Assembly (NCBI GenBank): GCA_019651595.1 | Contig: BOYQ01000004.1 | Location: 40,534 to 104,533 of the forward strand | From: Candidatus Poseidoniales archaeon | Lineage (GTDB): Archaea; Thermoplasmatota; Poseidoniia; Poseidoniales; Poseidoniaceae | Length of the DNA: 64,000 nucleotides | Reading direction: 5' to 3' | Shown here: one piece after another, positions 1 through 64,000 of the stretch | Numbering within the stretch: the first letter of the stretch is position 1 | How the letters are laid out: every line of letters begins with the position of its first letter | The notes under the pieces: model-generated | Database searches by the model: none | What the model was told of the DNA's origin: nothing | What the model saw: the letters and a program-made list of their open reading frames with translations, nothing else | Program-made: the position numbers and the translations under genes

Positions 1-1419
1 GGACATCGCTTGAATCAACTGGAAGGACATCACGTCGCCGGCTTGGTGCAGCGCCGTAGCGGCGGCAGAGTCCATGGTTCCCATCGCTTGACCGGAGGGG
101 AGGTGTTCACCCTCACGAGGATCGGTGCGCATCCAAGGCTCAGCACGGCTGCGGTGGCCTTCGTAGCGGGCGGTGTCAACGACAAGGTCGCGAACAACGG
201 GGTGTCCGGGCAGCGGTTCGATGCGAACACGACCGCCATCCTGCGTCAAATCCCCGATTTGTGCGCAATCAGCGAGCACGATGCGTCCGTTCACTCGGAC
301 ACCGGTGGTGGGGGTGCCGGCGGCGCCGCCGCGACGGAACGCCAGGCTGCCGTCGAGGTCGCGCTGCATGGTGATGAGCAGGTCCTGAACGGTAGCGTGA
401 CCGGGAACAGCGCAAGTCAGGGTGTCCCAACCCGATTCACCGGCCTGGGGGCAGTATCGGAACACTTCGAGGGTGATGGTGAGGTCGGCTTTCTCGATGA
501 TGCCGGGAGCGAAGTCGCCCTCGACAACATCGTCATCGTCGCCAGCACCGTAGGCCATCATCTCTTCGAGGAGTTCAACCTGGAGCGTACCGGACTCGTC
601 GACGCAGGCCAGCATGGGGAGGGCTTGCTCGACCCAGATCTTCCAGGGCGGTTCGAAGTCAACGTCACATTCCTGAATGGGGTAAGCCTCGGTTCCGCCC
701 AACGCAGCGAGTTTGTTGTTCCAGTCATGGCCGGCCTTGCAGAACTCGTCGTAGGCGGTGTCGCCGATGGCGCAAACGGAGAAGTGAACGTTGCCCAAGG
801 CTGGACCGTTGGCGTTGATGGCGTTCCACATGCCGTCAGCGTTGTCGGGCATCTCCCCTTCACCCCAGGTGGAGGTGATGATCATGACGCGCTTCATGGT
901 CGCCAGTCGAGCGGGGTCAAATCCGTCCATGTCGACGATGTTGGGCTCAAGGCCGTAATTGGAAGCGAGTTTCGCCGTCTTTTCCGCCAGGCCGGCAGCG
1001 TTTCCGGTCTGCGATCCAAAGAGGATGTTAATCGAACGGTCGCCGGCGAACACCGCGTTGAGGGCGTCTGAAACGCCGGCGGCGGGAGCCACAGCGGCAG
1101 CGGCGGCAGGAGCAGCAGCCTCGACTTCGACCGGCGCTGCCTCTGCGACGGCCTCGGCTGCGGCGTCGGTGACCAATTCGTACTTGATGACTTCAACGGG
1201 ACAGGCCTCGGCGGCTTCGATGATGATGTCGCCCAGCTCTGCTCCGAGCGTGCCGACCAAGGGCGCCGCCAACGTTGCGGTCGAAGGCGCCATCGGTGCG
1301 AACCGCAGCCAAGATGTAGGACGATTCGTCGTGACCTCGAAGACCTCTGGACAGATGTCCTGACAGGCATCGCAGGTAATACAATCTTCGTCAATCCAAA
1401 CTTTTGCGACCGATGCCAT
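1..1419 (-). CDS. Ferredoxin (4Fe-4S) - flavodoxin-like - SdhB/FrdB-like fusion protein; C-terminus lies beyond window start
   Basis: Absent from the ORF track because there is no stop in the window. Hand translation of the minus strand from ATG 1419 is open for 473 codons. It reads MASVAKVWIDEDCITCDACQDICPEVF...EACPVEVIKYE (CxxCxxCxxxCP...CP ferredoxin), then an Ala/Glu linker, then INILFGSQTGNAAGLAEKTAKLA...IITSTWGEGEMPDNA (CysJ-type flavodoxin FMN domain). The last part, LAFRRGG..VRVNGRIVLADC..IEPLPGHPVVRDLVVD, resembles the N-domain of succinate DH/fumarate reductase Fe-S subunits. Confidence 0.8.
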   Translation of the reverse strand, partial: MASVAKVWIDEDCITCDACQDICPEVFEVTTNRPTSWLRFAPMAPSTATLAAPLVGTLGAELGDIIIEAAEACPVEVIKYELVTDAAAEAVAEAAPVEVEAAAPAAAAAVAPAAGVSDALNAVFAGDRSINILFGSQTGNAAGLAEKTAKLASNYGLEPNIVDMDGFDPARLATMKRVMIITSTWGEGEMPDNADGMWNAINANGPALGNVHFSVCAIGDTAYDEFCKAGHDWNNKLAALGGTEAYPIQECDVDFEPPWKIWVEQALPMLACVDESGTLQVELLEEMMAYGAGDDDDVVEGDFAPGIIEKADLTITLEVFRYCPQAGESGWDTLTCAVPGHATVQDLLITMQRDLDGSLAFRRGGAAGTPTTGVRVNGRIVLADCAQIGDLTQDGGRVRIEPLPGHPVVRDLVVDTARYEGHRSRAEPWMRTDPREGEHLPSGQAMGTMDSAAATALHQAGDVMSFQLIQAMS

Positions 1420-1490
1420 GAGATGACCTCTCGCTCACGCTCTGTGAGTGTTCTAAGCGAGCCTTGAGTGGCCTTTGAAGGTTATTGTGA

Positions 1491-1527
1491 AACCACAGGC
1501 TAAACAGGCTTCCTGTGGTTCGTTTTT
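1491..1527. terminator. Hairpin (9-bp stem AACCACAGG/CCTGTGGTT) followed by T5; possible terminator in the thermosome/ferredoxin-fusion intergenic region
   Basis: Inverted repeat 1491-1499 / 1512-1520 and T-run 1523-1527, read directly from the sequence. Confidence 0.25.
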
Positions 1528-1555
1528 GACCTTATTTTGTAGCAAGATTTTGGCC

Positions 1556-3178
1556 TCACATGTGGAAGTCGCCCATGTCACCCATGCCCTCGTCCATCGG
1601 CACGCCTTTGGAGGAGATGACATCGTCGATGCGGAGGATCATGATGGCGGTTTCCGTGGCGGATTGAATGGCTTGTTCCACCACACGGACGGGCTCAACC
1701 ACGTTCGCTTCCTTCATGTCGACCACGCCGCCTTCGTACACGTTGATTCCAGCGTGGGTTTGGCCGTCTGCGTGCGCCTTTCGAAGCTCAATCAGGGTGG
1801 TGACGGGGTCAAGGCCAGCGTTCTCTGCCAGGGTGCGAGGAATGATTTCAAGAGCGGAAGCAAAGGCCTCGATGGCCATTTGTTCTCGTCCTCCAACGGT
1901 CTCGGCGTAGGTTCGGAGGTCGCGGGAAACGGCTGCGAGGACGCTCCCGCCGCCGGTGAGCACGGCGCCGTCTTCCCAAGCGACGGACACCACGCCAACG
2001 GCGTCATCGAAGGCTCGACGAATCTCATCGACCACGTGTTCCGTGCCGCCACGAAGCAAGACGGAGACGGATTTGGCTTCAGGACAACCCGTGATGAAGG
2101 TCATGTCGGAGTCGCCGATCTTCTTTTCCTCGACCCGTGATGCAGCACCGAGGTCTTCGGCGCTCATGTCCTCGAGGTTGGTGATGATGGTGCCGCCGGT
2201 GGCCTTCGCCAGCGCTTCCATGTCAGATTTCTTGGCCCGGCGAATGGCAAAGATACCCTTCTTTGAGAGGTAGTGCTGGGCGAGTTCGTCAATGCCTTTC
2301 TGGCAAACGAGAACGTTGGCACCGGCCTTTTCGATGGTGTTGACCAGGTTGCGAATGTAGTTCTCCTCTTCCTCGAGGAAGAGGGCCAATTGGTTCGGGT
2401 CGGTGATCTGAATCTTCGCATCGACTTCGGTTTTCTTCACTTCGATGGCGGAGTTCACGAGGGCAATCTTGGCCTCGGAGACGCTGCGAGGCATGCCGGC
2501 ATGGACGCGCTCTTTGTCGAGGAGAATGCCGTCGATGAGCGAGGAATCCTTGATGGAACCGCCTTGACGCTTCTCGACCTTGATGTCGGAGAGGTCAACC
2601 AATCGCTCGTCGTCCTCGATCACGCCAACGGCGTTGACGGCTCGAACGCAAATGTCGGCCATGAACGACTTGACGGCGCCGGCTGATTTGCCCGTGAGCG
2701 CTGTTTTGGCGACTTCCTGAAGCACGCCGTCGTCGTTCTCGGTGGAAATGCCATGACCTTCCATGAGGCCGATGGCTCGTTCTGCAGCGAGGCGGAAACC
2801 CTCACAGATGACGGTTGGGTGAACGTTCTGCCCGATGAGGTCCTCGCTGCGCTTGAGCAATTCACCAGAGAGAATCACCGCAGACGTGGTGCCGTCAAAG
2901 CAGTGCTGCTCTTGCGTCTTGGCGACCTCGATGATCATCTTGGCGGCAGGGTGTTCAATGTCCATTTCCTTGAGGATGGTGGCCCCGTCGTTGGTGATGA
3001 CCACGTCGCCCATGGAATCAACGAGCATCTTGTCCATGCCCTTCGGCCCCAAAGTTGAGCGAACAGCATCGGCAACGGCCTTGGCCGCAGCGATGTTGTT
3101 GGATTGGGCCGTTCGGCCTCGGGTGCGTTGGGTACCGTCTTTCAAAATGAAGATGGGTGCTTGTCCGTTTCCATACAT
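1556..3178 (-). CDS. ths: Thermosome subunit (group II chaperonin)
   Basis: ORF 1556..3217. [54 protein letters not shown]...[21 protein letters not shown] is the classic thermosome/CCT N-terminus. ATG at 3178 aligns best with family starts; ATGs at 3217 and 3196 are alternatives. Confidence 0.95.
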
Positions 3179-3258
3179 GTGTGAGCCCTCCGGCATGGTT
3201 GGCGAGGTTGCCTGCATCTTGAACCCTACGCTTGGCCGGCGTGGGTGGGGAAAACGCC

Positions 3259-3450
3259 TCAGGGTTGATTTTGGTCAAGCCACTGCTGGCCGTAGTGCTT
3301 CCACTGCTCCATGGTCCAGCCGGCTGGGAGGCCCCCTGCTGGCAGAGGCGGTCCATCGTCAGCGGCCGCTGGAGCAGGGGCGACAGGTGCAGGGGCAGGG
3401 GTCCGGCGTTGGCATTGACGTGGGAACCGAAGGCGCCGCAGCGACCGCAC
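3259..3450 (-). CDS. Probable C-terminal cytoplasmic tail of the large surface protein, in a shifted frame
   Basis: This frame reads ..[47 protein letters not shown], far more protein-like than the Cys/Pro tail of ORF 3359..4354 ([15 protein letters not shown]). The frames meet near 3400-3440. Confidence 0.4.
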
Positions 3451-4354
3451 CGTAGGTGGCCGTTAGGCTGTCTTCATACCCGTCTTCACCCCACTTGGCG
3501 TATTCGTCTTCCTCTTCTTCGGTTCGCAAGATGGCCAAGAGAATGACGACACCGCCGACAAGAATGAGGATGAACACACCCCACATGGCGATGACATCGA
3601 GTTGCAGGCCGGTCTCATCCGCAGCAGCGTCAGCCTCGCTGTCCATGCGGACCAGCGTGACTTCCATGACGGCGTTGGCGGCATCGCTGACCGTCTCGGA
3701 CCTTGCCCAAACCGTCAGGTTGACCGTGAGGGTGTCCCCGTTGAGGTTCTTGAGCGTGGTTTCGGTGACGTCCACCGTGATGGTGATCTCTTTGGTCTCG
3801 CCGGTGGCCATGGTGAAATCTTTGTCAAGGCGGGCGATGGAAGAGCGGAACCACGAGTTGGACTCGCTGGTGTCCAAATCCATCACAACACGCTGGCCGG
3901 TGGTGTACTGGTTGACGATGCGAACGTTCACCTCTACTTCGCCCTCCTCGGCGACTTCGACGGGTGGAATGGCGAAGATTCTGAGCCAGTTCTGCGAGCC
4001 GACCGTGTAGGTCGCTTGGCCGGTCGCGCTGATGCTGCTGTCGGCCACGCTCGTCGCGATGACCTGCAGGGTCAGTTCGCCCTCCGTGCCGTCAATGAAT
4101 GAAAATTCAACCGAGACGTTGTAGCTGGCACCGATGTCAATTTCAGGCGTGTTGCCGTTGATGAGGCCAACAAAGGCCGCGTTCATACCCGACGGGACAT
4201 TCAGGCTCATGGCAAAGCTGTCCGGGCTGTTCCCGTCGTTTCGAACCTCGAACGACATGGTTTGAGGCAGGTCCCCGGGGATATACGACTGGCCGGTTTC
4301 TTCGTCCGATACGTACACCGCAGCGGTCTCGAGAATTTCGATGATGAGCTCCAC
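3359..4354 (-). CDS. Large cell-surface protein, C-terminal segment with TM anchor (frameshift-separated fragment)
   Basis: Beta-rich extracellular-type sequence, then the TM helix [23 protein letters not shown] and the acidic tail [19 protein letters not shown]. The frame stays open upstream of the listed start (..[25 protein letters not shown]). Confidence 0.6.
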
Positions 4355-4418
4355 GGAATCGTAAACCGATTCATCGTCAACGCTCGTGGCGGTTACGGTG
4401 ACGGGTAGTAGCCCGGGT

Positions 4419-6587
4419 TCAGCCCGATGGGCATGGCCAGTTGGACGACCACGGTGGTTTCGCCGTCCCAGGCGTCAAGCACCGGAGATTGGTCGGCCGG
4501 AAGGGAGGCTTGAGGCGCCAGTTGCTTTGGCCGATGCTCAGGTTGTATTGCTCGTCGTCGTTGCCGAGGTTGAAGAGGTTCAGATAAAGAGACTTGGAGA
4601 TCCCGTTGGCTGCGCCAGTGAACGTGTTCTCCTCAGCCACGAGGTCAACGTGGCGAAGGACGGGCACCTCGATGTTTCGAACCAGCACGTCGGTGCCGAA
4701 CAGCGCCGTGCTGCACGAGGGGCAGGTCGCTCGCAGGTTGAACGAGACCGTGCCGGGGTTGGCAAGTTCGGGCGAGGAAAGGTTGAGCACCAACTCCACC
4801 CGCTGACCCTTGTACAGCGTGATGGGGTTGGGTTGGATCACGCCCGTTTCGTTTTGGATGAGGCCCAGCCAGCCCGAGTTGTCGGAGAATGTCGTGGCGA
4901 GGTTGAACGCAGCGTCGCGGTTGCCAGTGTTCTGGAGACGGAAGTTCACGAGGCCGTAATCATCGGGGCCGATGGTGGCGGCAACGAGCGGAACCGAGGA
5001 GGTCAGGGCCACGCTGAATTGTTCGCTGACGGCCAAATCCATGCCCAATCGGGCCTTTTCACCGAGTTGAGCACTGCTGGCGTCGGTGAGCCAGAGGTTC
5101 CAGTCCTGTTGCTGAACCTCGGCACCGGCGGGCACCGTGAGGTTGGCCCAGAACTCGACCGTCTTGCCCGCACCCAACGGCGGCATGATGACGTTCGTGC
5201 CGTGGTTGTTGCTGCCCTCGATGTCCATGCGAATGATGGGGTAGGGTGCCATCCAGGAATCGTTGGTGACGTTGGTTTGGAGACGAATGGTGGCGGGGGC
5301 ATAGCCGTTGTTGGTCAGGGTGCAGTAGAGCGTGGCCATCTGATTGGGGGCGATGGTGTAGCCGTTGAGCGGGTTGTCACACTGCATGTCAACGGTGTAA
5401 TCGGTGACGCGGCTCACACCGAAATGGACGAAGTCGTCCACGTGGAACCCTTCACTTGCCACGCTGCTGTCGGAGGTGAAGAGCATGGAGAAGGTGTAGG
5501 AACTGCCGCCAAGGAAGACCTCAGGGTTGGCGAGGTTGGGGATTTGCTCCCACGTAACCTGCGGGTCCCACGACAGGTTGGTCCACTGGCCGGGAGCGGC
5601 GCTGGGGTTACCCTGAGCGATGTCCCATGAAATGGATTCGAACGGGTCATCAATGTTGCCGGATCCTCGCCAGAGTTCCATGGAGACTGAATCACCGGCG
5701 GCCATGCTGCCCCAAGCCTGAATGTGGAATTGGCTCGAGACAAACTCGTTGGAGTAGAAGAGCATTCTGCACAGCCACGTTTGGTAGGTCTGACTCATGC
5801 CGGCGTCAAGCACGTCGGTGTCACATTGACCGCCTGAGGCACCAACGCGGGCGTGGACCAGGCGAGTGGCCTCAGCGTTTGACGGGTAGTTGCTTCCGGG
5901 GGTCGAGTGGCGGAAATGCTCGGAACCGGCGGCGCTTGCGGTCGCATCGGTCTGCCAGGAACCGCCTCCAGTGGCGTCGCCGCCGTCAGCAGGGTACTTG
6001 GCCGAAATAAAGCCGGGACCTTGACCTTGGAACCCGTCCATCTCGTCGGCGACGACGGCCACGGGGACGGTTTTGTCTCGCTGGTCGTTGGCGTTCTTGT
6101 CGTCGTCGGCAAAGTTGACCGTCGCCCGAACGATGAGACCACCGGACAAATCGTTGGTCGAGGTGTTGAGAACGGAGTGGGCTGCGGAGGGCGACCACAC
6201 GAACACGTGATTGTAGGACTGCCCGCCGGTCAGGGGGTTGGTGGTGAAATCAAAGGATTCCATCACGAAGCCGATGGGGTGAACGATGTCCACGGAAACG
6301 GGGGCAGCATCACCGATACCCGAGGCCCCGAAACGCTGGACGGCCACCGTGACTTCGATGTTCTCGTCCATGAAGACGTAATCCATCACCGTCCCGTCGG
6401 ACTGAACCCACTGAGAGGCCGCCACGGTAGCGTTGCCCAGCGAGATGGATTTGACCGTGAAGTCGTCGTTGGTGCCGCCTCGCCCGGAAGCGGCTTGAGC
6501 GGGAACGACCATGTTCATAGCGAGGGTTTGCATCAAGAGCAGCACGACAATGGTGAAGGGCATCATTCGGCGCATGGACATCAGCAT
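4419..6587 (-). CDS. Large secreted cell-surface protein, N-terminal segment (frameshift-separated fragment)
   Basis: Signal-peptide-like MLMSMRRMMPFTIVVLLLMQTLAMNMVVPAQA at ATG 6587. Long Thr/Ser/Asn/Gly-rich sequence with many N-x-S/T sequons. The C-terminal end continues in two other frames across 4400-4520 into ORF 3359..4354. Confidence 0.65.
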   Translation of the reverse strand: MLMSMRRMMPFTIVVLLLMQTLAMNMVVPAQAASGRGGTNDDFTVKSISLGNATVAASQWVQSDGTVMDYVFMDENIEVTVAVQRFGASGIGDAAPVSVDIVHPIGFVMESFDFTTNPLTGGQSYNHVFVWSPSAAHSVLNTSTNDLSGGLIVRATVNFADDDKNANDQRDKTVPVAVVADEMDGFQGQGPGFISAKYPADGGDATGGGSWQTDATASAAGSEHFRHSTPGSNYPSNAEATRLVHARVGASGGQCDTDVLDAGMSQTYQTWLCRMLFYSNEFVSSQFHIQAWGSMAAGDSVSMELWRGSGNIDDPFESISWDIAQGNPSAAPGQWTNLSWDPQVTWEQIPNLANPEVFLGGSSYTFSMLFTSDSSVASEGFHVDDFVHFGVSRVTDYTVDMQCDNPLNGYTIAPNQMATLYCTLTNNGYAPATIRLQTNVTNDSWMAPYPIIRMDIEGSNNHGTNVIMPPLGAGKTVEFWANLTVPAGAEVQQQDWNLWLTDASSAQLGEKARLGMDLAVSEQFSVALTSSVPLVAATIGPDDYGLVNFRLQNTGNRDAAFNLATTFSDNSGWLGLIQNETGVIQPNPITLYKGQRVELVLNLSSPELANPGTVSFNLRATCPSCSTALFGTDVLVRNIEVPVLRHVDLVAEENTFTGAANGISKSLYLNLFNLGNDDEQYNLSIGQSNWRLKPPFRPTNLRCLTPGTAKPPWSSNWPCPSG

Positions 6588-6652
6588 CCTTGGCGAACAC
6601 GATGGAGCATAAGAAGGTCGCCTTTTGATGGGCGAGGGGACCGAATCGGAAA

Positions 6653-7903
6653 TCACCGTTCTTCGTCCGGCTGCAGGCCGAATCCACGAATCACCGGCTC
6701 GTCATGACCGGGCTTGCGAGCGTCAGCCTCGGGTGTCGAGGTGGAAACCCGTTGCGCCAGCCCGTCGAAGTCCAGGTCGTCCACCATGGAGGACGTGTCT
6801 TGCTTGGTTTGAGGCAGCGGAGGGTCTTGGTGGGCCACGGGAACGACGACCTGTTGGACCACGGCCGGCGTGTAGGTCGGTGTGGTGGGGGTTGCCGATG
6901 CCTGGGCGACGTCAGCAGCGATTTGGTCCAAACCGGCTGAAAGGCTGTCGATTTGGTCTTGGGTGTCGTCACGAACAGAACTCACACCGGGACGCATCCA
7001 CGCCGGCGGTTCACCCGCTCCACCGCCCAAGACGGCCAGCGTCGTGAAGGCGGCCATCGGCATGACCGCCAACGCCGTGAGGAGGTTCAGGAAGGACGTT
7101 TCCGGGGTTGAGCCGGCCGAGATCAGCGATTCGAACAGTTGTTGTTCAAAGGCGATGTTGAGGGCAACGTCCTCGCCAAGTGCCCGCTGAACGATGTAGG
7201 ACGATAGCTGGCCCATCGACCAGAGCAAAAACACGGGAAAGGCCCATGAAATACGGAGCGTGTTGCCCAGAAATTTTCGGCCCAGCGAGGCCACGGTGAT
7301 GTAGCGACGGGCAAATCCTGGGAAAATACGGATGGACAGGTAGAGGCACATGGCGTAAAGCAACAGCGCCAGTTCCAACTGACGGTTTTGGTGGACCACC
7401 CCCTCGGGAAACATCAGCACCAGCGATAGTGGAATCGTGGCCAAGAGCACCTGAAACGGAATCGCCAAAAGGATGAGCGAGCCGCGCGTGGTCCACAAGG
7501 CATGACCGGAAGCAAATCGGTCGTACACCAGGGTCGAGAGTTGACCGTGGGCGGACGCAGCGTAGCGTTGACGGGCTTCGAAACGATGGACCGAACTTCC
7601 CCGGTGACGGGTCAGACCCAGCGCCAGTCGCCAACCGCCCGCCTCAATCACCCTCAGCGGGGTGAACCCACCCATGCCGAGCGCCAACGTGAGGGCGAGC
7701 ATGCCGTAGAACAACGAGGCCATGCCGATCCACGGAATCATGTCCACCTCGATGCTCAGGCGAAAATCGCCGCCCTCCGCCGTGAACACGAGCAGGTACG
7801 TCAACCCAAACGCAGCCATCGGGGTGAGGAAAATTTGGCCCAACAACTGCCCGGTGAGACCGACCCGAGCGACCAGTGAACCGACCGTAGCGCGGCCTTC
7901 CAT
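6653..7903 (-). CDS. Polytopic membrane protein, unknown function, with Thr/Pro/Gln-rich C-terminal tail
   Basis: ORF 6653..7978 begins with TTG; the first ATG (MEGRATVGSLV) is at 7903. Multiple hydrophobic helices (LTYLLVFTA, MASLFYGMLALTLALGMGG, LILLAIPFQVLLATIPLSLVLMF, LALLLYAMCLYLSIRIF, WAFPVFLLW). Confidence 0.55.
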   Translation of the reverse strand: MEGRATVGSLVARVGLTGQLLGQIFLTPMAAFGLTYLLVFTAEGGDFRLSIEVDMIPWIGMASLFYGMLALTLALGMGGFTPLRVIEAGGWRLALGLTRHRGSSVHRFEARQRYAASAHGQLSTLVYDRFASGHALWTTRGSLILLAIPFQVLLATIPLSLVLMFPEGVVHQNRQLELALLLYAMCLYLSIRIFPGFARRYITVASLGRKFLGNTLRISWAFPVFLLWSMGQLSSYIVQRALGEDVALNIAFEQQLFESLISAGSTPETSFLNLLTALAVMPMAAFTTLAVLGGGAGEPPAWMRPGVSSVRDDTQDQIDSLSAGLDQIAADVAQASATPTTPTYTPAVVQQVVVPVAHQDPPLPQTKQDTSSMVDDLDFDGLAQRVSTSTPEADARKPGHDEPVIRGFGLQPDEER

Positions 7904-7961
7904 GCGCTCCAGCCAACGCGGACTTTTCTCAAAGGTTGCCCTTGTCAACGGGACGAGGTGC

Positions 7962-8561
7962 CTATTCTTGTTGCACAACGGGTTCGGGGAGCGGCTCCGC
8001 CAATGGATAGCCGTCGGTTATCAGCAACCGCAGGGTGCCGCTGAGGCGCCCGTCGGACCGAGGCCGCCCGAGGTCGGGGCGGGGGGTGCGAGAAAGGACC
8101 GCCCCACACGTGGTGCAGGAAATGGCTTGCAACATCCACGACGGCGTCGGGACACTGCAACAGGCCTCCGTGCGGCTGCGGTTCATCACGGATTGAAGTT
8201 CCACGGCGAGGTCTTTGGTCCAGGGTGCGGGGCGACCGGCGAGGTACATCTGCAAGCGAGAGAGGATCATCCAGGTCGAGGCCACCCACAGACCAAAACC
8301 AAACACGGGCGAGCCCCAGCGAAGGCTGGCAGCGCCAAAGGCCAGCACGAGCAAACCGACGACCAAACTCAGCCAGTAGAAGACCCGCAGGTGAAGCACG
8401 CGCTGGGTCAAGTAGGGCGAGAGCGGAACCGGTTCGGGGTGGGGTGGAAAGCGGAGATTGAACCCCTTGGCTCGCGTCATCAGAAGCGTCGGGAGGCGTG
8501 GACCTACGTGGCCGATACCGGCACCAAGGGAAAACAAAGCCACGACTTCGAGCACGGACAC
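7962..8561 (-). CDS. Small membrane protein with C-terminal Cys-rich (CC..CxxC) region, unknown function
   Basis: ORF with a GTG start. Hydrophobic segments VVALFSLGAGIG, FYWLSLVVGLLVLAFGAASL and FGFGLWVASTWMIL; Cys motif ACCSVP...SCTTCG. Confidence 0.45.
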   Translation of the reverse strand: MSVLEVVALFSLGAGIGHVGPRLPTLLMTRAKGFNLRFPPHPEPVPLSPYLTQRVLHLRVFYWLSLVVGLLVLAFGAASLRWGSPVFGFGLWVASTWMILSRLQMYLAGRPAPWTKDLAVELQSVMNRSRTEACCSVPTPSWMLQAISCTTCGAVLSRTPRPDLGRPRSDGRLSGTLRLLITDGYPLAEPLPEPVVQQE

Positions 8562-8571
8562 GGTTCTCTCC

Positions 8572-9720
8572 TCAGGCTTGTTGAAGGCGCTTCAGGGTGG
8601 CTTCGACCTTGTCCATGCCCCTCGCGATGTCCGCCTGACTGATGGTGTAGGCAAATCGCAGGTGGCCCTCACCCGACGGTCCAAACGCACTTCCCGGCGA
8701 GCAAAGAACACCGTCTCGAAGCAGTTCCATGGCGATGTCTTCAGAATTCATGCCGGGAACATCGACCTTGGGGAAGACGTAGATGGCGCCTTTGGGACGG
8801 TGACACTGGACGCCGGGCATGGCGTTTAACCGGTCCACGATTAGGTTGCAACGCTGTTGAAATTCAGCCGCCATGACCGAAGGGTAATCGTTGGCCTGCT
8901 CCATGGCTTCCAGCACGGCGTATTGCATGGCGTCGTTTGAACACGCTGAAATGTAGTATTGAATCTTCACCACCTGCTTCATGGCCTCGAGATTGGTGGA
9001 AATGATGTAGCCAATGCGCCAGCCGGTCATGGCGAAGGTCTTGGAAAACGAATTGACCACCATGACCTTGTCGTAGCCGGTTCCCATGAAGGAAACATGG
9101 TCCTCCTCGAAGACGATGCGGTCGTAAACCTCGTCGGAGATGAGCCACAGATCGTGCTTTTTTGCAAAAGCGAGCAATTCGTCTCGTTGTTCCTCGTTCA
9201 GCGTTCCACCCGTGGGGTTGCTGGGGAAATTGTAGAGAATAGCGACGGTGTTTTCGTCAACCCGTGCCTCCAAATCGGCCACCTGCGGGATGAATTCGTT
9301 TTCAAACAGGCACGGGTAATACTTCGCCTCCCCGCCCACGAGCGTGGCGTCCGGCCCGTACAGCGGAAAGTAGGGCTCGGGCAGCAGGATGTTCTGCCCG
9401 GGGTTGATGACGGTCATGAACAAGTTGAGCAACGCATTGGTGCCCGACATGGTCATGCAGACGTTGTTCTCGTCCATGCCGGGTTGGTAGTCGGCCCATG
9501 ACGCTGCAATCTTCCTGCGAAGCGCAGGCAAGCCTGCCGTCGTGGTGTATTTGTTGCGCCCGTCAAGCATGGCTTGGTGAAAGGCTTCAATGGCCACGGC
9601 AGGGGGTTGAAAGTCGGGTTCACCCAGCCCAAACGAGATGACATCATCCCCGGCCAAATCGAACATCTTGCGCACGCCCGTTGGCTGAATCGCAAGGGCT
9701 CGGTCGCTGAAGTTGCCCAT
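8572..9720 (-). CDS. Class I/II pyridoxal-phosphate aminotransferase (aspartate aminotransferase-like)
   Basis: MGNFSDRALAIQPTGVRKMFDLA aligns with archaeal AspAT N-termini. PLP-lysine motif NSFSKTFAMTGWRIGY. The ORF track's longer start (9831) runs into the upstream gene; ATG 9744 is an alternative. Confidence 0.85.
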   Translation of the reverse strand: MGNFSDRALAIQPTGVRKMFDLAGDDVISFGLGEPDFQPPAVAIEAFHQAMLDGRNKYTTTAGLPALRRKIAASWADYQPGMDENNVCMTMSGTNALLNLFMTVINPGQNILLPEPYFPLYGPDATLVGGEAKYYPCLFENEFIPQVADLEARVDENTVAILYNFPSNPTGGTLNEEQRDELLAFAKKHDLWLISDEVYDRIVFEEDHVSFMGTGYDKVMVVNSFSKTFAMTGWRIGYIISTNLEAMKQVVKIQYYISACSNDAMQYAVLEAMEQANDYPSVMAAEFQQRCNLIVDRLNAMPGVQCHRPKGAIYVFPKVDVPGMNSEDIAMELLRDGVLCSPGSAFGPSGEGHLRFAYTISQADIARGMDKVEATLKRLQQA

Positions 9721-9754
9721 GGCGAACGGACACCCGTCCTCCATTTGAATGCAA

Positions 9755-11926
9755 TCACGATTTGGGGGGCTTGGTGCCCGCCTTCTTCTCCTTCTCGGCC
9801 GACGTTGGGTCGTCGAGCAGAACGGCTTCAACCGGCTCGGTTGGCATCAGGGACCGTAGGGTGGAGGGCGGATCGATTTTCGCACCCTGAACCAGCAGAC
9901 CGATGAGAATGAGAAGCACAAGGAACGCACTGAGCGTGAACAGATTTGTATCAAAACCACCCGCTGATTCACCGCTTTCACCGGTGCCGAGGACCGTGGA
10001 GAAGACCGACAGCGAAGGAGCGCCTTGGTCGTTCAGCCCCCGGACTTCAACGGTTTGATTCCCCGCTGCGAGGACGGCGGGGTCGAGCGCAACGACCCAT
10101 TCGAAGCGCTCAAGGGCGCCCAACCCGCCCTCGACGATTTCATAGGCGGCCTCCATCCATTCGCCGTCGTTGATGCGGAACTCAACCTTGGAGACTGAAC
10201 CCGCTTGACCCCAGGCCAGACCGCGAATCTCGTGGAGGCCGGTGGTGGCGTTCACGCTCGAGTTGAGGATGTGGACTTGCGTCGAAACATCAACGCTTCC
10301 TGTCAGGTTCTCCTCAGCGAGGTACATCGCCATCTTGACGGCCTCGTAAGCGTCCACCATACCCCAGCCGAAATCACGGTTCCAGAAGGGGTCAACGTCG
10401 GGAGCGGAGGCCTCGCCTCGGCGTTCGGCCGTGAGCTTCAGAATTTCTTTCATCTCGGCCGTGGTCAGGTCAGGGTTGGCTTCGATCATCATGGCGAGGA
10501 TACCAGACACGGACGGTGTGGCGTAGGACGTACCGGAGCCGCGCCCCGTGTAGCCGTTGTCTTCGGCCGAGCCACCGAGCAGGTTGACACACCCGCTGGA
10601 GGTCACGCAGCCTTCTGCTTGGACGATGTTGGAGCCCGGGGCAGAAACCTCGGGTTTGAGTTCGTTCAACGGGTTACCGTCGCCGTTGTCTCGGCGCTGC
10701 CCACGAGAGGAATAGCCCGCAACCGTGTCGTCGCTTCGGTCAACGGTGTTCTGGTCGTCGGTGGCGCCCACCGTGATGGACAGGCTGGAGGAACCCATCC
10801 CTGAGAGGCCGTCGTTGTCCGGGCCGTCGTTGCCCGCTGCCACGCTGACCACCACGCCGAGTTCCATGGCCTCGTTGAGGATGCGGCTGTGCATGTCTTC
10901 GCCGTCCGAACCGCCGCCTTCGTGGGACGTGATGCCCCACGAGAGGGAGATGATGTCAATGCCGTAATTGGCTTCGTCCGCACCCTGCCAGGCCGTGTCC
11001 CGATTGTCGATGATCCACTGCAGTCCGTTCATGGCTGATTCATAGAACTCCTGAGCGAGCAGGTAATTCTCGAACGGACCTGCTCCTGCGTCCGTGCCGA
11101 TGCGAACGTCAACAAGGTCGGCGTCCGGCGCTGAGCCGTAAAAGTCGGTCTGTGCGCCGCTGGCGTCGATGCCCGTGGCGGCGGCCATGCCCATGCAGGC
11201 GGTGCCGTGCTGATGGCCGTCATCGGGGTCGTAAGTGCCGTCGGTTTCACGAACACCCCCGGCCGTGCAGGTTGGGTCGGAGTGCAGGTAGCAGACAGCG
11301 TCGTAGCCGGCAATGAATTTCTGGTTGAGTCCGGGGTGTTCGTTGTCCACGCCCGTGTCGACCATGGCGATGTTGACGTCCTTCCCGGTGAAGCCGAGGT
11401 CCCACGCTCCCATGGGGTAGAACGAGGAGTTTCGCGCCTTGACCGCCGGTGTTTGGATGTCGCCGTAAAGCACGATGTTGCCGTACCGTTCCACCATCAC
11501 CACGTCCTCAAGAGCGGCGAGTTGGAACACAAGGGACGCATCGACTTGACCCAGCAAGACCGCATCCACGGACTCGATCACATCAACCACGCTGAGGTTC
11601 ATCGCTTCGAGTTCGGCGAGGTGCGCTTCGTCGACGGCGACGCCGTAAGACAGGCCGATGCCGGTGGAGCCGACGTGAGTCTCGAGGCTGTCGTGAATGG
11701 CGTTTCGGTTCTGGTCGAGCGCTGTTCGCTCCCACCACGGCGTGTTGTCGTTGAGCCAGGCTGCCTCGGCCTGCTGGGGAACATCGAAACCGTAGCCAAC
11801 GGGCCTCCACTGGAGGCCTTCCGCGTCAACGGTTTCCCAACCGATCGGTTCGGATTGAACGTACAGCGAGCCGGTGACCGGCCCCATCAGCAAGGCAAGC
11901 ACGACCACGGCCAACGTTCGACGCAT
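9755..11926 (-). CDS. Secreted subtilisin-like serine protease (peptidase S8) with C-terminal TM anchor
   Basis: Signal peptide MRRTLAVVVLALLMGPVTGS. Catalytic triad motifs IAMVDTGVD (Asp), HGTACMGMAAATG (His) and GSGTSYATPSVSGILAMM (Ser). Late TM helix FTLSAFLVLLILIGLLV. Confidence 0.9.
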   Translation of the reverse strand: MRRTLAVVVLALLMGPVTGSLYVQSEPIGWETVDAEGLQWRPVGYGFDVPQQAEAAWLNDNTPWWERTALDQNRNAIHDSLETHVGSTGIGLSYGVAVDEAHLAELEAMNLSVVDVIESVDAVLLGQVDASLVFQLAALEDVVMVERYGNIVLYGDIQTPAVKARNSSFYPMGAWDLGFTGKDVNIAMVDTGVDNEHPGLNQKFIAGYDAVCYLHSDPTCTAGGVRETDGTYDPDDGHQHGTACMGMAAATGIDASGAQTDFYGSAPDADLVDVRIGTDAGAGPFENYLLAQEFYESAMNGLQWIIDNRDTAWQGADEANYGIDIISLSWGITSHEGGGSDGEDMHSRILNEAMELGVVVSVAAGNDGPDNDGLSGMGSSSLSITVGATDDQNTVDRSDDTVAGYSSRGQRRDNGDGNPLNELKPEVSAPGSNIVQAEGCVTSSGCVNLLGGSAEDNGYTGRGSGTSYATPSVSGILAMMIEANPDLTTAEMKEILKLTAERRGEASAPDVDPFWNRDFGWGMVDAYEAVKMAMYLAEENLTGSVDVSTQVHILNSSVNATTGLHEIRGLAWGQAGSVSKVEFRINDGEWMEAAYEIVEGGLGALERFEWVVALDPAVLAAGNQTVEVRGLNDQGAPSLSVFSTVLGTGESGESAGGFDTNLFTLSAFLVLLILIGLLVQGAKIDPPSTLRSLMPTEPVEAVLLDDPTSAEKEKKAGTKPPKS

Positions 11927-12024
11927 GTTCTTCCCCAACCACCCCGAGCCTCGTGTTCGGCATCAACCTAACGCTACCTCTGCCGACGAACGCACACCGT
12001 GTCCGGGGTCGTGCCGGGCGAATC

Positions 12025-12037
12025 TTTTATTGAAAGA
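12025..12037 (+). promoter_or_regulatory. TATA-box-like element TTTTATTGAAAGA upstream of the 12055 gene
   Basis: AT-rich motif in otherwise GC-rich DNA, about 20-30 nt upstream of ATG 12055. This spacing fits a short-leader or leaderless archaeal transcript. It shares ATTGAAAGA with the sucC upstream region. Confidence 0.35.
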
Positions 12038-12054
12038 AATGGGGATGAGGGCTC

Positions 12055-13548
12055 ATGGAACCACGCCACAAGTTCGGAAACCTCACGCTGCTGCTGGCGC
12101 TGGCCTCCCTTACGCTGGGTGCATTTTCGCTGGGTTCGGTTTGGGCAACGGCCGAAGACAGTCATGTGACGGAGGTCTACGACCCTGATTTCGAGACGGT
12201 CGATGTGACCGTTGTGACGTTGACGGCTGACTTTGAACTGAAGGAAATTGAGTCGGTTTTGACCATTCAGGACACGTACTTTTTCGGATCATCTGAGGCC
12301 TTCGCCGATAGCAAGACCTACGAGGCAATCGCAGAATCCACCAACGGCGATGTCAAAACAACGTTCGAAGACATGGATCGGGCTGGGTCGGTCGCCTCCC
12401 TCTTGATTTGGATGGGCCTCATCGGCTTGTTTCTAACCGCTGCCCTGTCCGTTGCGTCACTCGGGCAGATCACGAACAGCCGACTGACAACCCTTTGCGG
12501 CGGCTTCGCTGCAAGCACCACGATGTTGGCTCCCATCGTGTGGTATGTTCTCCTCCCGTCGAGCGGTACGTACGCTTACGTGGACGATTCTTTGTTTGGA
12601 TTCCTCTTTGCCTCGGAGGAATACACGGTGACGTTCGAGCCGTCACCGTCCCGCGGATTGTTGTTGTCCCTTCTCAGCGGAGTTTGTTCTGTCGCCATGG
12701 TCGTCATGATTTATTTCCACAATCAGGCCGACCCCGCGAATGAAAAACCCGGGTGGATGAAATCCATTCATCGCCTCGTGTCGCAAAGCGAAGACGATGT
12801 TGAGAAGCCCCCAACCTTTACCGAACGGAAAGAACATGCCGGACGCCTGCTGAGAGAATACGCATCAACGTACAAATCCAATCGAAAAATGCAATTCGCT
12901 TCGGTGCTCATCGTCATCGCAATCAGTGCCTATCCAATGTATTCCTTCTTCAGCGATTGGTTGGAAGAAGAGGATGCCTACCAGCGAGAATTGTACTACG
13001 GCATATACGGAGAGTACAGTTTCATAACGTGGTACGAAAGTGATGTGGAATTAACTGAAGGAGAGAGCCTGACACTTTCCTTTACTGAGGAGGATTTCCC
13101 AGAGGAAGCGTTGACCCGAAACGTCGTCGGTGTGAATTTGTTGATTGAGTTGTACGATAATTGGCAAGGCGATAACGAAGAAACGAGCGGCGTAGGTTGC
13201 GTTGCTGACCCCGGCGAAGCGGCGTTCGATTCAGCCTCGTTCACGGCCGAGACGCCCAACGGTAGTGCGTCCGATCAGACACAGGACTATGCTGACGCTT
13301 ACTTCCTTCTTGCGGACTTTCCGAATTTTGGCGTCCAACCCTATGTCACGGGCTACACCGTTGCAGAGTTGGAAGCCATGTACGACGCATCGGAGGAGGT
13401 GGTCGGCAACTACCAGTTCACGGTCACCGGAGACCCCGAAGCAGGCGAAGACACCATTCAGTGCCAGCGGGACGACTCCAGCGTGACCGTTCGTGTCTAT
13501 ATTGAGCTCCTTGTTTACGATGTGAACATCGTCGAAGCGACGGTTTGA
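12055..13548 (+). CDS. Secreted/membrane protein, unknown function
   Basis: 497-aa ORF with ATG start and signal-like N-terminus NLTLLLALASLTLGAFSLGSVWA. Several internal TM helices and an acidic C-terminal domain. No family recognised. Confidence 0.6.
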   Translation: MEPRHKFGNLTLLLALASLTLGAFSLGSVWATAEDSHVTEVYDPDFETVDVTVVTLTADFELKEIESVLTIQDTYFFGSSEAFADSKTYEAIAESTNGDVKTTFEDMDRAGSVASLLIWMGLIGLFLTAALSVASLGQITNSRLTTLCGGFAASTTMLAPIVWYVLLPSSGTYAYVDDSLFGFLFASEEYTVTFEPSPSRGLLLSLLSGVCSVAMVVMIYFHNQADPANEKPGWMKSIHRLVSQSEDDVEKPPTFTERKEHAGRLLREYASTYKSNRKMQFASVLIVIAISAYPMYSFFSDWLEEEDAYQRELYYGIYGEYSFITWYESDVELTEGESLTLSFTEEDFPEEALTRNVVGVNLLIELYDNWQGDNEETSGVGCVADPGEAAFDSASFTAETPNGSASDQTQDYADAYFLLADFPNFGVQPYVTGYTVAELEAMYDASEEVVGNYQFTVTGDPEAGEDTIQCQRDDSSVTVRVYIELLVYDVNIVEATV

Positions 13549-13550
13549 GG

Positions 13551-13730
13551 TGGGAGCAGAGGGATTTGAACCCCCCCCAGCGGATTTCTTCTGAAACTGC
13601 GCATCAGATGGGCAGTCTGCAGGATTGCAACGGGTCGGCGCTCCAGTTGGTCATCAACTTCAGCAAACCCACTCGTCGTCATTCCCGTGCAACTGGAGCC
13701 CGCGATACTACCAAGCTATACTATACTCCC
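13551..13730 (-). tRNA. tRNA-Trp (anticodon CCA) with 107-nt intron after position 37
   Basis: Exon 1 (13730-13693): GGGAGTA TA GTAT AGCTTGGTA GTAT C GCGGG CTCCAG. Exon 2 (13585-13551): A TCCGC TGGG GGGGG TTCAAAT CCCTC TGCTCCC A. Acceptor, anticodon and T stems pair (with G-U wobbles). Anticodon CCA is at 13696-13694. Confidence 0.8.
13586..13692 (-). ncRNA. tRNA-Trp intron carrying box C/D sRNA-like motifs
   Basis: Motifs on the minus strand: AUGACGA (13682-13676), 12-nt spacer, CUGA (13663-13660), UGAUGA (13656-13651), 12-nt CCAACUGGAGCG (13650-13639), CCGA (13638-13635), and CUGA (13607-13604). The 13649-13640 segment is 10/10 complementary to GCUCCAG|UUG spanning the anticodon loop and exon-intron junction. 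Confidence 0.45.
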
Positions 13731-13750
13731 GTGTGTTGTTACAACTGGCA

Positions 13751-13858
13751 TCAGCTCTTGGCCTGTCGGCGTGCACGCTTTCGGCGTCGCAATTTCTTCT
13801 TGCGCCACTTCCACCGTTGGTTGCCGGTTTTCTTCCAAGCACGTGAACCTCGCTTCAT
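13751..13858 (-). CDS. rpl41e: Ribosomal protein L41e (35 aa; below ORF-track size cut-off)
   Basis: Hand translation: MKRGSRAWKKTGNQRWKWRKKKLRRRKRARRQAKS*. It matches the archaeal L41e pattern (..RKWKKKGRMRWKW.KKR.RRLKR.R..). Confidence 0.65.
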   Translation of the reverse strand: MKRGSRAWKKTGNQRWKWRKKKLRRRKRARRQAKS

Positions 13859-13884
13859 GGTGAACAGCCTTCCCACTTACCTTC

Positions 13885-13893
13885 CCTATATGA
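13885..13893 (-). promoter_or_regulatory. TATA-like element (TCATATAGG on minus strand) upstream of rpl41e
   Basis: 27-35 nt upstream of ATG 13858. Confidence 0.35.
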
Positions 13894-13965
13894 GAGCATC
13901 GGGGACCGCACACCGTTCCTTGAAGCCTTTTCTTTCCGAGTAATTCAGCAATCGTAGGCCGGCCT

Positions 13966-14208
13966 TCAGATGACGTCAATTCGCACCGGACTCATGTCCT
14001 GGCGAGAGGCGTCATCGTTCGATTTGGGCTGAGTCCTGAAGAGCAGAACGCAGAAGATCGTGCAGACGAGCGGCGGCATCAGAAGCGGCAGGAAGGTCGT
14101 GAGCGATTGCTGGATGAAGATGGCAATCACACCAAGAAATCCGAACACGATCCCGAGTCCGTTTGCAAGCGGCACGGCGGCAGTTTGGTCCATTTTGTTG
14201 GGCAGCAT
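13966..14208 (-). CDS. Small two-helix membrane protein, unknown function
   Basis: MLPNKMDQTAAVPLANGLGIVFGFLGVIAIFIQQSLTTFLPLLMPPLVCTIFCVLLF. The ORF-track start 14217 is TTG; the first ATG is at 14208. Confidence 0.45.
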   Translation of the reverse strand: MLPNKMDQTAAVPLANGLGIVFGFLGVIAIFIQQSLTTFLPLLMPPLVCTIFCVLLFRTQPKSNDDASRQDMSPVRIDVI

Positions 14209-14351
14209 AATTTTCAAACGCCATTGCGGGGTTTATATTGCTGTGTATTTTTTTCGAGCGGTCTGGTGGTTCACCCACCGTCTCGACGGTATCGATACAG
14301 GACAACTGCATGAACAACGCCATGCAGAGATCCGAATCCGGTTGGCTCCAA

Positions 14352-15236
14352 CTACCCGTATTTGTTCGGATGCGGCTGGCTAGGAAGAAGCGACATCACG
14401 AACAGAATCAACCAGCCGACGTACGGAACGAAAAACGCAAGGAGCACCCACCAGCCCGACGCGCCGATGTCATGCAAACGGCGTATCTGCTGGCTGAGGA
14501 GCGGAATCAACAGGACGAGCATGACCGTGATCAGGCCCATCGAACCCATCAGCCACCCCTCGTTGGAGCCCGCATCGGCGGCGGCAAAAATAAACACGGA
14601 AAAGAAGCCAAGCGTGAAAGCGAGCATGAGATAATACAGAAGGGCACCCCACCAAAATTCGCTCCGCTGGCACCTTCCCTCTCCGTTCCAACTCCTGATG
14701 GTTCGCCGCAGAGCGGTCATCGGGTCAACCGCTTGAAGATTCAGATACGGATTCAACCGGCCATCCACCACTTGATTGGGGTTGGCTCGTCCGAAACCGA
14801 CGAATTGCTGGTTTGTTGGGGCTCGGCTGGAGGCTTGTTGAACGTGACCCACCACCACCTGGGTTGGTTTCGCAACGACCTGGGTTGCTGGTCGAGGTTG
14901 AGCCATCGTGGTTTGGGGTTGTTTCAAACCCGGAGGGGCGTTGGGGATGGGGGCGCCCACAAATTCCCCGATGTGCTCGGAACAGTACGGCTTTTCTCCG
15001 GGCCCTCGTTCCGCTCGAAAGAAGGATTCGCAATTTCTGCAGAAAAGGGTCTCGCATCCCTCCTTGAAACAGTAGAGCCCCGGGTTGACTTTGGCGTCAA
15101 TGGGTGTTTTGCACATGCTGCAGTGCTCGGTTTGACTCCCCGAATTGATGACGATGTCGCCCGTCGTGGGACCGATGGCGTTATGCCCGACCTGCACCGA
15201 ATCGGTGAGGTTGACCCCTGGCGCCTTTGGTTCCAT
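14352..15236 (-). CDS. Cys-rich zinc-finger N-domain fused to DUF805-type membrane domain
   Basis: N-terminus HCSMCKTPIDAKVNPGLYCFKEGCETLFCRNCESFF..YCSEH. C-terminus RSEFWWGALLYYLMLAFTLGFF...QQIRRLHDIGASGWWVLLAFFVPYVGWLILFVM (DUF805/YhaH-like signature RRLHD.G.SGWW). Confidence 0.7.
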   Translation of the reverse strand: MEPKAPGVNLTDSVQVGHNAIGPTTGDIVINSGSQTEHCSMCKTPIDAKVNPGLYCFKEGCETLFCRNCESFFRAERGPGEKPYCSEHIGEFVGAPIPNAPPGLKQPQTTMAQPRPATQVVAKPTQVVVGHVQQASSRAPTNQQFVGFGRANPNQVVDGRLNPYLNLQAVDPMTALRRTIRSWNGEGRCQRSEFWWGALLYYLMLAFTLGFFSVFIFAAADAGSNEGWLMGSMGLITVMLVLLIPLLSQQIRRLHDIGASGWWVLLAFFVPYVGWLILFVMSLLPSQPHPNKYG

Positions 15237-15259
15237 TGGAAATCACTCGGACCTCGTGG

Positions 15260-16483
15260 TTAATCGTCTTTGTACGCGTCTTTTTGACCGGCCACATCCG
15301 CCTTGCGGAGTTCGGCCAACTGTTTGAGCGCCTCCAACTTCACGGCGGGATCGTCCGATGATGCAGCGATGTCTTCGAGAACGGCAATCGTGGATTGCGA
15401 ACCCTTGGCGTGTTGCTCAAGTCGCTGTTGTTCTTGCTCGTTTTGGAGCTGCATGCGGTCTCGCTTGCGGGCTTGGACCTGCTCAAACATTTCCATGGCC
15501 CTGTTCATCTTCTGCTCTTCAGCATCTTGTGCGACGGAGGCGAGGGCTTTCTGCCGCTCGGCTTCGAGCTTGGCCAGTTCAACGTCCGTTTGGGCGTTTT
15601 TGATGGCCTCATCACGGGAAGCGGCCGATTGTTGGTCGCGCAGTTCCTGTTGCTGGCGCCACTGTTGCAGGTTGTACTCACCTGCCCCTTTGAGTCGGTC
15701 AAGTTCCAATTTGAGTTCAGCCGCTTCCTTGGCCTGAACGCCGACGAGTTCCATACGGGCGTTCACCTCGTGTTTCCGCTGTTCGGTCTTGATGATATGG
15801 TCGAGCTCAACGGCTTGCTTGTCCGATTCAATGTCCTTGGAGAGTTGCAAACGCTCCAAGTCGTGCTGATGCTGAAGTTGTTGCTCAGCAGCGGTGCTGC
15901 TCCACGTGATGAAGCCGCTCCGGTAGGCCAAACCGTGCTCGTCCAAGGTTGCGCGCAACGCTGTTTTGACGGCGTACATGACGTCCTCATTGGCCTGAAC
16001 CGTGCGCATCGTCGTGGCGTCCATGCCCCGGAGGTGCTGCAGTGCAGCAGCACTTGCAGCGGGGGAGAGCAGCGCAGCGATGTCCTTCGCCTGAACGGTC
16101 ATGGTGCCCTTGGCAGGAAAGGAGATGAGGCGGGGGGCGGTTTCCCGAGTGACCTCGAGTTTCATCGTGATCAGGCAGTTGATTTCGTCACCGCTGGCGG
16201 CCGTTCCTCGGACCTGAACGAGGACGGCGTGGGGTCCGGTGAAAGCGAACATGAACGAACGAACAGGGTTGGTTTTGCCAAACACTTTGCTGAACAGGCC
16301 AATTTGCGGACTGACCTCCATGTGGGTTTGAGAGACAGACCCGACGATCTTGCCGTTTTCCAACACCACGCACACCTCATTGGGCTTGAGCGTGACCTCG
16401 GCTTGCCGGGGGACATCGGCGTCGTTCATGTAGTGGGCGATCACGGTTGGGTTGGTTCTCCATCTGAAATGCATGTTGTTCAC
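15260..16483 (-). CDS. SPFH/Band-7-like domain protein with long Q/E/K-rich coiled-coil C-terminus
   Basis: The N-terminal ~190 aa resemble the Band_7_1/YdjI-type SPFH domain (..KPNEVCVVLENGKIVG..AFTGPHAVLVQVRGTAASGDEINCLITMKLEV..). The remainder is heptad-like (ELKLELDRLK, LAKLEAERQKAL, QLQNEQEQQRLEQ). The GTG start at 16483 overlaps the upstream stop (GTGA); ATG 16474 is an alternative. Confidence 0.55.
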   Translation of the reverse strand: MNNMHFRWRTNPTVIAHYMNDADVPRQAEVTLKPNEVCVVLENGKIVGSVSQTHMEVSPQIGLFSKVFGKTNPVRSFMFAFTGPHAVLVQVRGTAASGDEINCLITMKLEVTRETAPRLISFPAKGTMTVQAKDIAALLSPAASAAALQHLRGMDATTMRTVQANEDVMYAVKTALRATLDEHGLAYRSGFITWSSTAAEQQLQHQHDLERLQLSKDIESDKQAVELDHIIKTEQRKHEVNARMELVGVQAKEAAELKLELDRLKGAGEYNLQQWRQQQELRDQQSAASRDEAIKNAQTDVELAKLEAERQKALASVAQDAEEQKMNRAMEMFEQVQARKRDRMQLQNEQEQQRLEQHAKGSQSTIAVLEDIAASSDDPAVKLEALKQLAELRKADVAGQKDAYKDD

Positions 16484-17007
16484 CTCTTGGTCAGTCCATC
16501 GATGTACATGTTCCTCTCCAGGTACATGTTTCGAGTTCGCGTCAGTTTTTGATGCCAGTCAGCGATTCGGGCGTTCACGGCATCATGGTTCAAATCGCTC
16601 ATTCCATCGGCCAACTCGTTGGCCATGCGGGTCGTTTCCACAAGGGCTTGCAGCACCTCACTGTCGTGGTTGACCAACTTGCGAACGGCTTTGGCCTTGA
16701 GTTTTCCAATACCCGTGTGCTGAGAAACGTGATTGCTGGTGATGGAGAATTGGGCCTCGTTGCGAAGGATGTTAATGGATTCAATCATGCTCTCGAGGCT
16801 GCTTCGACCACTTCGGTTGCCGACGGCATGGACATCGCCCTGCAGTTTTTCCGCATGACGAGCAAGCATCTCGCACCGTCGTTGAATTTCAGCACGGACA
16901 GCTTCGTCCGATTTCATGAACCGTCCTTTCTCGTAGCCGTCGTAGGCAGAAATCAACGCACGGACGCCTTGGACGGCGGCGGCCAAGGTGGAGGTGCTCA
17001 CGTCCAT
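16480..17007 (-). CDS. Helical protein of unknown function, translationally coupled to the SPFH-like gene
   Basis: 175-aa ORF with ATG start. Predicted all-helical. 4-nt overlap with the downstream gene. Confidence 0.5.
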   Translation of the reverse strand: MDVSTSTLAAAVQGVRALISAYDGYEKGRFMKSDEAVRAEIQRRCEMLARHAEKLQGDVHAVGNRSGRSSLESMIESINILRNEAQFSITSNHVSQHTGIGKLKAKAVRKLVNHDSEVLQALVETTRMANELADGMSDLNHDAVNARIADWHQKLTRTRNMYLERNMYIDGLTKR

Positions 17008-17028
17008 GGACTAAAGAGGCTCATTCTC

Positions 17029-17038
17029 CCATATAGTT
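17029..17038 (-). promoter_or_regulatory. TATA-like element (AACTATATGG on minus strand) upstream of the 17007 gene
   Basis: 22-31 nt upstream of ATG 17007. Confidence 0.35.
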
Positions 17039-17106
17039 CCCTTGTTGTTCCTGCGTTCATTTGCTCAAACCGAAGATTTGGTTAGCCCTTGGTGCGTGAG
17101 ACCGTC

Positions 17107-18189
17107 ATGGCCGACCCGTTGTTCAGCCCCGACGGCAAGTGGATGTGGTCAGGGAGTGAATGGATACCCGCCCCACCCGGCCACGGGTCGCAGCAACTCA
17201 ACATGCAAGACTCGGTCATCGGTGGCGACGTGGTCCACAACACGACCATTCACAACGACCCAACGGCCGTCACCGAAGCGGTGATTTCCGCACTGCAGCA
17301 GATGGGCATGCTTGGACAGGTGGTTGAGCAAGCCCCTCCAGCGGCGCCCGAGGTTGTGTTGCCGCCGCAACTTTCGCCTGGTGACAGGGTGTTCGTAAAC
17401 TGGAAGAATTACGGGCATTTCTACGCCGGTCAGGTGGCCCAACGTCATGCAGACGGCACCTACCTCATCCATTTTGATGACGGCGACGTCGAGGACCGCG
17501 TCAACATGGACCGTATCAAACCGCTTGACGAGGCCTCCGAAGAGGTCCAAGCCTACATTGAACACGACAACGAAGCGGAACGCGACCTCATCGAAGCCTT
17601 CCAGGTCTTCGACACCAACAACACGGGAACGATTCCTGCTCGCGAGTACCTGCGGATCCTGACCGAAATTGGCGACGACCCCGTTCCCGTTGAAGATGTG
17701 CTGAATGAATTCGTCGACCTCGGCATCGAACTGGACTCCGAGATCGACTACCGAGCCCTGGCGAAGTTCATGGTGGCCTCCGAACTTGGTGACCCACACC
17801 CTCAAGCGAAACAAGAAGTGGTTGTTCACGACGCTGCCATCGACGGTGATCGACTCTCCGCCTACGCCTACGACCACCCAAAACTCGGCGAAGGGCGCCT
17901 CAATTCATCCACTATCGTCTCCGTAACCTACGACGAGCGGGCCACCGCCCGTGTTGAAACACAAAACACCGTCTTCATCGTCGGCCCAACCGGTTGGAGT
18001 GAACGCCCTGCAGACCATCCCTTCAACAACCCATTTACCGTTGGCCAGCGGGTGAAGATTGAATGGGAGGGAACATGGTGGGACGGCCAAATCTTGGAGG
18101 TCAACGGCGACTCGTACTTCATCACGTACGAGAACTACAGCTCATCGTGGAACGAATGGGTTGACGCGTCCCGCCTCAAGTCCGAGTGA
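17107..18189 (+). CDS. Tudor/Agenet-like - EF-hand pair - Tudor/Agenet-like domain protein
   Basis: GDRVFVNWKNYGHFYAGQVAQRHADGTYLIHFDDGDVEDRVNMDRIKPL (Tudor-like). LIEAFQVFDTNNTGTIPAREYLRILTEIG...IDYRALAKFM (calmodulin-like EF-hand pair; loop DTNNTGTIPARE). GQRVKIEWEGTWWDGQILEVNGDSYFITYENYSSSWNEWVDASRLK (Tudor/Agenet-like). ATG at 17107; the track start 17089 is TTG. Confidence 0.7.
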   Translation: MADPLFSPDGKWMWSGSEWIPAPPGHGSQQLNMQDSVIGGDVVHNTTIHNDPTAVTEAVISALQQMGMLGQVVEQAPPAAPEVVLPPQLSPGDRVFVNWKNYGHFYAGQVAQRHADGTYLIHFDDGDVEDRVNMDRIKPLDEASEEVQAYIEHDNEAERDLIEAFQVFDTNNTGTIPAREYLRILTEIGDDPVPVEDVLNEFVDLGIELDSEIDYRALAKFMVASELGDPHPQAKQEVVVHDAAIDGDRLSAYAYDHPKLGEGRLNSSTIVSVTYDERATARVETQNTVFIVGPTGWSERPADHPFNNPFTVGQRVKIEWEGTWWDGQILEVNGDSYFITYENYSSSWNEWVDASRLKSE

Positions 18190-18194
18190 GCGTG

Positions 18195-18270
18195 TGGCGG
18201 ACGTACCAGGATTCGAACCCGGGTTTTCGGCTTAGAAGGCCAAAGTGATATCCAACTACACTATACGTCC
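18195..18270 (-). tRNA. tRNA-Arg (anticodon TCT), CCA encoded
   Basis: GGACGTATAGTGTAGTTGGATATCACTTTGGCCTTCTAAGCCGAAAACCCGGGTTCGAATCCTGGTACGTCCGCCA. Anticodon stem TTGGC/GCCGA, loop CTTCTAA. Confidence 0.9.
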
Positions 18271-18312
18271 AGTCTTTGGGCTGGGCCGACCGTACTTGAA
18301 GGGTGTGCCAAC

Positions 18313-18975
18313 TCACCAAGGCCGTGCACACTTCAGGCAGCGGGTGGGGCGACGCACGGTGGTGCGCTTCCATGAAAAACCGCACAGCTTGCAGGTCCAC
18401 TCCTGCACCTTCAGGGTGTCCAACACGGCCGACCTCATCCTCTGCAGAAGCGGTGAATCTTTCATGGCGGGGGACGGTGCCACCTGATTGGTCAGCCGGT
18501 CGTGAAGTTCGGTGTGAAGCATCAGTCCTGCGGCATGGAAGAGTTCGTGGGCAAAGGTGTGCCGATACAGCGCTTCATCCTCGAGCAAGGCAGGATGCAA
18601 GCCGATGGTTACTTCGCCCGGATCGAGGCGCAGTCGTCGTCGTCGAATCAGCTCGTTGCTGCCCTCCTCAAACCGGGTCATGCCGAGACGGTCGTCGTTC
18701 ACATCAAGCCATTCCACCGTGAACCGGTCGGCGATCCACGGAAGGAAGACCGCCTCAACGTGGCCCGAGAGCGCCGCCAACACGTCGTCAACCACGTCTT
18801 CGGGAACGCTGGGCGGGTCCTCGGGCAGAGGGGTGTCGGCCAGTGGCCCGCGCTTTGCTTCGCCCATGAACCTCGCAATCGCCACCCCTTCAAGAGGCTT
18901 CATTTGGTAGAAAGTGGGATGGGAGTTCGTCAGAGGCTGCATCAGCGGAGAGGAGAAGTCGGGAATCCTTATCAT
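18313..18975 (-). CDS. SprT-like zinc metallopeptidase with C-terminal zinc ribbon
   Basis: HExxH motif in YRHTFAHELFHAAGLMLH. C-terminal WTCKLCGFSWKRTTVRRPTRCLKCARPW (CxxC...CxxC). Confidence 0.65.
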   Translation of the reverse strand: MIRIPDFSSPLMQPLTNSHPTFYQMKPLEGVAIARFMGEAKRGPLADTPLPEDPPSVPEDVVDDVLAALSGHVEAVFLPWIADRFTVEWLDVNDDRLGMTRFEEGSNELIRRRRLRLDPGEVTIGLHPALLEDEALYRHTFAHELFHAAGLMLHTELHDRLTNQVAPSPAMKDSPLLQRMRSAVLDTLKVQEWTCKLCGFSWKRTTVRRPTRCLKCARPW

Positions 18976-19012
18976 GGCGAGGCCGGTCGGCGAGTTGCGA
19001 AAGCACCCACAT

Positions 19013-19088
19013 GGGCGTGTAGATCAGTTGGAAGATCGCTACCTTGGCATGGTAGAGGCCCCGAGTTCAAATCTCGGCACGTCCACCA
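19013..19088 (+). tRNA. tRNA-Ala (anticodon GGC), CCA encoded
   Basis: GGGCGTGTAGATCAGTTGGAAGATCGCTACCTTGGCATGGTAGAGGCCCCGAGTTCAAATCTCGGCACGTCCACCA. The G3:U70 alanine identity pair is present. Anticodon loop TTGGCAT. Confidence 0.9.
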
Positions 19089-19121
19089 GAAACAATCCAC
19101 GACAAGTCTGGTGGGACATGA

Positions 19122-19147
19122 GCCAACATGTTTTTTCTCATGTTGGC
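19122..19147 (+). terminator. Perfect 9-bp hairpin GCCAACATG-TTTTTTCT-CATGTTGGC downstream of tRNA-Ala
   Basis: Inverted repeat with a T-rich loop, read directly. Lies between tRNA-Ala and the photolyase promoter region. Confidence 0.35.
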
Positions 19148-19244
19148 GTACAGTCCGATTCATGTGTTTTACTCTATAGAAAATTAATTTGGACGCCACG
19201 CCTCTCCTTACCTGGTATTCACCCCTGTTCTCCTACAACGATTC

Positions 19245-19673
19245 ATGAAGGCAGAGAGGTCGTTGGAAATCATGCGAGTGGTCTGGCTCAAGCACGACCT
19301 TCGCCTGGCCGACCACGCCCCGTTGATGGAAGCCGTTGCTCACGGGGACGACCTCCTGCTCCTCTACGTCGTCGAACCCGAACGCCTTGACCAGCCGGAC
19401 GAATCCATGCTCCATGTGGCATGGGACTTGGCCAACGCTCGCACGCTGCTCGCACGTGTGGAGGCGCTGGGCGGCACCATGCACATCCGAACGGGGCGCC
19501 CTGAACAGGTGCTTCAAGACCTGCAGGACACGTCGGCGATCGTCAGCCTCCACAGTCATGAGGAAACGGGCCTCCAGTGGTCATGGGAACGCACAAACGG
19601 GTCATGGCGTGGTGTGAGGCCAACGATACGGTCTGGCACGAACACCCCTGGAACGGCGTCGTGCGACGCCTGA
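19245..19673 (+). CDS. Cryptochrome/photolyase family protein, N-terminal fragment (frameshifted gene 19245-20819)
   Basis: MRVVWLKHDLRLADHAPLMEAV...LLLLYVVEP is a typical photolyase alpha/beta-domain start. The frame is lost near 19590; the sequence continues as KRVMAWCEANDTVWHEHPWNGVVR in ORF 19577..19813. Confidence 0.75.
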   Translation: MKAERSLEIMRVVWLKHDLRLADHAPLMEAVAHGDDLLLLYVVEPERLDQPDESMLHVAWDLANARTLLARVEALGGTMHIRTGRPEQVLQDLQDTSAIVSLHSHEETGLQWSWERTNGSWRGVRPTIRSGTNTPGTASCDA

Positions 19674-19769
19674 CCGACCGGGACCGTTGGAACAGCATCC
19701 GAAACGGCGAATGGTCGACCGGTTCTCGAGGCCCCTGCCCGGCTACCGAGCCATTCCAATCTCACCTGC

Positions 19770-20819
19770 GTGGACGAAACCAAGGCGTGTTCCCGTGCTA
19801 CAACGACCTGTGAAGACACCGCTGGAAGCGGAGAACCTTGGGCTCACGCTTGGCTTGATTCCTTCCTCTCGACTCGATTTGGCGACTACCTGCCCACCAT
19901 CTCCAACCCCGCCACCTCGCCCGAGGGTTCCTCTAGGTTGTCCGCTTACCTTTCCAGCGGCGTACTGAGCGTCAGGCAAGTCAAGCACGCCATCACGACA
20001 GCACGGCAATCACCGCCCGAGGGGGTTGATGTGGCGGTGTTCCGCAAGAACGTTGACGCGTTTGCATCCCGCGTGTCTTGGCGATGCCACTTCGTTCAGC
20101 GCCTCGAGATGGAAACGAGCATGAACGAACGGTCCATCAATCCGGAACTGGACGAGGCCCTGGATCGGGTGGACGACGAACACCGCTTCCTTGCTTGGGC
20201 AGAAGGTCGGACGGGTTGGCCGTTCTTTGACGCCTGCATGCGCTCGCTTCGAGCCACCGGATGGATCAATTTTCGCATGCGCGCCATGATGCAGTCCGTT
20301 GCCGCCTACACGCTGTGGTTGCCCTGGCAGCGCTCCGGCCAACACCTTGCCAAACTCTTCATCGATTACGAACCGGGCATTCACTGGTCCCAAATCCACA
20401 TGCAATCGGGCATCACGGGCATCAATTCCGTGCGCGCTTATTCCATTCTCAAGCAGTCGCTCGACCACGACATGAACGGGGACTTCATTCGCAAGTGGGT
20501 GCCCGAACTGGCGATGGTGCCCACGCCGTACATCCACGAACCGTGGACCATGTCCGACGAGATGCAAGCCACCACCGGCGTCGTCATCGGGACAACGTAT
20601 CCCGCACCCATCGTTGACGAGACCGAGGCCCGAAACCAAGGCATCAAGGCCACGCATGCCGCTCGCCGAACCGACGAGGTCAAGGCTCGCTCAGCACAAG
20701 TGTACGCCATGCACGGGAGCCGAGCACGAAGGTTTCAACGGCGAGGAAGAGCCGTGCAGCGACGGGCCGAAAAACCGTCAGTCAACCCTCAAACAACACT
20801 GCTGGATTTTGGCAACTAA
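19770..20819 (+). CDS. Cryptochrome/photolyase family protein, FAD-binding C-terminal fragment
   Basis: SRLSAYLSSGVLSVRQV, GWINFRMRAMMQSVAAYTLWLPW, DYEPGIHWSQIHMQSGITGINSVRAYSILKQSLDHDMNGDFIRKWVPEL (FAD_binding_7-type motifs). Confidence 0.8.
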   Translation: MDETKACSRATTTCEDTAGSGEPWAHAWLDSFLSTRFGDYLPTISNPATSPEGSSRLSAYLSSGVLSVRQVKHAITTARQSPPEGVDVAVFRKNVDAFASRVSWRCHFVQRLEMETSMNERSINPELDEALDRVDDEHRFLAWAEGRTGWPFFDACMRSLRATGWINFRMRAMMQSVAAYTLWLPWQRSGQHLAKLFIDYEPGIHWSQIHMQSGITGINSVRAYSILKQSLDHDMNGDFIRKWVPELAMVPTPYIHEPWTMSDEMQATTGVVIGTTYPAPIVDETEARNQGIKATHAARRTDEVKARSAQVYAMHGSRARRFQRRGRAVQRRAEKPSVNPQTTLLDFGN

Positions 20820-22612
20820 TCCCTTCGTTGGCGTAAAAACAGCAAGGCAAACGCCAGCATCCAAAGCATGACCGCGGGAGATGCGACCGCTGAGGGAATC
20901 GCTGAGACCTCGGAAAGTTGTCCGCCTTGGCCGCCGCCCGGGCCGCCTTCACAACCGGGAGGAGGAGGCCCGATGCCAGGGCCCCATGTTTCTCCGAATC
21001 CCGAACAATCTGCGCCGCCATTGCCCTCGTCAAGGAAGGTTTCACCGTGGTAGCACAGCAAAAAGTACGGGAAGCCCATGTCGCCTTCACCGTTCGTCAT
21101 GGTGGAATGGTAGTGATAGATGCCATCGGGGAATTCGGGCGTGGGTCCGAAATGGCCGTTGCACACATCGAGGTGGCCGAGCCCCTGGAGGTAGATGTAG
21201 TCGTCAATGCCATTGTAGCCCGTCTCACCGTCCTTGAGTTTGTACGAACTCTTCATTTCGACGATGTTCATCTGGTCGTCGTAGCCCCACAGACCGTAGA
21301 TGGGGTAGCCGTCCATGGCCACGCCGATCACGGCAGAATGTGAACCGTTGGCCGTGTTTTCAGCCACTGCGGCAGGCGTGCTGATGTTGTAGTCCAACAT
21401 GTCCTCGCCCGCATCCGGGTGCCAGTGAAGGCAGTTTGCATCGGCGTGGTAGTGGAAGGTCCCGCCCTGACCGTTGTGGGCATGGCACACACCGAGTTCA
21501 ATCGGCTGTCGGTCTTCCTCGTAGACACCGTGGTGACTGGCGACCGCATCCCCTCCCGGCCCGTCTTCAGGACCGTAGAACGGGACGCCATTGATGGCGA
21601 TCGCCACTTCGCCGAGGGCCGCAGCACACTCGTAATCCCCGTTGGCCTCAGGACAGTTGGTGGCGTCGTGCCCGCCGGTTGTGTCGTTGACGGGTGAGCG
21701 TGGGACGGTCCACTCGTAATTCTGAGCGCGTGTGCAATCGTTCGCTTGCGTGCAGGCGAGCGTGGATTCAAAATCGTGGTCGGGCAGGCCGTTGGTCGTG
21801 ATGGTGATGTGCGTCTCGTTCATGGTGATGCTGACCGAACACTCGTGCGTTTCAACCGCCGCCGTGGACAGGTCGTCCACCTGAGTGATGTTTTGTCCGG
21901 CCTGACAGCGGAACACGTCAAGCCAGAACTGACCCATGTCCGATGGGTCGTAGGTCGGTTGGGTGGGCTCCGTTGGACCGTCCGTGCCGTTGTCCGTTTC
22001 GTTTCCAGCGCTGTCATCCGTGCCGTTTTCGGGGTTGTTGCCGGTTTCGTTTCCAGTACCATCGCCCGTTTCGTTGTCCGTACCGTCGTCGGTTTGATGG
22101 CTTTCATTTTCAGAAGTTGTTCGGTTGATTTCAATGAACGTGGTGTCGGAGGTGGTCCCCTCCACGTCGTGAGCGGCCGTGATGTTCATGTAAACCTGTT
22201 CAGCACTGCTTTGCACGGTGAGCGACCAGGCACCGTCCGTGTTGGGCTGCGTGGAGATGACGACGTCCTCGTCAAGACTCAACCTGACCGTGATCTCATC
22301 GGGGTGTAGGTGATTGACATCGCCAAGGATGGCGATGGCGGAACCGTCGTCGATCACGTTTGAGACCGACAACACGGGAGCGGGATGCGTGTGGAACATG
22401 GCATGCGGGTCGAGCGGCACACAATCGTACCCGTCCGGAGCCGAGGCATTGAGCACCTTTTGCGTACCGACAAGGCAGGTGCTTTCCTCAACGACCTCCT
22501 CCTCCGTGTCCTCCTCGTTCACCGAAACGGCCTCGTCCTCTGGGAGGAGCAACACCAGCAAACTGGCACCGAGAAGCATCACCAAAACCAGCCAAAGTGC
22601 GTCACGACCCAT
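20816..22612 (-). CDS. Secreted YHYH-domain protein with sequon-rich acidic linker and C-terminal hydrophobic anchor
   Basis: Signal-like MGRDALWLVLVMLLGASLLVLLL. FHYHADANCLHWHP and GIYHYHSTMTNGEGDMGFPYFLLCYHG (YHYH motifs). Linker DGTDNETGDGTGNETGNNPENGTDDSAGNETDNGT. Tail PAVMLWMLAFALLFLRQRRD. ATG at 22612; the track start is TTG. Confidence 0.7.
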   Translation of the reverse strand: MGRDALWLVLVMLLGASLLVLLLPEDEAVSVNEEDTEEEVVEESTCLVGTQKVLNASAPDGYDCVPLDPHAMFHTHPAPVLSVSNVIDDGSAIAILGDVNHLHPDEITVRLSLDEDVVISTQPNTDGAWSLTVQSSAEQVYMNITAAHDVEGTTSDTTFIEINRTTSENESHQTDDGTDNETGDGTGNETGNNPENGTDDSAGNETDNGTDGPTEPTQPTYDPSDMGQFWLDVFRCQAGQNITQVDDLSTAAVETHECSVSITMNETHITITTNGLPDHDFESTLACTQANDCTRAQNYEWTVPRSPVNDTTGGHDATNCPEANGDYECAAALGEVAIAINGVPFYGPEDGPGGDAVASHHGVYEEDRQPIELGVCHAHNGQGGTFHYHADANCLHWHPDAGEDMLDYNISTPAAVAENTANGSHSAVIGVAMDGYPIYGLWGYDDQMNIVEMKSSYKLKDGETGYNGIDDYIYLQGLGHLDVCNGHFGPTPEFPDGIYHYHSTMTNGEGDMGFPYFLLCYHGETFLDEGNGGADCSGFGETWGPGIGPPPPGCEGGPGGGQGGQLSEVSAIPSAVASPAVMLWMLAFALLFLRQRRD

Positions 22613-22718
22613 GGTGCTCAAGGACGCACAGACGCTTATGGTGGTTTGGCATGGATGGCTTCGCTTTGTTTGAAGCGGAAATCAAACCTTCAAATGCAAC
22701 AGCCTCGGATGGTGTGTT

Positions 22719-23240
22719 ATGGAACGAATGATCGTTGGCGGCGGATGCTTCTGGTGCGTCGAAGGCGCCTACAAACAGATCCACGGCGTTGAGTCTGCGC
22801 TTCCCGCTTACGCCGGCGGCCACGACCCGCACCCAACCTACCAGGCGGTGTGCAGCGGCACCACGGGCCACGCCGAGGTGGTTGAAGTCCAATTTGACCC
22901 AACCGTCATCTCCTTCGAAACGCTGCTCGAGGTGTTCTTCACGGTTCACGACCCAACCCAACTCAATCGCCAGGGCAACGACATCGGTACGCAGTACCGC
23001 TCCTGCATCATGCCCCTTTCCGAGGAACAGCGGGCCACGGCCGAAGCCATGATCGCCGACATGGGCAACGTCTACGACGATCCAATCGTCACCACGCTCG
23101 AAGAGCCAGTCCACTTCCTCATCGCCGAGAAAAAGCATCACGATTACTACGCACGAAACCCCTACCAGGGCTACTGTGCAGCCGTGGTCGGGCCGAAAAT
23201 TGCGAAAGTGCGAGCCAAACACGCCCACCTCTACCGCTAA
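22719..23240 (+). CDS. msrA: Peptide-methionine (S)-S-oxide reductase
   Basis: GGGCFWCVEGAY...AGG...PTYQAVCSGTTGHAEVVEVQFDP...TQLNRQGNDIGTQYRS are the canonical MsrA motifs. Confidence 0.93.
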   Translation: MERMIVGGGCFWCVEGAYKQIHGVESALPAYAGGHDPHPTYQAVCSGTTGHAEVVEVQFDPTVISFETLLEVFFTVHDPTQLNRQGNDIGTQYRSCIMPLSEEQRATAEAMIADMGNVYDDPIVTTLEEPVHFLIAEKKHHDYYARNPYQGYCAAVVGPKIAKVRAKHAHLYR

Positions 23241-23351
23241 GATTCAATCTCCACCGCCCGAATGGGCGTTCGACCGGTCCCGGGAGTGCCACTCCGAGCC
23301 CCATTGAGGCGATGGGTGAGGTTCATGAATCGCCAATGAAGCCGTTCCTCC

Positions 23352-24982
23352 ATGCCCAACAGCATCCCCAAGCCGCCCACCCCCGTCAACGAACCCGTCC
23401 TCGGCTACTTGCCGGGCAGCAAGGAGCGAGCCGAGCTTGAGGCGGAACTCAAGCGGCAGTCAAGCGAGGTCCTCGAAATTCCCTGCATCATCAACGGCGA
23501 GGAAGTGTTCACCGGCGATGTGGTCGAGCAGGTCATGCCGCACAACCACGGCCACGTCATCGCCCGAGTGCACATGGCAGGGGAAAAGGAAGTCAACGCC
23601 GCCATCGACGCCGCCCTCGGCGCCCACGAGATGTGGTCCACGATGGAATGGCAGGCGCGTGCCGCTATTTTCCTCAAGGCCAGCGAGTTGCTGAAAGGAC
23701 CTCGCCGAGCCGAAATCAACGCCTCCACCATGCTCAACCAGTCAAAGACCTGCCACCAGGCCGAGATTGACTCGGCCTGCGAACTGATCGATTTCTGGCG
23801 ATTCAATTCCGACTATGCTCGTCAAATCTACGAAGACCTGCAGCCACCCATCTCTCCCTCGTCCATGTGGAACTCCAGCGAAGTGCGACCTCTGAGGGCT
23901 TCATCTTCTCGGTCACACCCTTCAACTTCTCAAGCATCGCCGCCAACCTTCCGTCGTGCGCCGCCATCATGGGCAACGTCGGCGTGTGGAAACCGTCCCG
24001 AAATTCCTACGTTTCGAACTACCGATTGATGCGTCTGATGATGGACGCAGGTCTGCCCGGTGGCGTCATCAACTTCGTGCCCGGACGGGCCGCTGTTGTG
24101 GGCGACATTTGCTTGGCGCACCGTGAGTTAGCAGGTATTCACTTTACCGGTTCAACCCGAGTTTTCCGTCAGATGTGGCGAGACGTGGCCAACAACCTCG
24201 AGAACCTGAAATCCTACCCTCGCATCGTCGGTGAAACGGGCGGCAAGGACTTCATCGTGGCCCACCCCGACTGCGACCGCCAAGCCCTGCTCGTGGCCAT
24301 GCTCCGCGGTGGATTTGAGTTCCAAGGCCAGAAGTGCAGCGCTGCAAGCCGCGTCTACGTGCCACGCTCGGTGTGGGACGCCATCAAGGACGACTACGTC
24401 GCCGAGGTCAACAAGATCACCGTGGGCGACGTGGCGGACTTCAGCAACTTCCTCGGCGCCGTCATCGACAAGAAGGCCTTTGACAGCATCACGGGCTACA
24501 TCGACCGCGCTGCTGCCAACCCTGATTGTGAGATCATCACCGGCGGCACCTACGACGACAGCACGGGCTACTTCATTCAACCCACGACCATCGTGTGCAA
24601 TGACCCGCGCAGCGAGACCATGGCCGAGGAAATCTTCGGTCCGGTACTCTCGGTTCACGTCTACGCCGACGAGGACTTTGAAGCCACGTTGGAACTGTGC
24701 GACACGACTTCGGAGTACGCCCTCACGGGGTCCATCTTTGCCACCGACCGACGCCACATCGAGACCGCGGTCAAAGCGCTCCGCTACAGCGCTGGGAACT
24801 TCTACATCAACGACAAGCCCACGGGCGCCGTGGTCGGTCAGCAACCCTTCGGCGGGGCTCGAGGAAGCGGAACGAACGACAAAGCCGGCAGCCCGCTCAA
24901 CTTGCTTCGGTGGGTCAGCCCCCGTTCCATCAAGGAAACCTTTGCACCGCCCCACGACTGGACGTACGGGTTCCTCGACTGA
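23352..24982 (+). CDS. 1-pyrroline-5-carboxylate dehydrogenase (aldehyde dehydrogenase family), one frameshift near 23894
   Basis: ORFs 23352..24029 and 23867..24982 are the two halves. They join as ..SSMWNSSEVRPL|EGFIFSVTPFNFSSIAANL.. if one G is restored in CTG(G)AGGGC. Downstream: FTGSTRVFRQMW, VGETGGKDF, FEFQGQKCSAASR. Confidence 0.85.
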
Positions 24983-25043
24983 TCAGGCTGAATCTTGCTG
25001 CGCAGCCTGGGCTTTTCGCTCGAGGCGTGCCTTGTGGGCGCGC

Positions 25044-25250
25044 TCAGCCTGCGGGATGATGTAGCGCAGGGACACGGGCGGACACCAGCCCGATGAGGTA
25101 CCAGCCGACGGTCAGCAACGGCGTGGCCAACATGACGGTCAATGCAGCCGCCATCACCCAGAAGCCATCGGTTGCCTGCCACGACCAAACTGCGCACAGA
25201 CCCGTGCACACCGGTAGCCACCACCGTGCGGCATAACTCGGTGTTGACAT
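25044..25250 (-). CDS. Possible small two-helix membrane protein
   Basis: MSTPSYAARWWLPVCTGLCAVWSWQATDGFWVMAAALTVMLATPLLTVGWYLIGLV. Weak: no family recognised, and the C-terminus may be frameshifted. Confidence 0.3.
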   Translation of the reverse strand: MSTPSYAARWWLPVCTGLCAVWSWQATDGFWVMAAALTVMLATPLLTVGWYLIGLVSARVPALHHPAG

Positions 25251-25431
25251 GCCTTTGTGGTCTCGGCGTGGAGCAAAGGCAGCGTGAAGCCAGGACATGA
25301 TAGGGAATCCAGTGCGTGTGTATTTGAACGGCCGTTTATCCCTTCAAACCGTTGATGAAGGAGAACCTCGTCGTCGTAGGCACCTGCAATGATGATGGCC
25401 TCTGCCGAATGCTGTTTTTCAGTGACGATTG

Positions 25432-26910
25432 ATGGGCGAACTGAGCAGGTACCCTTTCGGTGAACGCATGCAAGCGATGACCCCCGTCCCGTTTCAGCAG
25501 GTGCCGTTGACCCCGGTTCCCGACCGCCTCACGGTGTGGCGAGCCTCCACGCCCTGGCAGACCGTTCGGTCCATGCTCGGCCTGGTCATCGTCTGCTTCT
25601 TCATTTCCCAAATCGCCGTGCTCATCGTCGCGGGTTACATCGACGGGGACATGAACGGAACCGTGGGGCCGCTCGACCCGTTCTTCACGTTCCTCGGAGG
25701 AATTTGCCTCTCGCCTTTCCTCTTGTTGTTCTTCTACCTCCGACGGCCAAAACTCACCCACACCGTGCAGGCTTACCCGGCCGACCAAGGAGCCCACATG
25801 CATGCGCTCTCCGGCGGCATGGTGGTCAAATCCCCTCAGCCAACCAGGGTCCAGCACCACCTTTTCCGGTCGACCGCTCCCCTGGAGATGCCACGACCGT
25901 TTCACCTCTGGATGCTCTTCGTCTTCGGCGTTGGCGTCTCAACGGTGTGCTTGTTGCCGCTCACGGTCTACGGGGCCAATGCACTGACGTTGATGTTGGC
26001 GCTGGCCGTGGTGCTTCCAGCGTGGCTCATCGGGTTTGCCACCCCCGTCTTTGCATGGTGGTCCATCACCAGTCGGCACCTCGGGATTCACGCTTCTCGC
26101 CGGGATGCTGAATGGATGTTGGCAGCGGGGATGCTCTCCACCGTGCCGGCGATCGTCATCAATTCGGTCATCTCCCCCATTCTGGTGGCGCTGGTCGGCC
26201 TCGATGCGTTCACGGCGGGGACCCTTGGCGAGGGGCTGATCTTGTTCGTGTCGGCACCCGTGGGCGAGGAGTTGTCCAAAGCCCTCGCCGTGATGGCGCT
26301 GAGTCACCTCATCGTCTCCCCCAAACACGGGTTTTACGTGGGTTCAACGGTGGGTTTGGGCTTTGCCTTGCTTGAAAACGCGAGCTACATCTCCATGGCC
26401 CTGGCCAGCGATTACAGCAGCATCACGTACTTCTTCACCGCCTCGCTGCGAGGATTGAGTTCCATCCCCGGCCATGCCATGTGGACCGGTCTCAGCGGCT
26501 ACGCCATCGGGTGTTGGCTCGGTCGCGGGAACGCTCTCCCGACCCTCTCCGGAACCTCGTACCTCTCTGAGGACGCCGACGCACGCTGGGTTCTCTACGA
26601 CAAGCAGGGCAGGGCCGTGCCTCAGGACAGTTGGAGCAACATGCCATCCCAAGCCGTGGTGAAGTTGTTGGGCCGACATCGTCAGCACGCTTGGCCCATG
26701 CCGACCACGTTGGGGGCCGGCTTGGGCCTGGCCATCGCGGGTCACGCCCTGTGGAACGGCTCCTCGTGGGGCGTGGGGATGCTTCTTTCGGGCAGCGACA
26801 CGGTGCTCGCCGTTCTGCTTCAGTTGGGGTGGCTGGCGGTGATGGTCTTCGCCCTCTGGGTCTGCATCCTACGTTGGTTGCCTACCATCGTGCTCAGCGT
26901 GCAAGAATGA
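25432..26910 (+). CDS. PrsW-family intramembrane metalloprotease
   Basis: FVSAPVGEELSKALAV (EExxK), LENASY, LRGLSSIPGHAMWTGLSGYAIG and LAIAGHALWNG are PrsW signatures. Many TM helices. ATG at 25432. Confidence 0.75.
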   Translation: MGELSRYPFGERMQAMTPVPFQQVPLTPVPDRLTVWRASTPWQTVRSMLGLVIVCFFISQIAVLIVAGYIDGDMNGTVGPLDPFFTFLGGICLSPFLLLFFYLRRPKLTHTVQAYPADQGAHMHALSGGMVVKSPQPTRVQHHLFRSTAPLEMPRPFHLWMLFVFGVGVSTVCLLPLTVYGANALTLMLALAVVLPAWLIGFATPVFAWWSITSRHLGIHASRRDAEWMLAAGMLSTVPAIVINSVISPILVALVGLDAFTAGTLGEGLILFVSAPVGEELSKALAVMALSHLIVSPKHGFYVGSTVGLGFALLENASYISMALASDYSSITYFFTASLRGLSSIPGHAMWTGLSGYAIGCWLGRGNALPTLSGTSYLSEDADARWVLYDKQGRAVPQDSWSNMPSQAVVKLLGRHRQHAWPMPTTLGAGLGLAIAGHALWNGSSWGVGMLLSGSDTVLAVLLQLGWLAVMVFALWVCILRWLPTIVLSVQE

Positions 26911-27003
26911 CGAAAAACAGGCATAATCGGGTGCGGTCTTCAAAAGCCCGGCCTCGGTGGACAAGGGTGGACCTTTGCGTCCATTGCCCTGCAGGTGCTG
27001 ACC

Positions 27004-27765
27004 ATGGACGTCTTTTCCAGCGGCCCGAACACCGGTAATCTCCTCGTCACCGTGGGCCTTGTCGGGCTCCTGTTGGTGCTCTCTTCGAGAGCGAAGATGC
27101 TCGACACCAAAGGCGCCAACGCTGCGGCGGTTCTCGGCCTCATCGTCGGTGGCCTCGGGCATTGGACGTGGTTGCTCATCCTGCTCGGATTTTTGTTGAG
27201 TTCACACAAGGCCACCAAGTGGCGGTTTGACGAAAAGAAAGCCCTTGGTTTGAGCGAATCAAGCGACGGCCACCGCGGGTGGACCAACGTCGTTGCCAAC
27301 GGGGCCATCCCCGGACTCATCTGCATCTACGCCTACATGTCCGACGATTGGGACACCGTGGTGTGGATGTTCGGTGCCGCCGTGGCCGTGGCTGCCTCGG
27401 ATACCTTTGCGAGTGAAATCGGCTGCTTGGACCCTCGCGTTCGCATGATCACGACCTTCAAACCCTGTGAACAAGGTGAAAACGGCGGCTTCTCGCCCAA
27501 CGGTCAACTGGCCGCCGTGGTCGGTTCTGCGGTGGTGGCGGTGTTGACCTTGCTGGCTTGGTCCTTCACCAGCACCGACACGACCACGGTGAACGGTCTG
27601 CAGTATTGTGGGGTGCTGGCCGTCATCGGGTGGCTCGGATGCCAAATCGACAGCTACCTCGGTGCTCTTCTCGAAAACCGTGGCTACATGAGCAAGGGAG
27701 CCGTCAACGCTTCCGCCATCACCGGTGGCGTCCTGCTGATGGCCGCCTACCTCAACGGCCTCTGA
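27004..27765 (+). CDS. DUF92/TMEM19-family integral membrane protein
   Basis: LSSHKATKWRFDEKKALGLSES.DGHRGWTNVVANG...ASDTFASEIG...GENGGFSPNGQLAAVVGS match the TIGR00297/DUF92 pattern. ATG at 27004. Confidence 0.75.
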   Translation: MDVFSSGPNTGNLLVTVGLVGLLLVLSSRAKMLDTKGANAAAVLGLIVGGLGHWTWLLILLGFLLSSHKATKWRFDEKKALGLSESSDGHRGWTNVVANGAIPGLICIYAYMSDDWDTVVWMFGAAVAVAASDTFASEIGCLDPRVRMITTFKPCEQGENGGFSPNGQLAAVVGSAVVAVLTLLAWSFTSTDTTTVNGLQYCGVLAVIGWLGCQIDSYLGALLENRGYMSKGAVNASAITGGVLLMAAYLNGL

Positions 27766-27814
27766 GACCGCACGAGGGCATTGGCTTCTTGAACCGAAAC
27801 GGCTTGGTCGTGGC

Positions 27815-30121
27815 ATGGGGCGTCAAGCATGGGCCATTGGGACCTTGTGTTTGCTGCTTTGCGTTGGCCTTTCCGGAATGGCTTCGGCCAACACCGACCT
27901 CAACTACGAACCCGGGTTCAAAGAGTGGAACATCATTCCGCACGAGCGACTGTTCGTCGAGGGCAGCGATGTTGAAGAGGCCGTGCTCCAGCGAGAGCAA
28001 ACCGACTCCGCCGTAGGTGGATTCACGGTGGGCCCCACCAACGGGCCCGTGCCCGTCTTTACCTTGCAGAGCCCCCCGGTGGAGCAACCCGTTGAGGCTC
28101 AGGTGTTCATGAGCGTCTATTTCTCGGCCATCATCGAAGGCGGCGGCGGACCGCAAACCTGCACCCGTCAGACGTTCGCCGATTCCAGCACCACGCTCAT
28201 TTACAGCGTGAGCGACGGCAGCGGAGAAATCTACTCGACAGCGGTCACGCAAACGCTTGACACCTCGGCAGAAGGCGACGCCATGAACTTCTCAGGCGAG
28301 ATGCAAAACGTCACCCTGACCTTGGACGTCGGTCAATCCATCACGCTCAGCTTGTCCGTCGAACACCGATGCCTTGGAACACAGGCCAGGGTCCAGTGGG
28401 GTGGGTTTGAACAGAACAGCGGTGGCGTCATCATCGAGGGCGTCCTCTACGAACCTGAGGCTCGTATCCATGTGGACGCTGCACGCCTCGCCCACGTCGA
28501 ACTTGAACACCGGTTGCCGTGGGGCATGGAGGACCTGCGAGACGAGAAGTGGGAAATTTGGGGCCCCCTGCTCCCCACCGACAAAACCATTCGCGACGGT
28601 GAATACCTCGTGGAGACCAGTGCCGGTCGCATCCGTATGACGAGGGACTTGGGCGGCAACAACACGGTCTACACGTGGTCGGGCGCCAAACCCCTTCCCG
28701 TGGGCGAGATGAACCTCCAGTTTTGCTTGAGGACGATCGCCGGGGACCTGAACAGCGACTGCCACGCCGAAGGCATCCTGCGCTTCGAAGTGTTCCCTGA
28801 GGACGACGGCTTTGCCAGTGCGGGCCTCTGGCTCACGTTGACCACCCTCACGGCGCTGCTGGGCTACGTTGTGAACGCCTTCCGTACCGGCCTGATGCTC
28901 CCCGCTCCCATCCTCGGTGCCTTGGTGGCGCTGGCGCTGCTCACCCTTCCGACGGTGTTTGACCAACCGAACCTTGGCGCCGATGCCATCATCCTCGACA
29001 ACACCAAAATCCTCGACGCCGATTTGACCAAACCGGACGGCTCGTCGGCCTCCATCAGCGAATTGCTTTCCGGCAACGAGGCCTTGGTCATCGGCCTTGT
29101 CCTCCCGGGCTCGGAACAAATTTTGACCCAGGCCAACGAATTCAATCGGTCCATCGACCAGTTGGGCGACCGCATCGAGGTGATTCACATCGTCACCGGT
29201 GATGAGGCGATGATGACGGACGTCACCTCCTTGGCCGCCGCCACCAACGCCACGTGGAACGTTTACCTCGACGAGAAAGGCATCTTTGCCAACAGCCTCC
29301 CCACCGGCGCATCGGACGCCGTCGTGGTGGTTGACCCGGGCATGCACGTGACCTTCTCGCAAGCCTCCTCGGCGGCGATGCTCGACATCGTGGAATCCGT
29401 GGACGCCATCAAGAGCGGCGGGCCCAACTCCTTCGGCTCGTACTTTGGATTGCTGCTCGGCCCGGGGTTGTTCCTGTTCTTGCTGGCCCTTCCACGAAAC
29501 GAGTGGACAGCGCCCGAAGAACCGCTCCCTCCCGGTTTGCTGTGGGGCTCCATCGTGGTGGCCGGTGCCACCGGTATCCTGCTGGTGAACCTCCCAGCCC
29601 TCCTGCTCACCCTTCTGCCGGTCGGCATGACCGTACGGTTCCTGCTCGACATTGCCATGATGGTGTGGATGCTCGAAATGTGCTTCTTCACCGCCCGTCG
29701 CGGCGCACCCTACGAAGCCGACTTTTTGGGTCGCCTGCTGCACCTGTCGTTCCCCAAGGCCTTCCGAGAATGGCGCGATCCGATTGACATGGACCGGGAC
29801 GTCCTCCTCGGCATTTGGATGGGATGGTTCGGCTGGCTGGCCTTCCCCAACCTGTTCACCCAAGCGGTCGGCTCCTCGGTGTTGGCCGGCGGCAGCGGCA
29901 TCACCATGGCCCTGTTGTTCCTGTTCCTTTTCTTGTTCAGCGGTGGTCTCGTGGTGCTGTTGCTTCGCATTGTTTCCTCGTGGGGCGGGCCGTTCTCTCG
30001 CCTGTTCGGCAAGTTCGGCGGTGAGGTTTTCGCCCAATTCGTCGGGTGGATCTTGACGCCCATGGCCCTCTGGATGGCCGTCAACGCCACGCTCAACGTC
30101 TTCGATCTCGGTGTGCTCTGA
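27815..30121 (+). CDS. Large membrane protein: signal peptide, extracellular domain, then a multi-TM C-terminal half; unknown function
   Basis: 768-aa intact ORF. MGRQAWAIGTLCLLLCVGLSGMASA. At least 8 hydrophobic helices after residue ~330. No family recognised. Confidence 0.65.
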   Translation: MGRQAWAIGTLCLLLCVGLSGMASANTDLNYEPGFKEWNIIPHERLFVEGSDVEEAVLQREQTDSAVGGFTVGPTNGPVPVFTLQSPPVEQPVEAQVFMSVYFSAIIEGGGGPQTCTRQTFADSSTTLIYSVSDGSGEIYSTAVTQTLDTSAEGDAMNFSGEMQNVTLTLDVGQSITLSLSVEHRCLGTQARVQWGGFEQNSGGVIIEGVLYEPEARIHVDAARLAHVELEHRLPWGMEDLRDEKWEIWGPLLPTDKTIRDGEYLVETSAGRIRMTRDLGGNNTVYTWSGAKPLPVGEMNLQFCLRTIAGDLNSDCHAEGILRFEVFPEDDGFASAGLWLTLTTLTALLGYVVNAFRTGLMLPAPILGALVALALLTLPTVFDQPNLGADAIILDNTKILDADLTKPDGSSASISELLSGNEALVIGLVLPGSEQILTQANEFNRSIDQLGDRIEVIHIVTGDEAMMTDVTSLAAATNATWNVYLDEKGIFANSLPTGASDAVVVVDPGMHVTFSQASSAAMLDIVESVDAIKSGGPNSFGSYFGLLLGPGLFLFLLALPRNEWTAPEEPLPPGLLWGSIVVAGATGILLVNLPALLLTLLPVGMTVRFLLDIAMMVWMLEMCFFTARRGAPYEADFLGRLLHLSFPKAFREWRDPIDMDRDVLLGIWMGWFGWLAFPNLFTQAVGSSVLAGGSGITMALLFLFLFLFSGGLVVLLLRIVSSWGGPFSRLFGKFGGEVFAQFVGWILTPMALWMAVNATLNVFDLGVL

Positions 30122-30148
30122 CCACGAGCATGATGTACGTTGACCACG

Positions 30149-31096
30149 ATGGTCGGTGGCATGAACACCCGCTCGCCTCACTGGAGTCAAACCAGTTCCC
30201 GCCTGATGAGCGCCTGCCCCCGAGCGTGGGCGTTGACCTACGGGAGCCGCCAAGAGACCCCTCTTTCTCGCAAAGATCGAACGGCTCGAGGCTCGCAGCC
30301 TCCTCGGACCGTGGACGAGGTGATGGTGCGAGCCATGAGAGCGGCATGGCAGCAAAAAATTGCGGACCTCTACGACCGGAAAGTGTGGACGACAGCGTAT
30401 GCAAAGCGGACGCTAAGCCGCCTTGTGTGCGACATGCTGGAAGAGCAACGGTTGACGCTACCTGACCTCCTTCGCGAACAGAAAATTGCCCTGGCCGTGC
30501 GGCAACTCAACCAGCTTGAGCACGTCCATGCACTCCGCCCCTTGTTCAACGGCGAGCCACGACGCTGGGCATTTTTTGACCGACGAGACCCGGTTTCTCT
30601 CAATGGCTTGGACCTTTACGCCGCTCCGGATTTGGCGGTCTTTCATCAAAACCGGTGGACGTTGATTCGACTTCAATTTCGAACGCCTCATGCCAACCCG
30701 GTGGGTCAGCAACTGGAGCACCTGCTCGCCGTCCTTTGGGCGCTTCAGCAGACCGGCTTTCCCGACAATGCCGGGTCGTTTCGAATGAAGGTGGTGGCAT
30801 GGAGAGGTTCCCGATGGCACGAGCACCACCTCGAAGTCGCCCCCCAATCGCTTCACCAGGCACGATTGTTGGCGCTTCATGACATCCAAGAGATGAAGTG
30901 GTTAACGCGGTGGGCCAACGCAGACCCTTCCCTAAGCACGCTTCCACTGGCCGCTCATCATCGGACCTGCGAACGTTGCGTACATCGGAAGGGTTGCCCG
31001 GCGGAAACGGGATTGGCCAAGGCCAAGCGGATTCAGGAACATCTGACGCGGCACGAGCCTCACAAAGCACCGACCAAATCGGCCAGAACCGAGTGA
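30149..31096 (+). CDS. PD-(D/E)XK (Cas4/RecB-like) nuclease with Fe-S cysteines, stand-alone
   Basis: N-terminus SPHWSQTSSRLMSACPRAWALTY (S.S...CP..W). Core LYAAPDLAVFHQNRWTLIRLQF. C-terminus HHRTCERCVHRKGCP (CxxCx5C). ATG at 30149; the track start is TTG. Confidence 0.6.
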   Translation: MVGGMNTRSPHWSQTSSRLMSACPRAWALTYGSRQETPLSRKDRTARGSQPPRTVDEVMVRAMRAAWQQKIADLYDRKVWTTAYAKRTLSRLVCDMLEEQRLTLPDLLREQKIALAVRQLNQLEHVHALRPLFNGEPRRWAFFDRRDPVSLNGLDLYAAPDLAVFHQNRWTLIRLQFRTPHANPVGQQLEHLLAVLWALQQTGFPDNAGSFRMKVVAWRGSRWHEHHLEVAPQSLHQARLLALHDIQEMKWLTRWANADPSLSTLPLAAHHRTCERCVHRKGCPAETGLAKAKRIQEHLTRHEPHKAPTKSARTE

Positions 31097-31725
31097 ACGT
31101 CGCTGGCCTTGGTGACGCCGCTGGCCAGCAGGACGCCTTCAGCACCCAACTCAAGGGCCTTGGCGACGTCCTGGCCGTTCTTCACGCCGGCACCGCAAAG
31201 GACGCGCACGTTCGGGTTGACGGCTTTGACCGCCGCCACGGTGTCGCTCACAATGGCGGGGTCAGCGGTGGTGACGGAGATGTCGCCGCCGATGAGTTCG
31301 GGAGGTTCCACGGCGATGTACGTGGGATTCAATTCGGCCAGAGCCTTGGCCTCGTCGACATCGGCGGCACAAGCACAGACGGGGAAGCCCTCTGGGAGCA
31401 TTTCGAGCAAGGAACGCACGTGGTCCAACTCGACCTTGTGTTCGGCGTGGTTGATGATGGAGCCCTTGGCACCACGGTGGAGCGCCGTTTGCGGTTCCAA
31501 CCATCCGGTGAACCCGCCCAGTCCAACCGGGTCGAGATGCTGAGACCAAACCTCCACGTTGGTGGCTCGCCCGGCCAGGGTGGCCAAGTCGAAGGCGGAG
31601 GCGACGGCGACCAGGGTGGCGGGGCCGTCAGCGTGCGCTTCCATGGCAGCGAGCAGCGTTTCTGCAGCCTCACCGGAGGCAGATGCGTAGGTCTTGAAGT
31701 TGACAACGATCATCGGTTGGTCCAT
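31060..31725 (-). CDS. tpiA: Triosephosphate isomerase (archaeal type)
   Basis: MDQPMIVVNFKTYASASG...GSIINHAEHK...IAVEPPELIGG...VLCGAGVKNGQDVAKALELGAEGVLLASGV. The start at 31725 avoids overlap with the corrected end of the upstream gene. Confidence 0.9.
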   Translation of the reverse strand: MDQPMIVVNFKTYASASGEAAETLLAAMEAHADGPATLVAVASAFDLATLAGRATNVEVWSQHLDPVGLGGFTGWLEPQTALHRGAKGSIINHAEHKVELDHVRSLLEMLPEGFPVCACAADVDEAKALAELNPTYIAVEPPELIGGDISVTTADPAIVSDTVAAVKAVNPNVRVLCGAGVKNGQDVAKALELGAEGVLLASGVTKASDVHSVLADLVGAL

Positions 31726-31760
31726 GAACGGAGCAGGCCGCCACTTGCATTTAGCAGGTT

Positions 31761-32778
31761 TCATCCCTGCATCGGCCAAGTGCCGCCTTTCTGAACCGTT
31801 TCGTCGGGCACCTCAGCACCGTGATCAATCACCACGCTGTCCAGATCGCACCCTCTGCCCACAACTGCGCCCTCGCCGACCAAGCACGAACGAAGACGGG
31901 CTTCGTCCCCGATGCTCGCTCCCTTGAGCAACGTGGACATGGACCACTTCCGACGCCCCGATGGAGCATCCGTTGGCCACCATGCTGTGCACCACGGCGG
32001 AGAGCGGCGTGGTGCCTTTCAACGCCGCCTCGGAAGCAAACCACGAGGGGTCCGAGCCGTGGAGAAATCCTGATGTGAATCGGCGGTGGTTAATGGAGGC
32101 CTTGACGGCGAGGTTCCAAGCCTCAGGCGTCCCGGCATCGATGAAATAACCCTCGAAGGGCACACCGCTCAACAAGCCCTCGGCAGCGAGTTTGGGGAAC
32201 ACATCACGCTCGATGGAGTGGCGTCCGTGCGGCATCCAGTCAAACACGTCGTCTTCGAAGATGTACGAGCCGGCGTTGATGAGGTTGGAGAAGACCTCCT
32301 CCGGCGCTGGCTTTTCTTTGAAGCGGGTGATGCCGTTGGTCTCGTCGAGGCCCACGATTCCAAAGCGAGTCGGGTCTTCAACTTCCCAAAGACCGAGCGT
32401 GCCCACGGAGCCTTTGGCCCAGTGCATGTCCAGCAGAGAAGTGGCGTCCAAGGACGAGATGATGTCGCCGTTGAAGCAAGCAAACGTACCGCTGACCACG
32501 TCGCGGCAATTCCCCAGGGCACCGCCCGTACCAAGCGGTTCATCCTCGGGTACGATACGGACGTCAAAGGGGACGTCTGCGGTGTCAAAATACGCCTTGA
32601 TCTGATCGACCCTGTACCCACCGGCAACCACCACCTCATCCACCATGTCGGTGGGGAGGGAGCTGACCACGTGCTCGAGAAGCGTCCTGTCCAAGACGGG
32701 CAACAGCGGTTTGGGGATGCTGTTGGTCCACGGTCGCAGCCGTGAGCCAACGCCACCGGCCAAAACCACGACCTGCAT
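31761..32778 (-). CDS. NDP-sugar pyrophosphorylase (nucleotidyltransferase plus left-handed beta-helix), frameshift near 31940
   Basis: MQVVVLAGGVGSRLRPWTNSIPKPLLPV. After ..GASEVVH the listed frame turns Arg/Gly-rich. The shifted frame gives STLLKGASIGDEARLRSCLVGEGAVVGRGCDLDSVVIDHGAEVPDE..MQG*, a hexapeptide-repeat pattern, with stop at 31761. Confidence 0.8.
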
Positions 32779-32846
32779 GCCAAGGCCTTCGGCGCCTATG
32801 TTATGAACACCGCGCCGAAACCCTCACGCTACTTGCCCCTCCAAAG

Positions 32847-32865
32847 TATTGAAAGACGGTCTTTC
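32847..32865 (+). promoter_or_regulatory. TATA-like TATTGAAAGA overlapping a perfect 15-bp palindrome GAAAGACGGTCTTTC upstream of sucC
   Basis: Read directly from sequence. The palindrome spans 32851-32865 and ends 24 nt upstream of ATG 32889. Confidence 0.35.
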
Positions 32866-32888
32866 AGTCCATGCATTTGGAGAGCAGC

Positions 32889-34096
32889 ATGAACATTCAC
32901 GAGTATCAAGGAAAAGCACTTCTCAAGCAGCACGGTGTGCCCGTGCTGGAAGGCGTTCACTGCACCACGGTCGACCAAGCGCTGGCCGCTTACGACCACT
33001 TGGGCTCCAAAGTCGTAGCCGTGAAGTCTCAAATTCACGCCGGTGGACGAGGCAAAGGCGACCTGTACCATCCGACCACCGGCGACCTCGTCATGGAGGG
33101 AGGTGTGAAAATCGCCTTTTCAAAAGACGACGTCCAAACCTACGCCGCCAACATCCTCGGAAACATTCTGGTGACCATCCAAACCGGTGAAGAAGGAAAG
33201 CTCGTTCGCAACCTCTACGTGGAAGCCGGTTGCGACATCGCCCACGAGTACTATCTTGCCATTCTCGTCGACCGAGAAAACAAATCCGTCCTCATCATGG
33301 CCTCCACCGAGGGTGGCATGGACATCGAACACGTGGCGGAAACCACCCCTGAGAAGATCCACAAAATTTCTGTTGACCCGAACGCCGGCCTGCTCGGCTA
33401 CCAAAAGCGAGACCTGGGCTTGGCACTCGGCCTCACCGGAGCCGCACACAAGGCCTTTGCCAGGGCGCTGACCTCCATGTACGGCATGTTCGTCTCCAGC
33501 GACTGTGCGATGTTGGAGATCAACCCGCTCGTTCGAACGGCTGACGACGGCATCGTGGCCCTCGACGCCAAGGTTTCCTTTGACGAGAACGCCGAATTCC
33601 GCCACAAGAACTGGGACGACCTGCGCGACCTTTCCGAAGAGGAAGACGTTGAGATTCGAGCCAAAGAAACCGGTCTCTCCTACGTCAAACTCGACGGCAA
33701 CATCGGCTGTTTGGTCAACGGCGCCGGCTTGGCCATGGCCACCATGGACGTCATCAAGCTCTACGGCGGTGAACCGGCGAATTTCCTTGACGTTGGCGGC
33801 GGTGCCAACGAGGAACAAGTCAAGACCGCCTTTTCCATCATTCTCGAGGACCCCAACGTGAAAGGCATCCTCGTCAACATCTTCGGCGGAATCATGCGCT
33901 GCGACATCATCGCTCGTGGCGTGATTGCAGCGACCGAGGCCCTCTCGCTCGAGGTCCCGCTGGTGGTCCGGCTCGCAGGCACCAACGTCGATGAAGGGAA
34001 GGCCATCCTGGCTGAATCCACCCTGAACATTCACCCCGCCGACGACCTCGCTGAAGGGGCGCAAAAGATCGTGGAACTCATTGGAGGTGGAAACTG

Positions 34097-34097
<1 letters not shown>
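32889..34097 (+). CDS. sucC: Succinyl-CoA synthetase beta subunit
   Basis: [19 protein letters not shown]...INPL...[18 protein letters not shown]...[14 protein letters not shown]...[11 protein letters not shown]. Confidence 0.95.
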
Positions 34098-35020
<923 letters not shown>

Positions 35021-36250
35021 TCAGAGATAGACGTTTTTGAGATGCTGAACCGTTTGGTTGACCAAGCCGTTGGCTTTGGCAAAGGCCATCGCATCCTTGC
35101 CCTCTTTGCTGTGAACGTACAACGCCTCACCGGGACTCACAAGTTTGTTCCAGTGCTTTTGAAACCACGATGCGTGTGATTTCTTCCCGGCGAGGCAAGA
35201 CGGAACCCGATAGAACATGACCACCTCTTTTCGCTCCTTTCGGACGTACTTGGCAAGCACTTCAGGCAGCAGGCGAGAAAGGAAGGTCTCGTCGAAAAAA
35301 CGAGCGGCTCTGCTGATGACGTACCGGGCACCGTCAATGGGGCCGAAGACCTCGCTGATGGCCTCTGCAAACATGGCCGATTGTTCCTCCGTGCACTCTT
35401 CAAGGTAATACCTGAACCAGCCCCCTCCTCGTTCACCACCGCCCAGTTTAGCGTATTTTGGCAGCAGACCGACCTCCCACATGCCAAGGGCGACCGCTTC
35501 AATGATGGCACGGTTCAGCGATTCATCCGTCCACGGGTCAGCCAATTTTCCAAATCCAAACTGCTCCCCACCCACCGGTTGTGGGGCATGAACTCCAGAC
35601 TTTTCGGGAATCAGCAGAGAAGGGTGTGCCGATGGCCCATAACTCCCGTGAGGCCGTGCGGCGACGTGCTCGCTCAAGCATTTCTTGATTGATGACGCCC
35701 ATGCCTTCGTTGACGCTTCGGGTTTTAATTCGGTGAAGGCAGCGTGGACGTGGCCCACGCCTTTCTCTATAGAACCATCGTCGCAAACGCCATAGAGGTT
35801 CTTGTGCTTTCGCTCAAACCGCTCGTAATCGTCAAACCCTTTGATGAATTCTTCAGCGAGACAGACGATGTCCCAGTTGTTGGCCACCTTTTCAGGCCAC
35901 AATTTGTCCAGCCGCATGGACCGACCTCGAAGCTGATTGATGCTCATGCTCGTGGTCACCGTGGTCAGGTCAACCAGCACGTTGATCCGAGAGGCGTCCC
36001 AACCTTCACCCAACAAGCCCCGTGTACCGACAGGCATCGCGTCATGCCCTCTTGAAAAATTCAGTGACCATGGTGGAGTAGTACCGAGGCGCCCAATCCT
36101 TCCCCGAACCGTGAATGTGGTGAAAACGACCCATCGATTCATCGCGAATTCAATGGAGAGGTTTCGCTCGCTCACCCAGGTACGCGCTCGTTCAAGAAAT
36201 CGCGCAGAGAGGTCGTCATCGACGAGCAGGGTGCTGCCCGTCATGAGCAC
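35021..36250 (-). CDS. SF2 helicase, C-terminal fragment (RecA2 motif VI region plus ~300-aa uncharacterised domain)
   Basis: VGTRGLLGEGWDASRINVLVDLTTVTTSMSINQLRGRSMR (helicase C motifs). Joins ORF 36241..37788 as ..GDQLDP|VLMTGSTLLV if one G is restored in CC(G)GTG. About 3 further frame changes at 36040-36130 (GRFHHIHGSGKDWAPRYYSTMVTEFFKR lies in another frame). Confidence 0.65.
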   Translation of the reverse strand: MLMTGSTLLVDDDLSARFLERARTWVSERNLSIEFAMNRWVVFTTFTVRGRIGRLGTTPPWSLNFSRGHDAMPVGTRGLLGEGWDASRINVLVDLTTVTTSMSINQLRGRSMRLDKLWPEKVANNWDIVCLAEEFIKGFDDYERFERKHKNLYGVCDDGSIEKGVGHVHAAFTELKPEASTKAWASSIKKCLSEHVAARPHGSYGPSAHPSLLIPEKSGVHAPQPVGGEQFGFGKLADPWTDESLNRAIIEAVALGMWEVGLLPKYAKLGGGERGGGWFRYYLEECTEEQSAMFAEAISEVFGPIDGARYVISRAARFFDETFLSRLLPEVLAKYVRKERKEVVMFYRVPSCLAGKKSHASWFQKHWNKLVSPGEALYVHSKEGKDAMAFAKANGLVNQTVQHLKNVYL

Positions 36251-37788
36251 GGGTCGAGCTGGTCGCCCAACTCACACGCGACCAGCGCCTTGAACACACC
36301 GATTGCACCGCCGGCCTCGTCATCGTGGACTTCATCGACAACCGCCGTAGACGACGTCTTCTCAAAATCCGTCACGATGACACAGCGTATGCGCTCGCCA
36401 AGTTCTTCGTATTCCACCCGCAAAATGTCGGACAAGGCCTCGGTTTTTGCTTGTGCATATGCGAGGATTCGTCCAACCGGCGATGCGCAGGGTCGTGCAC
36501 CGCTGGAGGTGATTTGGTAGCCGAGTAGCTGGAACCGTCTGGAGACCTCATCGGCGAGTTCCTGGTCTTTTGGATGAGTGGAGCGTAGCAAACCAAAGCG
36601 GACATAGCGGTCCAGCAGCGGTCGAAGCAGAACAATCATCGGCGTGCTGTCGCGGAAATCCCCAAACCCAATCGCCGACATTGGGACACCTTTCGGAAGC
36701 GTGCGCTTCTTGACCGTGAGGTAGGCACGGGCCGCATCAGAAAACTTTGGCAACGTTTTGTGAAACTCGGCATAGGTGAGCCCCTCCCGCCCGGGTATTC
36801 GGCGATGTTCAAGGGTGTCAGCGAGCCAATCCGGGAAACACAACGCTCGGCCTTCCTCGACGAAGGGTTGAGAAATCTCATCAACCACTTCGAGAAAGGC
36901 CGTATCTGCTTCAGAAATGTAAGCGATTTCCTTGGGTGTCGGTCGAACGAAGTAAGCGAGGTCCTGATACGGAGCAAGGTTTGAGTCTCGAACGAGCGCA
37001 GGTGTTGGTACCTCGTAATCGATCTCTCCGAGGAGTTCTTTGTAGTGGACCACGCCTGCTTTTTCTTCGTCTGGAGGGGTGGCCGTCAGACCGAGGACAA
37101 TGGGATTTCCGAGTTCTTCACGGAGGGCCAAGAGAACTTCTCCCCAATGTTCGGTCAAGTGATGGCACTCATCGAGAATGATGAGCCCGATGTTGGCGGC
37201 CTTCAACGCATCAATGGAGGCTTTTGCTCCCTCGTTGAGCCACGCCAGGGCACCGTCTTCACCCACTTTCTGACGTCGAACTTTTTTCCGATGTTTCTTC
37301 ATTTCCTTCTCGAAATAATCGGGATTTTTGACGCGGAGGTCCTCAAGCCACGCCAAACCGGATGCCTCGTCGATGGCTTCACCGTCTTCTATCAATTTTG
37401 ACAACCACAGTTGGAGACCAGCCCTCTCGAGATCGTCGCCCTTGCTGCGGACCATCGTCAGCGATTGGTACGTCAACGAGGTGAGGAGACCTGGGCGCCT
37501 CGGGTCCAGGCTCAACCCGTCTTCGTTGCCGTCCAAGTCAAACAACGAAGTTCTTGCGAGCCATTGAGCCTGAATGGCAGAGTTGGGAGACAGAACGAGG
37601 GCCGGTTGGCGAACCATGTCCGCCCAGACGTAAAGCCCGAGGATAGTTTTCCCCGAGCCCGGTGGGGCGACGATGTAAAGTTGGTTTGCACCCGCTGAAA
37701 GTTGCGGTTCGATCACCGATTTAGCGGCTGATTGAGACGGACGTAATGTTCCAGAGAAACCAATGTTGCCGAAGTCAACGGAGCCCAT
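36241..37788 (-). CDS. SF2 (DECH-box) helicase, N-terminal fragment
   Basis: Walker A IVAPPGSGKTILG. Motif II LIILDECHHL. Motif III LGLTATPP. Confidence 0.8.
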   Translation of the reverse strand: MGSVDFGNIGFSGTLRPSQSAAKSVIEPQLSAGANQLYIVAPPGSGKTILGLYVWADMVRQPALVLSPNSAIQAQWLARTSLFDLDGNEDGLSLDPRRPGLLTSLTYQSLTMVRSKGDDLERAGLQLWLSKLIEDGEAIDEASGLAWLEDLRVKNPDYFEKEMKKHRKKVRRQKVGEDGALAWLNEGAKASIDALKAANIGLIILDECHHLTEHWGEVLLALREELGNPIVLGLTATPPDEEKAGVVHYKELLGEIDYEVPTPALVRDSNLAPYQDLAYFVRPTPKEIAYISEADTAFLEVVDEISQPFVEEGRALCFPDWLADTLEHRRIPGREGLTYAEFHKTLPKFSDAARAYLTVKKRTLPKGVPMSAIGFGDFRDSTPMIVLLRPLLDRYVRFGLLRSTHPKDQELADEVSRRFQLLGYQITSSGARPCASPVGRILAYAQAKTEALSDILRVEYEELGERIRCVIVTDFEKTSSTAVVDEVHDDEAGGAIGVFKALVACELGDQLDPCS

Positions 37789-37797
37789 GGTGGCACC

Positions 37798-39456
37798 TCA
37801 GTTCATCACTTGGAGGACCACGACGAGGACCGCCGGTGGGCCGCCCTTCTTGGGACCGGGTGGACCACCGGGGCCACCTTTTTTGGGCCGCCGGAGGACC
37901 GCTCTTCGGACCGGGTGACCGCCAGGCCGCCTTCTTCGACCGCCGGGAGGGCCGCTCTTCTTCGGACCGGGTGGACCGCCAGGCCCGCCTTTCTTCGGAC
38001 CGCCGGGAGGACCGCTCTTCTTCGGACCGGGTGGACCGCCGGGTCCGCCTTTCTTTGGACCGGGAGGGCCGCCCTTCTTCGGGCCGGGAGGGCCGCTCTT
38101 CTTCGGACCGGGTGGACCGCCGGGAGGACCGCTCTTCTTCGGACCGCCGGGAGGACCGCTCTTCTTCGGACCGGGTGGACCGCCTGGGCCGCCTTTCTTC
38201 GGACCGCCGGGTGGACCGCCCTTCTTTGGACCGGGAGGGCCGCCCTTCTTCGGGCCGGGAGGGCTTCGCCGACCAGGCCCTGGAGGGCCGGAGCGAGCGG
38301 GGGCGGGCGTGGGTTCGTCCTCGGCATCATCGTCTTCAAACACAGCACCGCAGTGGGGGCATTCAGAATCGCTTTCCTTGACGAGTCCATCACAGATCTC
38401 GCAGGCGAACATGTCTTCATCCGATTCAGCCCCGAGTTTCTCCGTCGTGCCGTCCTTGGAACGGAACATGGTGATGGCGCATGACAGGTCGTAACCTTTC
38501 AGGGCTAATTCTGTTTGAATGGCTTGCTCAAAGGCTTGCGTGAGGTCTTCGGGTGAATCCAGCACCCGCCCGTCGTCGATGTAAGTGACGTTGACCATGA
38601 ACTGGTCGTCCTCGAGCTTGGTCTGAGGGGCCTCAACCGCCACGCCTCGCTTGCGAGCCACGCGACGAACGGCCACCTCTGAAATGCGACGCAGTAGAGC
38701 ATCGTTTGGTGCATCCTTTCCGGCCGGGTTCAGCGCTCCAGCCATGATCTCGGCTGCGGCATTACCGCCCTCTGCACCGGCACGAAGATGGGCAGGCAGT
38801 TCACCGCCGCCCAAGTTGGCAAGCACCGAGGAGGCCGGCGACTGATTCATGGAGAGCCACTGATTCCTGCGCTCATCTTTCACGGCGCGTTCAGCCTCCG
38901 CCAAGCGGTTGACCATCGCGTCGGTAGGAGAATTGGCGGGGTTGTGGGCGATTTTGGTCCCGCCAGCGGCCAGCGGGGACACGTTACCTGCGTTCGGTAG
39001 CGCACCGCTGGCGATGGACGGCCCACGCTGGAGATGAGGCATGTCGTTGCGAGGTGCACCCTGCATGTTGGGCATCACGTTGCCCTGTTGTGGAGGGAAC
39101 TGATTGGGTGGGAATTGGTTGGGCGGCATCCCACCTTGAAGCGGCTGTTGCGGGTAGGTCCCCGGCGGAAGGTTTTGCTGCTGGTGCAACCCCTGAGCCA
39201 TGCCCTGAAGCATGTCGGGTTGGACCTGGCCCATCTGTTGCATGTTGTTCTCCTGTTGCATGCGCTGGGCTTGGCCTGAAACCGGGTCAAAGGTTCGTTG
39301 CTGCTGTGGGAACGGTGGGATGTTTTGCGCCGGCGGCATGCCCTGAGTGGGCGGTGGAGCAAACCCACTCGAAGCCGAGACGTCCTGACGAGCACCGCAT
39401 TCCGTGCAGAACATGCTGTCCGCTGGAATTTGTGCGCCGCAGGAATTGCAGTTCAT
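37798..39456 (-). CDS. Zinc-ribbon protein with Q/P/M-rich low-complexity region, second zinc ribbon and C-terminal PGPKK(G/S) tandem repeats
   Basis: MNCNSCGAQIPADSMFCTECGARQD. Low-complexity ..QQQRTFDPVSGQAQRMQQENNMQQMGQVQPDMLQGMAQGLHQQQNLPPGTYPQQPLQGGMPPNQFPPNQFPPQQGN... Second ribbon CEICDGLVKESDSECPHCG. Then at least 13 copies of PGPKK(G/S)GPPG-type units. The stop lies 10 nt upstream of the helicase start. Confidence 0.7.
   Translation of the reverse strand: MNCNSCGAQIPADSMFCTECGARQDVSASSGFAPPPTQGMPPAQNIPPFPQQQRTFDPVSGQAQRMQQENNMQQMGQVQPDMLQGMAQGLHQQQNLPPGTYPQQPLQGGMPPNQFPPNQFPPQQGNVMPNMQGAPRNDMPHLQRGPSIASGALPNAGNVSPLAAGGTKIAHNPANSPTDAMVNRLAEAERAVKDERRNQWLSMNQSPASSVLANLGGGELPAHLRAGAEGGNAAAEIMAGALNPAGKDAPNDALLRRISEVAVRRVARKRGVAVEAPQTKLEDDQFMVNVTYIDDGRVLDSPEDLTQAFEQAIQTELALKGYDLSCAITMFRSKDGTTEKLGAESDEDMFACEICDGLVKESDSECPHCGAVFEDDDAEDEPTPAPARSGPPGPGRRSPPGPKKGGPPGPKKGGPPGGPKKGGPGGPPGPKKSGPPGGPKKSGPPGGPPGPKKSGPPGPKKGGPPGPKKGGPGGPPGPKKSGPPGGPKKGGPGGPPGPKKSGPPGGRRRRPGGHPVRRAVLRRPKKGGPGGPPGPKKGGPPAVLVVVLQVMN
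37830..38292 (-). repeat. Coding tandem repeat (~24-27 bp units, CTTCTTCGGACCGGGTGGACCGCC-like on the + strand) encoding (G)PPGPKK(G/S)
   Basis: Visible periodicity in the DNA and in all three translated frames (ORFs 37746..38381, 37806..38420, 37810..38484 are all repeat-derived). Confidence 0.85.
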
Positions 39457-39562
39457 GGCTCTCCCCTTCCAAATGTTGCTTAAGCCACCCTTCCTAAAGG
39501 GTTGCGACGAGTTGCCCATCCAACCTCACCTCCTGCGACGCTTTGGGTGATGGACAAGCGGC

Positions 39563-40648
39563 GTGTCATCCATATCTTCATGGCAAGGTCGAGGGTGGGG
39601 GGAACGGAGGGAGAGACGCTTGCCGGTTTTGGTCAATGAAAAAATCGATGCGCTGCTCGAAACAACCTCACGGTCGTTTTATCCGACGCTCAAGTACCTC
39701 CCCAAAAAAACACGAGGGCAAATCGGCTTGCTCTACCTCCTCGCCCGTGTGGCCGACACCATCGCCGATTCCAAAACAGGCGATACGGACATGCTGGTGA
39801 ACCACCTCCAGAACTACAACGAGGTGGTCCAAGGGCGTTCGGAAAACCTGCCTGATTTCTCTGCGCTGGCCGATCTCCAAACCAATGAACACGAGGCTGA
39901 ACTTCTCCGAAACGTACCGTTGGTGATCGAGGGCCTCGACACGTACGACAGCGATGACCAAGCCCGCATGCTCGAATGCCTTGAGATCATCGTCGGCGGT
40001 CAACTTCTGGACCTTGAGCGGTTCGGCCCCGCCAACGAAGGCGGTACCGTTTCTGCCCTCCCAACCGATGACGAACTGGACGACTACACCTTTCGCGTGG
40101 CGGGTTGCGTGGGTGTGTTTTGGACCAAAATGTCCCTGGCGCACCTCATGAAACTCTCCCCCGAAAACGAAGCCCTGTTCATGGAGCGAGGCATCCGGTT
40201 CGGTAAAGCATTGCAGATGATCAACATCCTTCGAGACATCCCCGAAGACCTGCGGTTTGGACGATGCTACATACCGGAGGCTGCGCTGAAGGAGATCGGC
40301 TTGAAACCCGAGGATTTGCTGGACGACGGGAACCTCGCCACCTTCCGCCCCCTCTACGACCGGTACCTCGACCTGACCAACGAACACCTCGAGGCCGCAA
40401 CGGAATACATCCGGATGATTCCCGAAACACAATTTCGCCTCAAAGCATCCTGCATGCTCCCCGTGTTGGTTGGCCAGCGCACGGTCACCCTGCTTCGAGA
40501 AGGCAACATTCTGAACTCCGGCGAGCGCATCAAAGTGACCCGGGATGAGATGAAAACCTATGCTCGCAAATTGTTGCGAGCCTTGCTGATTCCCGGTGGT
40601 GTTCGTCGACTCCTTGAAAAGAACAAAGATACGTCTTCGAATCTATAG
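39563..40648 (+). CDS. Squalene/phytoene synthase family protein (paralog 1)
   Basis: LLETTSRSFYPTLKYLPKKTRGQIGLLYLLARVADTIADS...YTFRVAGCVGVFW...ALQMINILRDIPEDLRFGRCYIP. The start is uncertain (GTG at 39563; no early ATG). Confidence 0.75.
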   Translation: MSSISSWQGRGWGERRERRLPVLVNEKIDALLETTSRSFYPTLKYLPKKTRGQIGLLYLLARVADTIADSKTGDTDMLVNHLQNYNEVVQGRSENLPDFSALADLQTNEHEAELLRNVPLVIEGLDTYDSDDQARMLECLEIIVGGQLLDLERFGPANEGGTVSALPTDDELDDYTFRVAGCVGVFWTKMSLAHLMKLSPENEALFMERGIRFGKALQMINILRDIPEDLRFGRCYIPEAALKEIGLKPEDLLDDGNLATFRPLYDRYLDLTNEHLEAATEYIRMIPETQFRLKASCMLPVLVGQRTVTLLREGNILNSGERIKVTRDEMKTYARKLLRALLIPGGVRRLLEKNKDTSSNL

Positions 40649-40758
40649 AATTATTTTTCCTTGTAGACATCTACTTACTTCAGTTCAAATCACGGGTTTG
40701 TATCGCACTCCCAAGGCGAGGGCTCTTAAACAAAGAAGGCGAGGGCCTACCGGTTAGG

Positions 40759-42058
40759 ATGCTGGAACGCCGCAAACCGCTCGACTTGCTGTTTCCTCTC
40801 AAAGGGAACGCGGCAAGCCGCACCGGCGAGGATGATGTTCGACCACCAACCACGCTTGATCGGCTTCGAGCCGGTGTCACCCTCGCACGTGATGCGGTCA
40901 AAGCCGTGAGCGTCACCGCCATGGAAGCCCTCCGCGAGGGTGCATCCTTCATCGGCATCGTCGGCGAAACCAACGAGCTCGTGGACCCGTTCGCCCACCT
41001 CGACGCACCCATCTGGTCCGAACAACCTCCCGCTGAACTTCACAAGCTTGCCTACCGCTACTGCGAAGAACTCACCATGCGCGAAGCCGGCAACTTCTAT
41101 CACTCGTTCAAGTACCTGCCCGAAGAGCAGCGGTTGGCCATGTGCGCCATCTACGCCTTCTGCCGCCGTGCCGATGACATCGCCGACGGTGATTGGGCAG
41201 ACCGCTTCCCCGGCGGTAAAGGCATGTTGGACCCCGAGGCCATGGAGTACCGAAACCAACTCGAATCGCTTCAGGACCAAGGCACCATCCTGGACGAGGA
41301 TGCTTACCTGAACAAGATCACGCAGCTGCTTTTTCTTCCGAAAGAAGCTCTCCACCTGCTACGGCGACGTTCACTCAACCGATCCCGTTTTCCTGGCCCT
41401 CAAGGACACCGTCCAGCGGTACAACATCCCACGCGACGTGTTTGACGACCTGATCTCTGGCATGGAGGACGACCTCTACAACAACCGGTACCGCACGTTT
41501 GACGAACTCTACGTGTACTGCTACCGTGTCGCCTCGGTGGTCGGGCTGATGTGCATCGAAGTCTACGGCTACGACAACCCCATGGCCCGAAAGTACGCCG
41601 AATCTTGGGGCATTTTCATGCAACTCACCAATGTCCTGCGAGACGTCGGCGAGGACATTCAGCGCGACCGCGTCTACCTCCCGTTGGATGAACTTGAACG
41701 CAACGGCATGACCGAAGAGGAACTCGGTGGAACCATCGTCCTCAACAAGCACTGGGAACCCTACTGCCGTCAATACGCCGCGCGTGCCCGAACCTACCTT
41801 GAAGAAGCCCGTGCACTGCTGCCACTCTTGCCTCGTCGAACCCGGTACTCACCGGCCGCCATGATCGCCTTCTACGACAAGATTTTGCGCCAGATTGAGA
41901 AACAGCAAGGCGACGTCTTCACCAAGCGCGTGAAGTTGAACAAGATCCAGAAGATCTCACTCGCCGCCGCCGTCTACCTACGCCACCGTTTCCTGCCTGC
42001 GTTCCTCGACCCCGTTTGGGCCGGCTTGGCCCGCGTGGGTTTGCTGCCCAGCGTTTGA
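40759..42058 (+). CDS. crtB: Phytoene synthase, one frameshift in T-run at 41330-41334
   Basis: YCEELTMREAGNFYHSFKYLPEEQRLAMCAIYAFCRRADDIADG. After ..NKITQLL the frame shifts to FFRKKLSTCYGDVHSTDPVFLALKDTVQRYNIPRDVFDDLISGMEDDL.., then YCYRVASVVGLMC...FMQLTNVLRDVGEDIQRDRVYLPLDEL. Confidence 0.85.
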
Positions 42059-42059
42059 T

Positions 42060-42584
42060 TTACTCCGGCCAGGCACGCTCGTCGTCCCACGTGTTCCACG
42101 CTGCGACCCAAGGTTGCATGAACGGTTCAATGGCAAGCCCCATGCCTTCAAGCACGTCCTTCGGATGAACAACCCCTTTTTTCCGGATACCGGCACGAAT
42201 CAACGCCACGGAGCAGGTACGCCCCGACTGCACCGTTCGCTGTTGAAAGTAGAAAAAGCGGTCGTCCATGCCGACCACATCGGTCACGATTTGCGTACGA
42301 CGCCACGGACGAAGCCGATGGCGGTATCGAATGGTCGACCCTGCGACCACGAAGGCGGAGCGGGTTTTTCGGACCCAGCGGAACAAACCGGTTCGCAGAG
42401 CAACATCGTAGCGAGCGAGGTCAAAGAGCACGAAGTGGCGACCGTTGTTGACTTCCGGGTAGACATCAAGGTCGGCCAGTCCAGGACGAAACGTCCAGAT
42501 GTAGGAGGTGGAGGGGTCGAAGACCTCACGCTTTCGAACGGCGTTTTTCAGAAACAACACGGCCAGCCGGAGGTAGGCGTACAT
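42060..42584 (-). CDS. Hotdog-fold acyl-CoA thioesterase-like protein
   Basis: FRPGLADLDVYPEVNNGRHFVLFDLARYDVALRTGL...VVAGSTIRYRHRLRPW...DDRFFYFQQ follows the 4HBT_2-like pattern. Confidence 0.6.
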   Translation of the reverse strand: MYAYLRLAVLFLKNAVRKREVFDPSTSYIWTFRPGLADLDVYPEVNNGRHFVLFDLARYDVALRTGLFRWVRKTRSAFVVAGSTIRYRHRLRPWRRTQIVTDVVGMDDRFFYFQQRTVQSGRTCSVALIRAGIRKKGVVHPKDVLEGMGLAIEPFMQPWVAAWNTWDDERAWPE

Positions 42585-42590
42585 CGTGCA

Positions 42591-43766
42591 TCATGCTTGG
42601 CGCGTGAAGGCCTGAATCCCGGTGATGTATCGGCCCAAAATCAGGTTGTGAATGTCGTGGGTTCCTTCGTAAGTTTTCACTGACTCGAGGTTGGCCATGT
42701 GGCGCATGACCGGGTATTCGTCCAGAATACCGTTGGCGCCGTGAATGTCTCGGGCCACACGAGCGATTTCGAGGGCGATGTCGACATTGTTCATCTTGGC
42801 CAGGGAGATCTGTTCAGGGAACCAGGTGCCGTCATCCTTCTTTTTGCCGAGGTGGTAAGCGAGCAGTTGGCCCTTCGTGATCTCACGCAACATCCACGCC
42901 AATTTGTTCTGCACGAGTTGGTAGGATGCGATGGGGTGGTCGAACTGGATACGAGAAAGAGCGTAGGTCTTGGCGCTGTGGAAGCACGCCATGGCCGAGC
43001 CGAGCGCACCCCAGGAAATACCGTAGCGAGCGTTGTTCAGGCAGGAGAACGGACCGCGAAGGCCTTTGACACCTGGCAGCATACGGTCCTTGGGAATCTT
43101 GCAGTCTTGGAACACCAATTCGCTGGTGACGCTGGCTTTCAGCGAGTGCTTTCCTTTCATTTCAGGTGCTGAATAGCCTTCATCACCTTTCTCAACGATG
43201 AAGCCACGGATGACGCCGTCCAACTTCGCCCAGACGACGGCCAAGTCGGCGATGGTCCCGTTGGTGATCCACATTTTGGCGCCGTTCAAGAGGTAGTGAT
43301 CGCCTTTGTCTTCGGCTTTGGTGACCATGTCACCGGGGTTTGAACCGTAGTCGGGCTCGGTCAGGCCGAAGCAGCCAATCCATTCGCCAGAGGCCATCTT
43401 TGGAAGGTACTTCTCCTTCTGTTCCTCGGTGCCGAAGTCCCAAATCGGGTACATGGCGAGGGACCCTTGAACGGAAGCAAACGAGCGCAGACCGCTGTCG
43501 CCTCGCTCCAATTCCTGACAGATAAGGCCGTAGGCAACGTAGGAAAGACCGGGACAACCGTAGCCTTTCAGGGGAGCGCCGAGCACACCCATTTCGCCGA
43601 GGGCCACGCGCCACTCGTCGAGGAAAACGCCTTCCTCGCATGCCTGCTCGATTTTGGGGATGACGGCTTCGTCAACCCACTCGCGAACCATGTCGCGAAC
43701 CATGATTTCTTCCTCGGTCAGCAGGCTTTCGATGTTGTAAAAGTCAAGACCCTCAAACGGCTCCAT
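42591..43766 (-). CDS. gcdH: Glutaryl-CoA dehydrogenase-like acyl-CoA dehydrogenase
   Basis: YGCPGLSYVAYGLICQELERGDSGLRSFASVQGSLAMYPI..GCFGLTEPDYGSNPGDM..NGAKMWITNG..LRGPFSCLNNARYGISWGALG..VKTYEGTHDIHNLILGRYITG. Confidence 0.88.
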   Translation of the reverse strand: MEPFEGLDFYNIESLLTEEEIMVRDMVREWVDEAVIPKIEQACEEGVFLDEWRVALGEMGVLGAPLKGYGCPGLSYVAYGLICQELERGDSGLRSFASVQGSLAMYPIWDFGTEEQKEKYLPKMASGEWIGCFGLTEPDYGSNPGDMVTKAEDKGDHYLLNGAKMWITNGTIADLAVVWAKLDGVIRGFIVEKGDEGYSAPEMKGKHSLKASVTSELVFQDCKIPKDRMLPGVKGLRGPFSCLNNARYGISWGALGSAMACFHSAKTYALSRIQFDHPIASYQLVQNKLAWMLREITKGQLLAYHLGKKKDDGTWFPEQISLAKMNNVDIALEIARVARDIHGANGILDEYPVMRHMANLESVKTYEGTHDIHNLILGRYITGIQAFTRQA

Positions 43767-43837
43767 GTCATCCCCCGTAACAAGGGCCACGCGGGTGCTT
43801 CATCAACATGTCCCCTCGGTTGATAGAAAGGGCGTGG

Positions 43838-45013
43838 TCATTTCTTCCCAAACCGCCATTCACGGTACTTTCGCTGCATCCACGGGCTGTTCATGTAGAC
43901 CAAACCGAGAATGACGCCTGGAACGGAAATCGCCACGGCGCCGAGCACCAAGACGTCCATGATGCTGGTCTCAATCACCTCAACGGCTGGATTAAACTCG
44001 ATGACGTTGCCAAAATCGGTGATGATGTACCCGTTATGTCGGGTGGTTTCCCAAACAACAGCGAGACCTCGGCCGGCCACCACCGCATCCCAAGCGGCCG
44101 CATCCTCGGGGAGAAGAACACTGAACGCCTCACCTGTCATGGGTGTGTAGCGAACCAAACCGAGCGGTGCAAGGTGAATCAAGCTCGTGCCGTCATCGCC
44201 TCGTCCGTCGCCAACGAACTCACCGCTGGGCAAGTCCCAAGGAACGCTGGCTTCAACGGTCGAGGAGCGGGCATCGAGCGTGTTGATGCGGACGACTTGG
44301 CTGACCAGACCGCTGGCAAAACCGACGCATTCGTTGAGGATGCCGCTGGCACAGTCCACGCCCACCCAAGTTTTGGAGGCGGTTTGAGGAAGCCAGGCGA
44401 TGCTGTGGCCTTCGTCGATCACGGCCATGCCCTCGTCCACCGAGGCGATGACGCAAACGTTGTAGTTTCGATGGCAGTCAACGTCCGTGACAGCGCTCTG
44501 CCCGTGGTTGTCGAGCTGTTCAAAACCGGTGTGCTCTGCGAATTTCCATACTTCCCCGGTCGAGGAGGCAACGTAGGCAAAATCGCCGCCGGGTCGCCAC
44601 TTGACCGCCGTGAGGTCGAACCCCAGCACGCTGAACGTACCGTTCACGTAAGTGATGCTGTGGTCGTACGTGTCGTAGCGCATCGCCATGCCGTCGTCCC
44701 CCACCAGCAACGCCGTGTTCCCACGGGGATGCCAAGCGATGTCGTGAACGGTGGAATTCCGCCCGGTCACCAACTCAACGTCGAGGGCACGGTTTCCGGC
44801 GTCATCGGCCGAAAGTAAACGCGCATAGCCGTTCATGCCCGCAACGAGGACGTCGCTGCCGTCCGGTGAGACTTCTCCGACGGTGATGCCGAGGTCGTTC
44901 TCACCCAAGGCGCCAGCGTCGGTCAACTCGATACGGCTGACCATTTCACCCGACGCCAGCGGCGTCAGCATCAGCAGAACGAGGCTCAAGGCCAGCCAAG
45001 CAGGACGTCGCAT
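43838..45013 (-). CDS. Secreted beta-propeller-like protein with C-terminal TM anchor
   Basis: Signal MRRPAWLALSLVLLMLTPLASG. Repeated ..V.DIAWHP.GN.ALLVGDDG.. and ..AVKWRPGGDFAYVASS.G.. blades. TM helix VLVLGAVAISVPGVILGLVYM. Confidence 0.6.
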   Translation of the reverse strand: MRRPAWLALSLVLLMLTPLASGEMVSRIELTDAGALGENDLGITVGEVSPDGSDVLVAGMNGYARLLSADDAGNRALDVELVTGRNSTVHDIAWHPRGNTALLVGDDGMAMRYDTYDHSITYVNGTFSVLGFDLTAVKWRPGGDFAYVASSTGEVWKFAEHTGFEQLDNHGQSAVTDVDCHRNYNVCVIASVDEGMAVIDEGHSIAWLPQTASKTWVGVDCASGILNECVGFASGLVSQVVRINTLDARSSTVEASVPWDLPSGEFVGDGRGDDGTSLIHLAPLGLVRYTPMTGEAFSVLLPEDAAAWDAVVAGRGLAVVWETTRHNGYIITDFGNVIEFNPAVEVIETSIMDVLVLGAVAISVPGVILGLVYMNSPWMQRKYREWRFGKK

Positions 45014-45114
45014 GGCAAACCCACCCAACCCGCCATCAAAACATCTCCCCTGCCGGGGTCTTTGACATCCCCTCCGGACGGTGGCCTTATGAGACGCAAA
45101 CCGGTGCGGTTGGC

Positions 45115-45639
45115 ATGGAGCGATTTGCAGTCAAGCGTGGCCTGATTAAATCCATGGGTGGAAACGCAGGACTGGCCAAACTGGCCACGTCCTATTTTGA
45201 CAACATCAACGTGAACGCAGAAGGCGTCTTTACCGGCTCGTACGGCTTGCTGGTCAGCGTCCAGGGCTCCTACGATGACGCTGGAAAACTGGCGGTGGAT
45301 GTTGTTCAACTCAAGGGCGCCGATTTGGCTGCTTTCCTCGACGGCGACGGCGGTCGTGAACAGGCCATGGAATCTCGAAAACGATGGTCCGGTTTCCTCG
45401 ATGAAGCCACCGGCTACACCGCCAAACAGCGCGGCGACAAGGCCAAAGAAGAAGCGAAGAAGTTCTCCAAGGCAAAATCGGCGATCAAGATGGCGCACAA
45501 ATCCATGGAGTTGATGAAGAACCTCGACCAGAGCACCATCGACCAAGCCAACCAGCTCATCGCCGACCTTGAGGCGATGATTGAAGCCGGCACGCCACCG
45601 TCCGAGACGCAGGTTAAGAAACTGGACAAGTTGTTCTGA
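45115..45639 (+). CDS. Conserved-looking hypothetical protein with Lys/Glu-rich helical C-terminus
   Basis: 174-aa ORF with ATG start, immediately upstream of tyrS. No motif recognised with confidence. Confidence 0.5.
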   Translation: MERFAVKRGLIKSMGGNAGLAKLATSYFDNINVNAEGVFTGSYGLLVSVQGSYDDAGKLAVDVVQLKGADLAAFLDGDGGREQAMESRKRWSGFLDEATGYTAKQRGDKAKEEAKKFSKAKSAIKMAHKSMELMKNLDQSTIDQANQLIADLEAMIEAGTPPSETQVKKLDKLF

Positions 45640-45648
45640 GGCACTTCC

Positions 45649-46794
45649 ATGGCGTCCAAGCAAGACATTCCGGCCTTGCTGTTGTCCAAGGAAGGTTACG
45701 ACCAACTGACCGATGAGGCGAGGCAACGCCTGCTCACCATGGTGGGTGAAGTGGAGGAGGTGGTCGGTGTTGAACACCTCATTCAGGCGCTTCACACCGG
45801 AACTTCTCACGGAGGCGACGGGGTGCTGCGGTGCTACGTTGGCTTTGAACCCAGTGGAAAAGCCCACATCGGCTGGAAAGTGTTGGCGTTGCAACTTCGC
45901 CGAATGCTCGATGCCAACGCCAACGTGATGGTGTTCCTGGCCGACTGGCACGCATGGGTCAACGACAAATTCAACGGCGACATGGAGGCCATTCAAACCA
46001 CGGCCGTGTACATGCAAGAAACTTTCAGAGCCCTGCTCGACCACCCTCCGGAAGGAACCGGGCCGGGAGAATTGCAATTCAAGTGGGCCTCGGAACTCAT
46101 GGAATCCAGCGACTATTGGGCCCGCGTGCTGCGGTGTTCGAAGGGTGCAACGCTAGCGATGGTTCGCAAAACGTTCACCATCATGGGTCGCGACGAAGCG
46201 TCGTCCGACCACGATCTGTCCAAATTCTACTACCCCGCCATGCAGGCTGCGGACATTTTCGAAATGGACATCGACATCGCCATTGGCGGCATGGACCAAC
46301 GAAAAGCCCACATGTTCATGCGGGACGTTGCCTCGAAATACGGCTGGGAGAAAGCAACGTGCCTTCACACACCCATCGTTTCCTCTCTGAAGGCCTCCGG
46401 TGCTCGGATGGAATCCTTCGATCATAAAATGTCCAAATCCGACCCGAACGGGGCCCTGCTGCTTCATGACACCCACGAACAGATACGGAAGAAGATGAAG
46501 AAGGCTTACATCTCCCCCGACGACCCTCAATCTCCGGTGTATGAACTGGCCGAGCACATCCTCCTCCCTGAATTTGGAGAAATCGTCGTGACGCCGAACC
46601 CGAAGTTCGGTGAACCAAGCACGTGGACGGACCTTGAAGCCTTCAGAAACGCCGTCATGGACGGTACGCTTCACCCGCTGGATGCGAAGTTTGGGGTCGC
46701 TGACGGGCTGTCAAAGGGGCTCGAATCCTTGGCAAACCATTTCGACGCCAACCCCGAGACCCTCGACCGTGTGACGGCGCTCATGAATCGCTGA
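45649..46794 (+). CDS. tyrS: Tyrosine--tRNA ligase (archaeal type)
   Basis: CYVGFEPSGKAHIGW (HIGH-like), YPAMQAADIF, GGMDQRKAHMFMRD, KMSKS. Confidence 0.85.
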   Translation: MASKQDIPALLLSKEGYDQLTDEARQRLLTMVGEVEEVVGVEHLIQALHTGTSHGGDGVLRCYVGFEPSGKAHIGWKVLALQLRRMLDANANVMVFLADWHAWVNDKFNGDMEAIQTTAVYMQETFRALLDHPPEGTGPGELQFKWASELMESSDYWARVLRCSKGATLAMVRKTFTIMGRDEASSDHDLSKFYYPAMQAADIFEMDIDIAIGGMDQRKAHMFMRDVASKYGWEKATCLHTPIVSSLKASGARMESFDHKMSKSDPNGALLLHDTHEQIRKKMKKAYISPDDPQSPVYELAEHILLPEFGEIVVTPNPKFGEPSTWTDLEAFRNAVMDGTLHPLDAKFGVADGLSKGLESLANHFDANPETLDRVTALMNR

Positions 46795-47645
46795 ATTCAT
46801 CCTGGACGGGCAACTCTTCGACGCTCAGGATGTCGATGGAAAGCAGTCGACGGGTGTCTTTTGCAAAGTTCCGTTCCGGGACGGGTTGTACACGAACGAT
46901 GCCGTTGATTCGAGCGTAGGTTGACGATTCCAGCGCGTGCACCAAATCGTCCGCCACCGTCCCGACAATTTGGTTCGCGTTGAGCAGTTGATGAGCCGAT
47001 GTTCGCTGTTGTAGGTGATTTGGCTCATGCTGATGTCCTGCACGTCCTCGTAAACGCATTCCTCGATGACCATCCTGAAATTTGGCCGCGGTGAAACATG
47101 CCCATGGGGAGGTCTTTGGTGTCCATGTCGCTGAACACCTTGTCCAAGCAGACCCGACAGACCCGAGGGCTCTCACGCTCCCTCGCACGCCGCTGATTGA
47201 TGACGGTTGGTGTGCCGCAATCCAAACACTCGTAGGTGGCTTGCTTGAGCCACCCGTAAGGCTGCGAGACCTCGTTGATTTTGACGTCCAAGCACACCAA
47301 ATCGTTGCGGTCTCGCATGCGGAGCTCGTCAACACGATTGAGGTAGTTCTCAGGTAGCCCGACCACGCGGATGACCGGACGGGTGGGGATGTTGTTGGCG
47401 TCGAATTGCTCACGCATGATGCGGTGCCCCAGCTCAAGCGCTCGCGTTGGGTTCTCATGGAACATGTGACGCAGCGTGGGTTGCTGGTCGATGAGGTGAT
47501 GCTCGACGTGAAAACCGTGAACGCTGTCCTCCATGCCATGGAGGCGGGCGATGTCGGCTTTGTAGTTGGAAACGATGACCGTTTTCCACTCTCGGAGGGC
47601 GGCCTGTTCTTCGGGATCAATCTTGACGTTCTTCGGTGGAGGCAT
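46781..47645 (-). pseudogene. MCM N-terminal-domain-only gene (helical bundle plus C4 zinc finger/OB), at least 2 frameshifts
   Basis: ORF 47025..47645 reads ..RVVGLPENYLNRVDELRMRDRNDLVCLDVKINEVSQPYGWLKQATYECLDCGTPTV..RVCRVCLDK (CxxC-x18-CxxC). It continues in other frames as FRMVIEECVYEDVQDISMSQ and NANQIVGTVADDLVHALESSTYARINGIVRVQPV. No AAA+ domain follows; it stops at 46781 against the tyrS 3' end. Confidence 0.5.
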
Positions 47646-47789
47646 GGAGTTTCCCCGCTTGTGGGACGGTTCATAATCCTACCCTCCACCGCTCCGAAAG
47701 AAGGCTCGGGGTTGAGACGCCATGCGGTGTAGTGGCAAGGTTCATGAATTGAGTCCCGGTGCAAAAGTTGCAAACTGGAGTGACCGTTC

Positions 47790-48525
47790 ATGCCCAACAT
47801 CATCGTCCTCGTCAAGCAAGTTCCCGACACCAACGCCAAGATCGTCGTCAACGGCGATCGAGTTGACCTTTCCACCGCGAAAATGGTGATGAGCCCCTAC
47901 GACGAATTCGCCGTTGAAACGGCCCTCAAGCACAGGGAAGCAGCGGGCGGGGAGGTCACAGCGCTGACCGTCGGCGGTGCTGGAGCTGAGAAATCCTGAA
48001 GGACGCCAAGGCCATCGGCGTCGATCACATCGGTTCGAATCGACGCCACCGGCGACATGGATTCGAACGCCCTGCAGAGCGTCCTTGCCCCGCCGTCGCC
48101 GAACTGGGCGGCGAGGTGGTGTACTGTGGGAAATCAGCGGCCGACACCGGCGCTGGCTCAACTGGACCCGGTGTGGCTGAACGCATGGGCTGGGCCTCGG
48201 TGTCCAACATCGTGGGCGCCTCGTTCTCCGACGGCGTCAACGTCGTCATGCCGAGCGGTGGTGGCAACGCTCAGGTCAGCGTCCCCCTTCCAGCGGTCGT
48301 GTCGTGCGACAAAGGGGATTTCAAGGTCCGAAAGCCCAACGGAAGGGCATCATGCAAGCCAAGAAGGCAAGTGTGGACGTTCGTTCTATAGAGGCTCCAG
48401 CATCAACCGTCTCCATCGTCAACCACGCCCTGCCACCCGCCAAACCAGCGGGGAAGAGCTACCAGGGCGGTGCAGCCGCTGCTGAAGTCGCACAGTTGCT
48501 TCGTGATGAAGCCAACGTCCTATGA
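47790..48525 (+). pseudogene. etfB: Electron transfer flavoprotein beta subunit, at least 4 frame disruptions
   Basis: MPNIIVLVKQVPDTNAKIVVNG..MSPYDEFAVETALK (ORF 47790..47999). Continues as ILKDAKAIGVDHI, DMDSNALQSVLAP, VVYCGKSAADTGAGSTGPGVAERMGWASVSNIV.., and GIMQAKKASVDVRS..QLLRDEANVL*, spread over all three frames. Confidence 0.8.
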
Positions 48526-48534
48526 GGTGATTCC

Positions 48535-49451
48535 ATGACACAAACCATCGTAATTGCAGAAATGAACAACAACGCCGTCCACCCGAGCACCGCAGAATTG
48601 GTGAGCGCCGCCAAAATTCTTGGCGGAGAACCCACCTTGTCGTGCCCTGCACGGACGCAAGCCAGGCCAGCGGCGCTGCCGGCATGGGGGCAGGGAACAT
48701 CATCGCCGCCAAGGCCGAAGCCTTCAGCCACTACGACGCCAGCGGATGGGCAGCCGCCCTCGACGCCGTTGTCCCCCAAGGCACCGTGATCACGGGCGCC
48801 AGCCCGCAATCCAAGGACCTCGCAGCCCGCTTTGCCGCTCGACGAAACCTCTCGGTCGTTCAGGATGCGGTGAACATCGAAGGGACGACCATCACGTCGC
48901 CGGTCTACAGCGGGAAAGCCATGCAAACCGTGGCCGTCAGCGGTCCCGTCGTCGTCTCGGTTCGCTCCAACGTGTTCGCTCCGTCCGAGGGCGGCGCCAC
49001 CGATGTGGCCGTCATCGACACCACCGGCAACGTGGCCACCTCCGTTAAGGAATTCATGGCTCGTGCGTCGAACGCCTCGACGTGCCGAAGCCAACATCAT
49101 CATCTCCGGTGGCCGCGCATGGGCTCACCTGACAATTTCACGCACCTCGAAGCCATGCCGACACCATCGGTGCTGCCGTTGGCGCTTCTCGCCGCCGTGG
49201 ACTCCTGGGAGCCATTCCTCACTCGATGCAAGTGGGCCAGACGGGAAAACCGTCAATCCCAACCTCTACATCGCCGTCGGAATTTCAGGCGCCATCCAGC
49301 ACCCGCCGGCATGCGGTCCTCTGAAGTACATCGTCGCCATCAACAAGGACGCCGACGCTCCAATCTTCCAACACGCCGACTACGGCATCGTTGCAACGTG
49401 GAGGATGCCCTGCCCGTGCTTCACGAGAGCCTCAAAGGCATGATGGCCTGA
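48535..49451 (+). pseudogene. etfA: Electron transfer flavoprotein alpha subunit, at least 4 frame disruptions
   Basis: MTQTIVIAEMNNNAVHPSTAELVSAAKILGGEPTL; [42 protein letters not shown]; ANIIISGGR; [17 protein letters not shown]; [21 protein letters not shown]; [11 protein letters not shown]. These pieces lie in alternating frames. Confidence 0.8.
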
Positions 49452-50213
49452 TCAGGCGTACTTCCCAAAACCGTACGTCCCTCCCACCAGCGGGAGTCGC
49501 CTACAAACGGGTTGGTTCGTTTCTCGTGCCCGATGGTCGTCAGTGGACCGTGCCCGGATGGACCACGGTGTCTTCGTCCAGTGGCCACATTGGGTGTGAA
49601 TGGACCGAGCCAGAAGGTCAAAATCACCGCCGGAATTGGCATATCGGTTCGACCAACCGACCCTGCGAAGAGCGTGTCGCCCACGAAGACATGGTCGGGC
49701 CGTTCTCGACGGAACCAGAAGGCAACACCTCGCAAGGGTGTGGCCGGGTGTGAAGAACGCTCAGTTCGAGCGTTCCAAAAGCGTACGTTTTCCCGCTTCG
49801 AAGGCGCAGTCCGCCTCGGCAGGTTCCGGCAGCGAAAGTCCGTAGCGACGCCCGGAGGCCTGGGCGAGGGTCTGAAGAAAATCGTCATCAGGATGGAGGT
49901 ACCATTCCACGCCGTAGTGCTCTCGAAGCACTGGAATGAAGCCGCTGTGGTCAAAGTGTGCGTGGGTGTTGACGAGCGCCACCACCCGTCGGTTTGGAAG
50001 ACCTCGTTCCTCGGCCACCGCAGCGTTGTCTGGACCCGTGGTCCAGTTGGGCCCCGGCCCCTCAAAGCCGTCAACCCAATCGATGATGCGTTGTGGCTCG
50101 TCGCCGCCGTCAATGATGATGGTGTCGCCGCTCACAGGGTCGGTCACCACCGAACAGCGCATCTGGAGTGGACCAACGAAGAAGTGGTCAATCCACGGTT
50201 CACGCAGGGCCAT
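49421..50213 (-). pseudogene. Metallo-beta-lactamase-fold hydrolase (glyoxalase II-like), at least 3 frame disruptions
   Basis: MALREPWIDHFFVGPLQMRCSVVTDPVSGDTIIIDGG..ALVNTHAHFDHSG (HxHxDH). Then FVGDTLFAGSVGRTD, GGDFDLLARSIHTQ, LDEDTVVHPG and GHGPLTTIGHEKRTNPF lie in different frames. One junction looks like GGC(C)ACGG. Confidence 0.75.
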
Positions 50214-50235
50214 GACTCGCCGAGGTTGCCCCCCT

Positions 50236-51732
50236 TCATGAGGTTGAGCCATCGACGATGGACACGACCAACGCATCCGTGGTCCACGAACCCTGCCGGT
50301 CGACCACCCGCAGTTCGAATCGATGACGGCCGAGGGCAATTTGAGTTTCACCTGCGCAACGTCGGCAAGTTCCTGTCCGCGGTCATCGCACCACGACCAC
50401 GTGGCGATTTGGTCCTGAGGATCGTACGATCCGCGCCCGTCGAGAAGGACGATGCAGGTCCCATCATCATCGGCCACATGCCGCTGGTCGTCGCCTGCCA
50501 CCGCACGCGGGGCGATGAACTCCTCCACGGATGCGGAGAGGGCGTCGAGCAGGGACCCCGTTTCTTCCAAAGTCAAGTCTCACCGGACTGAAGTGCTTCC
50601 ATCAATTCATCTTCAGTGGGCCCTTCGCTGGATGGTTCATGGCGGCCACCTCACCGTCCATCGCTTCCAACAGCGATGCGTGAGCGACCTCCGGTTGACC
50701 GGTTCGCATGTGCTCCTGTTCTTCGTCGGTCAGGAAGGTGAGAACATCTCGTCGTCGCCGTAGAGTTCCTCGGCCGACAACGGCGAAGCGACCGCCTCTT
50801 CTTGGAACCAGAGGGTCAATTCAGCGGCATCGAGGTCTTCAACCGGCAACGAAGGTCGACCCAACCAATGGGCTCTGCAGCGGTGTAGTCGTTCTGGTCG
50901 TCGCCTGCGAACACCAAGCCTCCCAAACGCTCGGATGTGCACATCAAACGGGGCATGCCCTGGTGCTCGATTTTCCAGGGCTGTTCATCATGAAGACCGT
51001 GAACGTAAAACCACGAACTGGCGATGACTTCGAAATTCTGTTCGAGGCACGCAAACACCGCATACCCCGTCTCGAGAACGGGTTCCATGCGTCCGTCCTC
51101 GTGAAGGCGGTGAACGGAACCGTCATCAAAGCCAAGGATCGCCCCTGAAGAAGATGGAGAAGATGTAAGCAATCGCCTACGTAGGTCCTCTCGCACAATC
51201 AGCCGGTCGTTTTCCCAGAACTCGAACTCGATGGCTTCCTCCTCACCCGCCACAAGAGCGTGCCCCTCACGGGTCAAGAAAAGACGTCCTGACGTCGTCA
51301 ACCCCATCGCCGTGATACGCTCGCCGTGAACCCCACGAGCCGGTCGCCTCCAGACCACGCTCTGCCCTCGCAAGCCAGAACCGTGCCGTTCTGTTCTGCG
51401 ATGAACACGCGCTGGTCATGAACTTCCACGTGGACCACGTCGTCCAGCCCGTGAGTCTGAGAGAGACTGACGGACGGTCGGCCTCGCTGGACAAGAACAA
51501 CTTCACCCATGCCGGTGAGCACCGCCAATTTCAGACCCATCGGACGACAGGTCTGGACGCCGCCGTCAATGTCTTGGGTTTCAATCGGGCTTCCGTCGAG
51601 GTCGTGGAAGGCCAATGAACCAAGCTCGTCACCGACCACCAAGCCATCACGATGAAACCCAAGATACGACACTTGATGGGGAGCCATCCAAAACCTGAGC
51701 GTTTCAAATTCACCACCGGAATAACGACCCAT
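50236..51732 (-). pseudogene. Repeat (propeller-like) - acidic linker - PKD-like domain protein, many frame disruptions; extent approximate
   Basis: Fragments: ORF 51298..51732 and ORF 50816..51373 (repeated ..G.V..L....G.. blades); LSAEELYGDDE / VLTFLTDEEQEHMRTGQPEV / TEDELMEALQSGE; DDGTCIVLLDGRGSYDPQDQIATWSWCDDRGQEL.. then LGRHRFELRVVDRQGSWTTDALVVSIVDGSTS* (PKD-like; stop at 50236). Confidence 0.4.
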
Positions 51733-51885
51733 GCAAACTTTCGTTGCCCCTCAACCCAAGCAAGACGGCCGGATGACTCACCCAAGGGCCCAAAAGATTC
51801 CCCCAGGTGGGCGAACAAGGGAAACGGGTGTGTGAGCCCATGAACCGACACGGGACGGTCGTAAAAAAGAACTCGGGTGCAGGGC

Positions 51886-53340
51886 TCAAAGCGCTTCGTC
51901 GTTGTAAAGGTCGATGACGGCATCGTAAAGTGAGTTTGGGCCCTTGGCAGCATCGTTTCGAGCATCGTAGAGTTTCTGCAATAGGCGTCGTCAATGTCCC
52001 CCGTGATGTATTCACCGTTGGCAACTCGCATCAAACGCCTTGACGCGGAGGTCTCCGGGAGGGTGACGTCGTCAAATCCTAAAGGGTTTGATAAAAAGGG
52101 CGATCCCCCAATGGTCGGGTTTGATCTCTTCGATGCTTCACCGTTGGGATAATTTCGTTGACGGCCGGCATGTCGATGCCGTCCCGTTGGGGTGCCGAAC
52201 CGGCGGCGCTGCGGAAGGAAGTAGACTTGGCGGCGCCGACTTTCCCCCATCTCAAATGTCGCTGGTGGCCCCCCGAACGATGGAGCCCGGCCAAAGAATT
52301 TTTCCAGGGAAATTTCGTTCAAGGCGTTGTTTTTGCGGCGGAGGGATTTTTCCCGCAGGGCCTGACCTGGCATATGAACGTACGGCCCACATAGGGGTTT
52401 TTTTGACAAACCCCCCTCCCAGGGGGGGTTCAACGCTTTCGCCATTTAATTTAATTACCGGAATCGGGGATTGGAATCACGACGTCAATGTCGTGGTCCG
52501 GCCAAGATTCAGCATTCGTTCAGCGCCGTTGCCCTTTGGTTCAATCGCTTGAAAAGGGCACCCGTCATGACGGAATCGGGGCGTGCAAGAAACGTATTCG
52601 GATACGGCACCCCGCCGGTTCAGAGCACTGGCGCAAAAACAAATGCCCGGGACGCATGATGGGAACGCCTCACCCGGCAGGATATCCCTGTTTTCGGCCG
52701 AGCGCCGTGATGGCACACTTTCACTGGCCACGATGTATTCGGGACCCCCGGTTTCCCCTTCCCCTATACCAGAACGCCGTTGGGGGAGGAAAGGGCCCGC
52801 AACCACCGAAAAAGACCAAACGGGTAATCCAACCCGACGTTTACGGCGCCACCGCACCAAACACCGTCTCAATGTTCATTGGGGTCGCCTAATGCGCAGG
52901 GAAGAACTGCGCTCACCCAATTCAACGGCCAGGGCGTTGAGGAGGAGTTCTGAGTCACTCGTGGTGTTGATGTGGCGCATGCAGTCGTCGCGCAGAAATT
53001 TCCCGAGGGCCTCGGCATTCGTGAGGTTGCCGTTGTGAGCGAGCGCAATCCCGTAGGGTGAATTGACGTAGAAGGGCTGAGCCTCCGCTCTTGAGGAAGA
53101 CCCGGCAGTGGGGTACCGAACGTGGCCAATGCCAACGTTGCCCTCCAGTCGAAGCATGTGGCGCTTGAAGAAGACATCTGCCACCAAGCCGTTGGACTTT
53201 CGCAGTCGGAAGTGCCCGTCGGTATCGGTGAGAATTCCCGCAGCGTCTTGACCGCGGTGCTGGAGAACGGTCAACCCGTCATACAGCAATTGATTCACAT
53301 GTGCTCCTTGATGGCCAACAATGCCAAGGATGCCACACAT
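51886..53340 (-). pseudogene. purF: Amidophosphoribosyltransferase, heavily disrupted (many frame changes, AT-rich lesion with stops)
   Basis: [64 protein letters not shown] (intact to 52876). Recognisable pieces then appear in shifting frames: EYIVASES, RDILPGEA, DIDVVIPIPDSGN, AKALNPPWEGGL, YVGRTFI.PGQALREKS.RRK.NALNE, SIVRGATS, GIDMPAVNE.I, GEYITGDIDDAY, LQKLYDARNDAAKGPNSLYDAVIDLYNDEAL* (stop at 51886). Confidence 0.75.
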
Positions 53341-53397
53341 GGGTTCGCCTCGTACCAACCAAGCCAAGGTTGCTTCTTATCGTTGCGATGAAAAAAT

Positions 53398-53556
53398 TCA
53401 GGCCTTGGGGCGGTGGGTCTTCTTGGACCAGTTGTACTTGCGGATCTTGGAGGTCTCTCCGTATCCGCAGGATGCGCACACCTTCTTTTGCTTGTGATAC
53501 GCATTGCGACCGCAGCGACGGCAGCGAATGTGGGTGGTCTTTTGGCGTCGACCCAT
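53398..53556 (-). CDS. rpl37e: Ribosomal protein L37e (52 aa; below ORF-track size cut-off)
   Basis: Hand translation: [52 protein letters not shown]. This is the L37e zinc-ribbon pattern C.RCG...H......C..CGY. Confidence 0.85.
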
Positions 53557-53646
53557 GGATGGTGTACCTTTGGACATGCGCTCACCTGAACGACTCGCCC
53601 ACCGACCTCCTCCTTATGAACTCAACGGCAGAGTCCGTGGAGCCCT

Positions 53647-54108
53647 TCACTCCTCTTCAAAGTGGATGGTTCGGCTTGGCCCGTTCATGATGCTGGCGAA
53701 CAGTGTCCCCGCCACCACGACCGTTGCGAGCCCGAAGCCGAGTACCGTTGTGCCAAAGCGAATGATGTTGGAGAGCGCCTGAGCCCGAACCGACCCGTTG
53801 TCCTCCATCAGCAGTTCACCTTGGGAGAGGAAGAACACCGTCAGAGCGAAACCGAGGCCGACGCTCAACCCCATTCCCAACAGGGGTGCGAACGGACGTT
53901 TTCGTGCATCGCCGTACACGAACAGCGTGAGCAACAGCATGAATGAGAACAGGGTGAAAGAGGTGAGCATGGCATTCGCAAACCGAACCAAGGTACCCTC
54001 GGGCTGAACCCCTGACAGGGCAGCCACGCCAAGAATGACGGCGGTGAACGGGAGCATCACTTTCCCGGCCGTGCGCAGAAGGGACGGGCGAGCCCTCGAT
54101 TCATTCAT
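53647..54108 (-). CDS. Small polytopic membrane protein, unknown function
   Basis: 4 hydrophobic helices (MLPFTAVILGVAAL, SFTLFSFMLLLTLFVY, LLGMGLSVGLGFALTVFFL, VLGFGLATVVVAGTLFA). The ATG at 54108 overlaps the upstream stop. Confidence 0.5.
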   Translation of the reverse strand: MNESRARPSLLRTAGKVMLPFTAVILGVAALSGVQPEGTLVRFANAMLTSFTLFSFMLLLTLFVYGDARKRPFAPLLGMGLSVGLGFALTVFFLSQGELLMEDNGSVRAQALSNIIRFGTTVLGFGLATVVVAGTLFASIMNGPSRTIHFEEE

Positions 54109-54898
54109 CCTCAATCACCCTCCCGAGGTTCTTGGCGATCGTCGTGCTGGCTTGAGCCAACTGGTCAGCGGTCGGTGGTGCCAGTTGCGGCGGGGCGGGT
54201 TGTTGCGATTCGTAGACCGCCAACACCACGGCAAACACCAGCACGGCGGCAGCGGCTCCAACCAACGCACCGAACAGGTCGGCAGCGGCCAACAGCACCT
54301 CGCTCGCGAACACCTCGTGCTGGACGTTCGGCCCGTCGAGGACGGACCCGAGCAGCAGCAGGACGGCCGAAAATCCTGCCAACATCAGCATGAGACGCCG
54401 TTCCTGCAGCCTGTCCTCACCAACCAGACCGACCACGGTAGCCGCCCCTGCGCCGCACGCCAGCACACCCAGCAGCATCGTCGGCCAAAAGATGAGCCAG
54501 TACCGATTCACCTCACCGGGGTACGTTGGGGTCAGAACCCACCAGTGCATGGCCTCCAGCCACAGAACGCCGACCAGCACCATGGCCACGCCGGTCCTGC
54601 GGTCACCACGGGACAGTTGGCCGACAGGTACGTTGCCCGAGAACGTGATGAGGTAGAAGCCGATGCCCAGAAGAACGGCAGGACCGACCAGGCTCCCGAG
54701 GAGATGGCCAAACGCACTGGATGGAGAAAAAGCGAGCGTCCATGGCGTGGCCATCAGCGACAGCAACCCCAGCGCAACCATGCCCGAGCCGGTTCGTCGA
54801 TGCCAGCCAACCTTCGAAAACAAAGCCAGCATCATGCCCGTCAAGACAAACAGGCCAGCAAGCCAGAAGAAAACGAAGGCTTGCGTCGCCTCTTCCAT
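54101..54898 (-). CDS. Polytopic membrane protein, unknown function
   Basis: MEEATQAFVFFWLAGLFVLTGMMLALF followed by at least 7 helices. The start at 54898 is supported by TATA-like CTATAAAT about 25 nt upstream. Confidence 0.55.
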   Translation of the reverse strand: MEEATQAFVFFWLAGLFVLTGMMLALFSKVGWHRRTGSGMVALGLLSLMATPWTLAFSPSSAFGHLLGSLVGPAVLLGIGFYLITFSGNVPVGQLSRGDRRTGVAMVLVGVLWLEAMHWWVLTPTYPGEVNRYWLIFWPTMLLGVLACGAGAATVVGLVGEDRLQERRLMLMLAGFSAVLLLLGSVLDGPNVQHEVFASEVLLAAADLFGALVGAAAAVLVFAVVLAVYESQQPAPPQLAPPTADQLAQASTTIAKNLGRVIEDE

Positions 54899-54918
54899 GG
54901 CCCGTGCTGACCTCCCAG

Positions 54919-54926
54919 ATTTATAG
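54919..54926 (-). promoter_or_regulatory. TATA-like CTATAAAT (minus strand) upstream of the 54898 gene
   Basis: 21-28 nt upstream of ATG 54898. Confidence 0.4.
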
Positions 54927-54984
54927 AGAATCCCTAAAACGCCGCCGCAGTGCATTGATTCTGTCCAAAACGCATGGCGGAGGG

Positions 54985-54994
54985 CATAAATACC
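54985..54994 (+). promoter_or_regulatory. TATA-like CATAAATACC upstream of the rpl44e-rps27e-aIF2a-nop10 cluster
   Basis: 34-43 nt upstream of ATG 55028. Confidence 0.35.
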
Positions 54995-55027
54995 GGACCT
55001 CTGTGGGGTGAACGCTTAGGTGTTCCC

Positions 55028-55312
55028 ATGGTGAAGCGACCCCGTCAAGTTATGCGCTACAGCCCATCGGCTGGCAAGCACACCCTCCACACCGTGGAGC
55101 GTGTCAAGAAGAAGCGAGCCTCTGAGCTCCGCTGGGGTCAGCGACGCTTCCGCCGTGTCATGGCCGGGTACCGTGGTTTCCCACGTCCAAAACCTGACGG
55201 ACGTGAAAAGCCAACGAAGCGCGTCAACATTCTCTACCGCTGCACAGAAACCGGCAAAGCCCACTACGCTCCTTGCAAGCGTGCCAAGAAATTCGAACTC
55301 GTCGACCGCTGA
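55028..55312 (+). CDS. rpl44e: Ribosomal protein L44e (eL42)
   Basis: MVKRPRQVMRYSPSAGKHTLHTVERVKKKRASELRWGQRRFRRVMAGYRGFPRPKP..KPTKRVNILYRCTETGKAHY..KRAKKFELV. Confidence 0.85.
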   Translation: MVKRPRQVMRYSPSAGKHTLHTVERVKKKRASELRWGQRRFRRVMAGYRGFPRPKPDGREKPTKRVNILYRCTETGKAHYAPCKRAKKFELVDR

Positions 55313-55322
55313 GGTGCCCAAC

Positions 55323-55493
55323 ATGACCAACCAATTCCTCCGAGTGAGCTGCCGAGACTGCGGTAGTGAATCCATCATCTTCTCCCGAGCCACCACCTCC
55401 ATCGCCTGCGGCGTCTGCAGTGCCACGCTGACCAAGCCCGCCGGTGGAAAGGCTGACCTCGTCGGTTGCACCGTTGTTGAAGCATTGAACTGA
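55323..55493 (+). CDS. rps27e: Ribosomal protein S27e (56 aa)
   Basis: MTNQFLRVSCRDCGSESIIFSRATTSIACGVCSATLTKPAGGKADLVGCTVVEALN. C4 zinc-ribbon pattern CxxC...CxxC. Confidence 0.9.
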   Translation: MTNQFLRVSCRDCGSESIIFSRATTSIACGVCSATLTKPAGGKADLVGCTVVEALN

Positions 55494-55508
55494 GGAGGCT
55501 GAGCCTCC

Positions 55509-56296
55509 ATGGTGAATCAAGAAGGCACCACCCCCGAAGAAGGGGAACTGGTGGTTGCGACCATCAAAACCGTGAAGCAAAACGGTGCGTACGTTGACCT
55601 GGACGAATACGAAGGCATCGAGGGTTTCATTTTCATCGGTGAAATCGCCTCGGGGTGGGTCAAAAACATTCGAGGATTTGTGCGAGAAGGCCAGCGTGTG
55701 ATCTGCAAGGTCATGCGCACGCGGCGGGACGGAACGTCCCTCGAATTGTCCCTCAAATCTGTTTCCGAGGAGCGTCGAAGGGACCGACTGCAGGAATGGA
55801 AAAACGAGCAACGCGCTCAGCAGCTGCTCAAGGTCCTTGGAGAAAAAGTCGGATGGTCGGATGACGACGTGGCCGAGCAATCCCTCGAACTCATCGAGGC
55901 ATTCGGTGGCCTGTATGCGGCCTTTGAAGAGGCCGCCATGCAGGAAGGTGCGTTGGAAAATGCAGGGTTCGAAGGCGAATGGTTGCCGTCCTTCATCGAA
56001 ATCGCCGTTGAGAACATCATCCCACCCTTCGTCGAAGTGCGGGGCACGCTCACGCTGAGCATCAACGTCAACGACGGCGTCTCCATCATCCGTTCGGCGC
56101 TTGAAGCGGCCGAATCTCTCTCAAACGAGAAGAAGAGATCGACGTGAAGTGTTTCTACGACGGTGCGCCCTCGTATCGAATCGAACTGAAGGCACCGGAT
56201 TTCAAAGTGGCGGAGTCGATGTGGGAACTCGCCACGAAAGCGGTGGTTGATCACATGACGGCCGCCGGCGGCGAAGCCACCGCCCAACGGGAGTGA
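55509..56296 (+). CDS. eif2a: Translation initiation factor aIF2 alpha subunit, one frameshift near 56127-56135
   Basis: S1 domain EGELVVATIKTVKQNGAYVDLDEYEGIEGFIFIGEIASGWVKNIRGFVREGQRVICKV. The ORF ends ..SNEKKRST*, but the shifted frame gives EEEIDVKCFYDGAPSYRIELKAPDFKVAESMWELATKAVVDHM..AQRE* (the expected C-domain). This is consistent with GAG(G)AAGAAGAG. Confidence 0.88.
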
Positions 56297-56301
56297 GCAC
56301 G

Positions 56302-56613
56302 ATGGCAAAACAGCGCATGCAACAGTGCCTGACCTGCGGAGCGTTTTCACTCAACACCACCTGCCCCAAGTGCGGGGAACGTGCTCAAGCCGCAGCGCCG
56401 TTGAAGTGGTCACCAGAAGACAATCGCGCTGCCCTACGCCGCAAAATGAACGGGGTTGAGGATGCCGACTGGCCGAGCCAACTCGCAACGCTCCCTCGCT
56501 GGCGACCATGGAAACCAACACGCCTCGGAAGAGGAATGATGGAATCGCAGTCCACCCTCGAAAATCGTGCGCCTGCGCATGTCAACGATGTCAAACATTA
56601 TAGCGCGTGTTGA
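56302..56613 (+). CDS. nop10: Nop10 (H/ACA RNP protein) with unusually long C-terminal extension
   Basis: MAKQRMQQCLTCGAFSLNTTCPKCGERAQAAAPLKWSPEDNRAALRRKM matches Nop10 (C..CG.Y.L...CP.CG......P..FSPED). The ORF continues about 50 further codons to 56613. Confidence 0.75.
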   Translation: MAKQRMQQCLTCGAFSLNTTCPKCGERAQAAAPLKWSPEDNRAALRRKMNGVEDADWPSQLATLPRWRPWKPTRLGRGMMESQSTLENRAPAHVNDVKHYSAC

Positions 56614-56628
56614 CGGGTTTAACCCTTC

Positions 56629-57384
56629 ATGACGATGCGAATTGAGTGGCGCAACGGTTGTTCATCGCTTCCCGACGGAGCAACCCTCTTGGTGGCTTTC
56701 CCCGGAGTGGCCAACCTCGGCAAAGTTGCGGTCGATTCCATCGGCAACCTCCACGAAGGGACCGAGCTGGCTCGTCTCCACCCGACCGGCCTTCCTCCTC
56801 ATGCAGAACTGGATGAAGACGGGTTGCTCGCCCCGCCGCATTACACCTTGCGGAGCATTGAGACCCAAGGGACCGGCCGGTTGCTCACCCTGACCGGGAA
56901 GGCCCAGCCCAACGAACCGGGCCACCAATCAACCTTGGCGGCTGATTTGATGGAATTCCTTCAGGCCCAGGCCGTCTCCACCGTGCTGGTCCTGGCCGGC
57001 ATGATTGACAAACCCGAGGTGAAAGACACCTTCGCCGTGGCCAGTTCCGCTTCCTTCCGCATCGACATGGAAGCGCTGGGGGTTGACGTCCGACGGGATG
57101 AACCCCGGTCAGGTGCCATCGGCTTGGCGGCCTTGTTGGCCTCCATGGGACCGCTGTACGGGATGAACTCTGCGTGCGTGATCGCCACGACCGTCGGCAA
57201 CAGCGAGGACATCATGGGGTCTCAGCGCCTCATTGAACACCTTGAGCGGTGGTTTGATTTCGGCCTGACGGTTCCTACCGGCGGTGATGCTTGGTTAAGG
57301 AGCAAACTTCAGGCCATGGCTCCCGAGGTCAAGGACGACCTCGTAAAGGAAATGACCGCATCCCATGATGCGTTCTATATGTGA
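56629..57384 (+). CDS. PAC2-family (proteasome assembly chaperone-like, COG1938) protein
   Basis: Its position after aIF2a-nop10 is the conserved archaeal arrangement. LLVAFPGVANLGKVAVD..LLTLTGKAQP...VLVLAGM fit the family pattern. Confidence 0.65.
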   Translation: MTMRIEWRNGCSSLPDGATLLVAFPGVANLGKVAVDSIGNLHEGTELARLHPTGLPPHAELDEDGLLAPPHYTLRSIETQGTGRLLTLTGKAQPNEPGHQSTLAADLMEFLQAQAVSTVLVLAGMIDKPEVKDTFAVASSASFRIDMEALGVDVRRDEPRSGAIGLAALLASMGPLYGMNSACVIATTVGNSEDIMGSQRLIEHLERWFDFGLTVPTGGDAWLRSKLQAMAPEVKDDLVKEMTASHDAFYM

Positions 57385-57391
57385 TTGAGAG

Positions 57392-57474
57392 CGCCGAGAG
57401 AGGGATTTGAACCCCCGCGTCCAAGGGACAGTGGATTTCGAATCCACCGCAATACCGGGCTATGCGACCTCGGC
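57392..57474 (-). tRNA. tRNA-Ser (anticodon CGA), long variable arm, no encoded CCA
   Basis: GCCGAGG TC GCA TAGCCCGGTAT TGC G GTGGA TTCGAAA TCCAC TGTCCCTTGGACGC GGGGG TTCAAAT CCCTC TCTCGGC G. Confidence 0.85.
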
Positions 57475-57529
57475 TCCGACCGGTTGCTCATGCGCCACGG
57501 TCATAAGCATGATGTTTGGTCGCCGTCTC

Positions 57530-57730
57530 ATGGAGATTCGCTTTCACGGCACGGACATCGACACCACCCTCGACGTCGCACAGGGAACCTCCATCCGCGC
57601 CGCCCTCCAAGCCGCTGGCATCCTCCCCTCCATGGTCATCGTCAGCTACGAAGGCACCGTTTTACCTCATTCCACACCGCTGAACCAGCCGGTTGAATTG
57701 TTGGTGACCACCATTTCATCAGGCGGGTGA
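57530..57730 (+). CDS. ThiS/MoaD-type ubiquitin-like beta-grasp protein ending in Gly-Gly (SAMP-like)
   Basis: MEIRFHGTDIDTTLDVAQGTSIRAALQAAGILPSMVIVSYEGTVLPHSTPLNQPVELLVTTISSGG* (66 aa). The longer track ORF (57407) would overlap the tRNA. Confidence 0.65.
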   Translation: MEIRFHGTDIDTTLDVAQGTSIRAALQAAGILPSMVIVSYEGTVLPHSTPLNQPVELLVTTISSGG

Positions 57731-59569
57731 ACGTTCGGTGCGCTCGATGATCTGCAGCCGTGAATTTCGGGTGTAATCCGCCCTGACCTCGCTGGCCCAA
57801 GCATCCAGTCCGACGTTGCCCACGGCCACCACGTCACCCGTTTCCAACATCGTGTACTGGTGATTCCAGTCGTCTGCCCAACCTTCAACCTTGAACGCAC
57901 CTGTGTGGTCCATCAGCATCATCCCTTTCCTCGACCAAGGCTTTCCGTTTTTGCCCACGCCGTTCTTTTCATAGGTGTAAACAACCGTTCCACCAACGTT
58001 GTGTTTGGCTTGATAGTCAAAGAGGTCGAAGGATTCGAGGTCAGGGTCTTCATCAGCGACCAGGGCCGAGAACGGGTCCATTTTGAGCACGATCTCACCT
58101 TTCCAGTTCACGGTAAAAACGGCATCTTTCACCACCACTTGCGCCCCTTTCATGGCGGGCACGGCCACCGTCGGGGAACCGTCCGAACGTGTGGTTGAAA
58201 TCACCTGAACGTGAGCCATGTTTGTTCCTTGCTTGAGGGTCATCTTGAGCGGGACGCCGTCCTTGAGGTAGCCCACCGAGAACAGTTCTCCTCGAACGGT
58301 TGCTCGGGGGTCCAAGCCACCGATGGCCTGCAGGGGCGTACGTTGGCTCGCACCTGGTAGCTGCACCGAATCCGGTAGACGCCGCTCATCGGTTCCCTCA
58401 CCACCGGGGCAGACCGAACGCCAGTCGCACCGCTGGCATCGGGATTCATTCGGCGGTTCGGCCGCAACGCCTCCGGGAGAAAAACCACGCATTGGCTTCG
58501 GATTTGGCGGGCATTCCGCCAGGGTTGGCACGTCCGCTTTCAGCGTGGTCCACAACGCTTCCATCTCAACTTCAATGGCTTCGAGGTCCTCCACGCTGGG
58601 CGGTTCAACGGTCTTGATGCTGGGGTGGCCAAGGTACCAGATTTGGAGGCCGGACACCTGTTCGGTTCTGCCGTGGGTAGCGTACCACAGCATGGCGTAG
58701 ATCTTGAGTTGCTCCACGTAATCCCCTGACCGGTCGTTGGCACCGATGCTGGCCTTGAGGTCGACGATCACCGGCTTGCCCGTCCAACGGTAAACAAGAT
58801 CGTACTCACCCTGAAACCAGTGGCCGGGATGGACGGCGTTCATGGTAAAGGAAGGAGCGTCGGGGTCGACGAACCAAGGTCGGGCGATTTCCCATGCTTC
58901 GGTCCACGACAAAGCACTCGCCTCAGCGAGCGGGTGGCCTTCGAAGGACTCGTGAGGAAATCCATCGGGAGCGGGCCAGGCAGGTCGCTCACCTCGGCGC
59001 CAAGCCTCCAAGCCAGGTCCACCGTCTGACGCCATGCATCGTTCAACCTCGTCGAGGTGGAAGCGCACGGCGTTGAGAACCATCTCAAGGCACGCTGCTT
59101 CGTCAACCTCCGACCAGTCCCCTGCCCTTCGCTCGTCCTTCTCCCAAAGCAGGCGCATTCGCTCGAGGGCTGGTGGAAGATGATGCCTCGCTCGCTCCAT
59201 GGCCCATGACGCCAGGTCGTCTTTGGTCGACGGACGCTCGTGGGGCAAGAACGGCATCAGGCCCACGGCCGGCCAAGTGGCGTCTTCCGAAGCGACAGGG
59301 GTCCCATCATCAGCGTAGGGGGAGGCTCCGAGCACGTCGGGGGCCGAACTGGCGACGACGAAGCCGGGGGACTCCTTCAGGACGCGACACACCGCTTCCT
59401 CAACCGCCCTACCAACGAACAGCACCGGGATTTGTGGCATTTTGAACCGGTAGACTTTCTGGTAAAACCAAAGCCTCGGGCAGGCCTTGTAGGTGTTGGC
59501 CTGGCTTGCCGACATGCGACGGTAAGGGCCGACCTCATCGGTCGCTTGATTCGCCGTTTGAACGGGCAT
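57719..59569 (-). CDS. Cas4-like PD-(D/E)XK Fe-S nuclease fused to two C-terminal OB-fold-like domains (paralog A)
   Basis: MSASQANTYKACPRLWFYQ; GEYDLVYRWTGKPVIVDLKAS..YVEQLKIYAMLW; CQRCDWRSVCP. C-terminus ATVRGELFSVGYLKDGVPLKMTLKQGTNMAHVQV.. and HNVGGTVVYTYEKNGVGKNGKPWSRKGMMLMDHTGAFKVEGW..LETGDVVAVGNV. Confidence 0.6.
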   Translation of the reverse strand: MPVQTANQATDEVGPYRRMSASQANTYKACPRLWFYQKVYRFKMPQIPVLFVGRAVEEAVCRVLKESPGFVVASSAPDVLGASPYADDGTPVASEDATWPAVGLMPFLPHERPSTKDDLASWAMERARHHLPPALERMRLLWEKDERRAGDWSEVDEAACLEMVLNAVRFHLDEVERCMASDGGPGLEAWRRGERPAWPAPDGFPHESFEGHPLAEASALSWTEAWEIARPWFVDPDAPSFTMNAVHPGHWFQGEYDLVYRWTGKPVIVDLKASIGANDRSGDYVEQLKIYAMLWYATHGRTEQVSGLQIWYLGHPSIKTVEPPSVEDLEAIEVEMEALWTTLKADVPTLAECPPNPKPMRGFSPGGVAAEPPNESRCQRCDWRSVCPGGEGTDERRLPDSVQLPGASQRTPLQAIGGLDPRATVRGELFSVGYLKDGVPLKMTLKQGTNMAHVQVISTTRSDGSPTVAVPAMKGAQVVVKDAVFTVNWKGEIVLKMDPFSALVADEDPDLESFDLFDYQAKHNVGGTVVYTYEKNGVGKNGKPWSRKGMMLMDHTGAFKVEGWADDWNHQYTMLETGDVVAVGNVGLDAWASEVRADYTRNSRLQIIERTERSPA

Positions 59570-59619
59570 GGACGCTACAGGTGGGCCACACCTTTTGAAG
59601 GCTCACTCTTGGGTCGTGC

Positions 59620-61362
59620 TCAGCGATCAGCGAAGGTTTCGAGCCGAGTTTTTCGGTTGTCAATGCGAAGTTGAAGGATGCCTGACCGCCACCCAAGTTC
59701 AACACCCGTCATGGCCAATCCGTCGCCCGGACGAATCGCCAACAACCGCTGATTGATGCTCGCGCCGAACGCCACGACTTCCGCAACGTGCGACCCGTCC
59801 CACAACATCAGCGACACCATGCTCCACGGTTTCCCGTCGATTCGGACACCCGATCGCTGACGAATGGACAGCACGTGCCCTTTGACGTTGGCGCGAGTCC
59901 GAAGAAGACCGAGGCGTGTGGTGGCTGGCATGTCATCGTCGCTGACCGTTGACCGTTGTTTGATTTGGGTGGTGGCGTCGACGTAGAGGCGTGCTTGATC
60001 CCTCCACACGCCGGGCAGCGCATCGAAAAGCACCACGTCCTGCTCCACGAGGTCGTGAAGATCGGGGTAAGCGCCGGGTTCACTTTCCTCAAGCGTGATG
60101 TGCTGCTGACCCACGACCAGCACGGCCCCGAGAACATGTTCAGCGAAATGATTCGGCATTGGACCCCATGCACCGGTAAGGCGGCCGGTGACCGCCACGC
60201 GACCCTGAACTTCACCCAACGGTGCGTACGGCGGCCGCATACGAACCTCAGGTAGTGAGCGAATCCATTCGAATCGCTCTGGAACCGACCACGCACCGTC
60301 ATCCGTCCGTGCGACGCTGCACCAACCGCAACCTGCGGCCTCCCCATCGCAGGCTGTTTCAGCAGGGGCGGGGAAGGCCATAACGCCGGCATCATGGGAT
60401 TGCATCGCTTTGTAGTGCGCTTGGTAAGTGGTTGTTAACTCCACCATGTCGTCCCCGCGAGGCGGTGAGTAACCCACCCGCTCACCGGCTTCGAGGTACC
60501 ACCCTTCCATGCCGTCAACGATGTCCCCCCCGTGAGTTTCATGCCACAACCAAGCGTAAAATCGGAGTTGGTGTTCAAGCGAGGTTGAGAACGCGGAATG
60601 CGGCGTTCCCAGTTTGATGTCGACAAGACGAACGTGGCCGTCCCATCGCAGGACCATGTCCAATTCGCCAGAAGCCCATCCGTCCGGATGGTAGAGGCGC
60701 TGGGGTTGATGCACGCGTGGGTCTTTGAACCAAGGTCGGGCGCACTCCCAAGCCTCGTGCCACGTGATTGCAGACCCCGCCTCAGACCATGTGGGCGAGG
60801 CTGGCGGGGTCCACGAGCGCAATCCAACATCTCGAACCTTTTCCGGGAGAGGGTAAACGGGTGCTGCTCCGAGGCAGGGTTCAGGAACGGCGAACGGAAC
60901 CTCGCCAGCCCTGCGTTGTTCGAGGTAGGGTCCACCGGACGCTGCAAAACACGCTTCAACCTCGCTCATGAACAACCCGAGACCGCCCATCAGGCGGTCT
61001 TCGATGGAGGCGGTCGTCACACGATCCCAGTCCGTCGGGTCGGACGTCCAGAGGACGTCGTTCCATGCCGCCTCGCTTTTTTCGTAAGCTGAGGCCGCCA
61101 TGGTGGGCACCTGAGCCGTGGCCCAGGCCAACAATTCCTCGTGGCTGGAAACAACGGGAGGGTGCATCATCAACAGGTCGCAGAACGCTTCCTCAAGGAC
61201 CACACCGAGGATTTGTGAGGGGCGAGTCGGGCCTTGCAAACCGACTTGATACCCCATAAGCCACTGACGCGGGCAGCGAAGGTAGGTGGTGAGGGCGCTG
61301 GCCGAGAGTCGGCCGCGCGTCCTTCCCATTGGACCGCCTCGTGGAGGCAGACCTACGGGCAT
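59620..61362 (-). CDS. Cas4-like PD-(D/E)XK Fe-S nuclease fused to two C-terminal OB-fold-like domains (paralog B)
   Basis: LSASALTTYLRCPRQWLMG; GELDMVLRWDGHVRLVDIKLG..LEHQLRFYAWLW; ACDGEAAGCGWC. C-terminus GRVAVTGRLTGAWGP..VLGAVLVVGQQHITLEE.. and ANVKGHVLSIRQRSGVRIDGKPWSMVSLMLWDGSHVAEVVAFG..IRPGDGLAMTGVEL. Confidence 0.6.
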   Translation of the reverse strand: MPVGLPPRGGPMGRTRGRLSASALTTYLRCPRQWLMGYQVGLQGPTRPSQILGVVLEEAFCDLLMMHPPVVSSHEELLAWATAQVPTMAASAYEKSEAAWNDVLWTSDPTDWDRVTTASIEDRLMGGLGLFMSEVEACFAASGGPYLEQRRAGEVPFAVPEPCLGAAPVYPLPEKVRDVGLRSWTPPASPTWSEAGSAITWHEAWECARPWFKDPRVHQPQRLYHPDGWASGELDMVLRWDGHVRLVDIKLGTPHSAFSTSLEHQLRFYAWLWHETHGGDIVDGMEGWYLEAGERVGYSPPRGDDMVELTTTYQAHYKAMQSHDAGVMAFPAPAETACDGEAAGCGWCSVARTDDGAWSVPERFEWIRSLPEVRMRPPYAPLGEVQGRVAVTGRLTGAWGPMPNHFAEHVLGAVLVVGQQHITLEESEPGAYPDLHDLVEQDVVLFDALPGVWRDQARLYVDATTQIKQRSTVSDDDMPATTRLGLLRTRANVKGHVLSIRQRSGVRIDGKPWSMVSLMLWDGSHVAEVVAFGASINQRLLAIRPGDGLAMTGVELGWRSGILQLRIDNRKTRLETFADR

Positions 61363-61401
61363 GGACGCACCTCCGTGCAGGGAGGGTGCAAGCGGCGTGA
61401 A

Positions 61402-63180
61402 TCAGGCATCGTAGGAATAGTAGTCACCACTGTTTCGTTGTTCCCGGTCTTTCCTGCTCTCGTTCTTGTTGATACGCGGACGGCGCGAGTCATGGTCCCG
61501 GCGGAACGTGACATCAACACCTGACAGAAATCGGTTCATGCCTTCTCGCAACTTGTACGGGCCCGTCGCACGACCCTCCACACCGCCCTGACCTTCAAAG
61601 ACGAGAAGTGAGTCTGAAACGATGTCAATGAAGTAGACGTCGTGGTCGATGACGAACGCTGATTTTTCGTTCGCCTCCATGGTCCTTCGAATCGCCTTCG
61701 CCGCCTCCATCCTCGCGTTGGCGTCAAGGTGGGCTGAGGGTTCGTCCAGCAGGTACAGGTCAGCCTCCCTGCCCAGGCAAAGGGCGATGGAGACGGCTTG
61801 CCGCTCACCACCGGAGAGTTTCTTGACGCGCTTGGGAAGGAGTTGGTCAATGCCGAGGGCTTTGATGACGTTCACGTTGAACTCTCCACTCCTCCAGCGA
61901 GGACCGAGCTCGCTGTCCAACCAAAGTTGGACGGAGCCGTCAATGTCGACGTCGATGTGCTGAGGCTTGTACGAAATGGTCGCCTCTGCCGTCACCCACC
62001 CTGCGTCGTACTCATGCTCGCCTGCAAGGATTTTGATCATCGTGGATTTACCTGTCCCGTTGGAGCCGACCACGCCCACCACTTCGGAACGATGAACGGC
62101 TCCCTCGCCTGAAGTGAGTTTAAACTCACCAAGGCGCTTTTCAAGGCCACCCCAGGACACCACCGGCGTCCCAATTTCTCCGGATCGGTCGCGATGGCGA
62201 AGGAATTTAATCGGTTTGTCTCGGATGCGGACGTTTTCCTCAGGGAGGAACCCGTCGAGGTAGGAATTGATGGCCTGGCGCGTGGACCGGGCTGGTGTAA
62301 AAATTCCGAAGGCCCCCTTCTTGCCGTAGACGATGTGAATCAAATCGGCCAACACGTCCAACACGGCCAAATCGTGTTCGATGACGATCACCCGCTTGGT
62401 TTCCGCCAGCGCCTGAATGATGCGGACGATGCGCATGCGTTCGTGGATGTCGAGGTAAGAAGACGGCTCGTCAAAGAAATAGACGTCAACGTCGCGAAGG
62501 ATGGTGGCGGCAATGGCCATGCGTTGCAGTTCACCGCCCGAGAGTTGCTGGACGGTTCGGTCCATAAGGTGGTCGATACCGAGGGAGCGCGTGGTCTCGT
62601 CGAGCAGGCCTCGCTCATCGACTTTCGACAGCAAATCCATCACCGTGCCGGTGATGCGTTTGGGGAGGCGGTCCACGTTTTGCGGTTTGACGGCCACCCG
62701 AATTTTGCCGCCCTGAACGGCGATGAAAAAGTCCCGCAACTCGCCTTTGGGCAGCGAGTCGATGACCTCATCCCACTGCGCTTCTTGGTTCAACCAATCA
62801 CCGAGGTTCGGGATCATCCTACCGGACAGGGCGCTGATGGCCGTGGATTTCCCCATGCCGTTCGGACCAAGGATGCCCACCACGCTTTCTTTGGAGGGCG
62901 TTGGAAGCCTGAACAGACGGAAACCGTTCATGGAATAACGATGAATCATGTCCGTTTCCAGCTCGCTCGGGAGGTTCTCGATGATGAGGGCGTCGTGCGG
63001 GCACTTGTTGATGCAAATACCGCAGCCGATGCAGAGGCTTTCCGAGATGTGAGGCTTGCCGGTGTTCTCGTCCATGATGATGCATTCTTGCCCGTTGCGG
63101 ACGGGTGGGCAGAACACCTGGCATTCATCGTTGCACTTCTTTGGCTGACAGTTGTCCTCCTTCAGCACGGCAACACGCAT
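61402..63180 (-). CDS. abce1: ABCE1 / RNase L inhibitor-type ribosome recycling ATPase
   Basis: MRVAVLKEDNCQPKKCNDECQVFCPPV..CIGCGICINKCP (N-terminal Fe-S domain). Two ABC cassettes: GILGPNGMGKST..LSGGELQR..FFDEPSSYLD and GVVGSNGTGKST..LSGGERQ..LLDEPSAHLD. Confidence 0.95.
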   Translation of the reverse strand: MRVAVLKEDNCQPKKCNDECQVFCPPVRNGQECIIMDENTGKPHISESLCIGCGICINKCPHDALIIENLPSELETDMIHRYSMNGFRLFRLPTPSKESVVGILGPNGMGKSTAISALSGRMIPNLGDWLNQEAQWDEVIDSLPKGELRDFFIAVQGGKIRVAVKPQNVDRLPKRITGTVMDLLSKVDERGLLDETTRSLGIDHLMDRTVQQLSGGELQRMAIAATILRDVDVYFFDEPSSYLDIHERMRIVRIIQALAETKRVIVIEHDLAVLDVLADLIHIVYGKKGAFGIFTPARSTRQAINSYLDGFLPEENVRIRDKPIKFLRHRDRSGEIGTPVVSWGGLEKRLGEFKLTSGEGAVHRSEVVGVVGSNGTGKSTMIKILAGEHEYDAGWVTAEATISYKPQHIDVDIDGSVQLWLDSELGPRWRSGEFNVNVIKALGIDQLLPKRVKKLSGGERQAVSIALCLGREADLYLLDEPSAHLDANARMEAAKAIRRTMEANEKSAFVIDHDVYFIDIVSDSLLVFEGQGGVEGRATGPYKLREGMNRFLSGVDVTFRRDHDSRRPRINKNESRKDREQRNSGDYYSYDA

Positions 63181-63273
63181 ACCATCACCCAACCGAGCCT
63201 CTCGTCTGTTCTATTTTGTTTCACCTGCCGTTCACCGAGCCAAGCCCGGTGAAACGGATGCGTTGTCCTCGTC

Positions 63274-63813
63274 TCAAATGAGACCCTTGAGGTGCTCATG
63301 TCCGCGGATGAGGCGGATCGTGCACGGGGTAGGGAACTTCATGCTGGCCTTGCGGAGTGCATCACGGGCCGTGAGATAGTGGGGTGCGTTGACTTGAATC
63401 GAAATGACCCGCTGACCGCGCTTGACGCGGGCGGCGGTTCCAACGTTCTTTCCGAAGGCACATCGCATGCCCTGCGAAACACGGTCAGCGCCGGCACCGG
63501 TGGCTTGCTTGTTTTCGCGTAGCACGTGGTGAGGGAAGGTGTGGACACGGAGGGCGTACCCCTGTGCACCGGCTTCCTTACGGATGGTGGAGTTGGAAAC
63601 GACACGAGCCGCCTCGAGGGCGGTGTGGCGAATCTGAACGTCGTTGTCCGCACGAAGTTCGAGGACGACTTGGAACTGCCCCGTCTCCGCAGCACGTCGG
63701 TTTCCGACGTGGTATTGGTGGATACGGTTGTTGGGCACACCACCGATGTACTTTCGACGGGTGTAGGCTGGGCCTTTCAAGCGGCGGTACATCACAGCGG
63801 GTTTACGTGCCAT
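63274..63813 (-). CDS. rpl10e: Ribosomal protein L10e (uL16)
   Basis: MARKPAVMYRRLKGPAYTRRKYIGGVPNNRI..LELRADNDVQIRHTALEAARV..LRVHTFPHHVLRENK...GAGADRVSQGMR.AFGK. The start at 63813 is the internal ATG of ORF 63274..63939. Confidence 0.92.
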   Translation of the reverse strand: MARKPAVMYRRLKGPAYTRRKYIGGVPNNRIHQYHVGNRRAAETGQFQVVLELRADNDVQIRHTALEAARVVSNSTIRKEAGAQGYALRVHTFPHHVLRENKQATGAGADRVSQGMRCAFGKNVGTAARVKRGQRVISIQVNAPHYLTARDALRKASMKFPTPCTIRLIRGHEHLKGLI

Positions 63814-64000
63814 AGGTCTGCCTCCAAGCGCTCCTGCGACCGATGCTCCCTTTATGATATCTCCGCACACGTCGGCCATGCAAACGGACGGGGTGCGTGG
63901 CCGTGCTCGAGCAAAGTCTTCATGATGCGCCCGCTCCACGACACGTCATGGCTGATGGTTGGCGAAGGCTCCTCGAGGAGGAATCCGAGCACCAGTGGCT

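What the first reader, a model, noticed from the sequence alone, without database searches (positions are those of the whole stretch)
17107..18189. Eukaryote-like domain mix: Tudor/Agenet-like - EF-hand pair - Tudor/Agenet-like in one archaeal protein
Two segments have the sequence logic of Tudor/Agenet 'royal family' barrels: GDRVFVNWKNYGHFYAGQVAQRHADGTYLIHFDDGDVEDRVNMDRIKPL and GQRVKIEWEGTWWDGQILEVNGDSYFITYENYSSSWNEWVDASRLK. They flank a calmodulin-like EF-hand pair, LIEAFQVFDTNNTGTIPAREYLRILTEIGDD..VEDVLNEFVD..IDYRALAKFM. Its first loop, DTNNTGTIPARE, fits the 12-residue Ca-binding consensus; the second loop is degenerate. The N-terminus has a Trp-rich motif, SPDGKWMWSGSEWIPAPP. Such reader-like barrels combined with Ca-sensor modules are typical of eukaryotic chromatin/RNA proteins. 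I do not know of this combination in archaea.
Basis: partly seen in the sequence, partly recalled or inferred. Interest (0 to 1): 0.65.

Follow-up and report, generated by a model that had tools for sequence, protein, structure and literature searches.

The report
Tudor–EF-hand reader-like protein of Poseidoniales
A marine archaeon (Marine Group II, Poseidoniales) encodes a conserved cytoplasmic protein in which two chromatin-reader-type barrels, both with intact aromatic cages, flank a calmodulin-like EF-hand pair; it is a real and apparently undescribed family that suggests these archaea read methylated proteins, though the function is untested.

Summary
ORF 17107-18189 (+) encodes a 360-aa acidic protein with no signal peptide or TM segment. 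It is under strong purifying selection (dN/dS 0.08).

**Domains**
- Barrel A (aa 88-142) is a 53BP1/Crb2/KDM4A-type Tudor.
- aa 145-227 is a calmodulin-C-lobe-like EF-hand pair (E = 1e-10).
- Barrel B (aa 310-358) is an Eaf3/MRG15-type chromo-barrel (Tudor-knot/Agenet).

**Ligand sites**
- The cage positions that could be aligned are invariant or conservatively aromatic across the 82-119 relatives that carry each barrel.
- EF loop 1 is only near-canonical (Pro at position 9).
- About a quarter of members lack the Ca-ligand Glu12.

**Distribution and affinities**
- The full architecture occurs in 142 GTDB species genomes. Every listed locus is Poseidoniales or an unclassified marine euryarchaeote; none is bacterial or from another named archaeal order.
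- Neighbouring genes are not conserved.
- Barrel A's nearest named relatives are all eukaryotic: giant multi-Tudor proteins, some with EF-hands, mostly from stramenopiles.
- Barrel B's nearest relatives are bacterial secreted "agenet" proteins.

**Reading**
The best interpretation is a cytoplasmic, multivalent methyl-lysine/cation reader-adaptor. Ca2+ modulation is plausible in most members. The family looks like a mosaic acquired before the MGIIa/MGIIb split. No paper describing it was found. Function is inferred, not shown.

The parts
17107..18189 (+). Complete gene (360 codons plus TGA stop) for the Tudor-EF-hand-chromo-barrel protein
   Evidence: ORF list. 396 homologous clusters. dN/dS 0.08 against L007. 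pI 4.35, with no hydrophobic stretch compatible with a signal peptide or TM segment.
17107..17322 (+). Conserved orphan N-terminal module (aa 1-72). It contains the Trp-rich beta-hairpin SPDGKWMWSGSEWIPAPP (aa 7-24), a predicted-disordered MQDSVIGGDVVHNTT segment, and a helix at aa 52-65
   Evidence: 28 invariant columns in 14 diverse members. AF2 secondary structure and pLDDT. No significant PDB or Pfam match. Found only in the Poseidoniales family.
17368..17532 (+). Barrel A (aa 88-142): 53BP1/Crb2/KDM4A-type Tudor domain. Candidate cage residues are W99, Y106, F123, D125 and D127
   Evidence: Pfam Tudor_3 28.2 bits (cut-off 25.8). Family profile against PDB: KDM4A 2.4e-6, PHF20L1 1.3e-5, 53BP1 6e-5. 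hhalign against 53BP1 Tudor-1: probability 95%, mapping 4 of 5 cage residues. Cage positions invariant or conservative in 119 members. pLDDT 84-89.
17539..17787 (+). Long entering helix plus calmodulin-C-lobe-like EF-hand pair (aa 145-227). Loop 1 is aa 169-180 (nt 17611-17646) and is near-canonical. Loop 2 is aa 206-217 and is degenerate
   Evidence: phmmer against PDB calmodulins: E = 1.3e-10 over aa 153-224. Pfam EF-hand_7 24.1 and EF-hand_6 22.9 bits, both below their cut-offs, although relatives pass them. Ligand statistics and the PS00018 test. Helix-loop-helix pattern in the AF2 model.
17809..18024 (+). Orphan all-beta middle domain (aa 235-306), strongly conserved (HPKLGEG, DERATARVET, GPTGW, HPF motifs)
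   Evidence: 27 invariant columns. Stand-alone AF2 model pLDDT 82.8, seven strands. No PDB sequence hit at E <= 10. No significant Foldseek hit; the best is the DNMT1 RFTS domain at E = 0.24.
18034..18180 (+). Barrel B (aa 310-358): Eaf3/MRG15-type chromo-barrel (Pfam Tudor-knot/Agenet). Candidate cage residues are W324/W325, Y341, Y344 and W348
   Evidence: Pfam Agenet 26.4 and Tudor-knot 20.9 bits. Family profile against PDB: Eaf3 9e-9, FXR2 9e-8, MRG701 and MRG15 about 1e-7 to 1e-6. hhalign against MRG15: probability 97%. Foldseek single-domain matches: MRG2 TM 0.87 with rmsd 1.2 A, and Tbtudor TM 0.82. Aromatic positions conserved in all 82 members that have the domain.

Best explanation
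The gene encodes a cytoplasmic, multivalent 'reader/adaptor' protein that is specific to, and conserved across, Marine Group II archaea (Poseidoniales).

Shown here:
- It contains a 53BP1/Crb2-type Tudor barrel and an Eaf3/MRG15-type chromo-barrel.
- In each barrel, the aligned ligand-cage positions are kept under strong selection.
- The two barrels are separated by a calmodulin-C-lobe-like EF-hand pair and an orphan beta domain, and preceded by an orphan N-terminal module.

Inferred:
- Each barrel uses its aromatic/acidic cage to bind a methylated lysine or arginine, or a similar cationic side chain, on partner proteins. Barrel A has two invariant Asp residues and so probably prefers lower methylation states. 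Barrel B has four aromatic positions and so probably prefers higher ones.
- The EF-hand lobe either switches the relative geometry or availability of the barrels in response to Ca2+, or acts as a Ca-independent peptide-binding lobe in the members that lack Glu12.
- The N-terminal and middle domains supply further lineage-specific contacts.
- The protein is an evolutionary mosaic assembled before the MGIIa/MGIIb split. Barrel A, and perhaps the EF-hand, came from a eukaryote. Barrel B came from the bacterial secreted chromo-like domain pool.
For: Domain identity:
- Pfam hits (relatives).
- PDB sequence and profile hits.
- hhalign to 53BP1 and MRG15.
- AF2 model with pLDDT 84-91 over the barrels.
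- Foldseek hits to SETDB1 triple Tudor, AGDP3 Agenet, FMRP, MRG2, MRG15 and Tbtudor.

Cage conservation:
- In 119 of 119 members: W99, D125, D127.
- Y106 is Y or F; F123 is F or Y.
- In all 82 members with barrel B: W324, Y341 and W348 are invariant; position 325 is W, Y or F; position 344 is F, Y or H.

Constraint and distribution:
- dN/dS is 0.08.
- 142 GTDB species genomes hold a relative; every listed locus is Poseidoniales or an unclassified marine euryarchaeote, and both families (MGIIa and MGIIb) are represented.
- The invariant core is N-terminal module + barrel A + EF-hand pair, even in truncated clades.
- Cytoplasmic location: no signal peptide or TM segment. The bacterial barrel-B relatives, by contrast, carry them.

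Mosaic origin:
- Reciprocal profile scores are clear-cut. The barrel-A profile gives 36-51 bits on seven named eukaryotic proteins and 7-25 bits on the bacterial-type proteins (two named bacterial, three unnamed with a signal peptide or TM segment). The barrel-B profile gives 50-77 bits on the bacterial-type proteins and 8 bits or less on the eukaryotic ones.
- EF-hands co-occur with barrel-A-type repeats in several of the eukaryotic proteins.
Against: - No ligand, partner or methyltransferase 'writer' has been identified.
- Gene neighbourhood is not conserved, so there is no operon clue. No neighbour recurs in more than about 14 of 84 loci, and no methyltransferase or chromatin gene lies in the 64-kb window.
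- One 53BP1 cage tyrosine (Y1523) is replaced by Asp. The first MRG15 cage position could not be aligned.
- Ca2+ binding is uncertain: Pro at loop position 9; Glu12 replaced in 31 of 119 members, mostly by Lys; loop 2 degenerate.
- 37 of 119 members lack barrel B entirely, so bivalent reading cannot be essential to the family.
- The direction of transfer rests on best-hit asymmetry and on the 9 relatives that carry an organism name, of 30 cluster look-ups. It does not rest on a phylogeny, and most of the 2,670 representative hits have no taxonomy.
- I could not inspect the model coordinates, so cage geometry is inferred from alignment only.
Confidence: 0.5

Rival explanations
1. The protein is a nucleic-acid-binding (RNA or DNA) factor. 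The barrels act like the MOF/MSL3 chromo-barrels or OB/SH3-like nucleic-acid binders, and the aromatic residues stack on bases rather than caging methyl-ammonium groups.
For: The Pfam family hit by barrel B is described as 'RNA binding activity-knot of a chromodomain'. Some Tudor and chromo domains bind DNA (PMC5906684). Weak, non-significant Foldseek resemblances of the middle domain are to RPA and HIN OB folds and to the DNMT1 RFTS domain.
Against: The whole protein and every domain are acidic: pI 4.05-5.1, with 62 D+E against 23 K+R, although the proteome itself looks acidic. The conserved positions coincide with the peptide-cage residues of 53BP1 and MRG15. The invariant Asp pair in barrel A would repel phosphate.
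Confidence: 0.17
2. The protein is a cell-envelope or extracellular peptide-binding protein, like the bacterial secreted chromo-like domain proteins. The EF-hand would be loaded by seawater Ca2+ and serve a structural role.
For: Barrel B is most similar to bacterial agenet proteins that carry signal peptides or TM segments. PMC5906684 reports that bacterial chromo-like domains are consistently secreted and sometimes combined with EF-hands.
Against: There is no signal peptide, lipobox or TM segment. The maximum 19-residue Kyte-Doolittle mean is 1.05, located in an amphipathic helix, and the N-terminus MADPLFSPDGKW is hydrophilic and invariant. There are no conserved cysteines. Barrel A and the EF-hand are closest to intracellular eukaryotic proteins.
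Confidence: 0.07
3. The aromatic cages bind free small quaternary amines that are abundant around phytoplankton (glycine betaine, choline, TMAO, carnitine). The protein would then be a metabolite and Ca2+ sensor rather than a reader of modified proteins.
For: Aromatic-cage chemistry is shared between methyl-lysine readers and betaine/choline-binding proteins (my general knowledge, not tested here). The family is restricted to surface-ocean heterotrophs.
Against: No known Tudor or chromo-barrel domain works this way. There is no linkage to transporters or catabolic genes. Multivalency (2-4 barrels per protein) fits polymeric or peptide ligands better.
Confidence: 0.06
4. The barrels are generic SH3/KOW-like folds with no Tudor affinity, or the ORF is an artefact or a piece of eukaryotic contamination.
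For: Individual Pfam scores for the window protein sit close to their thresholds. Pol II elongation complexes containing Spt5, which carries KOW repeats, appear among the multi-domain Foldseek hits.
Against: Family profiles hit only Tudor, chromo-barrel and MBT readers in the PDB. Relatives exceed the Pfam thresholds clearly. The gene lies between archaeal genes and tRNAs and is present in 142 archaeal species genomes. dN/dS is 0.08.
Confidence: 0.02

Closest known systems
53BP1 / Crb2 tandem Tudor and KDM4A (JMJD2A) hybrid Tudor domains (eukaryotic H4K20me / H3K4me readers)
   Same: Barrel A aligns over 37 columns with 53BP1 Tudor-1 (hhalign probability 95%). It retains W1495, Y1502, F1519 and D1521 as W99, Y106, F123 and D125. 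Pfam Tudor_3 scores above its threshold. The KDM4A profile hit is 2.4e-6. Most family members have two adjacent barrels, like a tandem Tudor, and Pfam DUF4537 spans both.
   Different: The fifth cage residue, Y1523, is an invariant Asp. The window protein has a single A-type barrel because its clade lost the upstream one. The context is archaeal and cytoplasmic, with no BRCT or JmjC partner domains. No histone ligand is known.
Eaf3 / MRG15 / MRG2 chromo-barrel (Pfam Tudor-knot) and FMRP/FXR Agenet-type Tudor
   Same: Barrel B shares the YFI.Y.G(W/F/Y)..SWDEWV..(S/D)R motif (Eaf3 E = 9e-9; MRG15 hhalign probability 97%). Its predicted fold superposes on MRG2 at TM 0.87 and rmsd 1.2 A. Cage residues Y46, W49 and W53 correspond to Y341, Y/F344 and W348.
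   Different: There is no MRG domain and no NuA4/Rpd3S context. The first cage position could not be aligned. Barrel B is closer in sequence to the bacterial versions than to any eukaryotic one.
Bacterial secreted chromo-like ('agenet domain-containing') proteins described by Kaur, Iyer, Subramanian and Aravind 2018 (PMC5906684)
   Same: Barrel B scores 50-77 bits on these proteins, for example Polyangiaceae HLV19905.1 and Aridibaculum WP_207494290.1. Tandem barrels, conserved cage aromatics and occasional EF-hand partners are reported for that class, as is rare occurrence in euryarchaea.
   Different: The bacterial proteins carry signal peptides or TM segments; the Poseidoniales protein does not. 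It also adds a eukaryote-type Tudor, a calmodulin-like lobe and two orphan domains, and it is a single-copy, order-wide conserved gene rather than a sporadic one.
Giant multi-Tudor repeat proteins of stramenopiles and other protists (e.g. Pythium oligandrum TMW64474.1, Lagenidium giganteum DAZ98959.1 'EF-hand domain-containing protein', Ascophyllum, Phaeothamnion, Choristocarpus, Rigifila)
   Same: Their repeat unit, G(D/E).V.A.(Y/W)KG.G..Y.GKI.....DGT(F/Y)DI.YDDGD.E..V, is the closest non-Poseidoniales relative of barrel A: up to 44% identity and 36-51 bits per single domain. Several also contain EF-hands in the same polypeptide.
   Different: These proteins have 13-35 tandem repeats in 1,000-7,600 residues and different partner domains (PUB, ankyrin). 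None of those examined, the best 150 of the 2,670 representative hits, has the N-terminal module, the middle domain or barrel B. Their function is also unknown.
Calmodulin C-terminal lobe / CTER-type EF-hand pairs
   Same: aa 153-224 align end to end with calmodulin residues 78-148 (E = 1e-10), including the EAFxVFD entering helix.
   Different: There is only one lobe (two EF-hands). Loop 1 has Thr at position 5 and Pro at position 9. Loop 2 lacks the Asp-1, Gly-6 and Glu-12 ligands. A quarter of family members lack Glu12 in loop 1.

Membership tests
Tudor domain, 53BP1/Crb2/KDM4A type (Pfam clan CL0049) - barrel A | Significant profile match to curated Tudor families | tested here: met
   Tudor_3 28.2 bits against a cut-off of 25.8. 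The family profile hits KDM4A at 2.4e-6 and 53BP1 at 6e-5 in the PDB. hhalign probability 95%.
Tudor domain, 53BP1/Crb2/KDM4A type (Pfam clan CL0049) - barrel A | Five-stranded SH3-like beta-barrel | tested here: met
   The AF2 model has strands 94-98, 105-113, 119-123, 128-132 and 137-139 with pLDDT 84-89. Top Foldseek hits are Tudor and Agenet proteins.
Tudor domain, 53BP1/Crb2/KDM4A type (Pfam clan CL0049) - barrel A | Aromatic cage residues at the ligand pocket | tested here: met
   4 of 5 53BP1 cage positions are retained (W, Y, F, D); the fifth, Tyr, is an invariant Asp. The positions are invariant or conservative in 119 members. Geometry was not inspected.
Tudor domain, 53BP1/Crb2/KDM4A type (Pfam clan CL0049) - barrel A | Binds methyl-lysine or methyl-arginine peptides | not testable with these tools
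   Requires ITC, peptide arrays or NMR.
Chromo-barrel / Tudor-knot / Agenet - barrel B | Significant profile match | tested here: met
   Tudor-knot 20.9 bits against 20.8. Agenet 26.4 against 27, just below the cut-off. Relatives reach 42 bits. The family profile hits Eaf3 at 9e-9. hhalign probability 97% to MRG15.
Chromo-barrel / Tudor-knot / Agenet - barrel B | Barrel fold superposable on solved chromo-barrels | tested here: met
   MRG2 4pll: TM(target) 0.87, rmsd 1.2 A over 55 columns. MRG15 2f5k: rmsd 1.7 A.
Chromo-barrel / Tudor-knot / Agenet - barrel B | Four-residue aromatic cage (MRG15 Y26, Y46, W49, W53) | tested here: inconclusive
   Three positions map to Y341, Y/F344 and W348 and are conserved. 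The Y26 equivalent, probably W324 or W325, lies outside the aligned segment.
EF-hand pair (calmodulin-like) | Sequence homology to EF-hand pairs and a helix-loop-helix x2 architecture | tested here: met
   Calmodulin E = 1.3e-10 over aa 153-224. The AF2 model shows four helices with short beta bridges at 175-177 and 212-214. The Pfam EF-hand families score below their cut-offs for this protein (24.1 against 30; 22.9 against 25) but above them in relatives.
EF-hand pair (calmodulin-like) | Canonical 12-residue Ca2+-binding loop (PROSITE PS00018) | tested here: not met
   Loop 1 fails at position 9 (Pro). Only 21 of 119 members match fully, and Glu12 is absent in 31 of 119. Loop 2 lacks ligands at positions 1, 6 and 12.
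EF-hand pair (calmodulin-like) | Binds Ca2+ | not testable with these tools
   Requires ITC, Tb3+ luminescence or a 45Ca overlay.
Bacterial secreted chromo-like domain proteins (PMC5906684) | Signal peptide / extracytoplasmic location | tested here: not met
   No hydrophobic N-terminus or TM segment. The bacterial relatives have them.
Bacterial secreted chromo-like domain proteins (PMC5906684) | Chromo-like barrel of the bacterial sequence type | tested here: met
   True for barrel B only: 50-77 bits on the bacterial-type proteins, against 8 bits or less on the eukaryotic barrel-A-type repeats.
Calmodulin proper | Four EF-hands in two lobes with no other domains | tested here: not met
   There is a single lobe embedded in a five-module protein.

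The most novel reading that the evidence does not exclude
Poseidoniales, a non-Asgard and globally abundant archaeal order, run a eukaryote-style protein-methylation 'reader' axis. In this reading, a Tudor (plus EF-hand) cassette captured from a marine protist before the MGIIa/MGIIb split was fused to a bacterial chromo-barrel. The resulting protein now reads methyl marks in a Ca2+-dependent way on lineage-specific partners. One candidate partner is the acidic four-histone-fold protein, which is likewise exclusive to Poseidoniales (PMC13260811).
Probability: 0.12. Interest if true: 0.85.

Novelty: new variant of a known kind. Interest (0 to 1): 0.6.

Why it matters
Methyl-lysine and methyl-arginine readers of the Royal family are treated as a hallmark of eukaryotic chromatin and RNA biology. 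Prokaryotic versions were known mainly as sporadic, secreted bacterial proteins.

This case differs in four ways:
- The protein is cytoplasmic.
- It is under strong purifying selection.
- It is a single-copy gene in every stretch examined, and relatives occur in 142 species genomes of one of the most abundant archaeal orders in the surface ocean.
- It combines two cage-intact readers of different ancestry with a calmodulin-like lobe.

If the cages are functional, this gives a tractable, recombinantly testable entry point into post-translational methyl-mark reading, and possibly Ca2+ signalling, in an uncultured archaeal lineage. It would also be a probable example of eukaryote-to-archaeon domain transfer.

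If the cages turn out to bind something else, the family still defines two orphan domains and a lineage marker for Poseidoniales.

Tried and rejected
1. **Conserved gene neighbourhood.** I looked up three long contigs and ran all-against-all clustering of ORFs in 84 loci. No partner gene recurs in more than about 14 loci. The apparent 20-locus cluster is an antisense ORF inside the gene itself. No operon clue.
2. **Other copies of any module.** None in the 64-kb window or in L001-L006.
3. **Identity of the middle domain.** No PDB sequence hit at E <= 10. A dedicated AF2 model gave no significant Foldseek hit. It remains an orphan.
4. **Identity of the N-terminal module.** Only chance-level 'SPDGK' beta-propeller-blade similarities.
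5. **The ~105-aa insert carried by some members.** The homologue search returned only Poseidoniales fragments, and there is no Pfam hit.
6. **P0192 as a possible sister lineage outside MGII.** It turned out to be a divergent Poseidoniales clade with the architecture N-terminal module, barrel A', barrel A, EF-hand.
7. **NCBIfam.** No curated model for the protein or for its immediate neighbours, apart from sub-threshold photolyase/cryptochrome matches on the two photolyase fragments.
8. **Literature.** No paper links Tudor domains to Marine Group II or Poseidoniales, lysine methylation to MGII, or Tudor plus EF-hand to oomycetes. The text-readable supplement of PMC5906684 lists no archaeal entries.
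9. **Contiguous Tudor-EF junction in eukaryotes.** I tested whether the archaeal EF-hand is specifically related to the EF-hands of the eukaryotic giants. The matches are weak (E about 3e-4), and the EF-hands are usually hundreds of residues from the Tudor repeats. Co-transfer of a Tudor-EF cassette is therefore not demonstrated.
10. **Acidic pI as evidence against nucleic-acid binding.** This argument is weakened because many genuine genes in the window are equally acidic.
Full report
**1. The observation**

It runs from ATG 17107 to the TGA ending at 18189 on the + strand and encodes 360 aa. An in-frame TTG at 17089 is not used by homologues, which all begin MxDP. Every quoted peptide segment is present.

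The window is archaeal:
- GC content is about 59%.
- It encodes a thermosome, a class-I aminotransferase, a subtilase and a class-I Trp/Tyr-type tRNA synthetase.
- The best homologue is 99% identical and labelled 'Candidatus Thermoplasmatota archaeon'.
- The closest genome loci are named Poseidonia or Poseidoniaceae, that is Marine Group IIa.

The gene is bounded upstream by a divergent 175-aa gene of unknown function. Downstream, a tRNA-Arg(TCT) on the opposite strand starts 5 nt after the stop codon.

**2. What the protein is made of**

An AlphaFold2 model built on a 21-sequence alignment has mean pLDDT 74, rising to 84-91 over the barrels. Combined with the sequence searches, it gives five modules.

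*(i) N-terminal module, aa 1-72.*
- It contains a Trp-rich beta-hairpin (SPDGKWMWSGSEWIPAPP), a low-confidence MQDSVIGGDVVHNTT stretch, and a helix.
- It is very strongly conserved: 28 invariant columns in 14 diverse members.
- It has no relative in the PDB or Pfam.

*(ii) Barrel A, aa 88-142.*
- Pfam Tudor_3 (Crb2) scores 28.2 bits, above its cut-off of 25.8. Weaker hits go to Tudor_5, BAHCC1-like Tudor, DUF4537 and 53-BP1_Tudor.
- A family profile finds KDM4A hybrid Tudor (2.4e-6), PHF20L1, 53BP1 (6e-5) and PHF20 among solved structures.

*(iii) EF-hand pair, aa 145-227.*
- A long helix leads into the pair, which aligns end to end with the calmodulin C-lobe at E = 1.3e-10.

*(iv) Middle domain, aa 235-306.*
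- It has 27 invariant columns.
- It has no PDB sequence hit. A dedicated model (pLDDT 83) gives no significant fold match; the best is the DNMT1 RFTS domain at E = 0.24.

*(v) Barrel B, aa 310-358.*
- Pfam Agenet scores 26.4 bits (cut-off 27) and Tudor-knot 20.9 bits (cut-off 20.8).
- The family profile hits the Eaf3 chromo-barrel at 9e-9, then FXR2/FMRP, MRG701 and MRG15.

Foldseek with the whole model returns SETDB1 triple Tudor, AGDP3 Agenet repeats and FMRP tandem Tudor. Clean single-domain superpositions come from MRG2 (TM 0.87, rmsd 1.2 A), Tbtudor (TM 0.82, rmsd 1.4 A) and MRG15. The barrels are therefore specifically Royal-family readers, not generic SH3 or KOW folds.

**3. Ligand-site residues**

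*Barrel A.* Profile-sequence alignment against 53BP1 Tudor-1 gives hhalign probability 95%. The alignment maps:

| 53BP1 cage residue | Window protein |
|---|---|
| W1495 | W99 |
| Y1502 | Y106 |
| F1519 | F123 |
| D1521 | D125 |
| Y1523 | D127 (invariant Asp) |

*Barrel B.* Alignment against MRG15 (probability 97%) maps Y46 to Y341, W49 to Y344 and W53 to W348. The Y26 equivalent, probably W324 or W325, falls outside the aligned block.

*Conservation.* In a 119-member family alignment:
- W99, D125, D127 and E129 are invariant.
- Y106 is Y or F. F123 is F or Y.
- In the 82 members that possess barrel B: W320, W324, Y341, W348 and W351 are invariant; position 325 is W, Y or F; position 344 is F, Y or H.

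I infer, but have not shown, that both barrels have functional cages. The two Asp residues in barrel A would favour lower methylation states or a protonated amine. The four aromatic positions in barrel B would favour higher methylation states.

**4. The EF-hand**

Loop 1 (DTNNTGTIPARE) has oxygen ligands at positions 1, 3, 5 and 12 and Gly at position 6. It fails PROSITE PS00018 at position 9 (Pro).
- Only 21 of 119 members match the pattern in full.
- Glu12 is Lys, Gln, Ala or Met in 31 of 119 members.

Loop 2 has Gly at position 1, Ser at position 6 and Ala, Glu or Ser at position 12, so it is degenerate.

Ca2+ binding by loop 1 is plausible for the window protein. It is not a universal property of the family. 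In part of the family the lobe may work as a Ca-independent interaction module, as in myosin essential light chains (my own knowledge, not tested here).

**5. Distribution and architecture**

*How widespread it is.*
- The word-indexed search found 396 clusters at 90% identity.
- The scan of GTDB species representatives found 142 genomes with a relative. Every one of the 80 listed is Poseidoniales, covering both Poseidoniaceae and Thalassarchaeaceae, or an unclassified 'Methanobacteriota/Euryarchaeota' marine MAG.
- dN/dS against the closest genome orthologue is 0.08.

*How the architecture varies around a fixed core.*
- Most members carry an extra barrel before barrel A. The window's clade has lost it.
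- Some members have a second barrel B or a ~105-aa insert.
- A 313-aa clade, 37 of 119 sequences, lacks barrel B.
- A 288-aa clade consists only of the N-terminal module, two A-type barrels and the EF-hand pair.
- The invariant core is therefore N-terminal module + barrel A + EF-hand pair.

*Context.*
- The gene is single-copy in every stretch examined.
- It has no conserved neighbours.
- There is no signal peptide or TM segment, and the pI is 4.35.

**6. Relatives outside the family**

The exhaustive search of 1.84 billion representatives gave 2,670 hits at E <= 1e-3.

*Barrel A.* Apart from Poseidoniales proteins and fragments, the top hits are giant proteins of 1,000-7,600 aa with 13-35 tandem copies of a barrel-A-like unit.
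- An example unit is Pythium oligandrum GDVVEANYKGKGRFYRGKIIRKHVDGTFDIEYDDGDVEKRV, with up to 44% identity to the query.
- Every such hit that carries an organism name is eukaryotic: Pythium oligandrum, P. insidiosum, Lagenidium giganteum, Phaeothamnion, Ascophyllum, Choristocarpus and Rigifila.
- These repeats score massively on Pfam Tudor_5, Agenet, Tudor_3 and TUDOR.
- Several of these proteins also contain EF-hands. One is annotated 'EF-hand domain-containing protein' and another 'Ca2+-binding EF-hand superfamily protein'. Weak matches to the archaeal EF profile usually lie far from the Tudor repeats.
- Among the best 150 hits, which are the only ones returned, none has the N-terminal module, the middle domain or barrel B.

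*Barrel B.* It has a different set of nearest relatives: short proteins with 2-4 tandem copies and signal peptides or TM segments. The named ones are bacterial 'agenet domain-containing proteins' from Polyangiaceae and from Aridibaculum (Bacteroidota).

*Cross-scoring the two profiles is clean.*

| Profile | Named eukaryotic proteins | Bacterial-type proteins |
|---|---|---|
| Barrel A | 36-51 bits | 7-25 bits |
| Barrel B | 8 bits or less | 50-77 bits |

[quoted passage not shown] 2018 (PMC5906684). That paper also mentions 'rare cases in euryarchaea' and EF-hand among the partner domains.

**7. Most likely mechanism**

*Shown:* a constrained, cytoplasmic, order-specific protein with two reader-type barrels whose aligned cage positions are conserved, plus a calmodulin-like lobe.

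*Inferred (overall confidence about 0.5):*
- It is a multivalent adaptor that docks onto methylated Lys or Arg, or another cationic side chain, on partner proteins through the two cages.
- The EF-hand lobe modulates or bridges these interactions. It would be Ca2+-responsive where Glu12 is kept.
- The orphan N-terminal and middle domains provide lineage-specific contacts.

*A speculative partner.* A 2026 survey reports that the only histone-fold gene of Poseidoniales is an acidic four-histone-fold protein that is exclusive to this order (PMC13260811). This is the same phyletic pattern as the present family. It is only a co-distribution, not evidence of interaction.

*Evolution (inferred).* The protein looks like a mosaic assembled before the MGIIa/MGIIb split. 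Barrel A would come from a eukaryote and barrel B from the bacterial chromo-like pool. Tudor domains are pan-eukaryotic and barrel-A-type repeats occur in distant eukaryotes (stramenopiles and Rigifila), so eukaryote-to-archaeon is the parsimonious direction. No phylogeny was computed, and most hits lack taxonomy.

**8. Rivals**

- Nucleic-acid binding (0.17). Argued against by the match of conserved positions to peptide-cage residues and by the acidic surfaces, although the proteome itself is acidic.
- An envelope or extracellular role like the bacterial relatives (0.07). Argued against by the absence of any export signal.
- Small quaternary-amine sensing (0.06). There is no precedent and no linked transport or catabolic genes.
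- Generic fold, artefact or contamination (0.02). Effectively refuted.

**9. Novelty and score**

The family sits in databases as 'hypothetical protein' or, through automatic naming, 'Tudor-knot domain-containing protein'. NCBIfam has no model for it.

I found no paper describing it. The nearest statements are:
- the passing remark on euryarchaeal chromo-like domains in PMC5906684;
- a note that Poseidoniales-specific gene modules include calcium-binding domains (PMC9258230).

I classify it as a new variant of a known kind, namely prokaryotic chromo-like/Tudor-like proteins. The new features are the cytoplasmic location, conservation across the order, a eukaryote-type Tudor fused to a calmodulin-like lobe and a bacterial-type chromo-barrel, and two orphan domains.

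Interest is 0.6. A specialist in archaeal chromatin or eukaryogenesis would be moderately surprised, and the hypothesis is directly testable with recombinant protein. Against that, function, ligand and direction of transfer are all still inferred.

Noticed in passing
window 19245-20819 (+): A photolyase/cryptochrome gene is broken into at least three overlapping reading frames: 19245-19673 (DNA_photolyase N-terminal domain), 19577-19813, and 19770-20819 (FAD_binding_7). That implies two frameshifts within about 200 bp. It is either a pseudogene or an assembly indel error.
   Followed up: partly
window 23352-24982 (+): An aldehyde dehydrogenase gene is likewise split into two overlapping ORFs. 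23352-24029 matches Aldedh profile positions 9-115, and 23969-24982 matches positions 153-448. This is a second frameshifted gene in the window, which hints at sequencing or assembly indels rather than biology.
   Followed up: partly
window 39791-41445 (+): Two adjacent ORFs both hit squalene/phytoene synthase, but in inverted order of the profile. The first covers profile positions 65-261. The second covers only positions 6-41, in the middle of a 228-aa ORF. This could be two paralogues with one degenerate, or a rearrangement.
   Followed up: no
window 15260-17007 (-): Two genes of unknown function lie upstream and divergent from the target. One is a 175-aa protein that sits next to the target in about 11 related loci. 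The other is a 407-aa protein with a beta-rich N-terminus and a long Gln/Glu-rich C-terminal region that looks like a coiled coil. Neither has a Pfam or NCBIfam match.
   Followed up: partly
window 14352-15236 (-): A DUF805 membrane protein (95 bits) has an N-terminal Cys-rich, zinc-ribbon-like segment. That segment is preceded by a 'DSVQVG...GDIVINSG' stretch, which loosely resembles the MQDSVIGGDVV motif of the target's N-terminal module. Both may belong to a short motif shared by Poseidoniales proteins.
   Followed up: no
window 18195-19088: tRNA-Arg(TCT) lies on the - strand, starting only 5 nt after the target's stop codon. Next comes a 220-aa protein with weak SprT-like and treble-clef zinc-finger matches (18313-18975, - strand), then tRNA-Ala(GGC) on the + strand.
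   Followed up: no
family members P0016-P0055 (313 aa), P0299 (288 aa), P0112/P0113 (~490 aa), P0008/P0031/P0087/P0125 (466-540 aa): The family shows clade-specific domain gain and loss. One abundant clade ends right after the middle domain and so lacks barrel B. Another ends after the EF-hand pair and has two A-type barrels. Others duplicate barrel B, or carry a ~105-aa Cys/Trp-containing insert with no relatives outside Poseidoniales.
   Followed up: partly
window 20816-22621 (-): A 601-aa YHYH-domain protein (103 bits) has an N-terminal hydrophobic segment and a long acidic, low-complexity region rich in Thr, Asn, Gly and Glu (GTDNETGDGTGNETGNNPENGTDDSAGNETDNGTDG). It is probably a surface protein.
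   Followed up: no
L003/L005 loci, upstream of the orthologous gene: In some MGII genomes the gene lies next to a giant protein of about 2,140-2,170 aa with a weak InhA-like MAM domain hit. Downstream is a conserved block of a 370-aa unknown protein, Aminotran_5 and Peptidase_S8. This arrangement is not shared with the window.
   Followed up: no
window 57719-61362 (-): Two adjacent large genes (616 and 580 aa) both match the PD-(D/E)XK nuclease superfamily (PDDEXK_1). They may be an AddAB/RecB-like nuclease pair.
   Followed up: no

Follow-up and report, generated by a model that had tools for sequence, protein, structure and literature searches.

The window, that is, the whole stretch of 64,000 nucleotides analysed here, corresponds to C4:40534-104533 of a highly contiguous metagenome-assembled genome (1.79 Mb, 12 contigs), the G+C content of which is about 59 % and the estimated completeness 64 %. 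By the names that its homologues carry, the genome is assigned to Candidatus Poseidonia (Poseidoniales, Marine Group IIa archaea). Between 46.8 and 53.35 kb it contains six consecutive genes, all six of which were found to be frame-disrupted, as the earlier note on this DNA had described, when intact orthologues from the same genus were aligned to it. The frameshift-aware protein-to-DNA aligner was written for the analysis, and the orthologues were taken from four genomes (G003, G005, G007 and G011). The genes and two patches of dense errors are listed below, with Pfam identities obtained on the intact orthologues.

46799..47678, minus strand: gene of an MCM_OB-domain protein (Pfam MCM_OB), 294 amino acids in relatives, with a single base deleted at each of two sites, 46976 and 47090
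47790..48525, plus strand: etfB, electron transfer flavoprotein beta (Pfam ETF), about 245 amino acids, with four frameshifts, at 47995, 48032, 48091 and 48342
48535..49451, plus strand: etfA (Pfam ETF and ETF_alpha), 308 amino acids, with 11 frameshifts
49452..50258, minus strand: gene of a metallo-beta-lactamase-fold (MBL) hydrolase (Pfam Lactamase_B), 256-273 amino acids, with about nine frameshifts, in the 3' half
50239..51873, minus strand: gene of a conserved protein of 540-556 amino acids, with 8-10 or more frameshifts and no Pfam family above cut-off
51889..53340, minus strand: purF, amidophosphoribosyltransferase (Pfam GATase_6/7 and Pribosyltran), 513-516 amino acids, with at least 27 frameshifts
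49071..49795, no strand: dense error patch A, where 17 deletions and 2 insertions make up 19 indel events over 725 nt
51723..52890, no strand: dense error patch B, where about 1170 nt hold at least 50 indel events and additional non-synonymous mismatches

The frameshifts (2, 4, 11, about 9, 8-10 and about 27 in the six genes in the order given) were nearly all of -1 or -2 nt, and one in-frame stop was found across the six genes. In purF, whose homologues carry the name amidophosphoribosyltransferase, the N-terminal 153 amino acids are unbroken and all frameshifts lie in the remainder. The 540-aa gene evolves fast, with 57-66 % amino acid identity within the genus; of the label "propeller/PKD" given to it earlier, the PKD part corresponds to a sub-threshold match only (C-terminal, K319L-like PKD, E = 4e-4), which is below the curated cut-off. 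After frame correction the amino acid sequences had 86, 91, 92, 88, 66 and 79 % identity with the G003 orthologues (MCM_OB, etfB, etfA, MBL, 540-aa and purF, respectively); the peptides so corrected are still family-like.

The small indels total about 80 and span positions 46976-52890, as determined by DNA alignment to conspecific metagenome contigs and by protein-to-DNA calls elsewhere. This total consists of 62 DNA-pinned indels, three etfB sites (47995, 48032 and 48091) and 16 purF sites (52321-52890). The earlier count of at least 20 frame switches was an underestimate. The DNA alignment gave 2 indels in 43000-47274 and 60 in 48161-52318, whereas the counts for 47275-48160 and 52319-53340 come from protein-to-DNA alignment only, the conspecific contigs stopping short of both. 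Compared with the 2.4 events expected in 5.9 kb, a value derived from about 14 events in the other 35 kb compared, the approximately 80 events observed (Poisson P about 1e-90) are clustered far beyond chance. The flanking genes are intact, as had been noted: tyrS (45640-46791), the upstream genes of 394 and 408 amino acids and three downstream genes of 580-616 amino acids were all without frameshift. In the window from 22.5 to 64 kb, the same procedure gave only scattered events outside the zone, at 23893, 26997, 41329 and 56131 and in a cluster at 35579-36248. An ORF-length track and a codon-usage HMM were noisy, the dense patches being called "non-coding" and frameshifts not being separable from ordinary gene boundaries, and their use was therefore limited to relative rates against syntenic relatives.

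In genomes of the same genus the locus has the order MCM_OB (minus), etfB (plus), etfA (plus), MBL (minus), 540-556-aa gene (minus) and purF (minus). Each of the six genes forms one open frame, in synteny, in nine same-genus loci, and neither gene loss nor dispensability was seen among these, all six genes having been kept. The comparison with orthologous loci that had been proposed thus found the genes intact both in these nine loci and in near-identical metagenome contigs. The exception among the relatives is G008, the other sister genome made up of very few contigs (10, with 72 % completeness), in which etfA and the 540-aa gene have a few 1-nt insertions. The short-read sister MAGs consist of 40-300 contigs and have a completeness of 77-94 %.

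When metagenome contigs were scanned with TyrS as the query, this identified a Tara contig (L016, MDTE01042660.1) with 97.5 % identity to window positions 43000-47274. Over 4277 aligned nt it differed by 103 mismatches and just two gaps. At each gap the window lacks one base, and the positions, 46976 and 47090, coincide exactly with the frameshift sites of the MCM_OB gene. An intact conspecific EtfA (P0121, 96 % identity) was found with the corrected EtfA sequence in which 11 of the 308 query residues had been masked with X, and apart from the masked junctions the EtfA of the window is nearly identical to it. P0121 is encoded on a contig of 4225 nt (L099), presumably a MEGAHIT assembly to judge by its k119_ name, on which etfA (308 amino acids), the MBL gene (256 amino acids) and the 540-aa gene are all intact. 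Alignment of this contig with window positions 48161-52318 gave 139 mismatches (3.3 %; 96.7 % identity at aligned bases) and 60 indel events, of which 54 were deletions in the window and 6 insertions, all of 1-2 nt except two events, of 3 nt and 7 nt. Estimated coordinates place the 7-nt event in the spacer that separates purF from the 540-aa gene, and natural variation may account for it. The etfB site at 48342 was confirmed against the same contig.

The two contigs, which come from other samples, lacked the indels of the window at 62 of the 62 sites compared. At 49553, on the minus strand, the window reads GGGCACGG and the conspecific contig GGGCCACGG, which confirms the GGC(C)ACGG junction pointed out earlier, although the short-run miscount that it was taken to exemplify fits some sites and is not the rule. 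With about 97 % identity to the window, both contigs are conspecific but from another strain, and lesions private to the sequenced strain would be compatible with them. Related metagenome contigs were marine (Tara Oceans and JGI marine samples), with 76-99 % identity at the locus. The best database matches of purF (P0001 and P0002, loci L096-L098) had only about 72 % DNA identity; they were not conspecific and were of no use for placing indels base by base, but in these loci, too, the six genes stand together intact. No exact match was found for the proteins of two intact neighbours, TyrS and the 284-aa gene.

Broken genes were also found elsewhere in the genome. The match to aEF-2 is divided over two frames and runs through TGA codons, and rps12 (contig C3) matches in two overlapping frames. 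Within the window, the aIF2-alpha gene has a -1 frameshift at 56131 and a helicase gene has six frameshifts in 35579-36248. By the codon-usage HMM, same-strand frame switches amounted to 0.65 per kb in the genome and 1.98 per kb in the zone, in which the HMM calls the dense patches non-coding, compared with 0.27-0.36 per kb in syntenic short-read relatives. ORFs were shorter at contig ends than in internal bins (P = 0.007), which is weak evidence. Since the essential genes aEF-2, rps12 and aIF2-alpha are broken elsewhere, the same type of lesion occurs genome-wide, and this supports an artefact.

Away from gaps, the zone and L099 differed by 84 synonymous and 31 non-synonymous substitutions (73 % synonymous), with codon position 3 taking 90 of 135 substitutions, and the intact flank and L016 by 69 synonymous and 33 non-synonymous substitutions (68 % synonymous). 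The signature of purifying selection in the zone is therefore that of its intact neighbours. In patch A, 20-23 substitutions were synonymous and 4 non-synonymous despite the 19 indels. Over most of the zone substitutions are as dense as in the flank, and only in patch B are they denser. The ratio of indels to substitutions was 60:139 in the zone, compared with 0:95 in the flank (Fisher P = 3.8e-12), and two short-read sister genomes that are 6 % apart over the same 9.4-kb locus differed by 554 substitutions and 0 gaps. Approximately 80 tiny deletions without any change in the substitution spectrum are not the product of an evolutionary process.

Genuine pseudogenisation, in which a build-up of frameshift mutations would truly have cost the strain etfAB, purF and the genes beside them, agrees with the deposited sequence being unreadable for these genes, with the one substitution-derived stop and the multi-base lesions of purF, and with the origin of the conspecific contigs from another strain. 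However, some 80 indels would demand a long neutral decay, and yet the substitutions are synonymous to the same degree as in the flank and, outside patch B, no denser than there. Relaxed selection, with non-synonymous and nonsense changes accruing along with the indels, was not observed, given the 73 % of synonymous substitutions and the single nonsense change. Nearly all lesions are deletions of 1-2 nt, large deletions and insertion sequences are absent in the zone, and natural divergence of 6 % at the locus yields no indels. Moreover, the genes are kept in all relatives, and the same lesions are present in the essential aEF-2, rps12 and aIF2-alpha. Such a loss is considered very improbable, and the decay of a block of metabolic genes, which had been left as an option, is not supported in view of the normal synonymous bias and the intact conspecific DNA. 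There is an extremely slight chance of a real, very recent burst of 1-2-nt deletions in one Poseidonia lineage, for example by error-prone repair synthesis over a 6-kb tract, with substitutions yet to follow; the damage in essential genes would then be a separate artefact.

The events pinned by the conspecific contigs comprised 56 deletions in the window (41 of one base, 13 of two bases and one each of 3 nt and 7 nt) and 6 insertions. G or C was removed in 76 % of the 1-nt deletions, compared with 59 % expected. The 1-nt deletions were not enriched in homopolymers, the deleted base standing alone in 51 % of cases and in 52 % at random positions; with run lengths of the deleted bases the same as random, the proposal that the errors are mainly miscounts in short runs does not hold. 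This lack of association with homopolymers is atypical for a well-polished nanopore consensus, yet fits near-raw or low-coverage sequence, and the error profile appears closer to near-raw noisy-read sequence than to residual homopolymer error.

The density of indels in the 6-kb stretch was about 0.3 % overall and 2.6-4 % in the two patches of about 1 kb. In patch B, for which the basis was conspecific DNA alignment up to 52318 and protein-to-DNA alignment for 52321-52890, there were more than 4 indels per 100 nt, including multi-base deletions, and sites were as near as 4-10 nt apart. The sole nonsense substitution, a G-to-T change that creates TAG at about 52079 in purF, is in this patch. Together with the excess of non-synonymous mismatches, which is seen in patch B alone, it is consistent with additional substitution errors and with misalignment next to gaps. 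The purF region 52395-52462 contains T7, C6 and G7 runs, and at 52440-52462, inside patch B, there is an AT-rich "pentamer" lesion in which 11 nt replace about 18 nt of expected coding sequence; the conspecific contigs end before this lesion, and its make-up as read in the window may not be exact. Tandem Repeats Finder gave no tandem repeat in it. The purF lesions that the earlier note set apart from simple indels do not require genuine decay, lying as they do in the worst patch (51723-52890), which resembles near-raw reads in quality. Nor does the AT-rich lesion need an explanation of its own, since deletions of several bases and noisy substitutions are usual in patch B, to which it belongs.

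The uneven density of errors along the zone would also be expected of a poorly resolved strain-variable segment, in which reads of co-occurring Poseidonia strains had been collapsed and the mixed pile-up had degraded the consensus. The many close relatives of the locus in marine metagenomes (76-99 % identity) and the fast evolution of the 540-aa gene (57-66 % identity in the genus) would suit such a mixture, which is a sub-type of the artefact explanation and no biological alternative. It predicts chimeric substitutions rather than a 9:1 excess of deletions, and the substitution density equals that of the flank over most of the zone; similar patches are also present in conserved genes such as aEF-2. 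A mixture of strains is thus decidedly unlikely. Restoration of the frames at expression, by programmed frameshifting or insertional RNA editing, has next to no probability. Apart from the family-like corrected peptides nothing speaks for it, whereas the approximately 80 heterogeneous sites share no motif, homopolymer or slippery context and are spaced down to 4-10 nt in patch B, the missing bases are present in conspecific and congeneric DNA, and the frames of relatives are uninterrupted.

The frame breaks very probably arose in sequencing and assembly, the organism carrying six ordinary, functional genes here, and the disruption is not a real biological feature. The local base-calling, consensus or low-coverage error suggested in the earlier note is strongly supported by the conspecific contigs, the substitution spectrum and the essential genes broken genome-wide. 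A deletion-biased indel error process would affect the consensus across the whole genome, and consensus quality would collapse in the 6-kb stretch, most severely in the two patches of about 1 kb. The pattern is that of an unpolished or very low-coverage long-read consensus. The platform was probably one of noisy long reads, and the local collapse may be due to a dip in coverage, to polishing that failed locally or to sequence derived from just one or two reads. In nanopore MAGs, indel errors lower completeness, most at low coverage (PMC8103633; PMC12007338), and long-read MAGs with indel errors are known to combine high contiguity with low completeness and with essential genes that are broken (PMC8103633; PMC12007338).

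The finding is of value for quality control only, where it serves as a caution on this genome. Consensus errors depress its estimated completeness as well as its gene calls and pseudogene counts, and it is unfit for inferring the loss of purF purine synthesis, electron-transfer flavoprotein or any pathway in this Poseidonia species. Other frameshifts, truncated genes or odd short ORFs reported from it should be treated as artefacts unless confirmed by independent sequence.

Pseudogene-rich, decaying genomes, such as those of host-restricted bacteria, resemble the zone in having runs of frameshifted neighbouring genes, but differ from it in that selection is relaxed, nonsense mutations occur, indels vary in size and insertion sequences are often present, while essential genes are spared. 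Indel errors of long reads (nanopore or PacBio CLR) share with it the predominance of small deletions among the indels, the apparent pseudogenes and truncated ORFs, and a CheckM completeness lowered despite high contiguity, and worsening at low coverage is known there (PMC8103633; PMC12007338). Unlike the usual long-read errors, those of the zone are strongly patchy, with 2.6-4 % indels in two patches of about 1 kb, and are not homopolymer-biased. This patchiness and lack of homopolymer bias suggest stretches of near-raw read quality and not the systematic homopolymer errors that persist in a consensus after polishing.

Outside the main zone of six frame-broken genes, the coding sequence of the window was also interrupted, at a smaller scale, in the following two genes:

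35024-37797, minus strand, helicase-like gene, 927 aa
55503-56293, gene labelled aIF2-alpha, 264-267 aa, split by a single -1 frameshift at 56128-56131

When the orthologue from the same-genus genome G002 was used as the reference, six -1/-2 frameshifts were located in the helicase-like gene inside 670 nt (35579-36248), and this stretch is a second error patch, smaller than the main zone. The site of the frameshift in aIF2-alpha was identical whether predicted from the G002 orthologue or from that of a second relative, G005. Lone single-base frameshifts were also found at 23893, 26997 and 41329, in genes otherwise well conserved (96, 80 and 90 % amino acid identity with G002, respectively), and they reflect how often errors occur in this assembly as a general background.

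Elsewhere in the source genome, G000, the str operon (contig C3, 234936-238575) had rps12 matches spread over two overlapping frames, and its aEF-2 was split between two frames, with read-through of three TGA codons. The shortest ORFs of the genome (0-3rd percentile) were in the terminal 5 kb of contigs C1, C7, C9 and C10 (5' ends) and C6 (3' end), suggesting a degraded consensus there, rRNA or non-coding content being another possible explanation.

Two genes of the main zone are listed here with their counterparts in other sequences:

46799-47678, MCM OB-fold protein, 294 aa; copy in a relative's locus, L004:551-1432
50239-51873, conserved 540-556-aa protein; copy in a conspecific metagenome contig, L099:2099-3718

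The former consists of the MCM OB-fold/zinc-finger N-terminal domain alone, without the AAA+ ATPase part, and its gene is conserved beside etfBA in every Poseidonia genome examined. The latter had no Pfam family above cut-off and evolves much faster than its neighbours (57-66 % identity within the genus, compared with approximately 88 %); in relatives the 3' end of its gene overlaps the start of the MBL-fold hydrolase gene by approximately 20 nt. In the sister genome G008 (10 contigs, 72 % completeness), the gene of the 540-556-aa protein and etfA are also disrupted, by 1-nt insertions (L003:4657, 7126 and 10404), which are probably assembly errors of the same kind as those in G000.
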